From positions 372,001-436,000 of the forward strand of contig JASTWF010000339.1 of assembly GCA_030390025.1 (NCBI GenBank): a DNA stretch of 64,000 bases, read 5' to 3'. The translations under genes and the position numbers were made by a program. Positions 1 to 64,000 of the stretch are shown here, piece by piece (positions within the stretch are counted from its first letter, which is position 1; the number at the start of each line of letters is the position of its first letter). This DNA is from Squalus acanthias. Lineage: Eukaryota. The notes below the pieces were generated by a model that worked only from the letters and a program-made list of their open reading frames with translations, did not search any database and was not told the origin of the DNA.

Positions 1-2
1 TT

Positions 3-437
3 CACACTGACGAGAGACCATTTAAATGTTCTGACTTTGGGAAGAGCTTCAAAAGCTCCCAGGAGCTGAAGCAACACCAGCACCTCCACACTGGGGAGAG
101 GCCGTTCACCTGCTCTGTGTGTGGGAAGGGATTTGCTCGGTCTTCCAACCTGCTGAGACACCAGCGTTTAAACAGTGGAGAGAGACCGTTCACCTGCTCG
201 GTGTGTGGGAAGGAATTCTCTCTGTTTTCGAATCTGCAGACACACCGGCGAGTTCACACAGATGAGAGACCATTTACATGTTCTGACTGTGGGAAGAGCT
301 TTAAAAGGTCCGGGGATCTGAAGGGGCACCAGCGAGTTCACACTGGGGAGAGGCCTTTCACCTGCTCCGTGTGTGGGAAGGGATTCACTCAATCATCCCA
401 GCTGCTGAAACACCAGCGAGTGCACACTGTCCATTAG
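3..437 (+). CDS. C2H2 zinc-finger gene, 3' part (runs off the window start)
   Basis: Frame is open from base 3 ([16 protein letters not shown]...) to TAG at 435-437, with 28-aa CxxC-x12-HxxxH repeats and TGERPF/TDERPF linkers. The 3' flank is shared with paralogs ending at 14656, 24971 and 31886. Confidence 0.85.
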
Positions 438-567
438 CGCAGGGCCCTGCAGACAGCTGGGGTGACATGAACGTGGAATGGATGAATGTTTTAGAAATTC
501 TTGTGCTGCTGTTTAATCTTTAAGACTGTTGTGCTGATGATTCCCTTCATTTGCCTGTTCATGGTGT

Positions 568-838
568 TACATAGAATGTACAGCACAGAAACAGGCCATT
601 CGGTCCAACTGGTCCATGCCAGTGTTTATGCTCCACACCCACCCTACTTCAACTAACCCTATCAACATATCCTCCTATTCCTTTCTCATGTGATTTCCCC
701 ATAAATGCAGCTATGCTATTCACTTCAATCTTCCTTGTGGTAGTGAGTTCCACATTCCCACCACTCTCTGGGTAAAGAAATTTCTCCTGAATTCCCTCCT
801 GGATTTGTTGGTGACTATTTTATATTTATGGCCCCATA
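568..838 (-). mobile_element. CR1 LINE 3' tail fragment
   Basis: Minus strand encodes the CR1 ORF2 C-terminus (RRNFFTQRVVGMWNSLPQ) followed by a CR1-type 3' UTR. The same insertion occurs at 14770-15040 and 31500-31755. Confidence 0.75.
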
Positions 839-914
839 AATATGATGAGATTCTGTTAAGCTGACCAGTATGTTGTTGTACTTTGTCTTTTTCTGATAAA
901 TGAAACATTACAAT

Positions 915-2456
915 GGGGAACGGTAACATAGTGGTTATGTTACTGGACTGGTAATACCACCAAGGCAGCTGGGAATTGAAATTCAGTTCATTCAATAAAA
1001 CTGGAATAAAAAGCTAGTATCAGTAAGGGTGACCATGAAACTATCGGATTGTGGTAAAAACCCATCTGGTTCACTAATGTCCTTTAGGGAAATAATCTGC
1101 CGTCCTACAGGTGACTCCAGACCCACAGCAATGTGGTTGACTCTTAACGGCCCTCTGAAATGACCTCACAAGCCACTCACTATGAAAAACAATAATAAGA
1201 ATGAAACCAGATGGACCACCCGGCATCAACCTCAGCACCGGCTTCGGACATGACAATGGCTCACCCAGCCCAGTCGACCCTGCAAAGTCCTCCTCACTAA
1301 CATGGGGACTTGTGCCAAAATTGGGAGAGCTGTCCCACAGACTAGTCAAGCAACAACCTCATAGTCATACTCACAGAATCATACCTTTCAGGCCAATGTC
1401 CCAGACTCCTCCATCACCATCCCTGGGTATGTCCTGTCCCACCGGCAGGACAGACTCACCAGAGGTGGCAGCACAGTGGTATACAGTCGGGAGGGAGTGG
1501 CCCTGGGAGTCCTCAACATTGACTCCGGACTCCATGAAGTCTCGTGGCTTCAGGTCAAGCACGGGCAATGAAACCTCCTGCAGATTATCACCTACCGCCC
1601 TCACTCAGCTGATGAATCAGTACTCCTCCATGTTGAACACCACTTGGAAGAAGCACTGAAGGTAGCAAGGGCACAGAATGCACTCTGGGTGGGGGACTTC
1701 AATGTCCATCACCAAGCTCAGTAGCACCACAACTGACCGAGGTGCCCAAGTCCTGAAGGATATAGCTGCCAGACCAGGACTGCGGCAGGTGGTGAGAGAA
1801 CCAACACGAGGCAAAAACCTACTTGACCTCGTCCTCACCAATCTACCTGTCGCAGATGCATCTGTCCATGACAGCATTGGTAGCAGTGACCACTGAACAG
1901 TCCTTGTGGAGACGAAATTCTGCCTTTATGCTGAGGACACCCTCCATCGTGTTGTGTGGCACTACCATCGTGCTAAATGGGATAGATTCAGAACAGATCC
2001 AGCAGCTCAACACTGGGCATCCATGAGGTGATGTGGGCCATCAGCAGCAGCAGAATTGTATTCCACCACAATCTGTAATCTCATGGCCCGGCATATCCCT
2101 TACTCTACCATTACCATCAAGCCAGGGGACCAACCCTGGTTCAATGAGGAGGGCAGAAGAGCATGCCAGGAGCAGCACCAGGCGTACCTAAAAATGAGGT
2201 GCCAACCTGGGGAAGCTGCAACACAGGACTACATGCATGCTAAAAAGCAGAAGCAGCATGCTAGAGACAGAGCTAAGCGATCCCACAATCAACGGATCAG
2301 ATCAAAGCTCTGCAGTCCTGCCAAATCCAGTCGAGAATGGTGGTGGATCATGAAAATCATGACAATCAAACAACTAACGGGAGGAGGAGGCTCCATGAAT
2401 ATCCCCATCCTCAATGATGGTGGAGCCCAGCACGTGAGTGCAAAAGACAAAGCTAA
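915..2456 (+). mobile_element. Degenerate non-LTR retrotransposon 5' part (APE endonuclease; CR1/L2 group)
   Basis: Frameshifted APE motifs: WVGDFNVH at ~1686, QVVREPTRGKNLLDLVLTN...SDH, then QPWFNE. Preceded by a ~280-bp leader starting with an A-box-like TAACATAGTGG. Confidence 0.75.
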
Positions 2457-2710
2457 AGGTTTAGAGGGGATTTGAGGAAAAACCTTTTCACCCAGAGGGT
2501 GGTTGGAATCTGGAACTCACTGCCTGAAAGGGTGGTAGAGGCAGGAACCCTCACAACATTCAAGGAGCATTTAGATGAGCACTTGAAAACGCCATAGCAT
2601 ACAAGGCTACGGACCAAGTGCTGGAAAATGGGATTAGAATAGACAGGGCTTGATGGCCGGCGTGGACACGATGGGCCGAAGGGCCTCTTTCTGCGCTGTA
2701 TAACTCTATG
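2457..2710 (+). mobile_element. CR1 LINE 3' end
   Basis: Encodes [23 protein letters not shown] followed by a CR1 3' UTR. Confidence 0.8.
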
Positions 2711-2813
2711 ACAACAGTGACTCCACTTCAAAAGTACTTCATTGACTGTAAAGCGCTTTGGGACATCCGGTGGTTGTGAAAGGCGCTATAGAAATGCAAG
2801 TCTTTCTTTTTTT
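2711..2813 (+). mobile_element. SINE 3' tail (same family as 17474-17930)
   Basis: acaacagtgactccacttcaaaagtacttcattg...aaaggcgctatagaaatgcaagtctttcttt matches the 3' end of the SINE at 17830-17930. Confidence 0.75.
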
Positions 2814-2984
2814 CAGGGGCAGAGAGGGTGTGTATCCCAGCATCGCCGCGCGGCTCAGTCCGGTGTCTGAAATCATAGGATTCAACTTTCATTGATCTTC
2901 TCATCCTCCTCCTAATCCTTGCTCCAAATGTATCTCTGCGATGCTCAGCAAGCGGAGACAATGGCGGTGGATATTACCCAGAAT

Positions 2985-3350
2985 GCTGCGCGTGGTAGAA
3001 CAGGCCCTATCAATGTAGCCGGGACCTGGTGCGCATGCGCAGTGTTTGGTGGGGGCGTTCCCGCGCGTGCGCAGTCAGTGCCAGCAGTCGGGTGATGGCG
3101 GCGGAGGGCGGAGAGAAAATTCCGGAGCGGGGAGACGGCGGCGGAGCACAGGGGAGCAAGGGAACCGGCGGGGAGGCTTTTTAAACACCCAGTGTAGGCC
3201 TCAAGCCCCGAATAAGAACCTACGGGTCCCGCGTTTGCCCCGAGCGGGGCGGCGGCTGCGGGGCTTTCATCCCGGTGACAGGCCCGGGTCAACGGCCGCC
3301 ATCTTGAGAGGCTGAGTGTGCAGCGGGGCGCATGCGCGGCCCCCTTGGGC
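2985..3350 (+). promoter_or_regulatory. CpG-island promoter / first exon of a ZNF gene
   Basis: CpG-rich. Perfect NRF1-type palindrome TGCGCATGCGCA at 3030-3041, second GCGCATGCGC at 3328-3337, YY1-type GCCGCCATCTTG at 3295-3306. Homologous to the reverse complement of 62470-62600. Confidence 0.65.
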
Positions 3351-3409
3351 CAGGGAGCAGGAGGAGAGAATGTTGTGAATTTCTGTCCTGGACTCTCAGT
3401 GATGGCTTT

Positions 3410-3557
3410 TGTAAACTCCTTTCACAGGCTGTGAGAAGGGCAGGATTGACAGACGGGGAAACTTAAACCAAACTTCACATCAAGATCTGAGAGAGTCACT
3501 CCATTCATCAGAACCTGAAATTCATCGGCCTTTTGAGTGTGGAAGGAGAAATGTTTG
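3410..3557 (+). pseudogene. Truncated ZNF coding-exon start, cut by CR1
   Basis: Acceptor-like aaactccttttcacag followed by sequence homologous to the minus-strand exon start at 61835-61961. Stops abruptly at CR1 sequence. Confidence 0.7.
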
Positions 3558-3559
3558 GG

Positions 3560-6204
3560 AGGTAAGTAGGGATGATCAGGAAACCAGGATGTAGAAGCGG
3601 TTTGGGTAGAGATGAGAATAATAAAGGCAAGAAGTCACTTGTGGGAGTGGTGTACAGGCCCCCTAACAGTAACCACATGGTAGGATGGAGTATAAAGGAA
3701 GAAATAATGAGAGCTTGTCAGAAGAGTACGGCAATAATCATGGGGGATTTTAATCTGCGTATAGACTGGAAAAATCAGATGGGCAAAGGTAGCCTCGATG
3801 AGGAGTTCATGGAATGTTTTCAGGATAATTTCTTACAACAACACGTTCTGGAGCCAACCAGAGAGCAGGCTATACTCGACCTGGTATTGTGCAACGAGAT
3901 AGGATTAATTAATGACCTCATAGTGAAGGCGCCCCTAGGTAGCAGCGATCATAATATGATTGAATTTTACATTCAGTTTGAGGGAGAGAAGAGTGGGTCC
4001 AAGACTAGTATTTTAAACTTAAATAAGGATAATTATGAGTGCATGAAAGCAGAGCTAGCTAAAGTGAACTGGCAAATTAAGTTAAGGGATAGGTCAATAG
4101 AGTTGCAGTGGCAGACATTTCAGGGGATATTTCAAAATACACAGAATATATACATTCCAGCAAGAAAGAAAAATTCCAAGGGAGAACCCTCCATCCGTGG
4201 TTAACTAAAAAAGTTAAAGATAGTATTAAACTTAAAGAAAAAACATATAATTGCGCAAAGATGGGTGGTAGGTCAGAAGATTGGACAGAATATACAAAAC
4301 AGCAACGAATAACTAAAAGATTAATAAGGAGAGAAAAATTAGAGTACGAGAGAAAGCTAGCTAGAAATATAATAACAGATAGTAAGAGTTTCTATAGATA
4401 TTTTTTAAAAGAAAAGAGTTAACAAAGTGAGCGTTGGTCCTATAGAAAGTGAGTCTGGGGGATTAATAATGGAAAATAAGGAGATGGCAGTTGAATTGAA
4501 CAGGTATTTTGCATCGGTCTTCACTATAGAAGATACAAGTAACATCCCAGAAATAGCTGTAAATCAGGAAATGGAAGGGAGGGAGGATCTCAAGAAAATG
4601 ACAATCACCAGGGAAGTGGTACTGAGCAAATTGTTGGAGCTGCGGGGTGACAAGTTCCCGGGTCCTGATGGACTTCATCCTAGGGTCTTAAAAGAAGTAG
4701 CTAGTGAGATAGTTGATGCATTGCTTTTAATTTTCCAAAATTCTCTAGATTCGGGGAAGGTTCCATTAGATTGGAAAATAGCGAATGTAACTCCTTTATT
4801 CAAAAAGGGAGGGAGACAGAAAGCAGGAAACTACAGGCCAGTTAGCTTAACATCTGTCAGAGGGAAGATGTTCGAAGCTATTATTAAAGACGTTATAGCA
4901 GGGCACTTAGAAAAGTTCAAAGTGCTCGGGCAGAGTCAACATGGTTTTGTGAAAGGGAAATCATGTTTAACCAATTTATTGGAGTTCTTTGAGGAAGTAA
5001 CATGTGCTGTGGATAAAGGGGAACCGGTGGATGTACGTACTTAGATTTCCAGAAGGCATTTGATAAGGTGCCACATCAAAGGTTATTACGGAAAATAAAA
5101 GCTCATGGTGGAGGGGATAACATATTGTCATGGATAGAAGATTGGCTAGCTAACAGGAAACAGAGAGTAGGCATAAATGGGTCATTTTCTGGTTGGCATG
5201 CTGTAACGAGTGGTGTGCCACAGGGATCAGTGCTGGGGCCTCAACTTTTTACAATTTATATAAATGACTTGGATGAAGGGACCGAAGGTATGGTTGCTAA
5301 ATTTGCTGATGACACAAAGATAGGTAGGAAAGTAAATTGTGAAGAGGACATAAGGAGGCTACAAAGGGATATAGATAGGTTAAGTGAGTGGGCAAAGATC
5401 TGGCAAATGGAGTATAATGTTGGAAAATGTGAAGTTGTCCATTTTGGCAGGAAGAATAAAACAGCATATTATCTAAATGGTGAGAGATTGCAGAGCTCTG
5501 AGATGCAGAGGGATCTGGGGGCCCTAGTGTATGAATCGCAAAAGGTTAGTATGCAGGTACAGCAAGGAATTAGGAAAGTTAATAGAATGTTATCGTTTAT
5601 TGCGAGGGGAATTGAATACAAAAGTAGGGAGGTTATGCTTCAGTTCTACAGGGCATTGGTGAGACCACATCTGGAGTACTGTGTACAGTATTGGTCTCCT
5701 TATTTAAGGAAGGATGTAAGTGCATTGGAAGCAGTTCAGAGAAGGTTTACTAGATTAATACCTGGAATGGGCAGGTTGTCTTATGAGGAAAGGTTGGACA
5801 GGCTAGGCTTGTATCCGCTGGAGTTTCGAAGAATAAGAGGTGACTTCATTGAAACATATAAGATCCTGAGGGGTCTTGACAGGGTGAATGTGGAGAGGAT
5901 GTTTCCTCTTGTGGGAGAATCTAGAACTAGGGGTCACTGTTTAAAAATAAGGGGTCGTCCATTTAAGACCGAGATGAGGAGAAATTTTTTCTCAGAGTCG
6001 TTAGTCTTTGGAACTCTCTTCCTCAGAGGGCAGTGGAAGCAGAGTCTTTGAATATTTTTAAGGCAGAGGTAGATAGATTCTTGTTCAGCAAGGGGGTGAA
6101 AGGTTATCGGGGGTAGGCGGGAATGTGGAGTAATCAGATCAGCCATGATCTTATTGAATGGTGGAGCAGGCTCGAGGGGCCGAGTGGCCTACTCCTGCTC
6201 CTAA
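3560..6204 (+). mobile_element. CR1 LINE ORF2 (APE + RT), frameshifted, with 3' UTR
   Basis: ORFs 3572-4204 (GVVYRPP, MGDFN, LDLVL, SDH), 4427-5044 (GPDGLHP, NYRPVSLTS) and 5068-6051 (GVPQGSVLGP, KFADDTK). Confidence 0.95.
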
Positions 6205-7241
6205 CAGAGAGTAGTGGTGAACGGTTGGTTTTCGGACTGGAGGAAGGTGTTCCCCAAGGGTCGGTTCTAGGACCACTGTTTTTCTTGATATATATTAATG
6301 ACTTGGACGTGGGTGTACAGGGCACAATTTCAAAATTTGCAGATGACACAAAACTTGGAAGTATAGTGAACAGTGAGGAGGAGAGTGATAGACCTCAGGA
6401 AGACATAAACAGGCTGTTGAAATGGGCGGACACGTGGCAGATGAAATTTAACGCAGAAAAGTGCAAAGTGATACATTTTGGTCGAAAGAATGTGGAGAGG
6501 ACATATAAACTAAAGGGTACAATCCTAAAGGGGGTGCACGAACAGAGACACCTGGGGGTATATGTGCCCAAATCATTGAAGGTGGCAGGGCAGGTTGAGA
6601 AAGCAGTTAAAAAGGCTTCCGGGATCCTGGGCTTCATAAATAGAGGTATAGAGTACAAAAGTGTGGAAATTATGATGAACCTGTATAAAACACTGGTTCA
6701 GCCCCAACTGGAGTATTGTGTCCAATTCTGGGCACCACACTTTAGGAAGGATGTGGAGACCTTAGAGAGAAGGTGCAGTAAAGATTTACGAGAATGATTC
6801 CAGGAATGAGCGACTTCAGTTACGTTGATAGACTGAGAAGCTGGGGTTTTTCTGGAGCAGAGAAGATTGAGAGGAGATTTGATAGAGGTGTTCAAAATCA
6901 TGAGGGGTCTGGACAGAGTAGATAGAGAGAAACTGTTCCCATTGACAGAAGGGTCGAGAACCAGAGGACACAGATTTAAGGTGATTGGCAAAAGAACCAA
7001 AGGCGACATGAGGAAAAACCTTTTTACGCAGCGAGTGGTTAGGATCTGGAATGCACTGCCTGAAAGGGTGGTGGAGGCAGACTCAATCGTGGCTTTCAAA
7101 AGGGAATTGGAGAAGTATGTGAAGGACAAAAAATTGCAGGGCTCTGGGGAAAGGACAGGGGAGTGGGACTGGCTGAGAGTCGGCATGGGCTCGACAGGCC
7201 GAATGGCTGCCTTCCATGCTATAACCATTCTATGATTCTAT
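6205..7241 (+). mobile_element. CR1 LINE, 5'-truncated
   Basis: RT motifs GVPQGSVLGP and FADDTK; ends in the CR1 tail attctatgattctat. Confidence 0.9.
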
Positions 7242-7297
7242 CCTGCAACATTCTCCCTCTTACCCCATTTCTAAACTCCTTTTACAGGGTTTTAGAA

Positions 7298-8548
7298 ATG
7301 GAGCATTTACAGACAGGAAGCTCAGACCAAACATCACCTCAAGATCTGACAGAGTCGCTCGATTCATCAGGACCTGAATATCATCGTCCTTTGCCCATGG
7401 AAGGAGAGAGCAGCGATCGCAGCGCGGACAAACCGCACACATGTTCCGGGGAGAAACCGGGTATAGGTGAGGATGGTGGGAAGGGATTCAGTTCACCGTC
7501 TACGCCAGAAGTTCATCCGCACAGTCACCCCGGGAACAGTCCGATCACCTGCTCTGTGTGTGGGAAGGGATTCACTCAGACATCCCACCTGCTGAGACAC
7601 CAGCTTGTCCACACTGATGAGAGAGCGTTTCAATGTTCCGACTGTGGGAAGAGGTTTAAAAGCTCTACGAATCTGACGACACACCAGCGGTCTCACACTG
7701 GAGAGAGACCGTTCACCTGCTCCGTGTGTGGGAAGGGTTTCACTGTGTCATCCAACCTGCTGCAACATGAGCGAGTTCACACTGGAGAGAGACCGTTCAC
7801 CTGCTGTGAGTGTGGGAAACGTTTCACTCAGTCATCCAACCTGCAGACACACCAGCGAGTTCACACTGGGGAGAGGCCGTTCACCTGCTCCGTGTGCGGG
7901 AAGGGATTCACGTGGTCATCCAACCTGCAGACACACCACCAAGTTCACACTGATGAAAGGACGTTTAAATGTTCCGACTGTGGAAAGAGCTTTAAAAGCT
8001 CCGACGATCTGAAGCGACACCAGCGCGTACACACTGATGAGAGACCGTTCACCTGCTCCGTGTGCGGGAAGGGATTCACTGAGTCATCGGACCTGCTGCA
8101 ACACCAGCGAGTTCACACTTCGGAGAGGCCGTTCATCTGCTCCGTTTGTGGGAAGGGATTCGCTCGGTCAACCACCCTGCAGACACACCTGCGAGTTCAC
8201 ACTGGGGAGACGCCGTTCACCTGCTCCGTGTGCGAGCTGGGATTCACACAGCTATCCAACCTGCTGAGACACCAGCGAGATCACACTGACGAGACACCGT
8301 TTAAATGTTTTGACTGTGGGAAGAGCTTTAAAAGCTCCTGGGAGCTGAAGCGACACCAGCGAGTTCACACTGGGGAGAGGCCGTTCACCTGCTCAGAGTG
8401 TGGGAAGGGATTCGCTGAGTCATCCACCCTCCTGTCACACCAGCTTGTTCACACTGATGAGAGACCCTTGAAATGTTCTGACTGTGGGAAGAGCTTTAAA
8501 AGCTCAAAGAGCCTGAAGAGACACCAGCTTGTTCACACTGTTCTGTGA
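7298..8548 (+). CDS. C2H2 zinc-finger protein, 12 intact fingers, ~416 aa, no KRAB
   Basis: Acceptor ttttacAG at 7286-7287, ATG at 7298 ([11 protein letters not shown]...), 12 canonical fingers, ends HTVL-stop. The ORF-track extension back to 7163 is CR1 tail and intron. Confidence 0.85.
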
Positions 8549-10063
8549 TTCTGTAGATTTACAGAAGGAGGTGATTCTGCCCATTGTGTCTGAGCCGGCT
8601 CTTTAAAAGAGCTGTAGAATTTAGTCCCACTCCCCAGCTTTAGCCCCATAACCCTGCAAACTAGTCCTCTTCAAATACAGGTCCAATTGCCTTTGAACGT
8701 TCCTATGGAACCTGATTCCACCATCCTTTCAGATGGTGCATTCCAGATCCCAACAACCCTCTGTGTGAAAACAATTCTCCTCATTTCCCCTCTCGCTCTT
8801 TCGGCGATTATTTTAAATCTCTGACCTCTGGTTACCGACCCACTTGCCAGAGGAAACAGTTTCTCCCTACTTGCCCTATCAAAACCCCTCAGAATTTTCA
8901 GTACCTCTATTAGGTCTCCCCTTATCCTTCACTGCTCGAAGGGGAACAATCCCAGCTTCTTCAATCTCTCCACATAGCTGAAGTCCCTCATCCCTGGTAA
9001 ACCTCCTCTGTACCCTCTCCAAGGCCTTGACATCCTTCCTAAAGCGTCGTGTCCAGAATTCTACACAATACTCCAGCTGAGGCCTAACCAGTGACTTGTA
9101 AAGGTTTAACATAACTACCTTGTTTTTGTATTCAATGGCCCTATTTACAAAGCCAAGTATTCCATACACTTTCTGAACCGCCTGATCAACTTGCTGTGTC
9201 ACTTTCAATGATTTGTGAATATGCCCCCCCAGGTCCCTCTGCTCTTGCACCTCTCTCAGAATAGCACCATTTAGATTATACTGTCTCTCCATGTTGTTCC
9301 TCCCAAAGTGCATCACTTCACACTTATCCACATTAAACTGCATCTGCCACGTGTCTGCCCATTTCACAGTCTGTCTATGTCCTCCTGAAGTCTGCTACTA
9401 TCCTGCTCACTACGTTCCCAAGTTTTGTATTATCTGTAAACTTTGAAATTATACACCTATACCCAAGTCCAGGTCATTTATATATAACAAGGAAAGCAAT
9501 GGTGCTAATACCGACCCCGGGGGACCCCACTGCATACTTCCCTCCAGTCAGAAAAACATCCCTTCACCACAACTCTCTGCCTCCTGTCCATTAGCCAATT
9601 ACATACCCATGTTGATACCATGTACTTCTATTCTCCGAATAAGTCTCTTATGTGGTACTTTATCAAATGCCTTTTGAAAGTCCATATATATAACATCTTC
9701 TGCACTACCTTCATCAACCCTCTGTTACTTCAACGAACTCAATCAGGTTAGTCAGACATGATTGGCCTTTAACAAATCTGTGCTGGCTGTCCCTCATTAA
9801 CCCATGCTTCTCCAAGTGAGAATTAATTTTGTCCCTGACAATGGTCTCTCGTAGTTTACCCACCACTGACGTTAGACTGATTGGCCTGTTGTTGCCGGGT
9901 TTATCCCTCTCCCCCTTTTTAAACAGGGGTGTAACATTTGCAATCCTCCAGTCCTCTGGCACCATATCCAAGGAGGATTGAAAGATTGTGGTCAGATCCT
10001 CTGCTATCTCCACCCTCGCTTCCCTCAGCAACCTAGGATGCATCAGGTCTGGACCGGGTGACA

Positions 10064-10912
10064 GCACCCCTTCCCCTTCGCCCGGCACCTTCCCGTGCAC
10101 GCGCAGGAGATGCAACACATGCCCTTACACCTCCCCTCTTCCCACTGTCCAGGGCCCCAAACACCCCTTCCAGGTGAAACAGCGATTTACTTGTACTTCC
10201 TGCAATTTAGTACACTGTATTCGCTGCTCACGATGTGGTCTCCTCTACATTGGGGAGACCAAACGCAGATTGGGTGACCGCTTTGCGGAACACCTCCGTT
10301 CAGTCCGTAAGGGGGACCCCGAGCTCCCGGTGGCCTGTCACTTTAATTCACCGCTTCACTCCCACTCTGACCTCACCGTCCTCGGCCTATTACACTGTTC
10401 CACGGAAGCGCAGCGTAAGCTCGAGGAACAGCACCTCATCTTTCGTTTAGGCACGCTACAGCCCTCTGGACTCAATATCGAGTTCAACAATTTTAGATCA
10501 TAACCTCAGCTCCAATCACATTTATATTTTATTTTTTCCATCCTTTTATTTGCCCCCCCCCACCTTTTTTTTCCTCCTAGAAGCTGGCAGCTGTCCTTCA
10601 TTCTGCCAGTGGATTTCACACTTCTTTCAGCCTTAATCTGTCACATTAACACCACCTCTAGCCTTGCATATCTCTTAATGTCTCTTAATGTCTCTTCATC
10701 TCCCCCTTTGTTCTTTTATCCCCTCCCCCTTTTCCCAGCTTTACTCTGGCCTTAAATCTATTTGATTTCCGGCTCTTCACAGTTCTGACGAAAGGTTATC
10801 GACCTGATACGTTAACTCTCTTTCTCTCTCCACAGATGCTGCCTGGCCTGCTGAGTTTTTCCAGCGTTTTCTGTTGTTATTTCAGATTTCCAGCATCCGC
10901 AGTATTTTGCTA
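10064..10912 (+). mobile_element. Penelope-like element (Neptune type) 3' fragment: Cys linker + GIY-YIG + pLTR
   Basis: CTRRRCNTC linker and NLVHCIRCSRCGLLYIGETKRRLGDRFAEH endonuclease. Pyrimidine-rich 3' UTR with a hammerhead-like motif. Confidence 0.85.
10781..10817 (+). ncRNA. Minimal hammerhead ribozyme, degenerate (GAAA>GAUA)
   Basis: agtt-CTGACGA-a-AGGT tatcg ACCT-GATA-cgtt-aact: stems I and II pair, with one core substitution. Confidence 0.65.
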
Positions 10913-11129
10913 TCGACTTGTTAACTTTGATTGACACCAACCTATTTAGCACCTCCTTTCTATCTATTTTTATCCGATCCAATTTCTCTACTCCCCCTCC
11001 TCTACTGCGACATTAACTTCATCCTCTTCTTTTGTGAAGACAGATGCAAATTACTCGTTCAGTACCTCAGCCACGCCCTCCGCCTCTGTACCTGACATTT
11101 GCCATAAACCTCCTTTTTCTGTTTTAGGT

Positions 11130-11672
11130 GGCTGAGGGATGAAGGAGGCGAGTGTGCAATGGAGATGGTAATGGGACAAGTTAAGAAACAAAAGATGACT
11201 CGAGATGGAAGGCAGGAGAGATTAAGAGACATTGAGAGATTAAGAGATGGTGCAAGGCAAAAGGAGATGGTAATGGGACAAGTTAACAAAAGATGGCTCT
11301 AGATGGAGTGTAAATGGCACTCCCATTACCATCTCTTTGCCTTGCACCATCTCTTAATCTCTCTTACACTCTCCTGCCTTCCATCCTATCACAGAGCTTC
11401 CCTTTTGTTCTTTCCTCCCCTCCCCCCTTTCCCTGCCCCAGCACTTTATTAGTTTATGGGATCTGGGTGTCGCTGGCAAAGCCAGCATTTATTGCCCAGC
11501 CTATGCCTTAAAACCTGTTCTATCTCCAGCTTTTTCCAGTTCTGACTAAGGGTCACAGACCTGAAACGTTAACTCTGTTTCTCTCTCCACCGATGCTGCC
11601 GGACCTGCTGAGTATTTCCAGCATTTTCTGTTTTTATTTCAGATTTCCAGCATCCGCAGTATTTTGCTTTTG
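11130..11672. mobile_element. Penelope-like 3' UTR/pLTR remnant in inverted arrangement
   Basis: 11236-11278 is an imperfect reverse complement of 11321-11361. The plus arm continues into the pLTR seen at 10780-10910 and 28290-28390. Confidence 0.65.
11538..11574 (+). ncRNA. Minimal hammerhead ribozyme, degenerate (CUGACGA>CUGACUA)
   Basis: agtt-CTGACTA-a-gGGTC aca GACCt-GAAA-cgtt-aact; core G8 is mutated. Confidence 0.6.
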
Positions 11673-11674
11673 TA

Positions 11675-12100
11675 TCCCTGCAGAAGACAACGGGCTGCGG
11701 CCGCTCAATCCGCTCCGCTCGGTGCCGGGAGGGCGCTGGGACGCTCTGGTTTGTATTTTCATTTTATTTATCTCCCCGCCCGCGTTTCTCTCCGCTATAT
11801 ATAAAAAAAACCTCATAAAACTCACTTTCCGCCGGTGATCCGGACTCTCAGTGCTGAGCATGCGCGGTGCGGGCCGATCGCCTGTGGAGCAGGAGAGGGC
11901 GGGGCCATGGGGCGCATGCGCGGTGTCAGTCACAACTCAACGCGGCGGCTAGAGCACTTTCTGCAGCGCGGGCGCTTGTGGGCATTGCAGCCGCCATTAC
12001 TGTTGATCCTTTCAACCGACCTGTGCAGCAGCTGGGGCCTGAAAATCAGCTTCACTGCCCCTGGGCTGGGAAAGGGAGACATGAGACAACATTCTCCCTC
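11675..12100 (+). promoter_or_regulatory. CpG-island 5' region of a ZNF gene (chimeric)
   Basis: 11675-11849 is an inverted copy of 34191-34365, and 11850-12260 is a direct copy of 23457-23870. Contains a GCGCATGCGC motif. Confidence 0.6.
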
Positions 12101-12262
12101 TTACCCACTTTCTAAACTCCTTTTACAGGGTTTTAGAAGTGGAGCATTTACAGACAGGAAGCTCAGACCATGATCTGACAGAGTCGCTCTATTCATCGGG
12201 ACCTGAATGTCATCAGCTTCTGCACATGGAAGGAAAGAGCAGCGATCACAGCACGGCCGGTG
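12100..12262 (+). pseudogene. Truncated ZNF coding-exon start
   Basis: ttttacAG|ggttttagaaGTGgagcatttacagacagg encodes [16 protein letters not shown] (ATG>GTG). No fingers follow. Confidence 0.65.
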
Positions 12263-12295
12263 TGTGTCCTGTGCATGCGCAGTGTGGGCCGCCGG

Positions 12296-13260
12296 ATAAA
12301 TCCCCCTCAGAATGTTATATGTTTCAATCAGATCACCTCTCATTCTTCTAAACTCCAATGAGTATCGGCTCAACCTTTCGTCATACGTCAACCCCTTCAT
12401 CCCAGGAATCAACCTAGTGAACCTTCTCTGTACTGCCTCCAATGCAAGTATATCCTTCCTTAAATATGGAGACCACAACTGTGTGCAGAACTCCAGGTGC
12501 GGTCTCACCAGCGCCCTGTAAAGTTGCATCAAAACTCCCCTACTTTAAAACTCCATACCCCTTGCAATAAAGGTCAACACTCCATTAGCCTTCCTAATTA
12601 CTTGCTGTACCTACATGCTAACTTTTTGTGTTACTGTTGAATCTGTATTGACCGCCCTATCAGGCAGTGCATTCCAAATCCTAACCACTCGTTGCATAAT
12701 AAATGCTTTTCCTCATGTCTCCTCTGATTCTTTGACCAATCACCTTAAATCCGTGCCCTCTTGTGATTGAACCTTCAGCCATTGGAAACAGTTTCTCTTT
12801 ATTTACTATTTAAACCCTTCATGATTTTTAACGCCTATCAAATCTCATCTTGGCCTTCTCTGCTCTCAGGAGAACAACCCCAGCTTCTCCAGTCTATCCA
12901 CGTAACTGTAATCCCTCATCCCTGGAACCATTCTGGTAAAGATCTCTGCACCCTCTCCAAAGCCTTCACATCCTTCCTAAAGTGTGGTGCCCAGAATTGG
13001 ACACAATATTCCCCTGGGGCTGAACTCGTGTTTTATAAAGGTTTAGCATAACTTCCTGGCTTTTGTACTCTGTGCCTCTATTTATAAAGCCCAGGATCCC
13101 ATCTGCTTTATTAACTGCTTTGTTAACCTGTCCTGCCACCTTCAAAGAATTGTGCACAAGCACCCTTGTTGCACCCCCCTTTAAAATTGTACCATTTAGC
13201 AGGTATTTTCTCTCCTCATCCGAGCAAAATGTATCACCTCACACTTTTCTGTATTGAATT
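12296..13260 (-). mobile_element. Two adjacent CR1 ORF2 3' fragments
   Basis: LYRALVRPHLEFC...EAVQRRFTRLIPG and SLKVAGQVNKAVNKADGILGFINRG on the minus strand. Confidence 0.85.
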
Positions 13261-13356
13261 TTATCTACACTCCTTTTACAGGGTTTCAGAAGTGGAGCAT
13301 TTACAGACAGGAAGCTCAGACCAGATCTGCCAGAGTCGCTCGATTCATCACCCTGA

Positions 13357-14656
<1,300 letters not shown>

Positions 14657-15115
14657 CTGGGGTGACCTGAACGTGGAATGGATGAATGTTTTATAAATTC
14701 TTGTACTGCTGTTTAATCTTTAAGACTGTTGTGCTGATGATTCCCTTTGTTTGATTGTTCATGGTGTTCCATAGAATGTACAGCACAGAAACAGTCCATT
14801 CGGCCCAACTGGTCCATGCCAGTGTTTATGCCCCACACCCACCCTACTTCAATTAACCCGATCAACATCTCCTCCCATTCCTTTCTCCCTCATGTGGCTT
14901 CCCCATAAATGTATCTGTGCTGTTCACCTCAACTACTCCTTGTGGTAGCGAGTTCCCCATTCTACCACTCGCTGGGTAAAGAAGTTTCTCCTGAATTACC
15001 GACTGGATTTATTAGTGACCATCTTATCATTATGGCCCCATAAATATGATGAGATTCTGTTAAGCTGACCAGTATGTTGTTGTACTTTGTCTTTTTCTGA
15101 TGAATGAAACATTAC

Positions 15116-15563
15116 TGAGCCCCTGTACCCGTGTTATGGGATGAAGTGCCAGACAAGTAAAGGCACAACGTCTGGGTGTGAATCTAATAATAACCTCACG
15201 GACCGTATAGGTGTGATAACCAGACGGGCTTGTGGTTATAGTCTGGTCACAGATGGACTAAATTCCCTGAATTAGCAGGAGTTCAGGAGGCGGTCAACAG
15301 ACGGGTCCAAACAATCCCATTTCCTGAGCGGTAACCAAGCTTGTGTATAAGAACAGGCCACTTAAGCCGTTGTCAGTTGGAACAGACTCGAGAAGATCGC
15401 GCGTGAATCCACTGTACTTCTATTCTCCAGATTGAGGGAATTATCACCCGATCTGTGTTATGCAGCGCTGTTAATAAAGCCTGGAGAGACAATTTGTGTT
15501 CTTGTGAGCTTGATTATCTGGTATCCGAAACCCTGGGACTCCCGATCATTAGAGTCAACCTCA
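15116..15563 (+). mobile_element. Possible solo LTR
   Basis: ~440 bp, TG...CA ends, TATAAG at ~15346 and AATAAA at ~15472. Copies at 26265-26573 (partial) and 30975-31425 (minus). No TSD found. Confidence 0.35.
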
Positions 15564-15755
15564 GTGTGTGGAAAGGGATTCCCTGGTGTCTCCCACCCGC
15601 TGACACACCAGAGTGTCCACATTGTGACTGCGGTGGGTCGATTCCACTGTTTCTGATGCCTTTAATCACATCCAGGACTGAACCATGTTAATTCAGGCAA
15701 CTGGGGCTTGCGAATGTTAAGAGCCCCCAATAACTGGGCTGGATTTAAAGATTAT
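15561..15755 (+). pseudogene. Orphan terminal zinc finger + ZNF 3' UTR
   Basis: SVCGKGFPGVSHPLTHQSVH, then taatcacatccaggactgaaccatg...aactgggctgga as in the ZNF 3' UTRs at 61300-61430 and 62855-62910 (minus). Confidence 0.6.
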
Positions 15756-15796
15756 TCCCTGTTCTCTCAGTACTAGTGAGCAGAGAGAAGCTGATG

Positions 15797-16190
15797 TTAG
15801 AGAATCATAGAGCACAGTAGGATGCCTTTCGGCCCATCGTGCTGGTGCCGGCTCTCTGAAAGAGCGATGCAATTAGTCCCACTGCCCTGCTCTTTCCCCA
15901 CAGCCCTGCAAATTTCTGCTTCTAGTATATATCCAATTCCCTTTTGAAAGTTACTATTGAATCTGCTTCCACCTCCCATTCAGGCAGTGCATTCCAGATC
16001 ATCACAATTCGCTGTGTAAAAAAAATCTCCTCATTTCCTCTCTAGATTCTTTCACCAATGATCTGAAATCTGTGTCCTCTCGTTACCGACCCTCCTGCCA
16101 GTGACAACAGCTTCTCCTTGTTTGCTCGATCAAAACCCCTCATAATTTTGAGCCCCTCGATCACATCTCCACTTAACCGTCTCTGCTCCA
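15797..16190 (-). mobile_element. CR1 3' end
   Basis: CR1 ORF2 C-terminus and tail on the minus strand; mirrored at 30345-30742. Confidence 0.8.
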
Positions 16191-16200
16191 AGTTATATTG

Positions 16201-16410
16201 AGAGGTCGCACAACACCAGGTTATAGTCCAACAGTTTTATTTTAAATCACAAGCTTTCGGAGCTATCGCTCCTTCCTCACTTCACCTGAGGAAGGAGCGA
16301 TAGCTCCGAAAGCTTGTGATTTCAAATAAAACTGTTGGACTATAACCTGGTGTTGTGCGACCTCTCAATTTTGTCCACCCCAGTCCAACACCGGCATCTC
16401 CGCATCATGA
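16201..16410. mobile_element. Non-autonomous Penelope-derived mini-element: inverted pLTR pair, 13-bp TSD
   Basis: Arms 16197-16279 and 16287-16369 are near-perfect inverted repeats of the pLTR at 44948-45040. TSD ccaagttatattg at 16188-16200 and 16411-16423. Empty site at 30338-30350 (minus). Confidence 0.9.
16282..16319 (+). ncRNA. Minimal type I hammerhead ribozyme, intact core
   Basis: tcac-CTGAGGA-a-GGAGC gata GCTCC-GAAA-gctt-gtga: stem I tcac/gtga, 5-bp stem II, palindromic AGCT stem III. Confidence 0.8.
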
Positions 16411-16629
16411 CCAAGTTATATTGCCATTGTTTTGTGAATTGTTGCTGTGATCGAGGTGCTGGATGTCCGTGCCTGGGGAATGGGACATTCTATCCTCGTG
16501 AGCACCGAGTGTCAGCATCCAGCAATCTCTGGTCAGGGACTGTCTTTTTAAACTGCCTCACCTGAGGTTTTTCACTCCCTGATTTCATTAGTAAACATTT
16601 CAGAGTTTTTGCAGAGTGACCAAGGCTGA

Positions 16630-17441
16630 ACAGATAAATGTGAGGTATTACATTTTGGTAGGAAGAATGGGGAGGTCACTATCACTTGGAGGGTGTGAGT
16701 CTAGGTGGGGTAGAGGAACAAAGGGATCTCGGAGTACAAATACACAAATCACTAAAAGTTGCGACACAGGTTAGCAAGGCCATAGAAAAAGCAAACCAAA
16801 CACTAGGGTTTATTTCTAGAGGTATAGAATTGAAAAGTAGTGAAGTTATGCTAAACCTGTATCGAACCTTGGTTAGACCACACTTAGAGTACTGCGTGCA
16901 GTTCTGGTCGCCATATTATAAAAAGGATATAGAGGCCCTGGAGAGGGTGCAGAGAAGATTTACAAGGATGATACCAGAAATGCGAGGGTATACATATCAG
17001 GAAAGGATGAACAGGCTGGGTCTCTTTTCTCTTGAAAAAAGAAGGCTGAGGGGTGATCTAATAGTGATCTTTAAAATTACGAAAAATGTTGATAGAGTGG
17101 ATAGAGAGAAATGTTTCCACTTGTGGGGAAGAGCATAACTAGAGGCCATCAATATAAGATAGTCACCAAGAAATCCAATCTGGAATTCAGAAGAAACTTC
17201 TTTACCCAAAGATTGGTGAGAATGTGGAATTCGCTACCACAGGGAGTGGTTGAAGCGAATAGTATCGAAGCATTTAAGGGGAGGCTAGACAAGCATATGA
17301 GGGAGAAGGGAATAGAGGATTATGCTGATAGATTTAGATGAGGAAAGACTGGAGGAGGCTCGAGTGGAGCATAAACACCGGCATGGACTGGTTGGGCCGA
17401 ATGGCCTGTTTCTGTGCCGTATATCCTGTGTAATCCTGTGT
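16630..17441 (+). mobile_element. CR1 LINE 3' part
   Basis: RDLGVQIHKSLK...RPHLEYCVQFWSP...RNFFTQR plus tail; mirrored at 29320-30135. Confidence 0.9.
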
Positions 17442-17473
17442 CAAGTATCCCAGCTGGCTTAGCTCCAGGCACT

Positions 17474-17930
17474 TTAGCTCAGTGGGCAGCACTCTCACCT
17501 CTGAGTCAGAAGGTCATGGGTTCAAGTCCCAGTCCAGAGACTTGAGTGTAAAAATCTAGGTTGACACTCCAGTACTGAGAGAGTGCTGCACTGTCAGAGG
17601 TGCCGTCTTTCGGATGAGATGTTAAACCGAGGCCCCCGTCTGCTCTTTCAGGTGGACGTAAAAGATCCCATGGCACTACATTGAAGAAGCGCAGGGGAGT
17701 TCTCCCCGCTGTCCTGGGGTCAATATTTATCCCTCAATCAACATCACTGAAATAGATTATCTGGTCATTGTCACATTGCTGTTTGTGGGAGCTTGCTGTG
17801 CGCCAATTGGCTGCCGCGTTTCCTACATTACAACAGTGACTACACTTCAGAAGTTCTTCATTGGCAGTAAAGCGCTTTGGGACGCGCTGAGGTTGTGAAA
17901 GGCGCTATATAAATGCAAGTCTTTCTTTCT
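17474..17930 (+). mobile_element. tRNA-headed Deu/Nin-domain SINE (SacSINE1/AmnSINE1-like)
   Basis: A box tagctcagtggg, B box ggttcaagtccc, central gtctttcggatgagatgttaaaccgagg...gtaaaagatcccatggcac domain (recognised from memory), and an L2-like tail ending (cttt)n. Confidence 0.75.
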
Positions 17931-18229
17931 CAGCAAGAGGGCGAGTGTCAGTGGTTGGAGGGAGGAGCTCAGTGTTGTCACTGGGTGGACACAGACAGAT
18001 TGAAGCTGAAAGACAGAGAATGCTGAAGTTTGGAATGATAGCACCCAAAGTCAGGAGACGATCCCTTTGTCTCGATAAGGGAGGTGGTTGCTAAGAGACC
18101 CTCAGACCTAATAACACTGCAAACTGCTCAGGCAGCAGACTTGTTGCAACATGTGAGGTCACGAGTGAGTTGGTGCACAGACAACAGAGCCTTGCGCATT
18201 CCTGAGAGACACAAACTGGTTCTGTAGCC

Positions 18230-18810
18230 TTGTAGGTCCTTCCTATCCACTCTATCTCGGCCCCTGATAATTTTATGCACCTCAATTAGGTCTCCCCTCA
18301 GCCTCGTCCATTCCAAAGAAAACAACTGCAGCCTATCCAATCTCTCCTTATAGCTAAAATTCCCCAGCCCAGGCAACATCCTCGTAAATCTCCTCTGCAC
18401 GCACTCTAGTGCAATCACATCCTTCCTTTAATGTGGTGACCAGAACTGCACGCAGTATTCTAGCTGCGGCCTAACTAGTGTTTTATACAGTTCAAGCATA
18501 ACCTCCCTGCTCTTATATTCTATGCCTCGGCTAATAAAGGCAAATATCCCGTATGCCTTCTTAACCACCTTATCTACCTGTCCTGCTACCTTCAGGGATC
18601 TGTGGACCTGCACTCCAAGGTCCCTCTGATCCTCTGCACTTCTCAGTGTCCTACCATTTAAAGTGTATTCCCTTGCCTTGTTAGCCCTCCCCAAATGCAT
18701 TACCTCACACATCTCCAGATTGAATTCTATTTGCCACCGTTCTGCCCACCTGACCAGTCCATTGCCATCTTCCTGCAGTCTGCAGCTTTCTTCTTCACTA
18801 TCAACCACAA
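18230..18810 (-). mobile_element. CR1 ORF2 fragment, present in left arm only
   Basis: RWAERWQIEFN...LVRPQLEYCVQFWSP. The right arm has ~65 bp of other sequence at this point (28460-28525). Confidence 0.85.
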
Positions 18811-19069
18811 TCAATGACTAGTGGATAAGAACAGAGAGGCCTACATGCAGCCCCAGGCAGCTGAATAGTATCAAGGTGGAGCCTATGTCCTGCAATAGTT
18901 CGAACTCTCAGGACGGCCGGAAGTCCACAGCCGAGCAGGCAGTCTAGAGAGTCGGAACTGCTGGCTCCGGGGTCGAGGAACCGGGTTGTGCTACTTGCAT
19001 GTCATTCAATGTAATCTGAAGACAGTTGTATTGTGAGACTGTAGTGAGTCAATATCTAGTAAAGTATTA

Positions 19070-19630
19070 CACAGTATTTACAGCACAGAAACAGGCCAAT
19101 GGGCCCAGCAGATCTCTGCCGGTGTTTATGCTCCACACGAGCCATCTCCCCCCATCAACATATCCCTCATGAGCTTATCTCGCGTCCCCTTGAAAGCATC
19201 TAAACTATTCGCCTCAACCACTCCCTCTGGTAGCGAGTTCCACATTCTCACCACTCTCTGGGGAAAGAAGTTACTATTGGATTTATTAGTGAATATCTTA
19301 TATTTATGGCCCCTAGTTCTGGTCTGGCTGCCAGTGGAAACATCTTCTCTGTATCTACTCTATCACACCCTTTGATAATCTTAAAGTCTTTTATTAGGTC
19401 ACCCCTCAGACTTCTCTTTTCTAGAGAAAAGAGCCCCAGCCAGTTCAATCTTTTCTAATAGGTACAATCTCTCAGTTCTGGGATCATCTTTTTTGCACCT
19501 TCTCCAGTGCCTCTATATCCTTTGTATAATATGGGCACCAGAACTGTGTCCAGTGCTCCAACTATGGTCTAACCAAGGTTCAATACAAGGTTCACCTAAC
19601 CTCTCTGCTTTTCAATTCTGTCCCTCTAGT
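19070..19630 (-). mobile_element. CR1 3' end
   Basis: LGLFSLEKRSLRGDLI on the minus strand plus CR1 tail. Confidence 0.8.
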
Positions 19631-19634
19631 GCTA

Positions 19635-22600
19635 CTTGTCTCTCCCAGTCCTCTCTACACCTGGTTTCTCCTCTCTAATGTTTCATCCTGGTGCCCATCC
19701 CCCTGTCAAATTAATTTAAACCCTCCCCCACAGCACGAGTTAACCTTCCCGCGAGGACATTGGTCCCAGCTCTGTTGAGGTGCAACCCATCCACCTTGGA
19801 CAGGTCCTCCTGCTCCAGAACTGGTCCCAATGCCCCAGGAATCTGAAGCCCTCCTTCCTGCACCATTTCACCAGCCACGCATTAACAGGACTTATCCTAC
19901 TATTCCTACACTCACTAGGGCGTGGCACTGGGAGTAATCCAGACATTGCTACCTTTGTGGGCCTGCTCTTTGATTTCCTCCCGTGTTCCTGAAACTCTGC
20001 CTGCAGGACCTCAGCCCTTTTCCTTCATATGTCATTGGTTCCCACATGGACCACGACTCCTGGCTGTTCATCTTCCCCCCTCAAAATGTTCTGCACCCTC
20101 TCAGTGAAGTCCTTTACCCCGGCACCAGGGAGGCAACACACCGTGCGGGACGCACATTGAGGGTTGCAGAAACGCCTGTCTATCCCCCCTGACTATCGAA
20201 TCCCCGATGACACTGGATTTCAACACTTTGCTGTGTCCCCCTGTGCAGGCATTGCCCCACAGTGCAGTGGATGCGCTCTAGACTGCACTCTCCCGAGATG
20301 TCCCGGGGGATTCCTGCACTGCCTTGCCTCCTCAAACCCTGCTGGGCAGCCACGCAGTTACAATTGTCTCTCCTGCTAGTCAACCGTGGCTAACAAGGGA
20401 TATTAGGGATAGCATAAGATCCAAGGAGAGGACAAATAAATTGGCCAGAAAAAGCAGTAAACCTGAGGATTGGGAGCAGTTTAGGATTCCACAAATGAGG
20501 ACAAAGGGATTAATTAAGAAGGGGAAAATAGAATATGAGAGGAAGCTTGCAGGGAACATAAAAACTGACTGTAGAAACTTTTATAGATATGTGAAGAGAA
20601 AAAGATTGGTGAAGTCAAGCATAGGTCCTTTGCAGTCAGAATCAGGGGAACTTATAATGGGGAACAAAGAAATTGCAGACCAATTAAATACATATTTTGG
20701 TTCTGTCTTCACAAAGGAGGACACAAATAATCTCCCAGAGATGTCGGGGAACATAGGGTCTGATGAAAGGGAGGAACTGAAAGAAATCAGTACTTGTAGG
20801 GAAATGGTGTTAGGGAAATTGGCGGGATTGAAGGCTGATAAATCCCCAGGGGCTGATAATCTACACCCTAGAGTAATTAAGGAAGTGGTCCAAGAAATAG
20901 TAGATGCATTGCTGATCATCTTCCAACATTCGATGGAATCTGGAACAATACCCATGGATTGGAGGGTAGCTAATGTTACCCCACTATTCAAAAAAGGTGG
21001 TAGAGAGAAAACAGGGAATTACAGACCGGTAAGCCTGACATCGGTAGTGGGGAAAATGCTAGAGTCCATTATAAAGGATGTAATAGCAGAGCACTTGGAA
21101 AACAGTGACAGGATCGGACAAAGTCAACATGGATTTACAAAAGGTAAATCGTGCCTGACTAATCTACTGGAATTTTTTGAGGATGTAACTGGTAAAATAG
21201 ATAAGGGAGAACCAGTGAATGTGGTGTATTTGGACTTTCAAAAGGCTTTCGATAAGGTCCCGCATAAGAGATTGCCGTGTAAAGTTAAGGCACATGGGAT
21301 TGGGGGCAAGGTACTGACTTGGATAGAGAACTGGTTGGCAGACAGAAAGCAAAGATTTGGAATAAATGGGTCTTTTTCCGAGTGGCAGGCAATGACTAGT
21401 GGGGTACCGCAGGGATCAGTCCTTGGACCCCAGCTATTCACAATATATATTAATGATCTAGACAAGGGAACTAGATGTATTATCTCCAAGTTTGCAGATG
21501 ACACAAAGCTGGGTGGGCGTGTGTGCTGTGAGGAGGATGCTGAGAAACTCCAGGATGATTTGGACAGGTTGGGTGATTGGGCAGAAGCATGGCAGATGCA
21601 ATATAACGTGGATAAATGCGAGGTTATCCACTTTGGTGTCAAAAACAGGAAGGCAGATTATTATCTGAATGGCAATAGATTGGGAGAAGGGGAAGTGCAA
21701 CGAGACCTGGGTGTCCTTGTGCACCAGTCGCTGAAGGTAAGCATGTAGGTGCAGCAGGCGGTTAAGAAGGCAAATGGTATGTTGGCCTTCGTAGCGAGAG
21801 GGGTTGAGTACAGGAACAAGGATGTCTTGCTGCAGTTGTACAGGGCCTTGGTAAGACCACATTTTGAGTATTGTGTGCAGTTTTGGTCGCCTTATCTGAG
21901 GTCGCCTTGCCATGGAGGGAGTGCAGCGAAGATTCACCAGACTGTTACCTGGGATGGCAGGAATGACGTATGAGGAGAGATTGGGTCAATTGGGCTTATA
22001 CTCGCTGGAGTTTAGAAGAATGAGAGGGGATCTCATTGAAACTTATAAAATCCTGCAGGACTGGACAGACTAGATGCAGGAAGGATGTTCCCGATCGCCG
22101 GGGAGTCCAGAACCAGGGGTCACAGTCTAAGGATAAGGGGTAAGCCATTTAGGACTGAGATGAGGAGGAATTTCTTCACCCAGAGAGTGGTGAACCTGTG
22201 GAATTCTCTACCACAGAAGGCAGTAGAGGCCAATTCATTAAATATATTCAAGAAGGAGTTGGATATGTTTCTTAAGGCTAAAGGGATCAAGGGATATGGG
22301 GAGAAGCAGGGACAGGGTTCTGAATTTGGATGATCAGCCATGATATCATTAAATGGCAGAGCAGGCTCGAGGGGCCGAATGGATTACTCCTGCTCCTATC
22401 CTCTATGTTTCTATGTTTACAATTCTCCCGAGATGTCCCGGTGGATGCCTGCACTGCCTTGCCTCCTCAAACCCTGCTGGGGGGCCACCCAGTTACAATT
22501 CCCACGAACTCTCTGTAGCTGCGGGGTGACCACCTCCTGGAACGTGCGCTCCAGGAAACTCTCAGCCTCCCGTCTGCCCTGCAGTGACTCCAGCCACTCC

Positions 22601-22740
22601 TCAAGCTCGGAGACCCTGAGCTCGAGTTCCAGCCACTGGAGGCGCTTCCTGCACACGCGGTTCTCCAGGACACGTGAAGCGTCCCGGAGTTCCCGCCTGG
22701 CACGGGAATTGCAGCCATCGGTCCCATCGTTTGGCTTAAA
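19635..22740 (-). mobile_element. CR1 5' part (ORF1, SGNH/GDSL esterase type), split by another CR1
   Basis: 22417-22656 encodes a coiled coil (LELRVSELEEWLESL...FQEVVTP). 19740-19946 encodes the esterase end (NAWLVKWCRKEGFRFLGHWDQFW...DGLHLNRAG). Confidence 0.75.
20366..22416 (+). mobile_element. CR1 LINE ORF2 (RT), 5'-truncated, 8-bp TSD
   Basis: 474-aa ORF with YLDFQKAFD, GVPQGSVLGP and FADD; tail (ctatgttt)2. TSD ttacaatt at 20358-20365 and 22417-22424. Confidence 0.92.
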
Positions 22741-22899
22741 ATCTATCTACTTAAGCTATATATATATCTGATGTTGGGTTAGTGTCCCCTTCCCCCTGTT
22801 TATTATTCAATCAGTGATTGTCCCTTTGCCAGGCCCGCTGCCTGCGGCCCCTCTCCCAGATTCCAGCCCCAGCTCTGTGCTGACTGAGCTGCTCTCACC

Positions 22900-23700
22900 T
22901 GGGGACAGCGCGTCACAATCGGCCCCAGCGCACCTGAGCTGGTCACCAGATCCCGCCCCCTTGCCGCGCCGCCATTGGTTGGAGGACCCACCGCCAGTTG
23001 GCTCCGCCCACCTCCGCCCGCGCTTTCTATTGGTTAGTGCTCCTGTCAGTCACATGCCGTGCCCCGGGGATCACGTGCTCCAGTTCACTCCGCCCCCTCG
23101 TCATGCCACGTGATGGGCGCGGCTGAATCCATTCGGTGGCCGCGGAGCTCCCGCACCCTATTGGTCGGAAGCAAACGTCAATCAGGCCCTGGGCCCGGTG
23201 ACGTGTCCTTGGAGTGCGCGCCGCCAAACTGAAGAAGCTCTGCTCGGGGCCTGGATCCGCGGACTCTCAGGTTTGGATTCCCTTTTATTCTCTCCCCTCC
23301 TCTGATCTCAATCGGATCTGGGGGAAAACTCACTTTCCCTCACTGATTGCGGCTCTTAACCAACACCGACTTTACAAAAAAAGCCCCGCGCGGCAGCCTG
23401 GAGCTCTGGGCCCAGCGCGCAGGTGCAGGGCAGGATGATTGACAGGGGCCCAGGGTGTGTGCTGAGCATGCGCGGTGCGGACCGGGCGCCTGCGGAGCAG
23501 GAGAGGGCGGGGCCATGGGGCGCATGCGCGGTGTCAGCCACAACTCAGCGCGGCGGCCCGAGCGGTGTCTGGAGCGCGGGGGCTTGTGGGCATTGCAGCC
23601 GCCATTACTGTTGATCCTTTCAACCAACCTGTGCAGCAGCTGGGGCCTGAAAATCAGCTTCACTGCCCCTGGGCTGGGAAAGGGCGACATGATGCAACAT
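22900..23700 (+). promoter_or_regulatory. CpG-island promoter and 5' region of the ZNF gene at 23746
   Basis: Three ATTGG (reverse CCAAT) boxes, several CCGCCC boxes, CACGTG twice and GCGCATGCGC at ~23520. Homologous to the reverse complement of 34370-34500. Confidence 0.7.
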
Positions 23701-23745
23701 TCTCCCTCTTACCCCTTTCTCAACTCCTTTTACAGGGTTTTAGAA

Positions 23746-24971
23746 ATGGAGCATTTACAGACAGGAAGCTCAGACCAAACGTCATGTCATGATCTGACAG
23801 AGTCACTCGATTCATCAGGAACTGAATATCATCGCCCTTCGCACATGAAAGGAGAGAGCAGCGATCGCAGCGCAGACAAAACGCACACGTGTTCCGTGCA
23901 TGGACTCGCCTTCAGCCGACCGCCTGACGTGGCGAGACACGTGCACCGTCACACCGGGGAGAAACCGGGTAAAAGTGGGGACAGCAGGAAGCGATTCAGT
24001 TCCCCATCTATGTCAGAAGATCATCCGCACAGTCACCCTGGGGACCGTCCGTTCACCTGCTCCGTGTGCGGGAAGGGATTCACTCGCAGCTTCCAGCTGC
24101 TGAGACACCAGCTTGTCCACACTGATGAGAGAGCGTTTCAATGTTCCGACTGTGGGAAGAGGTTTAAAAGCTCCACGAATCTGATGACACACCAGCGGTC
24201 TCACACTGGAGAGAGACCGTTCACCTGCTCTGTGTGTGGGAAGGGTTTCACTGCGTCATTCAACCTGCTGCAACATGAGGGAGTTCACACTGGAGAGAGG
24301 CCTTTCTCCTGCTGTGAGTGTGGGAAGCGTTTCACTCAGTCATCCAACCTGCAGATACACCAGCGAGTTCACACTGGGGAGAGGCCATTCACCTGCTCGT
24401 GTGTGGGAAGGGATTCACGCAGTTATCCAACCTGCAGTTACACCACCAAGTTCACACTGAAGAGAGACCGTTTACATGTTCCGACTGTGGGAAAAGTTTT
24501 AAAAGCTCCGGGGTTCTGACCAGACACCAGCGAGTTCACACTGGGGAGAGGCCATTTCCCTGCTCTGTGTGTGGGAAGGGATTCACTGATTCATCTAAGC
24601 TGCTGACACACCAGCGAGTTCACACTGATGAGAGAGCGTTTCAATGTTCTGTCTGTCAGAAGAGCTTTAAATACTCCGGGGACCTGAAGCAACACCAGCT
24701 TGTTCACACTGATGAGAAACCATTTAAATGTTCTGACTGTGGGAAGAGCTTTAAAAGATCCGGGGCTCTGACCAGACACCAGCGAGTTCACACTGGGGAG
24801 AGGCTGTTTCCCTGCTCCGTGTGTGGAAAGAGATTCTTGCAGTCCACTAACCTCCTGGCACACCAGCTTGTTCACACTGATGGGAGAGCGTTTACATGTT
24901 CTGACTGTGGAAAGAGCTTTAAAAACTCCTATAATCTGCTGAGACACCAGCGAGTTCACACTGTTCTGTAG
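23746..24971 (+). pseudogene. C2H2 ZNF gene, 11 fingers, single 1-bp frameshift in finger 5
   Basis: Acceptor + ATG at 23746 ([11 protein letters not shown]). acctgctcgtgtgt at 24391-24404 lacks one base relative to the usual acctgctccgtgtgt. The shifted frame continues to HTVL-stop. Confidence 0.8.
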
Positions 24972-25167
24972 CGCAGGGCCCTGCAGATAGATGGGGAAAC
25001 ATGAACGTGGAACGGATGAATGTTTTATAAATTCTTGTACTGCTGTTTAATCTTTCAAACTGTTGTGCTGATGATTCCCTTGATTTGACTGTACATGTTA
25101 TTTTTCTTTTTTTCCTTATCACAGGCAATTGCCTGTTAAAAGTCAACCACGTGCCCCTTTTTAAAAG

Positions 25168-26266
25168 GGCCATACGGCCCCTCGAGCCTGCTCCATCATT
25201 CAATAAGATCATGGCTGATCATCGACCACAACTCCACTTTCCTGCCTGATCTCCATATCCCTTGATTCCCCTAGAGTCCAACAATCTATCAATCTCAGCC
25301 TTGAATATACTCAAAGACTCAGCATTCACAGCCCTCTGGGGCAGAGAATTCCAAAGATTCACAACCCTCTGAGTGAAGAGATTCCTCCTTATCTCAGTCT
25401 TAAATGGCCTCCCCCTTATCTTGAGACTATGGGCCAGAAATTCGGGTCGGAGGCTTCCCGCGGATGCAAGCCCCCGACCTGCACTTACATAGCGCGCCTG
25501 CCGTTGTGCTGTGGGCCCGCGTGGGATTCGGGTCCTGGGCCTCCTCCAGCTGCCGGTGTGCAGTGCTCGCAGATCCCAGCGGCGCAACTAGTTCGAAGCG
25601 TCCCCTGGGATCACGTGGGCCATGGGGAGCCAATCGGAGCAGGGAATCTCATTCATAGATTTGACAGGAAGACCTGTCAAATCTATGAATAGAGATCGGC
25701 CCCAACACCTAACTAAAACTTCAAATAAATTAAAAAAAACATCACATTTTAAAAATAACTATAACTTACATAAATTAACTATTTTAAACAATAATTTCAA
25801 TTTTTGAAAAAATTATTTACAGTTTTTAGCAGGGCTCAAAATAAACTTAGCTTTCTTTAAAGTATTTAAAAATAATAAACATGTGGAAAAAATGTTTTAA
25901 TTTTACTTAATTCACCGCTTACCTTGTTAAAAGCAAGCCTTGCACCTGCTTTTTCCACGTGCAGCTGCCAGGGACTTACCCGCACGGAGAAACCTGTAAA
26001 AAAAAGCCGAAGTTCGCTGCGTACGCGCTGCCTCTCCGGCGGACGCGGTTGACCCGCGAACCCCTTCCTTCACGAGACTGGAAGTTCCGGTTTCCCATGC
26101 GTGGGCGAAACCGGCACTTCCGGAAGCCCTATGGGTAAGTACACAGCGCGTACTCACCTGTGGGGACCCGAATTTCTGGGCCAATTGTCTCCTAGTTCTG
26201 GACACTCCAACCAGGGGAAACAACCTCTCAGCATCTACCCTGTCAATCCCCTTCAGAACCTTGTAT
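25168..26266 (-). mobile_element. CR1 3' end split by a MITE
   Basis: 25168-25430 plus 26186-26266 join to match the uninterrupted CR1 tail at 27435-27780. Confidence 0.8.
25431..26182. mobile_element. Non-autonomous DNA transposon (MITE; PIF/Harbinger-like ends)
   Basis: 18-bp TIRs gggccagaaattcgggtc / gacccgaatttctgggcc (1 mismatch), GC-rich subterminal regions, AT-rich core at 25710-25930. Interrupts a CR1 tail. TSD unclear. Confidence 0.75.
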
Positions 26267-27405
26267 GGACTAAGTTCCCCGAATTAGCAGGAGTTCAGGA
26301 GACGGTCAACAGACGGGTCCACACAATCGCATTTCATGAGCGGTAACCAAGCTTGTGTATAAGAACAGGCCACTTAAGCCGTTGTCAGTTGCAACAGGCT
26401 CGAGAAGATCGCGCGTGAATCCACTGTACTTCTATTCTCCAGATTGAGGGAATTATCACCCGATCTGTGTTTTGCAGCATCTTAATAAATCCTGGAGAGA
26501 CAGTCTATGTTCTTGTGAGCTTGACTATCTGGTATCAGAAACCCTGGGACTCCCGATCATTCGCATCAACCTCAGTGTGTGGAAAGGGATTCCCTGGTGT
26601 ATCCCACCCGCTGACACACCAGAGTGTCCACATTGTGTCTCAATTTCTCTGCTCCCCTCACTCACTCCAACCTCCCTCCCTCTGAGCTTGCAGTATCCCG
26701 TTCTCTCCGATCCAACCCTAACATTGTCATTAAACCTGCTGACAAGGGTGGTGATATTGTTGTGTGGCGAACCAATCTCTACTGTGCGGAGGCTGAACAC
26801 CAACTCTCTGACACCTCCTCCTACCTCCCCCTGGACCATGACCCCACTACCACATCAAGCCATTGTTTCCAGGACTGTCACTGACCTCATCTCCTCTGGA
26901 GCTCTTCCCTCCATGGCTGTCAACCTCATTGACCCCCAACCCCGCACAGCCCGCTTCTACCTCCTTCCCAAGATCCACAAACAGGGCTGCCCTGGTAGAC
27001 CCATCATTTCAGCCTGTTCTTGCCCCATGGAACTGATTTCTTCCGATCTCGACTATTTTTTCTCCCCTTGTCCAGTCTCTTCCCACCTACATTCACGACT
27101 CTTCCGCCACTTTAACAGTTTCCAGTTTCCTGGCCCCAACCATCTCCTTTTCACTATGGACATCCAATCCCTCTACACCTCCACCCCCCACCAGGACGGC
27201 TTGAGGGCGCTCCGCTTCTTCCTTGAACAAAGGCCCCACCAGTCCACATCCACCACCATCCTCCTCCGCCTGGCTGAACTTGTTCTCACAATGAACGACT
27301 TCTCCTTTGACTCCACTCGCTTCCTCCAAATTATAGGTGTTGCTATGTGAGCCCGCATGGGCCCCAGCTATGCCTGCCTTTTCGTGGGATATGTGGATCA
27401 TTCTT

Positions 27406-28035
27406 TAAGAACATAAGAAATAAGAGCAGGAGTAGGCCATACGGCCCCTCGAGCCTGCTCCGCCATTCAATAAGATCATGGCTGATCATCGACCTCAACT
27501 CCACTTTCCCGCCCGATCTCCATATCCCTGATTCTCCGAGAGTCCAACAATCTATCTATCACAGCCTTGAATGTACTCAAAGACTCAGCATTCACAGCCC
27601 TCTGGGGCAGAGAATTCCAAAGATTCACAACCCTCTGAGTGAAGAAATTCCTCCTCATCTCAGTCTTAAATGGCCTACCCCTTATCCTGAGACTATGCCC
27701 CCTAGTTCTAGACACTCTAGCCAGGGGAAACAACCTCTCAGCATCTACCCTGTCAATCCCCTTCAGAATCTTGTATGTTTCAATGAGATCACCTTTCATT
27801 CTTCTAAACTCCAGAGAGTATAGGCCCATTCGACACAATCTCTCATCATAGGACATCCCTCTCATCCCAGGAATCAATCTAGTGAACCTTCGTTGCACCG
27901 CCTCCATGACAAGTATATCCTTCCTCAGATAAGGAGAGCAAAACTGTGCACAGTACTCCAAGTGTGGTCTCACCAAGGCCTTGTACAATTGTAGCAAGAC
28001 TTCCTTACTCTTATAGTCCAACCCCTTTGCAATAT
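27406..28035 (-). mobile_element. CR1 3' end
   Basis: 181-aa CR1 ORF2 C-terminus; tail aagaacataagaaataag. Confidence 0.9.
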
Positions 28036-28291
28036 TTCTTTATATATTTTAATTTTTTTCTCTGTTTTCTCACATGGTAGCTGTTAATGTTGCTGCCATC
28101 ATTATTCACATCTCATCTCGAGCCATCATTTGTTTCTTAACTTGTCCCATTACCTCTCCTTTTGCCTCGCACCATCATCCCTTTTGTCAGTCAATCTCTC
28201 CTGCCTTCCATCCTATCACAGACCTTCCCTTTATTCTTTCCTCCCCTCCTCCCTGCCCCTGCTTAAAAATCTCTCTTCTCTAACCTTTTCC

Positions 28292-28328
28292 AGTTCTGAC
28301 GAAGGGTCCTCGACCCGAAACGTTGACT
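28292..28328 (+). ncRNA. Minimal hammerhead ribozyme, intact core
   Basis: agtt-CTGACGA-a-GGGTC ctc GACCC-GAAA-cgtt-gact: stem I with one G-U pair, palindromic ACGT stem III. Confidence 0.75.
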
Positions 28329-28829
28329 CTGTTTCTCTCTCCTCGATGCTGCCTGACCTGCTGAGTGTTTCCAGCATTTTCTGTTGGTATTTCTGTCTTG
28401 ATACTATTCGGCTGCCTGGGGCTGCACGTAGGCCGCTCTGTTCTTATCCACTAATCATTGATCATCCCATCCCCAAGCTGACTCTGTGTGAACACCTCAG
28501 ACGAGCCTGAACCTGTTCTCCCGGTTACAGAACCAGTTTGTGTCTCTCAGGAATGCCCAAGGCTCTGTTGTCTGTGCACCAACCCACTCATTACCTCACA
28601 TGTTGCAACAAGTCTGCTGCCTGAGCAGTTTGCAGTGTTATTAGGTCTGTAGGTCTGTGGGTCTCTTATCAACCAACTCCATTATCTAGACAAAGGGCCC
28701 ATCTCCTGACTTTGGGTGTTATCATTCCAAACTTCAGCATTCTCTGTCTTTTAGCTTCAATCTGTCTGTGTCCACCCAGTGACAACACTGAGCTCCTCCC
28801 TCCAACCACTAACACTCGCCCACTTGCTG

Positions 28830-29287
28830 AGAAAGAAAGACTTGCATTTATATAGCGCCTTTCACAACATCAGGATGACCCAGAGTGCTTTACAGCCAAT
28901 GAAGAACTTCTGAACTGTAGTCACTGTTGTAATGTAGGAAACGCAGCAGCCAATTGGTGCACAGCAAGCTTCCAAAAACAGCAATGTGACAATGACAAGA
29001 TAATCTATTTCAGTGATGTTGATTGAGGGATAAATATTGACCCCAGGACACCGGGGAGAACTCCCCTGCTCTTCTTCAATGTAGTGCCATGGGATCTTTT
29101 ACGTCCACCTGAAAGAGCAGACGGGGGCCTCGGTTTAACATCTCATCCGAAAGACGGCACCTCTGACAGCGCAGCACTCTCTCAGTACTGGAGTGTCAAC
29201 CTAGATTTTTATGCTCAAGTCTCTGGACTGGGACTTGAACCCACGACCTTCTGACTCAGAGGTGAGAGTGCTGCCCACTGAGCTAAA
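28830..29287 (-). mobile_element. Deu/Nin-domain SINE (paralog of 17474-17930)
   Basis: Reverse complement of the SINE at 17474. Confidence 0.75.
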
Positions 29288-29319
29288 GTGCCTGGAGCTA
29301 AGCCAGCTGGGATACTTGA

Positions 29320-30135
29320 CACAGGATTACACAGGATATACGGCACAGAAACAGGCCATTCGGCCCAACCAGTCCATGCCGGTGTTTATGCTCCACTCGA
29401 GCCTCCTCCCGTCTTTCCTCATCTAAATCTATCAGCATAACCCTCTATTCCCTTCTCCCTCATATGCTTGTCTAGCCTCCCCTTAAATGCATCGATACTA
29501 TTCGCTTCAACCACTCCCTGTGGTAGCGAGTTCCACATTCTCACCACTCTTTGGGTAAAGAAGTTTCTTCTGAATTCCCGATTGGATTTCTTGGTGACTA
29601 TCTTATATTGATGGCCTCTAGTTATGCTCTTCCCCACAAGTGGACACATTCTCTCTGTATCCACTCTATCAAAATGTTTCATAATTTTAAAGACCTCTAT
29701 TAGGTCACCCCTCAGCCTTCTTTTTTCAAGAGAAAAGAGACCCAGCCTGTTCATCCTTTCCTGATATGTATACCTTCGCATTTCTGGTATCATCCTTGTA
29801 AATCTTCTCTGCACCCTCTCCAGTGCCTCTATATCCTTTTTATAATATGGCGACCAGAACTGTACGCAGTACTCTAAGTGTGGTCTAACCAAGGTTCGAT
29901 ACAGGTTTAGCATAACTTCACTACTTTTCAATTCTATACCTCTAGAAATAAACCCTAGTGCTTGGTTTGCTTTTTTTATGGCCTTGCTAACCTGTGTCGC
30001 AACTTTTAGTAATTTGTGATTTGTACTCCGAGATCCCTTTGCTCCTCTACCCCACCTAGACTCGCACCCTCCAAGTGATAAGTGACCTCCCCATTCTTCC
30101 TACCAAAATGTAATACCTCACATTTATCTGTTCAA
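29320..30135 (-). mobile_element. CR1 3' part (paralog of 16630-17441)
   Basis: 170-aa CR1 ORF2 C-terminal ORF at 29419-29931. Confidence 0.9.
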
Positions 30136-31885
30136 CCTTGGTCACTCTGCAAAAACTCTGAAATGTTTAATAATGAAATCAGGGAGTGAAAAACCTCAGG
30201 TGAGGCAGTTTAAAAAGACAGTCCCTGACCAGAGATTGCTGGATGCTGACACTCGGTGCTCACGAGGATAGAATGTCCCATTCCCCAGGCACGGACATCC
30301 AGCACCTCGATCACAGCAACAATTCACAAAACAATGGCAATATAACTTGGAGCAGAGACGGTTAAGTGGAGATGTGACAGAGGTGCTCAAAATTATGAGG
30401 GGTTTTGATCGAGCAAACAAGGAGAAGCTGTTGTCACTGGCAGGAGGGTCGGTAACGAGAGGACACAGATTTCAGATCATTGGTGAAAGAATCTAGAGAG
30501 GAAATGAGGAGATTTTTTTTACACAGCGAATTGTGATGATCTGGAATGCACTGCCTGAATGGGAGGTGGAAGCAGATTCAATAGTAACTTTCAAAAGGGA
30601 ATTGGATATATACTAGAAGCAGAAATTTGCAGGGCTGTGGGGAAAGAGCAGGGCAGTGGGACTAATTGCATCGCTCTTTCAGAGAGCCGGCACCAGCACG
30701 ATGGGCCGAAAGGCATCCTACTGTGCTCTATGATTCTCTAACATCAGCTTCTCTCTGCTCACTAGTACTGAGAGAACAGGGAATAATCTTTAAATCCAGC
30801 CCAGTTATTGGGGGCTCTTAACATTAACAAGCCCCAGTTGCCTGAATTAACATGGTTCAGTCCTGGATGTGATTAAAGGCATCAGAAACAGTGGAATCGA
30901 CCCACCGCAGTCACAATGTGGACACTCTGGTGTGTCAGCGGGTGGGATACACCAGGGAATCCCTTTCCACACACTGAGGTTGACTCTAATGATCGGGAGT
31001 ACTAGGGTTTCGGATACCAGATAATCAAGCTCACAAGAACACAGATTGTCTCTCCAGGCTTTATTAAGAGCGCTGCATAACACAGATCGGGTGATAATTC
31101 CCTCAATCTGGAGAATAGAAGTACAGTGGATTCACGCGCGATCTTCTCGAGTCTGTTCCAACTGACAACGGCTTAAGTGGCCTGTTCTTATACACAAGCT
31201 TGGTTACCGCTCAGGAAATGGGATTGTTTGGACCCGTCTGTTGACCGTCTCCTGAACTCCTGCTAATTCAGGGAATTTAGTCCATCTGTGACCAGACTAT
31301 AACCACAAGCCCGTCTGGTTATCACACCTATACGGTCCGTGAGGTTATTATTAGATTCACACCCAGACGTTGTGCCTTTACTTGTCTGGCACTTCATCCC
31401 ATAACACGGGTACAGGGGCTCAGTAATGTTTCATTCATCAGAAAAAGACAAAGTACAACAACATACTGGTCAGCTTAACAGAATCTCATCATATTTATGG
31501 GGCCATAAATATAAATCCAGCAGGGAATTCAGGAGAAATGTCTTTACCCAGCGAGTGGTAGAATGGGGAACTCGCTACCACAAGGAGTAGTTGAGGTGAA
31601 CAGCACAGATACATTTATGGGGAAGCCACATGAGGGAGAAAGGAATGGGAGGAGATGTTGATCGGGTTAATTGAAGTAGGGTGGGTGTGGGGCATAAACA
31701 CTGGCATGGACCAGTTGGGCCGAATGGCCTGTTTCTGTGCTGTACATTCTATGTAACACCATGAACAGTCAAACAAAGGGAATCATCAGCACAACAGTCT
31801 TAAAGATTAAACAGCAGTACAAGAATTTCTAAAACATTCATCCATTCCATGTTCATGTCGCCCCAGCTGTCTGCAGGGCCCTGCG

Positions 31886-32878
31886 CTACAGAACAGTGTG
31901 AACTCGCTGGTGTCTCTTCAGGTTCCCGGAGCTTTTAAAGCTCTTACCACAGACAGAACATGTAAATATTCTCTCATCGGTGTGAACTCGCTGGTGTCGC
32001 TTCAGATCCCTGAAGCTTTTAAAGCTCTTCCCACAGTCAGAACATTTAAATGGTCTCTCATCCGTGTGAACTAGCTGGTGTACCTTCAGATCCCCGAAGC
32101 TTTTAAAGCTCTTCCCACAGTCAGAACATTTAAGTGGTCTCTCATCAGTGTGAACTCGCTGGTGTACCTTCAGATACCCAGAGCGTTTAAAGCTCTTCCC
32201 ACAGTCAGAACAGTTAAATGGTCTCTCATCAGTGTGAATTCGCTGGTGTCTCAACAGGTGGGATGACTGAGTGAATCCCATCCCACACATGGAGCAGTTG
32301 AACGGCCTCTCCCCGGTGTGAACTCGCTGGTGTGTAAGTAGGTGGGATAGCCGAGTGAATCCCTTCCCACACACAGAGCAGGTGAATGGCCTCTTTCCTG
32401 CTGTCTCCAGCTGGTGACCCTTCAGCTCCTGGGACCTTTTGAAGCTTTTCCCACAGTCGGAATGTTTCACCGGTCTCTCCCCAGTGTGAACTCGCTGGTG
32501 TGCCAACAGATTCGAGGACCGAGTGAATCTCTTCCCACACACGGAGCAGGTGAACAGAATGTCTCCTGCTTTCTCCAGCTGGTGTCTCTTCAGATCCTGG
32601 GACCTTTTAAATCTCTTCCCACAGTCAGAACATTTAATCGGTCTCTCATCACTATGAACAAGCTGGTGTCTCAGCAGGGTGGAAGAATGAGTGAAACGCT
32701 TCAAAAACACGGAGCAGGTCAACGGTCTCTCATCGGTGTGGACAAGCTGGTGTCTCAGCAGCACGGAGGGTGCAATTAATCCCTTCCCACACACGGAGCG
32801 GGTTAAAGGTCTCTCCCTAGTGTGAATTTGCTGGTGAATCATCGGAGCGGATAGCTGAGTGAATCCCTTCCCACACAC
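31886..32878 (-). CDS. C2H2 zinc-finger ORF, ~12 finger units; paralog of 13496-14656
   Basis: 330-codon open frame ending HTVL; the first six units are nearly identical to the 13496 ORF. The upstream exon start (32880-33110) is degenerate. Confidence 0.7.
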   Translation of the reverse strand: MCGKGFTQLSAPMIHQQIHTRERPLTRSVCGKGLIAPSVLLRHQLVHTDERPLTCSVFLKRFTHSSTLLRHQLVHSDERPIKCSDCGKRFKRSQDLKRHQLEKAGDILFTCSVCGKRFTRSSNLLAHQRVHTGERPVKHSDCGKSFKRSQELKGHQLETAGKRPFTCSVCGKGFTRLSHLLTHQRVHTGERPFNCSMCGMGFTQSSHLLRHQRIHTDERPFNCSDCGKSFKRSGYLKVHQRVHTDERPLKCSDCGKSFKSFGDLKVHQLVHTDERPFKCSDCGKSFKSFRDLKRHQRVHTDERIFTCSVCGKSFKSSGNLKRHQRVHTVL

Positions 32879-33264
32879 GGGGCCGGGGATTCTCCTCAGT
32901 GTGTAGCCACTGGTGTCGCTTCAGGTTCTTGTAGATTTTGAAGCTCTTTCAGAACATTTAGAAGGTCTGTCATCAGTGTGAACTCACTGGGGTGCCAGCA
33001 GATTGGAGGAGCGACTGAATCAGGTCCTGATGAATCGCGTAACTCTGTCAGATCTTGACGTGATATTTGGTTTGAGCTTCCTGTCTGTAAATGCTCCACT
33101 TCTAAAACCCTGTAAAAGGAGTGCAGAAAGGGTAAGGAGGGAGCAGGAATTTTTTTGGCTTTTTTTCCCTCAAAGAACAAACAGGGTCGAGCCGGTCCCA
33201 ATGGTGTCCAGCCATGCCCACAATAACCAGCGGGCCAGAAACAGCCCAATCCACCTCACTGACT

Positions 33265-34040
33265 TGGCCCTGAAGTTAAATCAAGTTTCATCAAATGACA
33301 TCCTTTGTGACCTGTGACAAAGGTAAACTATCTCTCCTCGTCCTTCCTGACTTGTCTGCAGCCTTTGACACGGTTGACCACTCCATCCTTCTCCAACGCC
33401 TCTCCACTGCCGTCCAGCTGGGTGGGACTGCACTCGCCTGGTTCCATTCTTATCAATCTAATCGTAGCTAGAGAATCACCTGCAACGGCTTCTCTTCCCG
33501 CTCCCGCATCGTTACCTCTGGTGCCCCCCAAGGATCTATCCTTGTGACCCTCCTATTTCTCATCTACATGCTGCCCCTTGGTGACATCATCTGAAAACAC
33601 AGCGTCAGTTTCCACATGTACGCTGACGACACCCAGGTCGACCTCACCACCACTTCTCTCGACCCCTCCACAGTGTCTAAATTGTCAGACTGCTACTCCG
33701 ACATCCAGTTCTGAATGAGCAGAAATTTTCTCCAATTAAATATTGGGAAGACCAACTGACTCCATCCCTCGCCCTAACATCTGTCTGAGGCTGAACCAGA
33801 CCGTTCGCAACCTTGGTGTCATATTTGACCCTGAAATGAGCTTCCGACCGCATATCCGCAGCATAACTAACACCGCCTACTTCCACCCCCGTAACGTCGC
33901 CCGTCTCCGCCCCTGCCTCAGCTCATCCGCTGCTGAAACCCTCATCCGGGCCTTTGTTCCCTCCAGACTTGAGGATTCCAACGCACTCCTGGCTGGCCTC
34001 CCACATTCCACCCCACGTGAACTTGAGGTCATCCAAAACT
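33265..34040 (+). mobile_element. L2 LINE RT fragment
   Basis: [32 protein letters not shown] and VRNLGVIFD in broken frames. Confidence 0.85.
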
Positions 34041-34049
34041 GCCCGTGCT

Positions 34050-34530
34050 GCAACCCCGCCCACTGCCCCTACTCCGCATGCGCCGCCGGGCGCCAGACTG
34101 CGCATGCTCGACAGGACAACCGCTCCCGAGGTTGAGCCTCTACCGCGCCTGCGCAGAGGCTCCGCATTCTGGGTGGGCCCGAGCAACCGCCAGAGTCCGG
34201 ATCACCGGCGGAAAGTGAGTTTTAGGAGGTTTTTTTATATATAGCGGAGAGAAGCGCGGGCGGGGAGATAAATAAAAAGAAAATACAAACCGGAGCGTCC
34301 CAGCGCCCTCCCGGCACCGAGCGGAGCGGATTGAGCGGCCGCAGCCCGTTGTCTTCTGCAGGGAGCCGGACTGGGGCACGTGATCAACTCCACGGCAGTG
34401 ACTGACGTGAGCTCTGACCAATAGGCAGGGTGGGCGGAGCTTGGAGGACTGAGGTGGCGGCGTGTCCTCCAACCAATCAGGGTGCCGAGGGGCGGGACTT
34501 CCGCCGCCTGCTTCTCCCGCTGCTGAGACA
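34050..34530 (-). promoter_or_regulatory. CpG-island promoter of the minus-strand ZNF gene
   Basis: CCAAT at ~34418 and ~34473, GGGCGG boxes, ACTTCCG (ETS-like), TGACGTGA, CACGTG, and GCGCATG-type motifs at 34075-34110. Confidence 0.7.
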
Positions 34531-34583
34531 AGTGGAATGCAGTAGAGGGCGCTCTTCTGAGTTTCGGGCTCAGGCATGTTCGT

Positions 34584-34910
34584 GGAGCAGTGCAGAGGGA
34601 ACTTTACTCTGCACTGTGCTTTACTCCCTCAGCACTGCACTGGAGTGGCAGCACAGAGTTTTGGACTCAAGTCTCTGGAGTGGGACTTCAACCCACAACC
34701 TTCTGACTCAGAGGCGAGAGTGCTACCGCCTGAGCCACGGCTGACACTATATATCTAACCCGTGCTGTACCTGTCCTGGGAGTGTTTGATGGGACAGTGT
34801 AGAGGGAGCTTTTCTCTGTATCTAACCTGTCCTGGGAGTGTTTGATGGGACAGTGTAGAGGGAGCTTTACTCTGTATCTAACCTGTGCTGTAATTTGCCC
34901 TGGAAGTGTT
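34584..34910 (+). repeat. Short (~3 monomer) array of the 67-bp satellite with a SINE head inserted at 34612-34747 (minus)
   Basis: ggagcagtgcagagggaactttactctgca | reverse SINE tRNA head | tctaacccgtgctgtacctgtcctgggagtgtttgatgggacag... Confidence 0.75.
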
Positions 34911-36366
34911 TACAAAGGTAAACTATTCTTCCTTGTCCTTCTCGACCTGTCTGCAGCCTTTGACACGGTTGATCACTCCATCCTCCTCCAACTCCTCTCC
35001 ACCGTCGTCCAGCTGGGTGGGACTGCACTCGCCTGGTTCCATTCTTATCTATCTTATCGTAGCCAGAGAATCACCTGCAACGGCTTCTCTTCCCGCTCCC
35101 GCATCGTTACCTCTGTGTACCCCAAGGATCTATCCTTGGCCCCCTCCTATTTCCCATCTACATGCTGCCCCTCGGCGAGATCACCGAAAACACAGCGTCA
35201 GTTTCCACATGTACGCTGACGACACACAGCTTTACCTCACCACCACTTCTCTCGACCCCTCCACAGTCTCTGAATTGTCAGACTGCTTGTCCGACATCCA
35301 GTACTGGATGAGCAGAAATTTCCACCAATTAAATATTGAGACGACCAAAGTCATTGTCTTCGGTCCCCGCGACAAACTCCGTTTCCTAGCCACGGACTCC
35401 ATCCCTAGCATCTGTCTGAGGCTGAACCACACTGTTCACAACCTTGGTGTCATATTTGACCCTGAAATAAGCTTCCATAGAAACATAGAAGATAGGAGCA
35501 GGAGTAGGCCATTCGGCCCCTCGAGCCTGCTGCGCCATTCGATGAAATCATGGCTGATCATCCAAACTCAGTACCCTGTACCTGCCGTCTCCCCATATCC
35601 CTTGATACCTTTAGCTTTAAGAAATATATCTAACTCATTCTTGAATATATTTAATGACTTGGTCTCAACTACCAACCACATATCCGCAGCATAACAAAGA
35701 CCACTTATTTCTACCTCTGTAATATCGCACTCTCCGCCCCTGCCTCAGCTCATCTGCTGCTCAAAACCCTCATCCGGGCCTTTGTTACCTCGAGACTTGA
35801 CTATTCCAACGCACTACTGACTGGCCTCCCACATTCCACCCCACGTGAACTTGAGGTCATCCAAAACTTGGCTGCCCATGTCCTAACTCGCACCAAGTCC
35901 TGTTCGCCCATCACCCACGGTGCTCGCTGGCCTATATGGCTCCCGGTTAAGCAACGGCTAGATTTAAAAATTCTCATCCTGGTTTACAAATCCCTCCATG
36001 GCCTCGTCCTCTCCCTATCTCTGTAACCTCCTCCAGCCCCACAACCCTCCAAGATCTCTGCGCTCCTCCAATTCTGGCCTCTTGAGCATCCCTGATTTTA
36101 ATCGCTCCACCATTGGTGGACGTGCCTTCAGCTGTCTAGGCCCTAAGCTCTGGAATTCCCTCCCTAAACCTCTCCGCCTCTCTACTTCGCTTTCCTCCTT
36201 TAAGATGCTCCTTAAAACCTACCTCTTTGACCAAGCTTCTGGTCATCGGTCCTAACATCTCCTTGTGTGGCTCGGTCTGGAGTTTTGTTTGATAACGCTC
36301 CTGTGAAGTGCCGAGGGACATTTCACTGTGTTAAAGGCACTACATAAATGCAAGTTGTTGTTGTTA
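34911..36366 (+). mobile_element. L2 LINE RT and 3' end (CR1 tail inserted at ~35477-35670)
   Basis: [23 protein letters not shown] and GGRAFSCLGPKLWNSLP; tail taaatgcaagttgttgttgtt. Confidence 0.9.
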
Positions 36367-36397
36367 TCAGCAGGTTTACACAACAGGTTGTCATTCC

Positions 36398-36945
36398 ATC
36401 GAATTCACAGCACAGAAACAGGCCATTGGGCCCAACAGGTCCGTGCCAGTGTTTCTGCTTCACACGAGCCTCCTCCCACCCTTCTTCATCCAACCCCATC
36501 AACACATCCTTCGATTCCTTTCACCCTCCTCTTTATCCAGCTTCCCCTTGAATGAATCTCTGCGATTCGCCTCAACCACTCCCTGTGGTAGCGAGTTCCA
36601 CATTCTCACCACTCTCTGGGGAAAGAAGTTTCCCCTGAATTCACTATTGGATTTATTAGTGACTATCTTATATTTATGACCCTAGTTTTAGACTCCCCCA
36701 CAAGTAGAAATATCTTCTCTACCTCTACCCTATCAAACCCCCTCAGCCAAGAGCCCCAGCCTGTGCAGTCTTTCCTGATAGTTATAACCTCTCCGTTCTG
36801 GTATAATTCTTGTAAATCTTTTTTGCACCTTCTCCAGTGCCTCGATATCCTTGTTTTAATACGGAGACCAGAACTGTGCTCAGTATTCTAAGTGCGGTCT
36901 AACCAAGGTTGTATCTAAGTTTAATATAACTTCTCTGCTTTTCCA
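36398..36945 (-). mobile_element. CR1 3' end
   Basis: SREVILNL..LVRPHLEY and CR1 tail on the minus strand. Confidence 0.8.
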
Positions 36946-39900
36946 TTCTGTTGCTCCAGAACAAAGGCCTCTAGTCACGCCTACGGTCCCAGATGATTCA
37001 TTGGGGCCTGACAAGAGTTTGTGAACAAGAGGCCTGTAAATGAGGTACTTCCTGACAAAACACCAGATGCCAACTTGTTTATCATCCAGGGCACATTGTC
37101 CCACTTCCTATCGCTGTCTTCAGCCCATTGTATTGACAAAGTTGTCGTCAACAGGCAGGGATCTGACATCCTGTACTTCAGCAGGAAGCAAGCAGCACTG
37201 TCGGCTCAATTGTGAACGGATATTATCAAACCCTGAAACATCCTGGGAATGAACAATTTAACCATTTCATCATTTCTAGCCACAGCACAAATCCACAAGT
37301 CAAAAGAAAGCATAAAAACCTTAATCACATGAGATTAAAGCAAAGTCTAATCCTTCATATGTATGAATACACGACGAGGGTATTTTACAGTGTAGAGGGA
37401 GCTTTACTCTGTATCTAACCCGTGCTGTACCTGCCCTGGGAGTGTTTGATGGGACAGTGTAGAGGGAGCTTTACTCTGTATCTAAACCGTGCTGTACCTA
37501 CCCTGGGATTGTTTGATGGGACAGTGTAGAGGGAGCTTTACTCTGTATCTAAACCATGCTGTACCTGCCCTAGTAGTGTTTGATGAGATAGTGTAAAGGT
37601 AGCTTTACTCTGTATGCAACAGCGCTGTACCTTGCCTGGGAGTGTTTGATGGGACAGTGCAGAGGGAGCTTTACTCTCTATCTGACCCGTGATGTACCTG
37701 CCCTGGGAGTGTTTGATGGGACAGTGCAGAGGGAGCTTTACTCTGTATCTAACCAGTGCTGTACCTGCCCTGGCAGTGTTTGATGGGACAGTGTAGAGGG
37801 AGCTTTACTCTGTATCTAACCCGTGCTGTACCTGCCCTGTGAATGATTGATGTGACAGTGTAGAGGGAGCTTTACTCTGTGTCTAACCCGTGCTGTACCT
37901 GCCCTGTGAGTTTTTGATGGGACAGTATAGAGCGAGCTTTACTCTGTATCTAACCCATGCAGGACCTGCCCTGCGAGTGTTTGATGGGACAGTATAGAGG
38001 GAGCTTTACTCTGTACCTAAACCATGCTGTACGTGCCCTAGGAGTGTTTGATGGGATAGTGTAAAGGGAGCTTCACTCTGTATCTAACCCGCGCTGCACC
38101 TTCCCTGGGAGTGTTTGATGGGACAGTGTAGAGGGAGCTTTACTCTGTATCTAAACCATGCTGTACCTGCCCTAGTAGTGTTTTATGAGATAGTGTAAAG
38201 GTAGCTTTACTCTGTATGTAACTGCGCTGTACCATGCCTGGGACTGTTTGATGGGACCGTGTAGAGGGAGCTTTACTCTGTATCTAACACGTACTGTACC
38301 TGCCCTGAGAGTTTTTGATGCAACAGTGTAGAGGGAGCTTTACTCTGTATCGAACCAGTGCTGTACCTGCCCTGGCAGTGTTTGATGGGAAAGTGTAGAG
38401 GGAGTTTTATTCTGTATCTAACCTGTGCTTTTCCTGCCCTGGGAGTGTTTGATGGGACAGTGTAGAGGGAGCTATACTCTGTATCTAACCCGTGCTGCAC
38501 CTGCCCTGAGAGTGTTTGATGGGACAGTAGAGAGAGCTTTACTCTGTATCGAACCAGTGCTGTACCTGCCCGGGGAGTGTTTGATGGGAGATTGTGTAGA
38601 GGGAGCTTTACTCTGTGTCTAACCCGTGCTGTACCTGCCCTGGGAGTTTTTGATGGGATAGTAGAGGGATCTTTACTCTGTATCTAACCTGTGCTGTACC
38701 TGCCCTGGGAGTGTTTGATGGGACTGTGTAGAGGGAGCTTTACTTTGTATCTAACCCGTGCTGAACCTGCCCTGAGAGTGTTTGATGGGACAGTAGAGGG
38801 AGCTTTACTCTGTATTTAACCCGTCCTGTACCTACCCTGTGAGTGTTTCATGGGACAGTGTAGTGGGAGCTGTACTCTGTATCCAATCCGTGCTGTACCA
38901 GCCCTGGGAGTTTTTGATGCAACAGTGTAGAGGGAGCTTTACTCTGTATCGAACCAGTGCTGTACCTGCCCTGGCAGTGTTTGATGGGAAAGTGTAGAGG
39001 GAGTTTTATTCTGTATCTAACCTGTGCTTTTCCTGCCCTGGGAGTGTTTGATGGGACAGTGTAGAGGGAGCTATACTCTGTATCTAACCCGTGCTGCACC
39101 TGCCCTGAGAGTGTTTGATGGGACAGTAGAGAGAGCTTTACTCTGTATCTAACCCGTGCTGTACCTACCCTGGGATTGTTTGATGGGACAGTGTAGAGGG
39201 AGCTTTACTCTGTATCTAAACCATGCTGTACCTGCCCTAGTAGTGTTTGATGAGATAGTGTAAAGGTAGCTTTACTCTGTATGCAACTGCGCTGTACCTT
39301 GCCTGGGAGTGTTTGATGGGACAGTGTAGAGGGAGCTTTACTCTCTATCTGACCCGTGATGTACCTGCCCTGGCAGTGTTTGATGGGACAGTGTCGAGGG
39401 AGCTTTAATTTGTATCTAACCTGTGCTGTACCTGCTCTGGGAGAGTTTGATGGGACAGTGCAGAGGGAGTTTTACTCTGTATCTAACCCATGCTTTTCCT
39501 GCCCTTGGAGTGTTTGATGGGACAGTGTAGACAGAGCTTTACTCTGTATCTAACCTGTGCTGTACCTGCCCTGGGAGTGTTTGATGGGACAGTGTAGAGG
39601 GAGATTTACTCTGCATCTAACCCGTGCTGTACCTGCCCTGGGAGTGTTTGATGGGACAGTGTAGAGGGAGCTTTTTACTCTGTATCTAACCTGTGCTGTA
39701 CCTGCCCTGGGAGTATTTGATGGGACAGTGTAGAGGGAGCTTTACTCTGTATTTAACCCGTGCTGTACCTGCTCTGGGAGGGTTTGATGGGACAGTAGAG
39801 GGATCTTTACTCTGTATCTAACCTGTGCTGTACCTGCCCTGGGAGTGTTTGATGGGACAGTGTAGAGGGAGCTTTACTCAGTATTTAACCCGTGCTTTAA

Positions 39901-41482
39901 CTGCCCTGGGAGAGTTTGATGGGACAGTGTAGAGCGAGCTTTACTCTGTATGTAACCCGCGCTGTACCTTCCCTGGGAGTGTTTGATGGGACAGTGTAGA
40001 GGGAGCTTTACTCTGTATCTAACCCGTGCTGAGCCTGCCCTGGGAGTGTTTGATGGGACAGTGTAGAGGGAGCTTTACTCTGTATGTAACCTGTGCTGTA
40101 CCTGCCCTGGGAGTGTTTGCTGGGACAGTGTAGAGGGAGCTTTTCTCTGAATCTAACCCGTGCTGTACCTACCCTGGGAGTGATTGATGGGAATGTGTAG
40201 AGGGGGCTTTACTCTGTATCTAAACCATGCTGTACCTGCACTGGGAGTGTTTGATGGGACAGTGTAGAGTCAGCGTTACTCTGTATTTAACCCCTGCTGT
40301 ACCTGCCCTGGGAGTGTTTGATGGGACTGTGTAGAGGGAGCTTTACTCTGTATCTAACACGTACTGTACCTGCCCTGGGAGTTTTTGATGCAACAGTGTA
40401 GAGGGAGCTTTACTCTGTATCTAACCAGTGATGTACCTGCCCTGGCAGTGTTTGATGGGACAGTGTGGAGGGAGCTTTACTCTGTATCTAACCAGTGCTG
40501 TACCTGCCCTGGGAGTGTTTGATGGGACAGTGTAGAGGGAGCTTTACTCTGTATATAACCCGTACTATACCTGCTCCAGGAGTGTTTGATTGCACAGTGT
40601 AGAGCAAGCTTTACACTGTATCTAACCCGTGCTGTACCTGCCCTGGGAGTGTTTGATGGGACAGTGTAGAGGGAGCTTTCCTCTGTATCTAACCAGTGCT
40701 GTACCTGCTCTGCGAGAGTTTGATGGGACAGTGCAGAGGGGGTTTTACTCTGTATCTACCCCGTGCTGTACCTGCCCGGGGAGTGTTTGATGGGACAGTT
40801 TCGAGCGAGTTTTACAATGTATCTACCCCGTGCTGTACCTGCCCTGGGAGTGTTTGATGGGATCTTGTCGATGGAGTTTTACTCTGTATCTAACCTGTGC
40901 TGTACCTGCCCTGGGAGTGTTTGATGGGAGAATGTAGAGGGAGTTTTACTCTGTATCTAACCAGTGCTGTACCTGCCCTGTGAATGTTTGATGGGGCAGT
41001 GTAGTGGGAGCTTTACTCTGTATCTAACCCATGCTGTACCTGCCCTGGGAGTGTTTGATGGGACAGTGTGGTGGGAGCTTTACTCTGTATCTAACCTGTG
41101 CTGTACCTGCTCTGGGAGAGTTTGATGGGACAGTGCAGAGGGAGTTTTACTCTGTATCTAACCCATGCTTTTCCTGCCCTTGGAGTGTTTGATGGGATTG
41201 TGTCGATGGAGCTTTATTCTGTATCTAAGCTGTGCTGTACCTGCTCTGGGAGAGTTTGATGGGACAGTGCAGAGGGCGTTTTACTCTGTATCTAACCCAT
41301 GCTTTTCCTGCCCTTGGAGTGTTTGATGGGACAGTGTAGAGGGAGCTTTAAATCGGTATCTAACCCGTGCTGTACCTGCCCTGGGAGTGTTTGATGGGAC
41401 AATGTAGAGGGAGCTTTACTCTGTATCTAACCAGTGCTGTACCTGCCCTGGCAGTGTTTGATGGGACAGTGTAGAGGGAGCT

Positions 41483-42686
41483 GGCATGGGTGGAGGATTG
41501 GTTATCTAACAGGAAGCAGAGAGTTGGGATAAATGGTTCATTCTCGGACTGGCAACCAGTAGCCAGTGGTGTTCCGCAGGGGTCGGTGCTGGGTCCCCAA
41601 CTCTTTACAATTTGTATTAACGATTTGGAGGAGGGGACCGAGTGTAACATATCAAAGTTTGCAGATGATACAAAGATGGGAGGGAAAGTAGAGAGTGAGG
41701 AGGACATAAAAAACCTACAAGGGGATATAGACAGGCTGGGTGAGTGGGCAGAGATTTCGCAGATGCAATACAATATTGGAAAATATGAGGTTCTGCACTT
41801 TGGCAGGAAAAATCAGAGAGCAAGTTATTATCTTAATGGCGAGAAACTGGAAAGTACTGCAGTACAAAGGGATCTGGGGGTCTTGGTGCAAGAAAATCAA
41901 AAAGTTAGTGTGCAGGTGCAGCAGGTGATCAAGAAAGCCAATGGAATATTGGCTTTTATTGCTAGGGGGATAGAATATAAAAACAGGGAGGTATTGCTGC
42001 AGTTGTATAGGGTATTGGTGAGACCGCACCTGGAGTACTGCATACAGTTTTGGTGTCCATACTTAAGAAAAGACATACTTGCTCTCGAGGCAGTACAAAG
42101 AAGGTTCACTCGGTTAATTCCGGGGATGAGGGGGTGGACATACGAGGAGAGGTTGAGTAGATTGGGACTCTACTCATTGGAGTTCAGAAGAATGAGAGGC
42201 GATCTTATTGAAACATATAAGATTGTGAAGGGGCTTGATCGGGTGGACGCGGTGAGGATGTTCCCAATGATGGGTGAAACTAGAACTAGGGGACATAATC
42301 TTAGAATAAGGGGCTCCTCTTTCAAAACTGAGATGAGGAGAAACTTTTTCACTCAGAGGGTAGTGGGTCTGTGGAATTTGCTACCCCAGGAAGCTGTGGA
42401 AGCTACTTCATTAAATAAATTTAAAACAGAAATAGACCGTTTCCTAGAAGTAAAGGGAATCAGGGGTTATGGGGAGCGGGCTGGAAATTGGACATGAGTT
42501 TGAGTTCGGATCGGTCGAGGCCCTGTGGGTGGCGGAGCGGGCCCAGGGGCCGAGTGGCCTGGTCCTGCTCCTACTTCTTGTGCTCTTTAGAGTTGAGGTT
42601 GGATCAGATCAACCATGATCTCATTGAATGGCGGAGCAGGCTCGAGGGGCCAATTGGTCTACTCCTGCTCCTATTTCTTATGTTCT
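41483..42686 (+). mobile_element. Young 5'-truncated CR1 inserted in the satellite
   Basis: Uninterrupted 335-aa RT/C-terminal ORF. Splits a monomer at gggagct|...|tactctgtatc. Tail ttcttatgttct. Confidence 0.95.
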
Positions 42687-44947
42687 TACTCTGTATCTAA
42701 CCAGTGCTGTACCTGCCCTGGCAGTGTTTGATGGGACAGTGTAGAGGGAGCTTTACTCTGTATCTAACCGATGCTGTACCTGCCCTGGGAGAGTTTGATG
42801 GGACAGTGTAGAGGGAGCTTTACTCTGTATATAACCCGTGCTATACCTGCTCCAGGAGTGTTTGATTGCACAGTGTAGAGCGAGCTTTACTCTGTATTTA
42901 ACCCATGCTGTACCTGCCCTGTGAGTGTTTGATTGGACAGTGTAGTGGGAGCTGTACTCTGTATCCAATCCGTGCTGTACCAACCCCGGGAGTGTTTGAT
43001 GGGATAGTATAGAGGGAGCTTTACTCTGTATATAACCCGTGCTATACCTGCTCCAGGTGTGTTTGATTGCATAGTGCAGAGCGAGCTTTACTCTGTTTCT
43101 AACCCGTGCTGTACCTACCCTGGGAGTGTTTGGTGGGACAATGTAAAGGGAGCTTTACTCTGTATCTTACCCGTGCTGTACCTGCCCTGGGAGTGTTTCA
43201 TGGGACAGTGTAGTGGGAGCTTTACTCTGTATCTAACCCGTGCTGTACCTTCCCGGGGAGTGTTTGATGGGAGATTGTGTAGAGGGAGCTTTACTCTGTG
43301 TCTAACCCGTGCTGTACCTGCCCTGGGAGTTTTTGATGGGACAGTATAGAGCGAGCTTTACTCTGTATCTAACCCATGCAGGACCTGCCCTGCGAGTGTT
43401 TGATGGGACAGTATAGAGGGAGCTTTACTCTGTACCTAAGCCATGCTGTACATGCCCTAGGAGTGTTTGATGGGATAGTGTAAAGGGACCTTCACTCTGT
43501 ATGTAACCCGCACTGTACCTTCCCTGGGAGTGTTTGATGGGACAGTGTAGAGGGAGCTTTACTCTGTATCTAACCCGTGCTGTACCTTCCCTGGGAGTGT
43601 TTGATGGGACAGTGTAGAGGGAGCTTTACTCTGTATTTAACCCGTGCTGTACCTGCCCTGGGATTGTTTGATGGGACAGTGTGGAGGGAGGTTTACTCTG
43701 TATCTAAACCATGCTGTACCTGCCCTAGTAGTGTTTTATGAGATAGTGTAAAGGTAGCTTTACTCTGTATCTAACCCGTGCTGTACCTTGCCTGGGAGTG
43801 TTTGATGGGACCATGTAGAGGGAGCTTTACTCTGTATCTAACACGTACTGTACCTGCCCTGGGAGTTTTTGATGCAACAGTGTAGAGGGAGCTTTACTCT
43901 GTATCTAACCAGTGATGTACCTGCCCTGGCAGTGTTTGATGGGACAGTGTGGAGGGAGCTTTACTCTGTATCTAACCAGTGCTGTACCTGCCCTGGGAGT
44001 GTTTGATGTGACAGTGTAGAGGGAGCTTTACTCTGTATATAACCCGTGCTATACCTGCTCCAGGAGTGTTTGATTGCACAGTGTAGAGCGAGCTTTACTC
44101 TGTATCTAACCCGTGCTGTACCTGCCCTGGGAGTGTTTGATGGGACAGTGTAGAGGGAGCTTTCCTCTGTATCTAACCAGTGCTGTACCTGCTCTGCGAG
44201 AGTTTGATGGGACAGTGCAGAGGGGGTTTTACTCTGTATCTACCCCGTGCTGTACCTGCCCGGGGAGTGTTTGATGGGACAGTATAGAGCGAGTTTTACT
44301 ATGTATCTACCCCGTGCTGTACCTGCCCTGGGAGTGTTTGATGGGATCTTGTCGATGGAGTTTTACTCTGTATCTAACCAGTGCTGTACCTGCCCTGTGA
44401 ATGTTTGATGGGGCAGTGTAGTGGGAGCTTTACTCTGTATCTAACCTGTGCTGTACCTGCTCTGGGAGAGTTTGATGGGACAGTGCAGAGGGAGTTTTAC
44501 TCTGTATCTAACCCATGCTTTTCCTGCCCTTGGAGTGTTTGATGGGACAGTGTAGAGAGAGCTTTACTCTGTATCTAACCTATGCTGTACCTGCCCTGTG
44601 AGTGTTTGATGGGACAGTGCAGAGGGAGCTTTAAATCGGTATCTAACCCGTGCTGTCCCTGCCCTGGGAGTGTTTGATGGGACAGTGTAGAGGGAGCTTT
44701 ACTCTGTATCTAACCCGTGCTGTACCTATCCTGGGAGTGTTTGATGGGACAGTGTAAAGGGAGCTTTACTCTGTATGTATCCCACGCTGTTCCTTCCCTG
44801 GGAGTGTTTGCTGGGACAGTGTAGAGGGAGCTTTGCTCTATATCTCAACCATGCTGTACCTGCCCTAGTAGTGTTTTATGAGATAGTGTAAAGGTAGCTT
44901 TACTCTGTATGCAACTGCGCTGTACCTTGCCTGGGAGTGTTTGATGG

Positions 44948-47171
44948 AATTGAGAGGTCGCACAACACCAGGTTATAGTCCAACAGTTTTAATTGAAATC
45001 ACAAGCTTTCGGAGCTATCGATTGCTCCTTCCTCAGGTGAAGTAAATTAGATACAGAATTGCCAAAGCATATATAGATAGAAAACAAAGCATGTGTACCT
45101 TACAATTGCAGACCACTAAATTAAATCATCCTGACTATCTGCCGAGGTGTGATAAAGTTAATTAAGTCAGCCAGGAAGGTACCACATCAAAGACATAGCA
45201 AGATACAACTGAGACAATGAGGTGTAGTCGCAGGGGTTCTAATGTGTCAAAAGCTGCCGTCTGTATGTAAAACGAAAAGCTTTAAAATTTTTACTTTTTT
45301 ACTGGGAAAATTTTTACTTTTTTACTGGGAATCACATCTGTGAACAAGCTAACGACGACTCGAGTCCGGATCACGTCATGTATCGTGACATCAACCCAAG
45401 ATCCCGATTGAGACCGTCTTCATGAGTGCGGAACTTGGCTATCAGTTTCTGCTCGATGATTTTGCGTTGTCGTGTGTTTCTAAGGTTGCCTTGGAGAACG
45501 CTTACCCGCAGATCCGAGGCTGAATGTCCTTGACTGCTGAAGTGTTCCCCGACTGGGAGGTAACAATCCTGCCTGGCGATTGTTGCGCGGTGCTCATTCA
45601 TACGTTGTTTCAGTGTCTGCATGGTCTCGCCGATATACCATGCCGCGGTGCATTCTTTCCTGCAACGTATGAGGTAGACAACGTTGGCCGAGTCACATGA
45701 GTATGTACCATGTACCTGGTGGGTAGTGTCCTCACGTGTGATGGTGGTATCTGTGTTGATGATCTGGCATGTCTTGCAGAGTTTGCCATGGCAGGGTTGT
45801 GTGGTGTCGTGGTCGCTGTTATCCTGAAAGCTGGGTAATTTGCTGCAAACGATGGTACTTCTGAGGTTAGGCGGCTGTTTGAAGGCAAGTAGTGGAGGCG
45901 TGGGGATGGCCTTAGCGAGGTGTTTGTCGTCATCGATGACATGTTGAAGGCTGCGAAGAACATGGCGTAGTTTCATCGCTCCGGGGAAGTACTGGACGAC
46001 GTAGGGTACCCTGTTGGTTGTGTCCCGTGTTTGCCTTCTGAGGAGGTCTATGCGATTTTTCGCTGTGGCCCGTCGGAACTGTCGATCGATGAGTCGAGCG
46101 TCATATCCCGTTCTTACGAGGGCGTTTTTCAGCGTCCGTAGGTGTCCATCGCGTTCCTCCTCGTCTGAGCAGATCCTGTGTATTCGCAGGGCTTGTCCAT
46201 AGGGGATGGCTTCCTTAACATGGTTAGGGTGGAAGCTGGAGAAGTGGAGCATCGTGAGGTTGTCCGTGGGCTTGCGGTAGAGTGAAGTGCTGAGGTGTCC
46301 GTCTTTGATGGAGATTCGTGTGTCCAGGAATGAGACCGATTCTGAGGAGTAGTCCATGGTGAGTTTGATGGTGGGATGGAACTTGTTTATGTTATCGTGT
46401 AGTCTTTTCAGTGATCCTTCGCCATGGGTCCAAAGGAAGAAAATGTCGTCGATGTATCTGGTGTACAGCGTTGGCTGGAGGTCCTGTGCAGCGAAGAAGT
46501 CTTGCTCGAACTTGTGCATGAAGATGTTGGCGTATTGGGGTGCGAATTTGGTCCCCATGGCTGTTCCGTGTGTTTGGGTAAAAAAATGGTTGTCGAAGGT
46601 GAAGACATTGTGGTCAAGGATGAAGCGGATGAGTTGTAAGATGGCGTCTGGAGATTGGCTGTTGTTGATGTTGAGTACTGAGGCTGTTGCAGCGATGCCG
46701 TCATCGGGGGGATACTGGTGTAGAGTGCCGATACGTCCATCGTGGCAAGAAGTGTTCCTGGTTCAACTGGTCCGTGGGTGCTGAGTTTCTGTAAGAAGTC
46801 TGTAGTGTCGCGACAGAAGCTGGGGGTTCCCTGTACGATGGGTTTCAGAATGCCCTCGACGTATCCAGAGAGGTTCTCACACAGGGTTCCATTGCCTGAT
46901 ACGATAGGACGTCCGGGTGTGTTGGCTTTGTGTATCTTTGGGAGGCAGTAGAAGTCTCCCACGCGGGGAGTACGTGGGATGAGAGCGCGTAGGATGTTTT
47001 GAAGGTCTGGATCGAAGGTCTTGATCAGTCTATTGAGTTGGCGGGTGTGTTCTTTGGTCGGATCTGCGGGTAGCTGTCTGTAGTGTTCCTGGTTGTCCAG
47101 TTGTCGGTATGCTTCTTTACAATAGTCCGTTCTGTTCTGTATGACGATGGCTCCTCCTTTGTCCGCTGGTT
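44948..47171 (-). mobile_element. Penelope-like element (Neptune type) copy 1, 5'-truncated, 1-bp frameshift
   Basis: RT (KPADKGG, LPKIHK, GTAMG, RYIDD), CHGKLCKTC linker, GIY-YIG (NVVYLIRC...YIGET). TSD tttgatgg. Confidence 0.95.
44999..45040 (-). ncRNA. Minimal hammerhead ribozyme in pLTR, copy 1
   Basis: Minus strand tcac-CTGAGGA-a-GGAGC aatcgata GCTCC-GAAA-gctt-gtga. Confidence 0.8.
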
Positions 47172-50043
47172 TTTGATGGGACAGTGTAGAGGGAGCTTAA
47201 CTCTGTATCTAAACCATGCTGTACCTGCCCTAGTAGTGTTTTATGAGATAGTGTAAAGGTAGCTTTACTCTGTATGTAACTGCGCTGTACCTTGCCTGGA
47301 AGTGTTTGATGGTACCGTGTAGAGGGAGCTTTCCTCTGTATCTCACCTGTGCTGCACCTGCCCTGGGAGTGTTTGATGGGACAGTGTAGAGGGAGCTTTA
47401 CTCTGTATCTAACCAGTGCTGTACCTGCCCTGGGAGTGTTTGATGGGACAGTGGAGAGGGAGCTTTACTCTGTATCTAACACGTCCTGTACCTGCCCTGT
47501 GAGTGTTTGATGGGACAGTGTAGTGGGAGCTGTACTCTGTATCCAATCCGTGCTGTACCAGCCCCGGGAGTGTTTGATGGGACAGTGTAGTGGGAGCTTT
47601 ACTCTGTATCTAACCCGTGCTGTACCTTCCCGGGGTTTGATGGGAGATTGTGTAAAGGGAGCTTCACTCTGTATGTAACCCGCGCTGTACCTTCCCTGGG
47701 AGTGTTTGATGGGACAGTGTAGAGGGAGCTTTACTCTGTATCTGACCCGTGCTGTACCTGCCCTGGGAGTGTTTGATGGGACAGTGCAGAGGGAGCTTTA
47801 CTCTGTATCTAACCCGTGCTGTACCTTGCCTTGGACTGTTTGATGGGACGGTGTAGAGGGAGCTTTACTCTGTATCTAACCAGCGCTGTACCTGCCCTGG
47901 GAGTGTTTGATGGGACAGTGTAGAGGGAGCTTTACTCTGTATCTAACCAGTGATGTACCTGCCCTGGCAGTGTTTGATGGGACAGTGTGGAGGGAGCTTT
48001 ACTCTGTATCTAACCAGTGCTGTACCTGCCCTGGGAGTGTTTGATGGGACAGTGTAGTGGGAGCTTTACTCTGTATCTAACCCGTGCTGTACCTTCCCGG
48101 GGAGTGTTTGATGGGAGATTGTGTAGAGGGAGCTTTACTCTGTGTCTAACCCGTGCTGTACCTGCCCTGGGAGTTTTTGATGGGACAGTATAGAGCCAGC
48201 TTTACTCTGTATCTAACCCATGCAGGACCTGCCCTGCGAGTGTTTGATGGGACAGTATAGAGGGAGCTTTACTCTGTACCTAAGCCATGCTGTACATGCC
48301 CTAGGAGTGTTTGATGGGATAGTGTAAAGGGACCTTCACTCTGTATGTAACCCGCACTGTACCTTCCCTGGGAGTGTTTGATGGGACAGTGTAGAGGGAG
48401 CTTTACTCTGTATCTAACCCGTGCTGTACCTTCCCTGGGAGTGTTTGATGGGACAGTGTAGAGGGAGCTTTACTCTGTATTTAACCCGTGCTGTACCTGC
48501 CCTGGGATTGTTTGATGGGACAGTGTGGAGGGAGGTTTACTCTGTATCTAAACCATGCTGTACCTGCCCTAGTAGTGTTTTATGAGATAGTGTAAAGGTA
48601 GCTTTACTCTGTATCTAACCCGTGCTGTACCTTGCCTGGGAGTGTTTGATGGGACCATGTAGAGGGAGCTTTACTCTGTATCTAACACGTACTGTACCTG
48701 CCCTGGGAGTTTTTGATGCAACAGTGTAGAGGGAGCTTTACTCTGTATCTAACCAGTGATGTACCTGCCCTGGCAGTGTTTGATGGGACAGTGTGGAGGG
48801 AGCTTTACTCTGTATCTAACCAGTGCTGTACCTGCCCTGGGAGTGTTTGATGGGACAGTGTAGAGGGAGCTTTACTCTGTATATAACCCGTGCTATACCT
48901 GCTCCAGGAGTGTTTGATTGCACAGTGTAGAGCGAGCTTTACTCTGTATCTAACCCGTGCTGTACCTGCCCTGGGAGTGTTTGATGGGACAGTGTAGAGG
49001 GAGCTTTCCTCTGTATCTAACCAGTGCTGTACCTGCTCTGCGAGAGTTTGATGGGACAGTGCAGAGGGGGTTTTACTCTGTATCTACCCCGTGCTGTACC
49101 TGCCCGGGGAGTGTTTGATGGGACAGTATAGAGCGAGTTTTACTATGTATCTACCCCGTGCTGTACCTGCCCTGGGAGTGTTTGATGGGATCTTGTCGAT
49201 GGAGTTTTACTCTGTATCTAACCTGTGCTGTACCTGCCCTGGGAGTGTTTGATGGGAGAATGTAGAGGGAGTTTTACTCTGTATCTAACCAGTGTTGTAC
49301 CTGCCCTCTGAATGTTTGATGGGGCAGTGTAGTGGGAGCTTTACTCTGTATCTAACCTGTGCTGTACCTGCTCTGGGAGAGTTTGATGGGACAGTGCAGA
49401 GGGAGTTTTACTCTGTATCTAACCCATGCTTTTCCTGCCCTTGGAGTGTTTGATGGGATTGTGTCGATGGAGCTTTACTCTGTATCTAAGCTGTGCTGTA
49501 CCTGCTCTGGGAGAGTTTGATGGGACAGTGCAGAGGGAGTTTTACTCTGTATCTAACCCATGCTTTTCCTGCCCTTGGAGTGTTTGATGGGACAGTGTAG
49601 AGAGAGCTTTACTCTGTATCTAACCTATGCTGTACCTGCCCTGTGAGTGTTTGATGGGACAGTGCAGAGGGAGCTTTAAATCGGTATCTAACCCGTGCTG
49701 TCCCTGCCCTGGGAGTGTTTGATGGGACAGTGTAGAGGGAGCTTTACTCTGTATCTAACCCGTGCTGTACCTATCCTGGGAGTGTTTGATGGGACAGTGT
49801 AAAGGGAGCTTTACTCTGTATGTATCCCACGCTGTTCCTTCCCTGGGAGTGTTTGCTGGGACAGTGTAGAGGGTGCTTTGCTCTATATCTCAACCATGCT
49901 GTACCTACCCTAGTAGTGTTTTATGAGATAGTGTAAAGGTAGCTTTACTCTGTATGCAACTGCGCTGTACCTTGCCTGGGAGTGTTTGATGGAATTGAGA
50001 GGTCGCACAACACCAGGTTATAGTCCAACAGTTTTAATTGAAA

Positions 50044-50085
50044 TCACAAGCTTTCGGAGCTATCGATTGCTCCTTCCTCAGGTGA
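50044..50085 (-). ncRNA. Minimal hammerhead ribozyme in pLTR, copy 2
   Basis: Identical to 44999-45040. Confidence 0.8.
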
Positions 50086-50415
50086 AGTAAATTAGATACA
50101 GAATTGCCAAAGCATATATAGATAGAAAACAAAGCATGTGTACCTTCCAATTGCAGACCACTAAATTAAATCATCCTGACTATCTGCCGAGGTGTGATAA
50201 AGTTAATTAAGTCAGCCAGGAAGGTACCACATCAAAGACATAGCAAGATACAACTGAGACAATGAGGTGTAGTCGCAGGGGTTCTAACGTGTCAAAAGCT
50301 GCCGTCTGTATGTAAAACGAAAAGCTTTAAAATTTTTACTTTTTTACTGGGAAAATTTTTACTTTTTTACTGGGAATCACATCTGTGAACAAGCTAACGA
50401 CGACTCGAGTCCGGA

Positions 50416-52215
50416 TCACGTCATGTATCGTGACATCAACCCAAGATCCCGATTGAGACCGTCTTCATGAGTGCGGAACTTGGCTATCAGTTTCTGCTCG
50501 ATGATTTTGCGTTGTCGTGTGTTTCTAAGGTTGCCTTGGAGAACGCTTACCCGCAGATCCGAGGCTGAATGTCCTTGACTGCTGAAGTGTTCCCCGACTG
50601 GGAGGTAACAATCCTGCCTGGCGATTGTTGCGCGGTGCTCGTTCATACGTTGTTTCAGTGTCTGCATGGTCTCGCCGATGTACCATGCCGCGGTGCATTC
50701 TTTCCTGCAACGTATGAGGTAGACAACGTTGGCCGAGTCACATGAGTATGTACCATGTACCTGGTGGGTAGTGTCCTCACGTGTGATGGTGGTATCTGTG
50801 TTGATGATCTGGCATGTCTTGCAGAGTTTGCCATGGCAGGGTTGTGTGGTGTCGTGGTCGCTGTTATCCTGAAAGCTGGGTAATTTGCTGCGAACGATGG
50901 TACTTCTGAGGTTAGGCGGCTGTTTGAAGGCAAGTAGTGGAGGCGTGGGGATGGCCTTAGCGAGGTGTTTGTCGTCATCGATGACATGTTGAAGGCTGCG
51001 AAGAACATGGCGTAGTTTCATCGCTCCGGGGAAGTACTGGACGACGTAGGGTACCCTGTTGGTTGTGTCCCGTGTTTGCCTTCTGAGGAGGTCTATGCGA
51101 TTTTTCGCTGTGGCCCGTCGGAACTGTCGATCGATGAGTCGAGCGTCATATCCCGTTCTTACGAGGGCGTTTTTCAGCGTCCGTAGGTGTCCATCGCGTT
51201 CCTCCTCGTCTGAGCAGATCCTGTGTATTCGCAGGGCTTGTCCATAGGGGATGGCTTCTTTAACATGGTTAGGGTGGAAGCTGGAGAAGTGGAGCATCGT
51301 GAGGTTGTCCGTGGGCTTGCGGTAGAGTGAAGTGCTGAGGTGTCCGTCTTTGATGGAGATTCGTGTGTCCAGGAATGAGACCGATTCTGAGGAGTAGTCC
51401 ATGGTGAGTTTGATGGTGGGATGGAACTTGTTTATGTTATCGTGTAGTCTTTTCAGTGATCCTTCGCCATGGGTCCAAAGGAAGAAAATGTCGTCGATGT
51501 ATCTGGTGTACAGCGTTGGCTGGAGGTCCTGTGCAGCGAAGAAGTCTTGCTCGAACTTGTGCATGAAGATGTTGGCGTATTGGGGTGCGAATTTGGTCCC
51601 CATGGCTGTTCCGTGTGTTTGGGTAAAAAAATGGTTGTCGAAGGTGAAGACATTGTGGTCAAGGATGAAGCGGATGAGTTGTAGGATGGCGTCTGGAGAT
51701 TGGCTGTTGTTGATGTTGAGTACTGAGGCTGTTGCAGCGATGCCGTCATCGTGGGGGATACTGGTGTAGAGTGCCGATACGTCCATCGTGGCAAGGAGTG
51801 TTCCTGGTTCAACTGGTCCGTGGGTGCTGAGTTTCTGTAAGAAGTCTGTAGTGTCGCGACAGAAGCTGGGGGTTCCCTGTACGATGGGTTTCAGAATGCC
51901 CTCGACGTATCCAGAGAGGTTCTCACACAGGGTTCCATTGCCTGATACGATAGGACGTCCGGGTGTGTTGGCTTTGTGTATCTTTGGGAGGCAGTAGAAG
52001 TCTCCCACGCGGGGAGTACGTGGGATGAGAGCGCGTAGGATGTTTTGAAGGTCTGGATCGAAGGTCTTGATCAGTCTATTGAGTTGGCGGGTGTGTTCTT
52101 TGGTCGGATCTGCGGGTAGCTGTCTGTAGTGTTCCTGGTTGTCCAGTTGTCGGTATGCTTCTTTACAATAGTCCGTTCTGTTCTGTATGACGATGGCTCC
52201 TCCTTTGTCCGCTGG
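50416..52215 (-). CDS. Penelope-like RT + GIY-YIG endonuclease ORF (N-terminally truncated, ~600 codons)
   Basis: The 530-aa track ORF extends upstream without stops (PADKGGAIVIQNRTDYCKEAYRQL...) to the satellite junction. No native start codon. Confidence 0.85.
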   Translation of the reverse strand, partial: PADKGGAIVIQNRTDYCKEAYRQLDNQEHYRQLPADPTKEHTRQLNRLIKTFDPDLQNILRALIPRTPRVGDFYCLPKIHKANTPGRPIVSGNGTLCENLSGYVEGILKPIVQGTPSFCRDTTDFLQKLSTHGPVEPGTLLATMDVSALYTSIPHDDGIAATASVLNINNSQSPDAILQLIRFILDHNVFTFDNHFFTQTHGTAMGTKFAPQYANIFMHKFEQDFFAAQDLQPTLYTRYIDDIFFLWTHGEGSLKRLHDNINKFHPTIKLTMDYSSESVSFLDTRISIKDGHLSTSLYRKPTDNLTMLHFSSFHPNHVKEAIPYGQALRIHRICSDEEERDGHLRTLKNALVRTGYDARLIDRQFRRATAKNRIDLLRRQTRDTTNRVPYVVQYFPGAMKLRHVLRSLQHVIDDDKHLAKAIPTPPLLAFKQPPNLRSTIVRSKLPSFQDNSDHDTTQPCHGKLCKTCQIINTDTTITREDTTHQVHGTYSCDSANVVYLIRCRKECTAAWYIGETMQTLKQRMNEHRATIARQDCYLPVGEHFSSQGHSASDLRVSVLQGNLRNTRQRKIIEQKLIAKFRTHEDGLNRDLGLMSRYMT

Positions 52216-55200
52216 TTTTTGATGGGACAGTGTAGAGGGAGCTTAACTCTGTATCTAAACCATGCTGTACCTGCCCTAGTAGTGTTTTATGAGATAGTGT
52301 AAAGGTAGCTTTACTCTGTATGTAACTGCGCTGTACCTTGCCTGGAAGTGTTTGATGGTACCGTGTAGAGGGAGCTTTCCTCTGTATCTCACCTGTGCTG
52401 CACCTGCCCTGGGAGTGTTTGATGGGACAGTGTAGAGGGAGCTTTACTCTGTATCTAACCAGTGCTGTACCTGCCCTGGGAGTGTTTGATGGGACAGTGG
52501 AGAGGGAGCTTTACTCTGTATCTAACACGTCCTGTACCTGCCCTGTGAGTGTTTGATGGGACAGTGTAGTGGGAGCTGTACTCTGTATCCAATCCGTGCT
52601 GTACCAGCCCCGGGAGAGTTTGATGGGACAGTGTAGTGGGAGCTTTACTCTATATCTAACCCGTGCTGTACCTTCCCGGGGAGTGTTTGATGGGAGATTG
52701 TGTAAAGGGAGCTTCACTCTGTATGTAACCCGCGCTGTACCTTCCCTGGGAGTGTTTGATGGGACAGTGTAGAGGGAGCTTTACTCTGTATCTGACCCGT
52801 GCTGTACCTGCCCTGGGAGTGTTTGATGGGACAGTGCAGAGGGAGCTTTACTCTGTATCTAACCCGTGCTGTACCTTGCCTTGGACTGTTTGATGGGACC
52901 GTGTAGAGGGAGCTTTACTCTGTATCTAACCAGTGCTGTACCTGCCCTGGGAGTGTTTGATGGGACAGTGTAGAGGGAGCTTTCCTCTGCATCTAACCAG
53001 TGCTGTACCTGCTCTGGGAGAGTTTGATGGGACAGTGCAGAGGGTGTTTTACTCTGTATCTACCCCGTGCTGTACCTGCCCGGGGAGTGTTTGATGGGAC
53101 AGTACAGAGCGAGTTTTACTATGTATCTACCCCGTGCTGTATCTGCCCTGGGAGTGTTTGATGGGATCTTGTCGATGGAGTTTTACTCTGTATCTAACCT
53201 GTGCTGTACCTGCCCTGGGAGTGTTTGATGGGGCAGTGCAGTGGGAGCTTTACTCTGTATCTAACCCGTGCTGTACCTGCCCTGGGAGTGATTGATGTGA
53301 CACTGCAGAGGTCGCTTTACTCTGTATCTAACCCTTGCTGTACCTGCCCTGGGAGTGTTTGATGGGACAGTGTCGAGGGAGCTTTAATCTGTATCTAACC
53401 TGTGCTGTACCTGCCCTGTGAGTGTGTGATGGGACAGTGTAGAGGGAGCTTTAATCGGTATCTAACCTGTGCTGTCCCTGTCCTGGGAGTGTTTGATAGG
53501 ACAGTGTGGAGGGAGCTTTACTCTGTATCTAACCCGTGCTGTACCTATCCTGGGAGTGAATGGTGGGACAATGTAGAGGGAGCTTTACTCTGTATCTAAC
53601 CCGTGCTGTACGTGCCCTAGGAGTGTTTGATGGGATAATGTCGAGGGAGCTTTACTCTGTATCTAACCCGTGCTGTACGTGCCCTAGGAGTGTTTGATGG
53701 GATAATGTCGAGGGAACTTTACTCTGTATCTAACCCATGCAGGACTTGCCCTGCAAGTGTTTGATGGGACAGTGTAGAGGGAGCTTTACTCTGTATCTAA
53801 ACCATGCTGTACCTGCCCTAGTAGTGTTTTATGAGATAGTGTAAAGGTAGCTTTACTTTGTATGCAACTGCGCTGTAGCTGCCCTGGGAGTTTTTGATGC
53901 AACAGTGTCGAGGAAGCTTTACTCTGTATCGAACCCGTGCTGTACCTGCCCTGGCAGTGTTTGATGGGACAGTGTAGAGGGAGCTTTTCTCTGTATCTAA
54001 CCCGTGCTGTACCTGCTCCAGGAGTGTTTGATTGCACAGTGTAGAGCGAGCTTTACTCTGTATTTAACCCGTGCTGTACCTGCCCTGGAAGTGTTTGATG
54101 GGACAGTGTAGAGGGAGCTGTACTCTGTATCCAATCCGTGCTGTACCAGCCCCGGGAGTGTTTGAAGGGATAGTATAGAGCGAGCTTTACTCTGTATCTA
54201 ACCCGTGCTGTACCTACCCTGGGAGTGTTTGGTGGGACAATGTAGAGCGAGCTTTACTCTGTATCTTACCCGTGCTGTACCTACCCTGGGAGTGTTTGAT
54301 GGGACAGTGTAGTGGGAGCTTTACTCGGCAACCCATGCTGTACCTTCCCGGGGACTGTTTGATGGGAGATTGTGTGGAGGGAGCTTTACTCTGTATCTAA
54401 CCCGTGCTGTCTTTACCCTGGGAGTGTTTGGTGGGACAATGTAGAGGGAGCTTTGCTCTGTATCTAAACCATGCTGCACGTGCCCTAGCAGTGTTTGATG
54501 GGATAATGTTTTTGGAGTTTTACTCTGTATCTAACCCATGCAGGACCTGCCCTGCGAGTGTTTGATGGGACAGTGTAGAGGGAGCTTTACTCTGTATCTA
54601 ACCAGTGCTGTACCTGCTCTGGGAGAGTTTGATGGGACAGTGCAGAGGGGGTTTTCCTCTGTATCTACCCCGTGCTGTACCTACTCTGGGAGTGTTTGAT
54701 GGGACAGTGTAGTGGGAGCTTTACTCGGCAACCCATGCTGTACCTTCCCGGGGACTGTTTGATGGGAGATTGTGTGGAGGGAGCTTTACTCTGTATCTAA
54801 CCCGTGCTGTCTTTACCCTGGGAGTGTTTGGTGGGACAATGTAGAGGGAGCTTTGCTCTGTATCTAAACCATGCTGCACGTGCCCTAGCAGTGTTTGATG
54901 GGATAATGTAGATGGAGTTTTACTCTGTATCTAACCCATGCTGTACCTGCCCTGCGAGTGTTTGATGGGACAGTGTAGAGGGAGCTTTACACTGTATCTA
55001 ACCAGTGCTGTACCTGCTCTGGGAGAGTTTGATGGGACAGTGCAGAGGGGGTTTTCCTCTGTATCTACCCCGTGCTGTACCTGCCTGGGGAGTGTTTGAT
55101 GGGACAGTATAGAGCAAGTTTTACTATGTATCTACCTCGTGCTGTACCTGCCCTGGGAGTGTTTGATGGGATCTTGTCGATGGAGTTTTACTCTGTATCT

Positions 55201-55773
55201 AACCTGTGCTGTACCTGCCCTGGGAGTGTTTGATGGGAGAATGTAGAGGGAGTTTTACTCTGTATCTAACCAGTGCTGTACCTGCCCTGTGAATGTTTGA
55301 TGGGGCAGTGTAGTGGGAGCTTTACTCTGTATCTAACCCGTGCTGTCCCTGCCCTGGGAGTGTTTGATGGGACAGTGTAGAGGGAGCTTTACTCTGTATC
55401 TAACCCGTGCTGTACCTGCCCTGGGAGTGTTTGATGGGACAGTGTTGAGGGAGCTTTTTACTCTGTATCTAACCCGTGCTGTACCTGCCCTGGGAGTGTT
55501 TGATGGGACAGTGTAGAGGGAGCTTTGCTCAGTATTTAACCCGTGCTTTAACTGCTCTGGGACTGTTTGATGGGATAGTGTAAAGGGTGCTTTACTCTGT
55601 ATGTATCCCACGCTGTTCCTTCCCTGGGAGTGTTTGCTGGGACAGTGTAGAGGGAGCTTTGCTCTATATCTCAACCATGCTGTACCTGCCCTAGTAGTGT
55701 TTTATGAGATAGTGTAAAGGTAGCTTTACTCTGTATGCAACTGCGCTGTACCTTGCCTGGGAGTGTTTGATGG

Positions 55774-57997
55774 AATTGAGAGGTCGCACAACACCAGGTT
55801 ATAGTCCAACAGTTTTAATTGAAATCACAAGCTTTCGGAGCTATCGATTGCTCCTTCCTCAGGTGAAGTAAATTAGATACAGAATTGCCAAAGCATATAT
55901 AGATAGAAAACAAAGCATGTGTACCTTACAATTGCAGACCACTAAATTAAATCATCCTGACTATCTGCCGAGGTGTGATAAAGTTAATTAAGTCAGCCAG
56001 GAAGGTACCACATCAAAGACATAGCAAGATACAACTGAGACAATGAGGTGTAGTCGCAGGGGTTCTAACGTGTCAAAAGCTGCCGTCTGTATGTAAAACG
56101 AAAAGCTTTAAAATTTTTACTTTTTTACTGGGAAAATTTTTACTTTTTTACTGGGAATCACATCTGTGAACAAGCTAACGACGACTCGAGTCCGGATCAC
56201 GTCATGTATCGTGACATCAACCCAAGATCCCGATTGAGACCGTCTTCATGAGTGCGCAACTTGGCTATCAGTTTCTGCTCGATGATTTTGCGTTGTCGTG
56301 TGTTTCTAAGGTTGCCTTGGAGAACGCTTACCCGCAGATCCGAGGCTGAATGTCCTTGACTGCTGAAGTGTTCCCCGACTGGGTGGTAACAATCCTGCCT
56401 GGCGATTGTTGCGCGGTGCTCATTCATACGTTGTCTCAGTGTCTGCATGGTCTCGCCGATGTACCATGCCGCGGTGCATTCTTTCCTGCAACGTATGAGG
56501 TAGACAACGTTGGCCGAGTCACATGAGTATGTACCATGTACCTGGTGGGTAGTGTCCTCACGTGTGATGGTGGTATCTGTGTTGATGATCTGGCATGTCT
56601 TGCAGAGTTTGCCATGGCAGGGTTGTGTGGTGTCGTGGTCGCTGTTATCCTGAAAGCTGGGTAATTTGCTGCGAACGATGGTACTTCTGAGGTTAGGTGG
56701 CTGTTTGAAGGCAAGTAGTGGAGGCGTGGGGATGGCCTTAGCGAGGTGTTTGTCGTCATCGATGACATGTTGAAGGCTGCGAAGAACATGGCGTAGTTTC
56801 ATCGCTCCGGGGAAGTACTGGACGACGTAGGGTACCCTGTTGGTTGTGTCCCGTGTTTGCCTTCTGAGGAGGTCTATGCGATTTTTCGCTGTGGCCCGTC
56901 GGAACTGTCGATCGATGAGTCGAGCGTCATATCCCGTTCTTACGAGGGCGTTTTTCAGCGTCCGTAGGTGTCCATCGCGTTCCTCCTCGTCTGAGCAGAT
57001 CCTGTGTATTCGCAGGGCTTGTCCATAGGGGATGGCTTCTTTAACATGGTTAGGGTGGAAGCTGGAGAAGTGGAGCATCGTGAGGTTGTCCGTGGGCTTG
57101 CGGTAGAGTGAAGTGCTGAGGTGTCCGTCTTTGATGGAGATTCGTGTGTCCAGGAATGAGACCGATTCTGAGGAGTAGTCCATGGTGAGTTTGATGGTGG
57201 GATGGAACTTGTTTATGTTATCGTGCAGTCTTTTCAGTGATCCTTCGCCATGGGTCCAAAGGAAGAAAATGTCGTCGATGTATCTGGTGTACAGCGTTGG
57301 CTGGAGGTCCTGTGCAGCGAAGAAGTCTTGCTCGAACTTGTGCATGAAGATGTTGGCGTATTGGGGTGCGAATTTGGTCCCCATGGCTGTTCCGTGTGTT
57401 TGGGTAAAAAAATGGTTGTCGAAGGTGAAGACATTGTGGTCAAGGATGAAGCGGATGAGTTGTAGGATGGCGTCTGGAGATTGGCTGTTGTTGATGTTGA
57501 GTACTGAGGCTGTTGCAGCGATGCCGTCATCGGGGGGATACTGGTGTAGAGTGCCGATACGTCCATTGTGGCAAGAAGTGTTCCTGGTTCAACTGGTCCG
57601 TGGGTGCTGAGTTTCTGTAAGAAGTCTGTAGTGTCGCGACAGAAGCTGGGGGTTCCCTGTACGATGGGTTTCAGAATGCCCTCGACGTATCCAGAGAGGT
57701 TCTCACACAGGGTTCCATTGCCTGATACGATAGGACGTCCGGGTGTGTTGGCTTTGTGTATCTTTGGGAGGCAGTAGAAGTCTCCCACGCGGGGAGTACG
57801 TGGGATGAGAGCGCGTAGGATGTTTTGAAGGTCTGGATCGAAGGTCTTGATCAGTCTATTGAGTTGGCGGGTGTGTTCTTTGGTCGGATCTGCGGGTAGC
57901 TGTCTGTAGTGTTCCTGGTTGTCCAGTTGTCGGTATGCTTCTTTACAATAGTCCGTTCTGTTCTGTATGACGATGGCTCCTCCTTTGTCCGCTGGTT
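55774..57997 (-). mobile_element. Penelope-like element copy 3, same frameshift as copy 1
   Basis: Same junctions and TSD; tcatcggggggatac versus tcatcgtgggggatac in copy 2. Confidence 0.95.
55825..55866 (-). ncRNA. Minimal hammerhead ribozyme in pLTR, copy 3
   Basis: Identical to 44999-45040. Confidence 0.8.
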
Positions 57998-60900
57998 TTT
58001 GATGGGACAGTGTAGAGGGAGCTTAACTCTGTATCTAAACCATGCTGTACCTGCCCTAGTAGTGTTTTATGAGATAGTGTAAAGGTAGCTTTACTCTGTA
58101 TGTAACTGCGCTGTACCTTGCCTGGAAGTGTTTGATGGTACCGTGTAGAGGGAGCTTTCCTCTGTATCTCACCTGTGCTGCACCTGCCCTGGGAGTGTTT
58201 GATGGGACAGTGTAGAGGGAGCTTTACTCTGTATCTAACCAGTGCTGTACCTGCCCTGGGAGTGTTTGATGGGACAGTGGAGAGGGAGCTTTACTCTGTA
58301 TCTAACACATCCTGTACCTGCCCTGTGAGTGTTTGATGGGACAGTGTAGTGGGAGCTGTACTCTGTATCCAATCCGTGCTGTACCAGCCCCGGGAGTGTT
58401 TGATGGGACAGTGTAGTGGGAGCTTTACTCTGTATCTAACCCGTGCTGTACCTTCCCGGGGTTTGATGGGAGATTGTGTAAAGGGAGCTTCACTCTGTAT
58501 GTAACCCGCGCTGTACCTTCCCTGGGAGTGTTTGATGGGACAGTGTAGAGGGAGCTTTACTCTGTATCTGACCCGTGCTGTACCTGCCCTGGGAGTGTTT
58601 GATGGGACAGTGCAGAGGGAGCTTTACTCTGTATCTAACCCGTGCTGTACCTTGCCTTGGACTGTTTGATGGGACCGTGTAGAGGGAGCTTTACTCTGTA
58701 TCTAACCAGCGCTGTACCTGCCCTGGGAGTGTTTGATGGGACAGTGTAGAGGGAGCTTTCCTCTGCATCTAACCAGTGCTGTACCTGCTCTGGGAGAGTT
58801 TGATGGGACAGTGCAGAGGGTGTTTTACTCTGTATCTACCCCGTGCTGTACCTGCCCGGGGAGTGTATGATGGGACAGTACAGAGCGAGTTTTACTATGT
58901 ATCTACCCCGTGCTGTATCTGCCCTGGGAGTGTTTGATGGGATCTTGTCGATGGAGTTTTACTCTGTATCTAACCTGTGCTGTACCTGCCCTGGGAGTGT
59001 TTGATGGGGCAGTGCAGTGGGAGCTTTACTCTGTATCTAACCCGTGCTGTACCTGCCCTGGGAGTGATTGATGTGACAGTGCAGAGGTCGCTTTACTCTG
59101 TATCTAACCCTTGCTGTACCTGCCCTGGGAGTGTTTGATGGGACAGTGTCGAGGGAGCTTTAATCTGTATCTAACCTGTGCTGTACCTGCCCTGTGAGTG
59201 TGTGATGGGACAGTGTAGAGGGAGCTTTAATCGGTATCTAACCTGTGCTGTCCCTGTCCTGGGAGTGTTTGATAGGACAGTGTGGAGGGAGCTTTACTCT
59301 GTATCTAACCCGTGCTGTACCTATCCTGGGAGTGAATGGTGGGACAATGTAGAGGGAGCTTTACTCTGTATCTAACCCGTGCTGTACGTGCCCTAGGAGT
59401 GTTTGATGGGATAATGTCGAGGGAACTTTACTCTGTATCTAACCCATGCAGGACTTGCCCTGCAAGTGTTTGATGGGACAGTGTAGAGGGAGCTTTACTC
59501 TGTATCTAAACCATGCTGTACCTGCCCTAGTAGTGTTTTATGAGATAGTGTAAAGGTAGCTTTACTCTGTATGCAACTGCGCTGTAGCTGCCCTGGGAGT
59601 TTTTGATGCAACAGTGTCGAGGGAGCTTTACTCTGTATCGAACCCGTGCTGTACCTGCCCTGGCAGTGTTTGATGGGACAGTGTAGAGGGAGCTTTTCTC
59701 TGTATCTAACCCGTGCTGTACCTGCTCCAGGAGTGTTTGATTGCACAGTGTAGAGCGAGCTTTACTCTGTATTTAACCCGTGCTGTACCTGCCCTGGAAG
59801 TGTTTGATGGGACAGTGTAGAGGGAGCTGTACTCTGTATCCAATCCGTGCTGTACCAGCCCCGGGAGTGTTTGAAGGGATAGTATAGAGCGAGCTTTACT
59901 CTGTATCTAACCCGTGCTGTACCTACCCTGGGAGTGTTTGGTGGGACAATGTAGAGCGAGCTTTACTCTGTATCTTACCCGTGCTGTACCTACTCTGGGA
60001 GTGTTTGATGGGACAGTGTAGTGGGAGCTTTACTCGGCAACCCATGCTGTACCTTCCCGGGGACTGTTTGATGGGAGATTGTGTGGAGGGAGCTTTACTC
60101 TGTATCTAACCCGTGCTGTCTTTACCCTGGGAGTGTTTGGTGGGACAATGTAGAGGGAGCTTTGCTCTGTATCTAAACCATGCTGCACGTGCCCTAGCAG
60201 TGTTTGATGGGATAATGTAGATGGAGTTTTACTCTGTATCTAACCCATGCTGTACCTGCCCTGCGAGTGTTTGATGGGACAGTGTAGAGGGAGCTTTACA
60301 CTGTATCTAACCAGTGCTGTACCTGCTCTGGGAGAGTTTGATGGGACAGTGCAGAGGGGGTTTTCCTCTGTATCTACCCCGTGCTGTACCTGCCTGGGGA
60401 GTGTTTGATGGGACAGTATAGAGCAAGTTTTACTATGTATCTACCTCGTGCTGTACCTGCCCTGGGAGTGTTTGATGGGATCTTGTCGATGGAGTTTTAC
60501 TCTGTATCTAACCTGTGCTGTACCTGCCCTGGGAGTGTTTGATGGGAGAATGTAGAGGGAGTTTTACTCTGTATCTAACCAGTGCTGTACCTGCCCTGTG
60601 AATGTTTGATGGGGCAGTGTAGTGGGAGCTTTACTCTGTATCTAACCCGTGCTGTCCCTGCCCTGGGAGTGTTTGATGGGACAGTGTAGAGGGAGCTTTA
60701 CTCTGCATCTAACCCGTGCTGTACCTGCCCTGGGAGTGTTTGATGGGACAGTGTTGAGGGAGCTTTTTACTCTGTATCTAACCCGTGCTGTACCTGCCCT
60801 GGGAGTGTTTGATGGGACAGTGTAGAGGGAGCTTTGCTCAGTATTTAACCCGTGCTTTAACTGCTCTGGGACTGTTTGATGGGATAGTGTAAAGGGTGCT

Positions 60901-61427
60901 TTACTCTGTATGTAACCCGCGCTGTACCTTCCCTGGGAGTGCTTGATGGGACAGTGTCGAGGAAGCTTTACTCTGTATCTAACCCGTGCTGTACCTGCCT
61001 GGGGAGTGTTTGATGGGAGATTGTGTAGAGGGAGCTTAACTCTGTATCTAAGTTTAGTGATCCCGGGTGTGTAACCGAGACCTTCCCTGGATACCAAGGC
61101 TGGGAGAGGCACTCTGGAAGGGCTGGGGAGCTGGGACTTGTCCGTAAGAGTAACCGACGGTACGAGAACTGAAATAATCTCGAGTTAGAAAGGAGAAAAG
61201 GCCCAAAAATGGAGCAGTCGGTAACAAGACATTAATTAGTCTCCTCTTATCTTGGAGACATCAAATATCAACCCTCTGTGTTATTTGAAATATCAAAATA
61301 TTAAACTCCAGCCCAGTTACAGGGGTTATTAACATCAGCAGAAACAAACTCCACCTTTCAGAATGAACATGATTCAGTCCGAGATGTGATTAACAGCAGC
61401 AATAACAGCAGAATCCAACCCCTGCAG

Positions 61428-61961
61428 TCACTTGTGAACTCGCTGGTGTGTCAGCAGGTGGGATGACTGAGTGAATCCCTTCCCACACTCAGAGCAGGTG
61501 AACGGCCTCTCCCCAGTGTGATTGCGATGATGAATTTCCAGCTGGGACGGGGAAATGAATCCCTTCCCGCAGTCCTCACATTTACCCGGTTTCTCCGTGG
61601 TGCGGGTGTCCTCGTGTCTCTCCAGGTTGGACGATCAGTTGAAGCCTCGTCACACACACAACACGTGTACGGTTTCTCCCCGCTGTGAATGGTGCGATGT
61701 TTTTTCTGGCTGTATAACTGGTTAAAGCTCTTTCCACAGGCAGTGCACTGGAACACTCTCACTCGGGTGTGTGTGTCTCGGTGCTTTTCCAGTCACACTG
61801 ATGTTTGAAATCTTTTCCCACAGACAGAACAGACAAACATTTCTCCTTCCACATTCAAAGGCTGATGATATTCAGGTCCTGAGTAATCGAGTGACTCTGT
61901 CAGATTTTGACGTGATGTTTGGTTTCAGTTTCCCGTCTGCAAATCCTCCCCTTCTAAAACC
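61428..61961 (-). pseudogene. C2H2 ZNF pseudogene (second subfamily)
   Basis: Acceptor ttttacAG at 61962-61963, then LEGEDLQTGN*NQ...[19 protein letters not shown]...FQCTACGKSFNQLYSQKKHRTIH. Contains stops and a frameshift. Confidence 0.8.
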
Positions 61962-62154
61962 CTGTAAAAGGAGTTTACAAAACTCATTACTGTAAGTACA
62001 GGACAGAAATTCAGAACAGACAATTCCAGTTTCTAAAGAACATTCTTTCCTCTCTTGTTCCTCCAAAGCTGTAAATCCCCATCCCACACATTGGATTTTA
62101 GCACAGGGAGGAGTGACAAACACACCACACGTCTCAAGATAGTTTCTCCACCAA

Positions 62155-62364
62155 CTCTGGTTGGGTTCTGTTCTGCACTCACTGGTTCCCCTCCCTCTCC
62201 TCCCCTGAAGGTGCTGACTCTGGCTGGGTTCAGTTCTACACTCACTGGTTCTCCTCCCCTGAAGGTGCTGACTCTGGCTGGGTTCAGTTCTGCACTCACT
62301 GGTTTTCCCTCCCTCTCCTCCCCTGAAGGTGCTGACTCTGGCTGGGTTCAGTTCACTCACTGGG
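62155..62364. repeat. Intronic minisatellite, 54-64 bp unit, ~3.5 copies
   Basis: cccctgaaggtgctgactctggctgggttcagttc(t)...cactcactgg repeated. Confidence 0.85.
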
Positions 62365-62369
62365 ACCCT

Positions 62370-62720
62370 GAAGCGTCGCCCACTCGTGGTTCCTTTACAA
62401 AGATGGCTGCGCATGCGCTCTACCGCTCGTTCAGGCATGTTTGGGAAACACAAACCCTCAGCTTTCCGTTACAAAGATGGCGGCCGTTAACCTGGACCTT
62501 TTACCAGGAAAAAGCCTCCGAGCTGCAAACGGGAAACCTGTCGGTTCTCATTCTGGGCTTGCGCCCTACACCAGGTGTTTATGAAGCTCATCCGCCGGGT
62601 GCTTTACCTGTCTGCGCCCCGCGTTTGTCGCACTCGCCCGGCTCTGATCACAGTGACACTGCGCATGCTCCAAATACAGGCGGGCACTGCGCCTGCGCAC
62701 TGGGCTCCTCCAGTGTGAAT
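62370..62720 (-). promoter_or_regulatory. CpG-rich promoter / first exon of the ZNF pseudogene
   Basis: TGCGCATGCGC at 62408-62418, AAGATGGCGGC (YY1-type) at 62474-62484, further GCGCATG/GCGCCTGCGC at 62660-62700. Homologous to 3170-3310. Confidence 0.65.
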
Positions 62721-62907
62721 GGGGCACATTCTCCCCCGTGGGGCATGCTGGGGAACATTGAAAGTCCCAATTAGTGAATGGAGAATGAGTTTCTGTGATC
62801 CCATTGAGAGAGAATTCATCAATAATTCACACACAAACACCAGTGCACGGGCACTCTGCCATGGTTCAGTCCTGGATGTGATTAATAACAGAATCCAAAC
62901 CCCTGCA

Positions 62908-63612
62908 GTCACATGTGAACTCACTGGAGTCTCAGCAGGTGGGGTGAATTTCTTCCCACATCCAGGATATTGAAACAGCCTCTCTCCAGTATCAATGCGC
63001 TGATCGTGCATCAGCTACTTTGAACTTTAAAAAGCTTTTCTCACTGTCAGAGTATTTACAGCAACTGTTCTTAATGTGGACACTCTGGGGTGTCAACAGT
63101 TGGGACAACGGAGTGAATCCCTTCCCACACGTGAAGTATCTAAACGGTCTCTCTCCAGTGTGACTGTACTGGTGTGTCAGTAAATGGGATTATCGATTGA
63201 ATCACTTTCCACATTCAGAGCAGAGAATGGATTCTCCCCATTATGAACATGTTAGGGCGGGAATAGTTGAGATAACTGAGTGACTCTCTATCCACAATCA
63301 GCTGGTGAACAGCCTCTCTCCCCGGTGTGACAGTTTCAATGAGTTTGCACCTCAGACTGAACCCGTTCCCACATTCCCCACATTTACACTGTTGATTCAG
63401 GTGGGCGCACGAGTCTCACAGACTAGACGATTTGTTAAAAGTGGATCCAGGCACAGAACACGTGTCCTGTTTCTCCCCGCTGTGATTGGTGCTTTTTCCT
63501 TCTATATCCAAAGGCCGATGATATTCAGGTCCTGATAATCTGGTGAATGTCAAATCTTGACGCAATGTTTGGATTCGGTTTCCATCTGCAGATCCTCCCC
63601 TTCTAATACCCT
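62908..63612 (-). pseudogene. Highly degenerate C2H2 ZNF pseudogene
   Basis: Remnant CGKGFT and HTGERP codons on the minus strand, exon-start homology at 63510-63612, and the ZNF 3' UTR at 62855-62910. Confidence 0.7.
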
Positions 63613-63831
63613 CATATGGTGTTTACAACAGGATAGAACTTCAAAACAGACAAATCTAGTTTCTATACAACATCCTTTCCCCTCCTGTCCCTCCTAAGCT
63701 GTAAATTCCCCATTCTACACTCTCCCTTCATCCTTACTGTCTAAAAACAACATTCATTACATCATCTGGGATTTTGTGTCTCTCCTTCTCTCCAGAAGGA
63801 ACTGAATCTGGCTGGGTGCAATTAGTTAACC

Positions 63832-64000
63832 TCTACATTTTGGTAGGAAGAACGAGGAGAGGCAATATATACTAAAGGGTACAATTCTATAGGGGGTGCC
63901 TGAACAGAGAGACCTGGGGGTTTATGTATACAAATCATTGAAGGTGGCAGGGCAGGTTGAGAAAGTGGTTAAAAAGCATACGGGATCCTGGGCTTCATAA
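63832..64000 (+). mobile_element. CR1 ORF2 fragment (runs off the window end)
   Basis: HFGRKNEERQY...EQRDLGVYVYKSLKVAGQVEKVVK; similar to 6470-6640. Confidence 0.85.

Follow-up and report, generated by a model that had tools for sequence, protein, structure and literature searches.

Introduction

Insertions of Penelope-like elements (PLEs) in Adineta have been described as having an inverted pLTR, an optional tail of about 31 bp on one end and a TSD of 8-10 bp (PMC3846280). An inverted 5'-truncated copy and a tail of 30-40 bp are likewise presented as general PLE features in PMC8557442, and in PMC8969392 inverted pLTRs are handled as an ordinary quirk of individual copies. Mechanistic work on the origin of the head-to-head ends and of the optional tail is called for in PMC8557442, and for head-to-head palindromes self-priming on an antisense template has been proposed (Arkhipova et al. 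2013, PMC3846280). For PAc, it is reported in PMC11167929 that the protein cuts and extends both target strands and prefers ATT, that the cDNA starts at two RNA sites bounding the tail, and that the hammerhead is dispensable; the extension of both strands was obtained in vitro, and the later steps are described there as unvalidated. As for the ribozymes, PLE minimal hammerheads are said in PMC4209133 to cleave poorly, even as dimers, cleavage by the PAc hammerhead needed the element's own protein (PMC11167929), and pairs of hammerheads on opposite strands, 100-700 bp apart, have already been noted in Schistosoma (PMC4209133). Retrozymes are built of head-to-tail tandem units with a hammerhead each, which are processed to circles (PMC7229834; bioRxiv 10.64898/2026.07.22.740005).

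Here we analyse a short palindromic insert that is flanked by a direct repeat and lies in the window, by which we mean the whole stretch of 64,000 nucleotides of DNA that was examined. We conclude that it is very probably a young single insertion of an abundant shark PLE of Neptune/Nematis type, in an extremely 5'-truncated and inverted form.

Structure of the insert and its target site

The insert is made up of two pLTR arms of 83 nt each (16197-16279 and 16287-16369), which stand head-to-head and are complementary in 82 of 83 positions, the sole mismatch being the pair 16243/16323. Between the arms lies a 7-nt spacer (16280-16286) and 3' of the right arm a 41-nt tail (16370-16410), and the insert is flanked by a 13-mer (16188-16200 on the left, 16411-16423 on the right). 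A search of both strands of the window finds this 13-mer exactly once more, at an empty site on the minus strand (30338-30350). The features are the following.

16188..16200, plus strand: left TSD, 13 bp, the last 4 bases overlapping the outer end of the left arm
16197..16279, minus strand: inverted tail-less pLTR copy, its inner end cut within the hammerhead core (without C3 and without the 5' strand of stem I)
16280..16286, plus strand: spacer of 7 nt, which is parental and runs on collinearly into the right arm (5' strand of hammerhead stem I and C3); it overlaps the left arm by 1 nt, at 16279
16287..16369, plus strand: direct pLTR arm, 94.8% identical over 96 columns (spacer included) to the 3' end of the satellite copies described below
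16370..16410, plus strand: 41-nt tail, with a preferred family end at 16408/16409
16411..16423, plus strand: right TSD
30338..30350, minus strand: empty target inside the inverted paralogous block

Since positions 16197-16200 (4 nt) double as the outer end of the left arm, the length of the duplication is 9-13 bp, and the target sequence at the left-arm junction reads ATT. With the insert taken out, an alignment of the filled locus with the empty paralog over 1013 bases shows 13 mismatches and, in addition, 2 gap columns. The original prediction had described the same arms, spacer, tail and repeat, together with an uninterrupted target in the inverted paralog, and had taken the insert for a discrete insertion with a TSD that post-dates the duplication. 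The positions of this architecture were all recovered, the target is borne out by the 13-mer search and the alignment of the two loci, and the empty paralog and the flanking repeat support the discrete, later insertion; it is only the fixed repeat length of 13 bp that has to give way to the range of 9-13 bp, owing to the 4-nt overlap with the arm.

The two loci belong to an inverted duplication of a C2H2 zinc-finger gene block (13264-18229 and 28523-33127), and the insert sits 1.5 kb beyond the stop of the zinc-finger frame and also beyond an AATAAA at 15473. An inverted match of 27 nt and 78% between the flanks of the insert was judged to be due to chance.

Among 22 public runs, 17 contain at least half of 18 sampled words, with five organism labels and one unlabelled run, and the assembled contigs of four runs, namely X1, X2 and X7 (organism A) and X17 (organism E), were aligned on 16080-16540 at 85% likeness. 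The depths of the flank contigs of the zinc-finger block (1,799 in X1 and 437 in X2) suggest many more paralogs elsewhere. Precise deletion is common for long palindromes between short direct repeats, and this counts in favour of a history in which the insertion came before the duplication and the paralog later lost it precisely, the direct repeats having slipped against each other across the hairpin. By the depths just given the flank unit however appears to be multi-copy, and one gain being simpler than many losses, a gain is favoured over a deletion; furthermore the match of two X2 contigs breaks off at 16411 and leaves 8-9 letters unaccounted for, which is what an empty site should give. 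We therefore hold the deletion to be very unlikely.

The parent element

The stretch 16279-16370 matches the 3' end of three minus-strand elements that lie in a 67-bp satellite (94.8%, 96 columns).

44948..47171, minus strand: 5'-truncated PLE (RT, GIY-YIG, 3' UTR, hammerhead pLTR, tail-less) with an 8-bp TSD in the 67-bp satellite; 1-nt deletion in the RT region
49993..52217, minus strand: the same insertion in a second copy amplified with the satellite; open frame of 608 codons (P0001) that lacks the N-terminus
55774..57997, minus strand: third copy amplified with the satellite; RT region with a deletion of 1 nt

Because both junctions are common to the three ORF-bearing copies and their sequences are nearly identical, they represent one amplified 5'-truncated insertion, and to judge from these sequences they are neither three insertions nor a complete source element. 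The amplification unit around them is a higher-order unit of the 67-bp satellite of 5.0-5.8 kb, which occurs three times (44948-57997). The pLTR of the satellite copies ends, without a tail, one base outside the end of the left arm (equivalent to 16370).

The protein P0001 has an RVT_1 domain, the motifs DKG and YIDD, a GIY-YIG-like core that contains two cysteines and, at residue 469, a CX4CX2C linker between the RT and the endonuclease. A linker of the form CX2-5CxxC is the criterion for Neptune and Nematis in PMC8557442, and going by this linker motif alone the parent should therefore be a Neptune or Nematis element and not a Poseidon element. The closest named relatives of P0001 are found in the sharks Heptranchias perlo (91-92% protein identity) and Scyliorhinus torazame (86%), followed by Mustelus asterias (82%) and Chiloscyllium punctatum (81%). 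The insert is itself non-coding, and its place among the EN+ PLEs follows from the match of its right arm to an element encoding a PLE-type RT together with a GIY-YIG at the C-terminus; the insertion features of that group, namely 5' truncation, an inverted pLTR, an optional tail and a TSD of variable length, are likewise present. Furthermore, the insert and the satellite copies both have the alleles 16362C and 16368A, which are in the minority in X1 and X2 (the other letters make up 70-75% of the depth), and they therefore form one subfamily. The Penelope-like origin that had been predicted is thus supported by the right-arm match to the RT/GIY-YIG-encoding satellite copies, and the shared alleles uphold the predicted kinship with these copies, although their pLTR end, which had been given as identical to that of the left arm, turns out to lie one base further out.

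Inverted repeats and a TSD are also what a MITE-like DNA transposon with terminal inverted repeats would have. The repeats are however the 3' end of an RT-encoding element, the right one is not terminal since the 41-nt tail follows it, and the TSD measures 9-13 bp against the 8 bp of the parent. The homology to the PLE pLTR already refutes such a transposon, and the probability that we leave to it is practically negligible.

A second, older PLE family is found at 11128-11669, where inverted pieces of 3' UTR (11135-11305) adjoin a stretch in sense orientation that comprises 3' UTR, hammerhead pLTR and tail (11321-11668); the centre of this inverted structure lies near 11313 and it has no clear TSD. 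The copies of this family at 10780-10911, 11535-11668 and 28291-28393 have the same hammerhead architecture with compensatory changes, and two of them are tailed and one is tail-less, which repeats the pattern of the optional tail. A pattern search for the pLTR gave 0 loci in viral contigs, 0 in prokaryote genomes and 2 in metagenomes, both of a related and non-identical PLE family. The two metagenome contigs, L001 and L002, show 45-52% protein identity to P0001 and a nearly identical hammerhead core, and they are probably animal DNA in environmental samples.

The hammerhead and the hairpin

The ribozyme motif begins within the spacer and ends within the right arm.

16282..16319, plus strand: minimal type I hammerhead; stem I has 4 bp and stem II 5 bp, the core begins at 16286, an additional A stands at 16293, stem III is palindromic and the cut is predicted after 16315

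Stem I is formed by 16282-16285 and 16316-16319, and a palindromic AGCU takes the place of stem III. The motif is complete on the plus strand only, the minus copy having G at C3 and being without the 5' strand of stem I. By core motif and pairing, the pLTR carries the minimal type I hammerhead of the EN+ PLEs. In this structure 49 of 49 cells are paired and 6 of 9 pairs have changes on both sides, in a set of 6 sequences from about 3 families (the insert, the parent, L002 and three second-family copies from the window) that are few and related and for which the structure was defined from the insert.

In a plus-strand transcript the left arm precedes the right arm and complements the hammerhead core. 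The hairpin of the insert is computed at -147.1 kcal/mol (z -25.6), and 0 of 200 shuffles were equally stable. Forcing the hammerhead fold has a computed cost of +44.3 kcal/mol in a transcript that stops 10 nt beyond the point of cleavage and of just +1.5 to +1.7 kcal/mol without the left arm. The complete hammerhead is therefore predicted to be sequestered by the left arm within the hairpin. The intact plus-strand hammerhead of the original prediction stands as far as the sequence is concerned, while its folding within the insert is computed at +50.8 kcal/mol relative to the hairpin. Rfam gave 0 matches in the window at the gathering score, and at E<=10 over the insert 11 weak matches, none of them to a hammerhead; the best were to microRNA models, far below the cut-offs, and reflect the hairpin only. 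No sharp depth step was readable at the cut site at the 16-nt bin resolution, and the lack of cover over the right flank (16432-16540) in X7, an RNA run by guess, has no bearing on transcription either way. Since PLE minimal hammerheads cleave poorly or need the protein of the element, an in vitro cleavage assay would be weak.

A stem formed between the tail and the 3' part of the pLTR is found, with differing sequence, in three families (16333-16341/16382-16390; L002 1391-1457; 10834-10907). Its folding z-scores are weak (-0.6 to -2.1), and as modelled the stem, which encloses the proximal terminus, may be a protein-binding or start-site element. The tail ends at an ATG (16407-16409), and L002 likewise ends at an ATG (1468-1470) in the aligned place. 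Beyond the ATG the loose-end consensus of X1 reads as an alanine codon (agreement 0.37) and a 71%-identical relative starts with M-A, which weakly suggests that the distal terminus may coincide with the start codon of the ORF. A translated tail upstream of the start codon was looked for among 121 stored proteins, none of which was relevant.

Abundance of the family and variability of the inversion centre

In X1, X2 and X17 the depth summed over the arms goes up to 4-5 million, where most single contigs listed have a depth of about 10-70, and the PLE family is therefore very abundant, even though depth is not copy number. The share of sampled words is 0.94 in X1 and 0.78-0.83 in X2-X5, but with 18 words of unknown classes these values are uninformative on the presence of the insertion in a second individual. 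Among the 24 loose-end rows listed of 721, the element is left in X1 by 66 contigs behind 16408 and by 56 behind 16409, and since they diverge there into mutually unlike sequence (agreement 0.38 and 0.37), the end of the tail is a terminus of the family. Upstream of 16279, 27 contigs of X2 run on into a 3' UTR like that of the parent, and the spacer is thus parental sequence.

Joints between left-arm and right-arm pieces show 15 distinct centres among the 15 listed of 109 (6 seen in X1, 2 in X2, 0 in X7 and 10 in X17), and with 12 listed of 86 further rows the number of distinct centres rises to 23, several of them with filler letters. The sides of the listed joints are short (18-28 nt, below the caution level of 30 nt). 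Their summed depths are 108-642, compared with 1e6 on the arms, and among those listed no centre dominates; since these depths exceed those of the low-depth contigs, each joint may represent several copies. L001 and L002, which are 99.6% identical over 677 nt of the 3' region, have an inversion junction each, and at different points. The other copies of the family thus have variable inversion centres. One joint, 16232>16311 with a 2-nt overlap, occurs in X1 and X2 (organism A) as well as in X17 (organism E) and points either to an insertion that is old and shared or to a site at which joining has recurred. That 16320 turns up repeatedly among the joint ends of X17 was not read as a hot spot, as it coincides with a 1-nt insertion of the subfamily at 16319.

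The centre of the insert itself is collinear with the reference and therefore cannot appear as a joint. Pieces spanning it with 31 nt on each side numbered 0 among the 32 listed of 34,189, and the bin over the centre holds 5.5% of the peak depth in X1, 7.1% in X2, 1.1% in X7 and 0.12% in X17, which is an upper bound since parental contigs are included. A left-arm variant, 16270 T>C, has a total depth of 297k in X1 and 453k in X2, where it lies at most 32 letters from a contig end, and the contigs behind it could include some that cross the centre. The first two bin values, read as upper bounds, would allow for many copies of a non-autonomous palindromic subfamily with a fixed centre, whose transcripts the PLE protein would mobilise anew in trans, in a retrozyme-like manner, and it accords with such a subfamily that some other centres look multi-copy, that one recurs in two organisms and that pLTRs suffice for trans mobilisation in Adineta (PMC3846280). 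Parental-type contigs with their start at 16279-16280 however cover the bin too (they make up 4 of the 32 listed pieces, and X2 has 27 such loose ends), the bound falls steeply in X7 and X17, and none of the listed centres dominates. Multi-copy centres are furthermore also to be expected from segmental or satellite amplification, of which the window has two cases, and the hammerhead is masked by the hairpin, as is the greater part of the pLTR. A fixed-centre subfamily is thus improbable, and we find it just as doubtful that the palindrome is a member of a non-coding PLE derivative that propagates itself, a retro-MITE in which a tailed hairpin RNA with a fixed centre and its own hammerhead switched off would be recognised and copied by a Neptune-type protein and would seed small RNAs against the parent family throughout the shark genome.

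Of the two alternatives that had been predicted, an extreme truncation and inversion product and a retrozyme-like family, the second was to be given up should the inversion points differ between copies. Differing points are largely what is found, with the centre of the insert itself outside the joint count. The first alternative is accordingly in agreement with the structure, the TSD and the many differing centres, and there is no support for the second, since the unit is head-to-head, its one complete hammerhead is predicted to be sequestered and the centres of other copies differ.

Route of origin

Our confidence that the insert arose by two-ended priming is about evenly balanced. The GIY-YIG endonuclease would make a staggered cut, 9-13 bp apart, that leaves two target 3' ends. 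The bottom strand would then prime at the distal RNA start site and yield the tail and the right arm, and the top strand, ending in ATTG, would pair with CAAU (4 nt) at the proximal site and yield the tail-less left arm. Both cDNAs would stop early, after about 130 nt on the tail side and 80 nt on the other, and would meet and be end-joined with a 1-nt overlap, for which reason the inversion centre would be set anew in each event. The hammerhead would be a passenger within the pLTR, masked by the hairpin, and this copy of the insert is probably inert. Priming at the proximal site is supported by the end of the left arm, which lies at most 1 nt from the 3' end of the tail-less parent, and priming at the distal site by the right end of the insert, which coincides with the family terminus at 16408/16409. 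The analogy with PAc is limited by the fact that PAc is a Poseidon element and hence of a clade different from the Neptune/Nematis parent.

The same element could also have produced the insert by another route, in which the tail-first target-primed cDNA folds back at the centre, copies the inverted arm and joins via the 4-nt match, or in which self-priming takes place on an antisense template. The arms, identical in 82 of 83 positions and alike in the minority alleles 16362C/16368A, are what one template is expected to give, and self-priming is a published proposal for head-to-head palindromes (PMC3846280). Given the upstream sequence of the subfamily, only 1 nt could however pair at the fold-back point, and it further speaks against fold-back that the inverted arm ends at most 1 nt from the normal terminus, that filler letters occur at several centres and that PAc extends both strands in vitro (PMC11167929). 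We regard fold-back as a tentative possibility, and one insertion cannot separate it from two-ended priming. The arm mismatch 16243/16323 was considered as a sign of two templates and dropped, since allele frequency is unsafe for contigs that fit in two places.

Significance and comparison with known systems

The layout of the insert is an already-described PLE insertion structure in its smallest version, and as a single locus the insert is ordinary, one stump among very many PLE ends. It is also a clean specimen, with an empty site, two readable junctions and near-identical arms, in a genome with many young palindromes, and counting alleles and ends in an assembly could separate two-ended priming from fold-back. 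In Drosophila, siRNAs match inverted regions of Penelope (PMC3681739). By analogy, small RNAs from the hairpin of the insert against the parent family are plausible, and long hairpins in such abundance could also supply small RNAs that silence the family, much like the inverted copies of Penelope in Drosophila (PMC3681739). No description of such shark palindromes was found in the literature searched, although Repbase-type entries or supplementary tables may list them.

Like the non-LTR retrozymes described in PMC7229834 and bioRxiv 10.64898/2026.07.22.740005, the insert is non-coding and short, has a type I hammerhead and derives from a PLE pLTR. Unlike them it consists of just one unit, which is head-to-head and has only one hammerhead, a masked one: there is no tandem array at the insert, the minus copy is without C3, and the hammerhead does not fold readily by computation (+50.8 and +44.3 kcal/mol). 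Since the unit is not tandem and the hammerhead fold is costly relative to the hairpin, the insert is not a retrozyme. Hammerheads on opposite strands are a point in common with Schistosoma, but in the insert the two copies abut, the core of one is cut short and the other, which is complete, pairs with its complement. With the metazoan PLE hammerheads of PMC4209133 it shares the 4-bp stem I, the extra nucleotide between 9 and 10.1, the G10.1-C11.1 pair and the tiny palindromic stem III, which implies activity as a dimer.

The resemblance to PAc, the Poseidon element of Anolis carolinensis, lies in the two RNA start points bounding the tail, the AT-rich/ATT target and the pLTR hammerhead (PMC11167929), whereas the parent of the insert has the CX4CX2C linker of Neptune/Nematis. 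Furthermore, PAc starts within the ORF, one start lying 111-118 nt in (PMC11167929), while the tail of the insert may, as weakly suggested above, end at the start codon. The insert differs from Pen2a_Av of Adineta vaga in its shark-type host genome and in that its direct copy is cut down inside the pLTR, so that no ORF is left between the ends, but it agrees with that element, as described in PMC3846280 and PMC8557442, in the head-to-head pLTRs, the optional tail on one end, the short TSD and the shorter inverted copy.

Follow-up and report, generated by a model that had tools for sequence, protein, structure and literature searches.

Retroelements sitting in satellite DNA can be copied together with their flanks at the DNA level, and in the CEN180 arrays of Arabidopsis five such duplications of ATHILA elements, with copies 8.9-538 kb apart, were attributed to the process behind heterogeneous higher-order repeats (HORs) (bioRxiv 10.1101/2021.05.30.446350). 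Human composite repeats (TELO_Comp, LSAU-BETA, ajax-teucer) are tandem units of transposon plus satellite for which unequal crossing over was considered likely, and they contain at least three repeated subunits per repeating unit (bioRxiv 10.1101/2021.07.12.451456). The short heterogeneous arrays of rye pSc200 and pSc250 also expand together with transposons through recombination, but this concerns plant subtelomeric heterochromatin at genome scale and mostly LTR elements (PMC4857426). Here we analysed a stretch of 64,000 nucleotides from the shark Squalus acanthias (the window), in which a Penelope-like element (PLE) was very probably inserted once and then duplicated passively with blocks of satellite by two unequal exchanges between misaligned monomers. 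By analogy with ATHILA and the human composites, the triplication is a known kind of event. Compared with ATHILA, the shark case has a truncated PLE, a 24-kb array located within a cluster of zinc-finger genes, copies 5-6 kb apart and no evidence of a centromere; compared with the human composites, it combines two components in three copies and lacks a fixed unit.

The array consists of a 67-bp monomer satellite, spans 23.7 kb on the plus strand and lies in a cluster of C2H2 zinc-finger genes, flanked on either side by CpG-rich gene starts. It begins with block A0 (37387..41482; 61 monomers, approximately 86% matches) and is interrupted by a LINE 3′ fragment at 41483..42686 (plus strand; RT frame 41475-42497), presumably of CR1 type, which was not duplicated. 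Then follow blocks A1 (42686..44947; 33 full monomers), A2 (47172..49992; 42 monomers), A3 (52218..55773; 53 monomers) and A4 (57998..61051; 45 full monomers and a partial one at the array end). Between these blocks are three minus-strand copies of the element, E1 (44948..47171), E2 (49993..52217) and E3 (55774..57997), given in forward-strand coordinates of the window. Their lengths of 2224, 2225 and 2224 bp and their periods of 5045 and 5781 bp reproduce all the figures of the preliminary description, whose overall extent (43180..60950) is close to the duplicated region found here, from about 43200 to 60914. A pattern scan for the satellite gave 0 matches in metagenome contigs and 0 in viral contigs.

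Judged from predicted domains, E1-E3 are copies of a 5′-truncated PLE with a Neptune-type Cys linker. E2 has an open frame of 599 codons (50416-52215), in which an RT (PF00078, 35.9 bits, cut-off 29.6) is followed in the last 130 residues by a C-terminal GIY-YIG domain (PF01541, 23.4 bits, cut-off 22.6), the arrangement of EN+ PLEs of the Neptune/Nematis type (PMC8557442). A CX4CX2C linker lies approximately 35 residues before the VVYLI motif; the same source describes a CX2-5CxxC linker between RT and EN as a feature of these PLEs that is absent in Penelope/Poseidon, and Neptune as paraphyletic. The CCHH residues that it gives for EN+ endonucleases are also present, the Cys pair being located between VVYLI and YIG and both His farther downstream. 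Relatives from sharks are 86-92% alike at the amino acid level, and none of the 120 matches listed was a clade-named reference (Neptune, Nematis or Poseidon); the single RT match in the PDB was not significant (E 0.47). About 280 N-terminal residues are missing from E2, the two nearest full-length relatives (881-882 aa) having 275-283 more. An autonomous full-length PLE with an upstream pLTR was ruled out, because all copies are truncated at the PADKG motif.

Each copy also carries a predicted minimal type I hammerhead motif on the minus strand (44999..45040 in E1, identical at +5045 and +10826), and a minimal hammerhead in the terminal repeat is likewise described for EN+ Neptune/Nematis PLEs (PMC4209133). 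The motif consists of the core CUGAGGA, an extra A, a 5-bp helix II, GAA, a palindromic AGCU and a 4-bp helix I, with a cut site predicted from the motif after CUU at 45003 in E1. With descriptor features taken from PMC4209133, all three copies show the extra base 9/10.1, the G10.1-C11.1 pair and the palindromic 15.2-16.2. Folding of a 56-nt piece gave helices I and II with a z of only −1.57, and two co-folded ribozyme copies formed a dimer paired via the helix II region, not an active double hammerhead. An Rfam scan of the window at E ≤ 1 found no hammerhead family, its seven weak matches all lying outside the triplicated region, and a pattern scan for the pLTR motif gave 0 matches in metagenome contigs. 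The ribozyme every 5-6 kb that had been predicted for a minus-strand transcript has its motif in every copy, but this minimal type is reported to need a partner copy and to cleave weakly in vitro (PMC4209133).

The ends of the three copies are identical, which bears out the single 5′ truncation point claimed earlier, and all three share two extra T bases as well as identical flanks of 40 bases before and 50 after. There are 15 variable sites among the copies, and each copy has 4-6 private sites, which means three distinct versions; they differ by 0.36-0.49%, similar to the divergence across all duplicated blocks (0.23-0.49%). In the triplicated core, 15 of 21 substitution columns were transitions (p = 0.0004 against 1/3) and 7 of 21 were C/T or G/A changes at CpG, homopolymer runs were equal except where a shared deletion fuses two G runs, and the substitution pattern looks biological.

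The monomer-level decomposition proposed in the preliminary description was then used to compare the blocks. The longest near-identical in-register run had 24 monomers, against a chance maximum of 3 in 300 shuffles, and in-register runs of 21, 17, 13, 13 and 11 monomers were also found. The claim that the flanks carry the same ordered monomer variants held for all three copies only across 3 monomers on the upstream side and 11 on the downstream side, and the longer shared stretches occur in two copies only. Thus, A1 8-33 (from 43205) recur before E2 as A2 14-42 with 3 extra monomers, and A3 12-50 match A4 12-43 with gains of one 1-monomer and one 6-monomer segment. A1 31-33 recur before both E2 and E3, in the latter case as A3 51-53, which match the trio preceding E1 and E2; A2 1-11 are present in all units, and A2 12-13 form a patch. 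Four changes of monomer number fall inside the two-copy blocks, and 17 of 42 A2 monomers have a near-identical partner in A3. An older block duplication (A0 45-51 with A1 17-23) does not include the element.

Blocks of heterogeneous HOR, defined as at least 4 monomers that are each at least 96% alike (bioRxiv 10.64898/2026.09.17.752431) and applied here as at most two differences per monomer, take in 24 of 33 monomers in A1, 40 of 42 in A2, 47 of 53 in A3 and 43 of 45 in A4, as well as 11 of 61 in A0. The 5.0-5.8 kb higher-order repeat proposed earlier was not recovered, since there is no fixed unit: the spacers have 42 and 53 monomers, of which only 14 correspond in register, and each duplication has a breakpoint of its own. 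A regimented HOR of the alpha-satellite type was rejected for the same reasons. The tandem arrangement arose after insertion, unlike the partial tandem arrangement of PLEs.

Both duplication breakpoints lie inside monomers. At junction 1 (47885..48058), monomer 11 passes into the two-monomer patch (identical to A2 24-25 and A0 46-47) and then into the A1-8 type, and junction 2 (55589..55605) is a 17-bp crossover window in the hybrid monomer A3-51, which is like A4-44 on its left and like A1-31 on its right. Upstream satellite was copied along with the element, approximately 185 bp (3 monomers) for copy 3 and 1.9 kb (29 monomers) for copy 2, which places the breakpoints away from the 3′ end of the element. 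Together with the identical ends, these results support the earlier claim of one retrotransposition followed by duplication of multi-kb blocks with the satellite.

Four derived states are common to units 1 and 3. One is a 1-bp deletion that breaks the frame of E1 at 46706 and lies at 57532 in E3; of 22 aligned relatives, 18 carry a residue at this position, which is His in 16. The others are the loss of a CpG at 45596/56422, where contigs read G, and two satellite states, namely 4 bp deleted from monomer 7 and a C within monomer 11. By these shared states, the outer copies E1 and E3 are sisters. One site conflicts with this tree, as E1 and E2 both have Lys at residue 521 and 12 of the 15 relatives with a residue there have Arg, a pattern that requires either exchange within the element or reversion. 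The sister outer copies point to exchange between alleles or to conversion, and a simple two-step duplication in place without either was rejected because it does not explain them. Of the unequal exchange or slippage proposed earlier, exchange is therefore retained, and simple in-place slippage is left with the same difficulty.

The history could then be as follows. A target-primed insertion at TTTGATGG would have been terminated when synthesis jumped at a microhomology of 7 nt, and an exchange within the 17-bp window would have given the 5781-bp duplication. A second, more complex exchange would have given the 5045-bp duplication, likely between alleles of differing copy number, or with conversion afterwards, because copies 1 and 3 are sisters; gain and loss of single monomers would have continued. 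Most likely, ordinary satellite turnover has carried the element along as a passenger, with no function indicated. The description of a dead element spreading by this turnover is overstated: it amounts to an increase from one copy to three, the copies are already 0.36-0.49% apart and the older block duplication occurred without the element. The locus shows satellite turnover cleanly and at base resolution, because the element serves as a marker of both block duplications, of the windows in which crossover took place and of the monomers gained or lost afterwards, and the sister outer copies point to exchange between alleles; such an example is useful but expected.

A partial assembly artefact, with one real duplication and a third copy made by joining two haplotypes at junction 1, is improbable. 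Allelic copies could be sisters as the outer copies are, a divergence of 0.2-0.5% could be allelic, and there was no spanning read and, among the contig pieces listed (all ≤500 bp), none crossing the copies or either junction. However, three versions with private sites in each are impossible from two single-copy haplotypes, the overlap at the junctions is of monomer scale only without N gaps, and the differences are of the transition- and CpG-rich kind, with homopolymer runs matching save for the G merger. We also consider it very unlikely that the locus is an incipient selected composite HOR of a centromere or heterochromatin. Most A1-A4 monomers do lie in blocks, and Penelope elements are listed in chordate satellite arrays (bioRxiv 10.64898/2026.09.17.752431), but only three copies of unequal units are present, and the resemblance to centromeric or heterochromatic repeats that had been suggested finds nothing to indicate a centromere in a 23.7-kb array amid zinc-finger genes.

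Copying through RNA, in which a read-through transcript of element and satellite is turned into cDNA that inserts again like a giant retrozyme, seems hardly credible. The hammerhead motifs would suit it, retrozymes have been proposed to be non-autonomous PLE derivatives (bioRxiv 10.64898/2026.07.22.740005), and a minus-strand gene starts 1.3 kb past the array. This short C2H2 zinc-finger gene or pseudogene (61400..62800), with frame shifts and a CpG-rich 5′ end, points towards the array and is a possible source of read-through into it. But cDNA primed at the element's 3′ end predicts a breakpoint there, and the monomers beyond it were copied with breakpoints inside monomers. A non-LTR retrozyme (short non-coding hammerhead tandem units made via RNA) was rejected, as the units here are 5-6 kb long and coding, with breakpoints within satellite monomers. 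That three site-specific insertions occurred independently of one another in similar monomer contexts has next to no likelihood, even though contigs suggest that the family reuses the monomer register elsewhere and the 7-nt microhomology could recur at the truncation point. E1-E3 have a common truncation point, the same two extra T bases and 14 ordered monomer variants, they agree against the family majority at sites such as 57046, 57301, 57494, 57675 and 57717, where most aligned contig depth has another base, and the truncation points at other joints differ. The copied upstream monomers exclude both independent insertion and RNA-mediated copying for E1-E3, so the alternative of site-specific insertions named in the preliminary description is false for these copies, but it may hold for the element family elsewhere.

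For the block-duplicated insertion itself, the 8-mer TTTGATGG flanks each copy on both sides in register, as expected of the shared target-site duplication (TSD) reported earlier, but the element's native continuation, as read from a contig loose end at 57998, agrees with it at 7 of the 8 bases, so the 8-mer may be a TSD or a 7-nt microhomology. PLE targets named in PMC8557442 are microsatellites, for example (TA)n, (CA)n or (C)n, and 28S rDNA for spike-moss elements, rather than a 67-bp satellite; the same source reports an insertion bias of EN+ Neptune/Nematis-type PLEs towards repeats and proposes that the Cys linker mediates target choice. Neither this 67-bp satellite nor PLEs targeting it were found described in the literature searched, which included few subscription journals and no supplements, and a Repbase-style description could exist.

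Contigs from 4 public runs were aligned on 55520-58140; the best-matching run may be the source sample, and 20 of the 24 runs listed contain part of the stretch. Summed contig depth was not read as copy number, and absence from the variant table was not counted as identity. Among the rows listed (15 of 53), 8 of 8 element-to-satellite joints lay at 57998-58000 with 7 distinct truncation points (simulated p for the register coincidence approximately 0.003-0.01). The same monomer register joined to 7 other truncation points suggests a preferred cut site, and we hold it as a tentative, rather doubtful possibility that the Neptune-type family inserts repeatedly at one register (TTTGATGG) of the abundant 67-bp shark satellite, more often than expected from the satellite's genome share and a loose cut preference. 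If so, this would be a satellite-targeting PLE whose copies are multiplied by the arrays through unequal exchange. The literature searched contained no such target class for PLEs, and a cut register fixed within a defined 67-bp target could be assayed in vitro. PLE target choice being poorly understood, satellite targeting would matter more than the duplication itself. Insertions of the element family outside the satellite also exist in the window (16197-16410).

The three Penelope-like element (PLE) copies E1 (44948-47171), E2 (49993-52217) and E3 (55774-57997) are on the minus strand, and their coordinates and flanks confirmed that the repeated structure is real: the starts, the lengths (2224, 2225 and 2224 bp), the exact periods (5045 and 5781) and the common ends all stood, with flanking bases alike on each side. 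Comparison of the copies gave 15 variable columns, in which E1 alone differs at 5, E2 alone at 4 and E3 alone at 6. TTTGATGG was present in register on both sides of each copy, in agreement with the tttgatgg target site duplication (TSD) of the preliminary description, but a contig of public sequencing run X8 indicated that the native element runs on beyond the truncation point with 7/8 bases of TTTGATGG, so the supposed TSD may be partly microhomology at the 5' junction.

The 67-bp satellite array (37387-61051) was split into 234 full monomers, whose median pairwise difference was 10. Flanking variants in the same order were found in all three units (copy plus shared monomers) for 3 monomers upstream and 11 downstream, while longer stretches were shared only pairwise: monomers 8-33 of block A1 (42686-44947) matched 14-42 of A2 (47172-49992) with 5 substitutions and two gaps (1 monomer and 2 monomers), and 12-50 of A3 (52218-55773) matched 12-43 of A4 (57998-61051) with 5 substitutions and gaps of 1 and 6 monomers. 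The longest in-register run was 24 monomers; in 300 shuffles no run exceeded 3. By this shared-block pattern, two duplications took place and their ends differ. Junction 2 (55589-55605, in A3) is a hybrid monomer with a crossover window of 17 bp, and junction 1 (47885-48058, in A2) passes via a two-monomer patch copied from another part of the array. The in-register runs and two distinct breakpoints bear out the core interpretation, one insertion followed by multi-kb block duplication with satellite. An older 7-monomer block, common to A0 (37387-41482) and A1, does not include the element, so block duplication occurs in the array independently of it. The higher-order repeat (HOR) proposed earlier holds under the loose definition by monomer blocks in the accessible part of bioRxiv 10.64898/2026.09.17.752431, but not under the regimented one, and the centromere-like reading was unsupported. 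The satellite also occurs at 34588-34911 as a few decayed monomers, 2.5 kb off the main array and adjoining a CpG-rich zinc-finger gene start.

The triplicated core (3158 columns, one edge column being left out as part of the crossover) contained 21 substitution columns and 2 indels; 15/21 substitution columns were transitions (p=0.0004) and 7/21 were C/T or G/A changes at CpG. Four derived states were common to units 1 and 3, so the middle copy is the outlier, with one conflicting site, residue 521, which is Lys in E1 and E2 and Arg in 12/15 relatives with the residue (3 of 15 poorly aligned). Two successive in-place duplications would make neighbouring copies sisters, whereas the observed sisters are the outer units, a pattern that would require either conversion or an exchange between alleles that differed in copy number. 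Satellite past the element 3' end was copied too, and this does not agree with RNA-mediated copying. No spanning read was seen among the contigs aligned to 55520-58140, yet an assembly artefact is unlikely as the origin of the copies, since three versions with 4-6 private sites each could not derive from two single-copy haplotypes. Block duplication after insertion resembles ATHILA, a retroelement duplicated within satellite arrays (bioRxiv 10.1101/2021.05.30.446350, in part), and human composites, in which transposon and satellite are multiplied together by unequal crossing over (accessible text of bioRxiv 10.1101/2021.07.12.451456); the triplicated PLE is a further case of an already known process.

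In E2 a frame of 599 codons is open between the PADKG motif and the stop, and E1 and E3 have a 1-bp deletion in common. RT and GIY-YIG were both above the Pfam cut-off. The protein carries a CX4CX2C linker and CCHH residues, which in the available portion of PMC8557442 mark the Neptune or Nematis type, and by these residues the element would fit that affinity rather than Penelope/Poseidon. The nearest named protein relatives among the matches listed came from sharks (Heptranchias perlo, 91-92%; Scyliorhinus torazame, 86%). In the two closest full-length relatives the N-terminus is longer by 275-283 residues, and all of the copies would accordingly be non-autonomous. All three share a 23-bp direct duplication in the 3' untranslated part (45284-45331 and equivalents). 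At the 3' end, E1-E3 carry identical minimal type I hammerhead motifs with the features listed in the part of PMC4209133 consulted; the same text describes such motifs as not cleaving as monomers and cleaving at a low level as dimers, and for an anole PLE the accessible part of PMC11167929 reports that none of the RNA reads ended at the cut site. The Rfam search did not detect the motif and its fold alone was not significant (17/200 shuffles as good). The ribozyme array proposed earlier was unsupported.

The part worth pursuing is a possible register preference of the element family in the 67-bp satellite. Contigs from 4/24 listed runs were aligned to 55520-58140, and 15 of 53 joints, chosen by support, were displayed. 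Among the joints listed, at least 8 connected element interior to satellite flank, from at least 7 distinct points (55794, 55869 twice, 56042, 56217, 56438, 56607 and 56652), and all landed at 57998-58000, the register of the window's own insertion; run X1 had all of them and X2 had two, while X7 and X8 had none. Each joint had 1-2 contigs and 20-26 letters on the shorter side, with the letters between the parts not given, and the aligned stretch itself biases placement toward 57998-58000. A simulation (1272 junctions, every register of 19/61 A0 monomers, placement rule approximating that of the aligner) put 43-51% of right-flank joints at 57996-58000, and 27-28% with no letters between, which gave 7/7 joints in one register a rough p of 0.003-0.01, the displayed rows being selected by support. 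The pattern could also come from a general cut preference in combination with the very high abundance of the satellite. The same PLE terminal repeat (pLTR) is represented at 16197-16410, in non-satellite DNA, by a short inverted-repeat piece that includes the hammerhead and has a 13-bp duplication, its empty site being visible in the inverted paralogue (30310-30380), and run X7 had two loose ends of element with non-satellite flanks; both count against exclusive satellite targeting. PMC8557442 describes a bias of PLE insertions toward microsatellites and rDNA, and a literature search including PMC11406177, covering few subscription journals and main texts in part, found no description of the 67-bp satellite or of a PLE aimed at it.

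Contig depth peaked over the last 96 element bases (55869 is element position 96), where several joints begin, and the same boundary occurs in the pLTR piece at 16279, which suggests that the family includes a short, very abundant mini-element bearing a hammerhead. Contigs of X7 and X8, runs labelled as other organisms, differed from the element at 55774-57997 at 0-4 positions in every 70-360 bases, so several labelled species carry near-identical members of the family, which is young, slowly evolving or horizontally shared.

The window also contains C2H2 zinc-finger repeat clusters and many LINE fragments. A second, distant Penelope-like family left fragments at 9982-10503 and 26448-27386 (36-50% aa to E2), and a hammerhead motif differing from that of E1-E3 is at 28296. 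A zinc-finger gene and its flanks are present as an inverted segmental duplication (13264-18229 vs 28523-33127), with 86-89% identity over the gene part and 96% across 1.8 kb derived from LINEs. Next to the array, a zinc-finger frame shifts near a GT/CA tract (61400-62000), as a pseudogene or sequence error.
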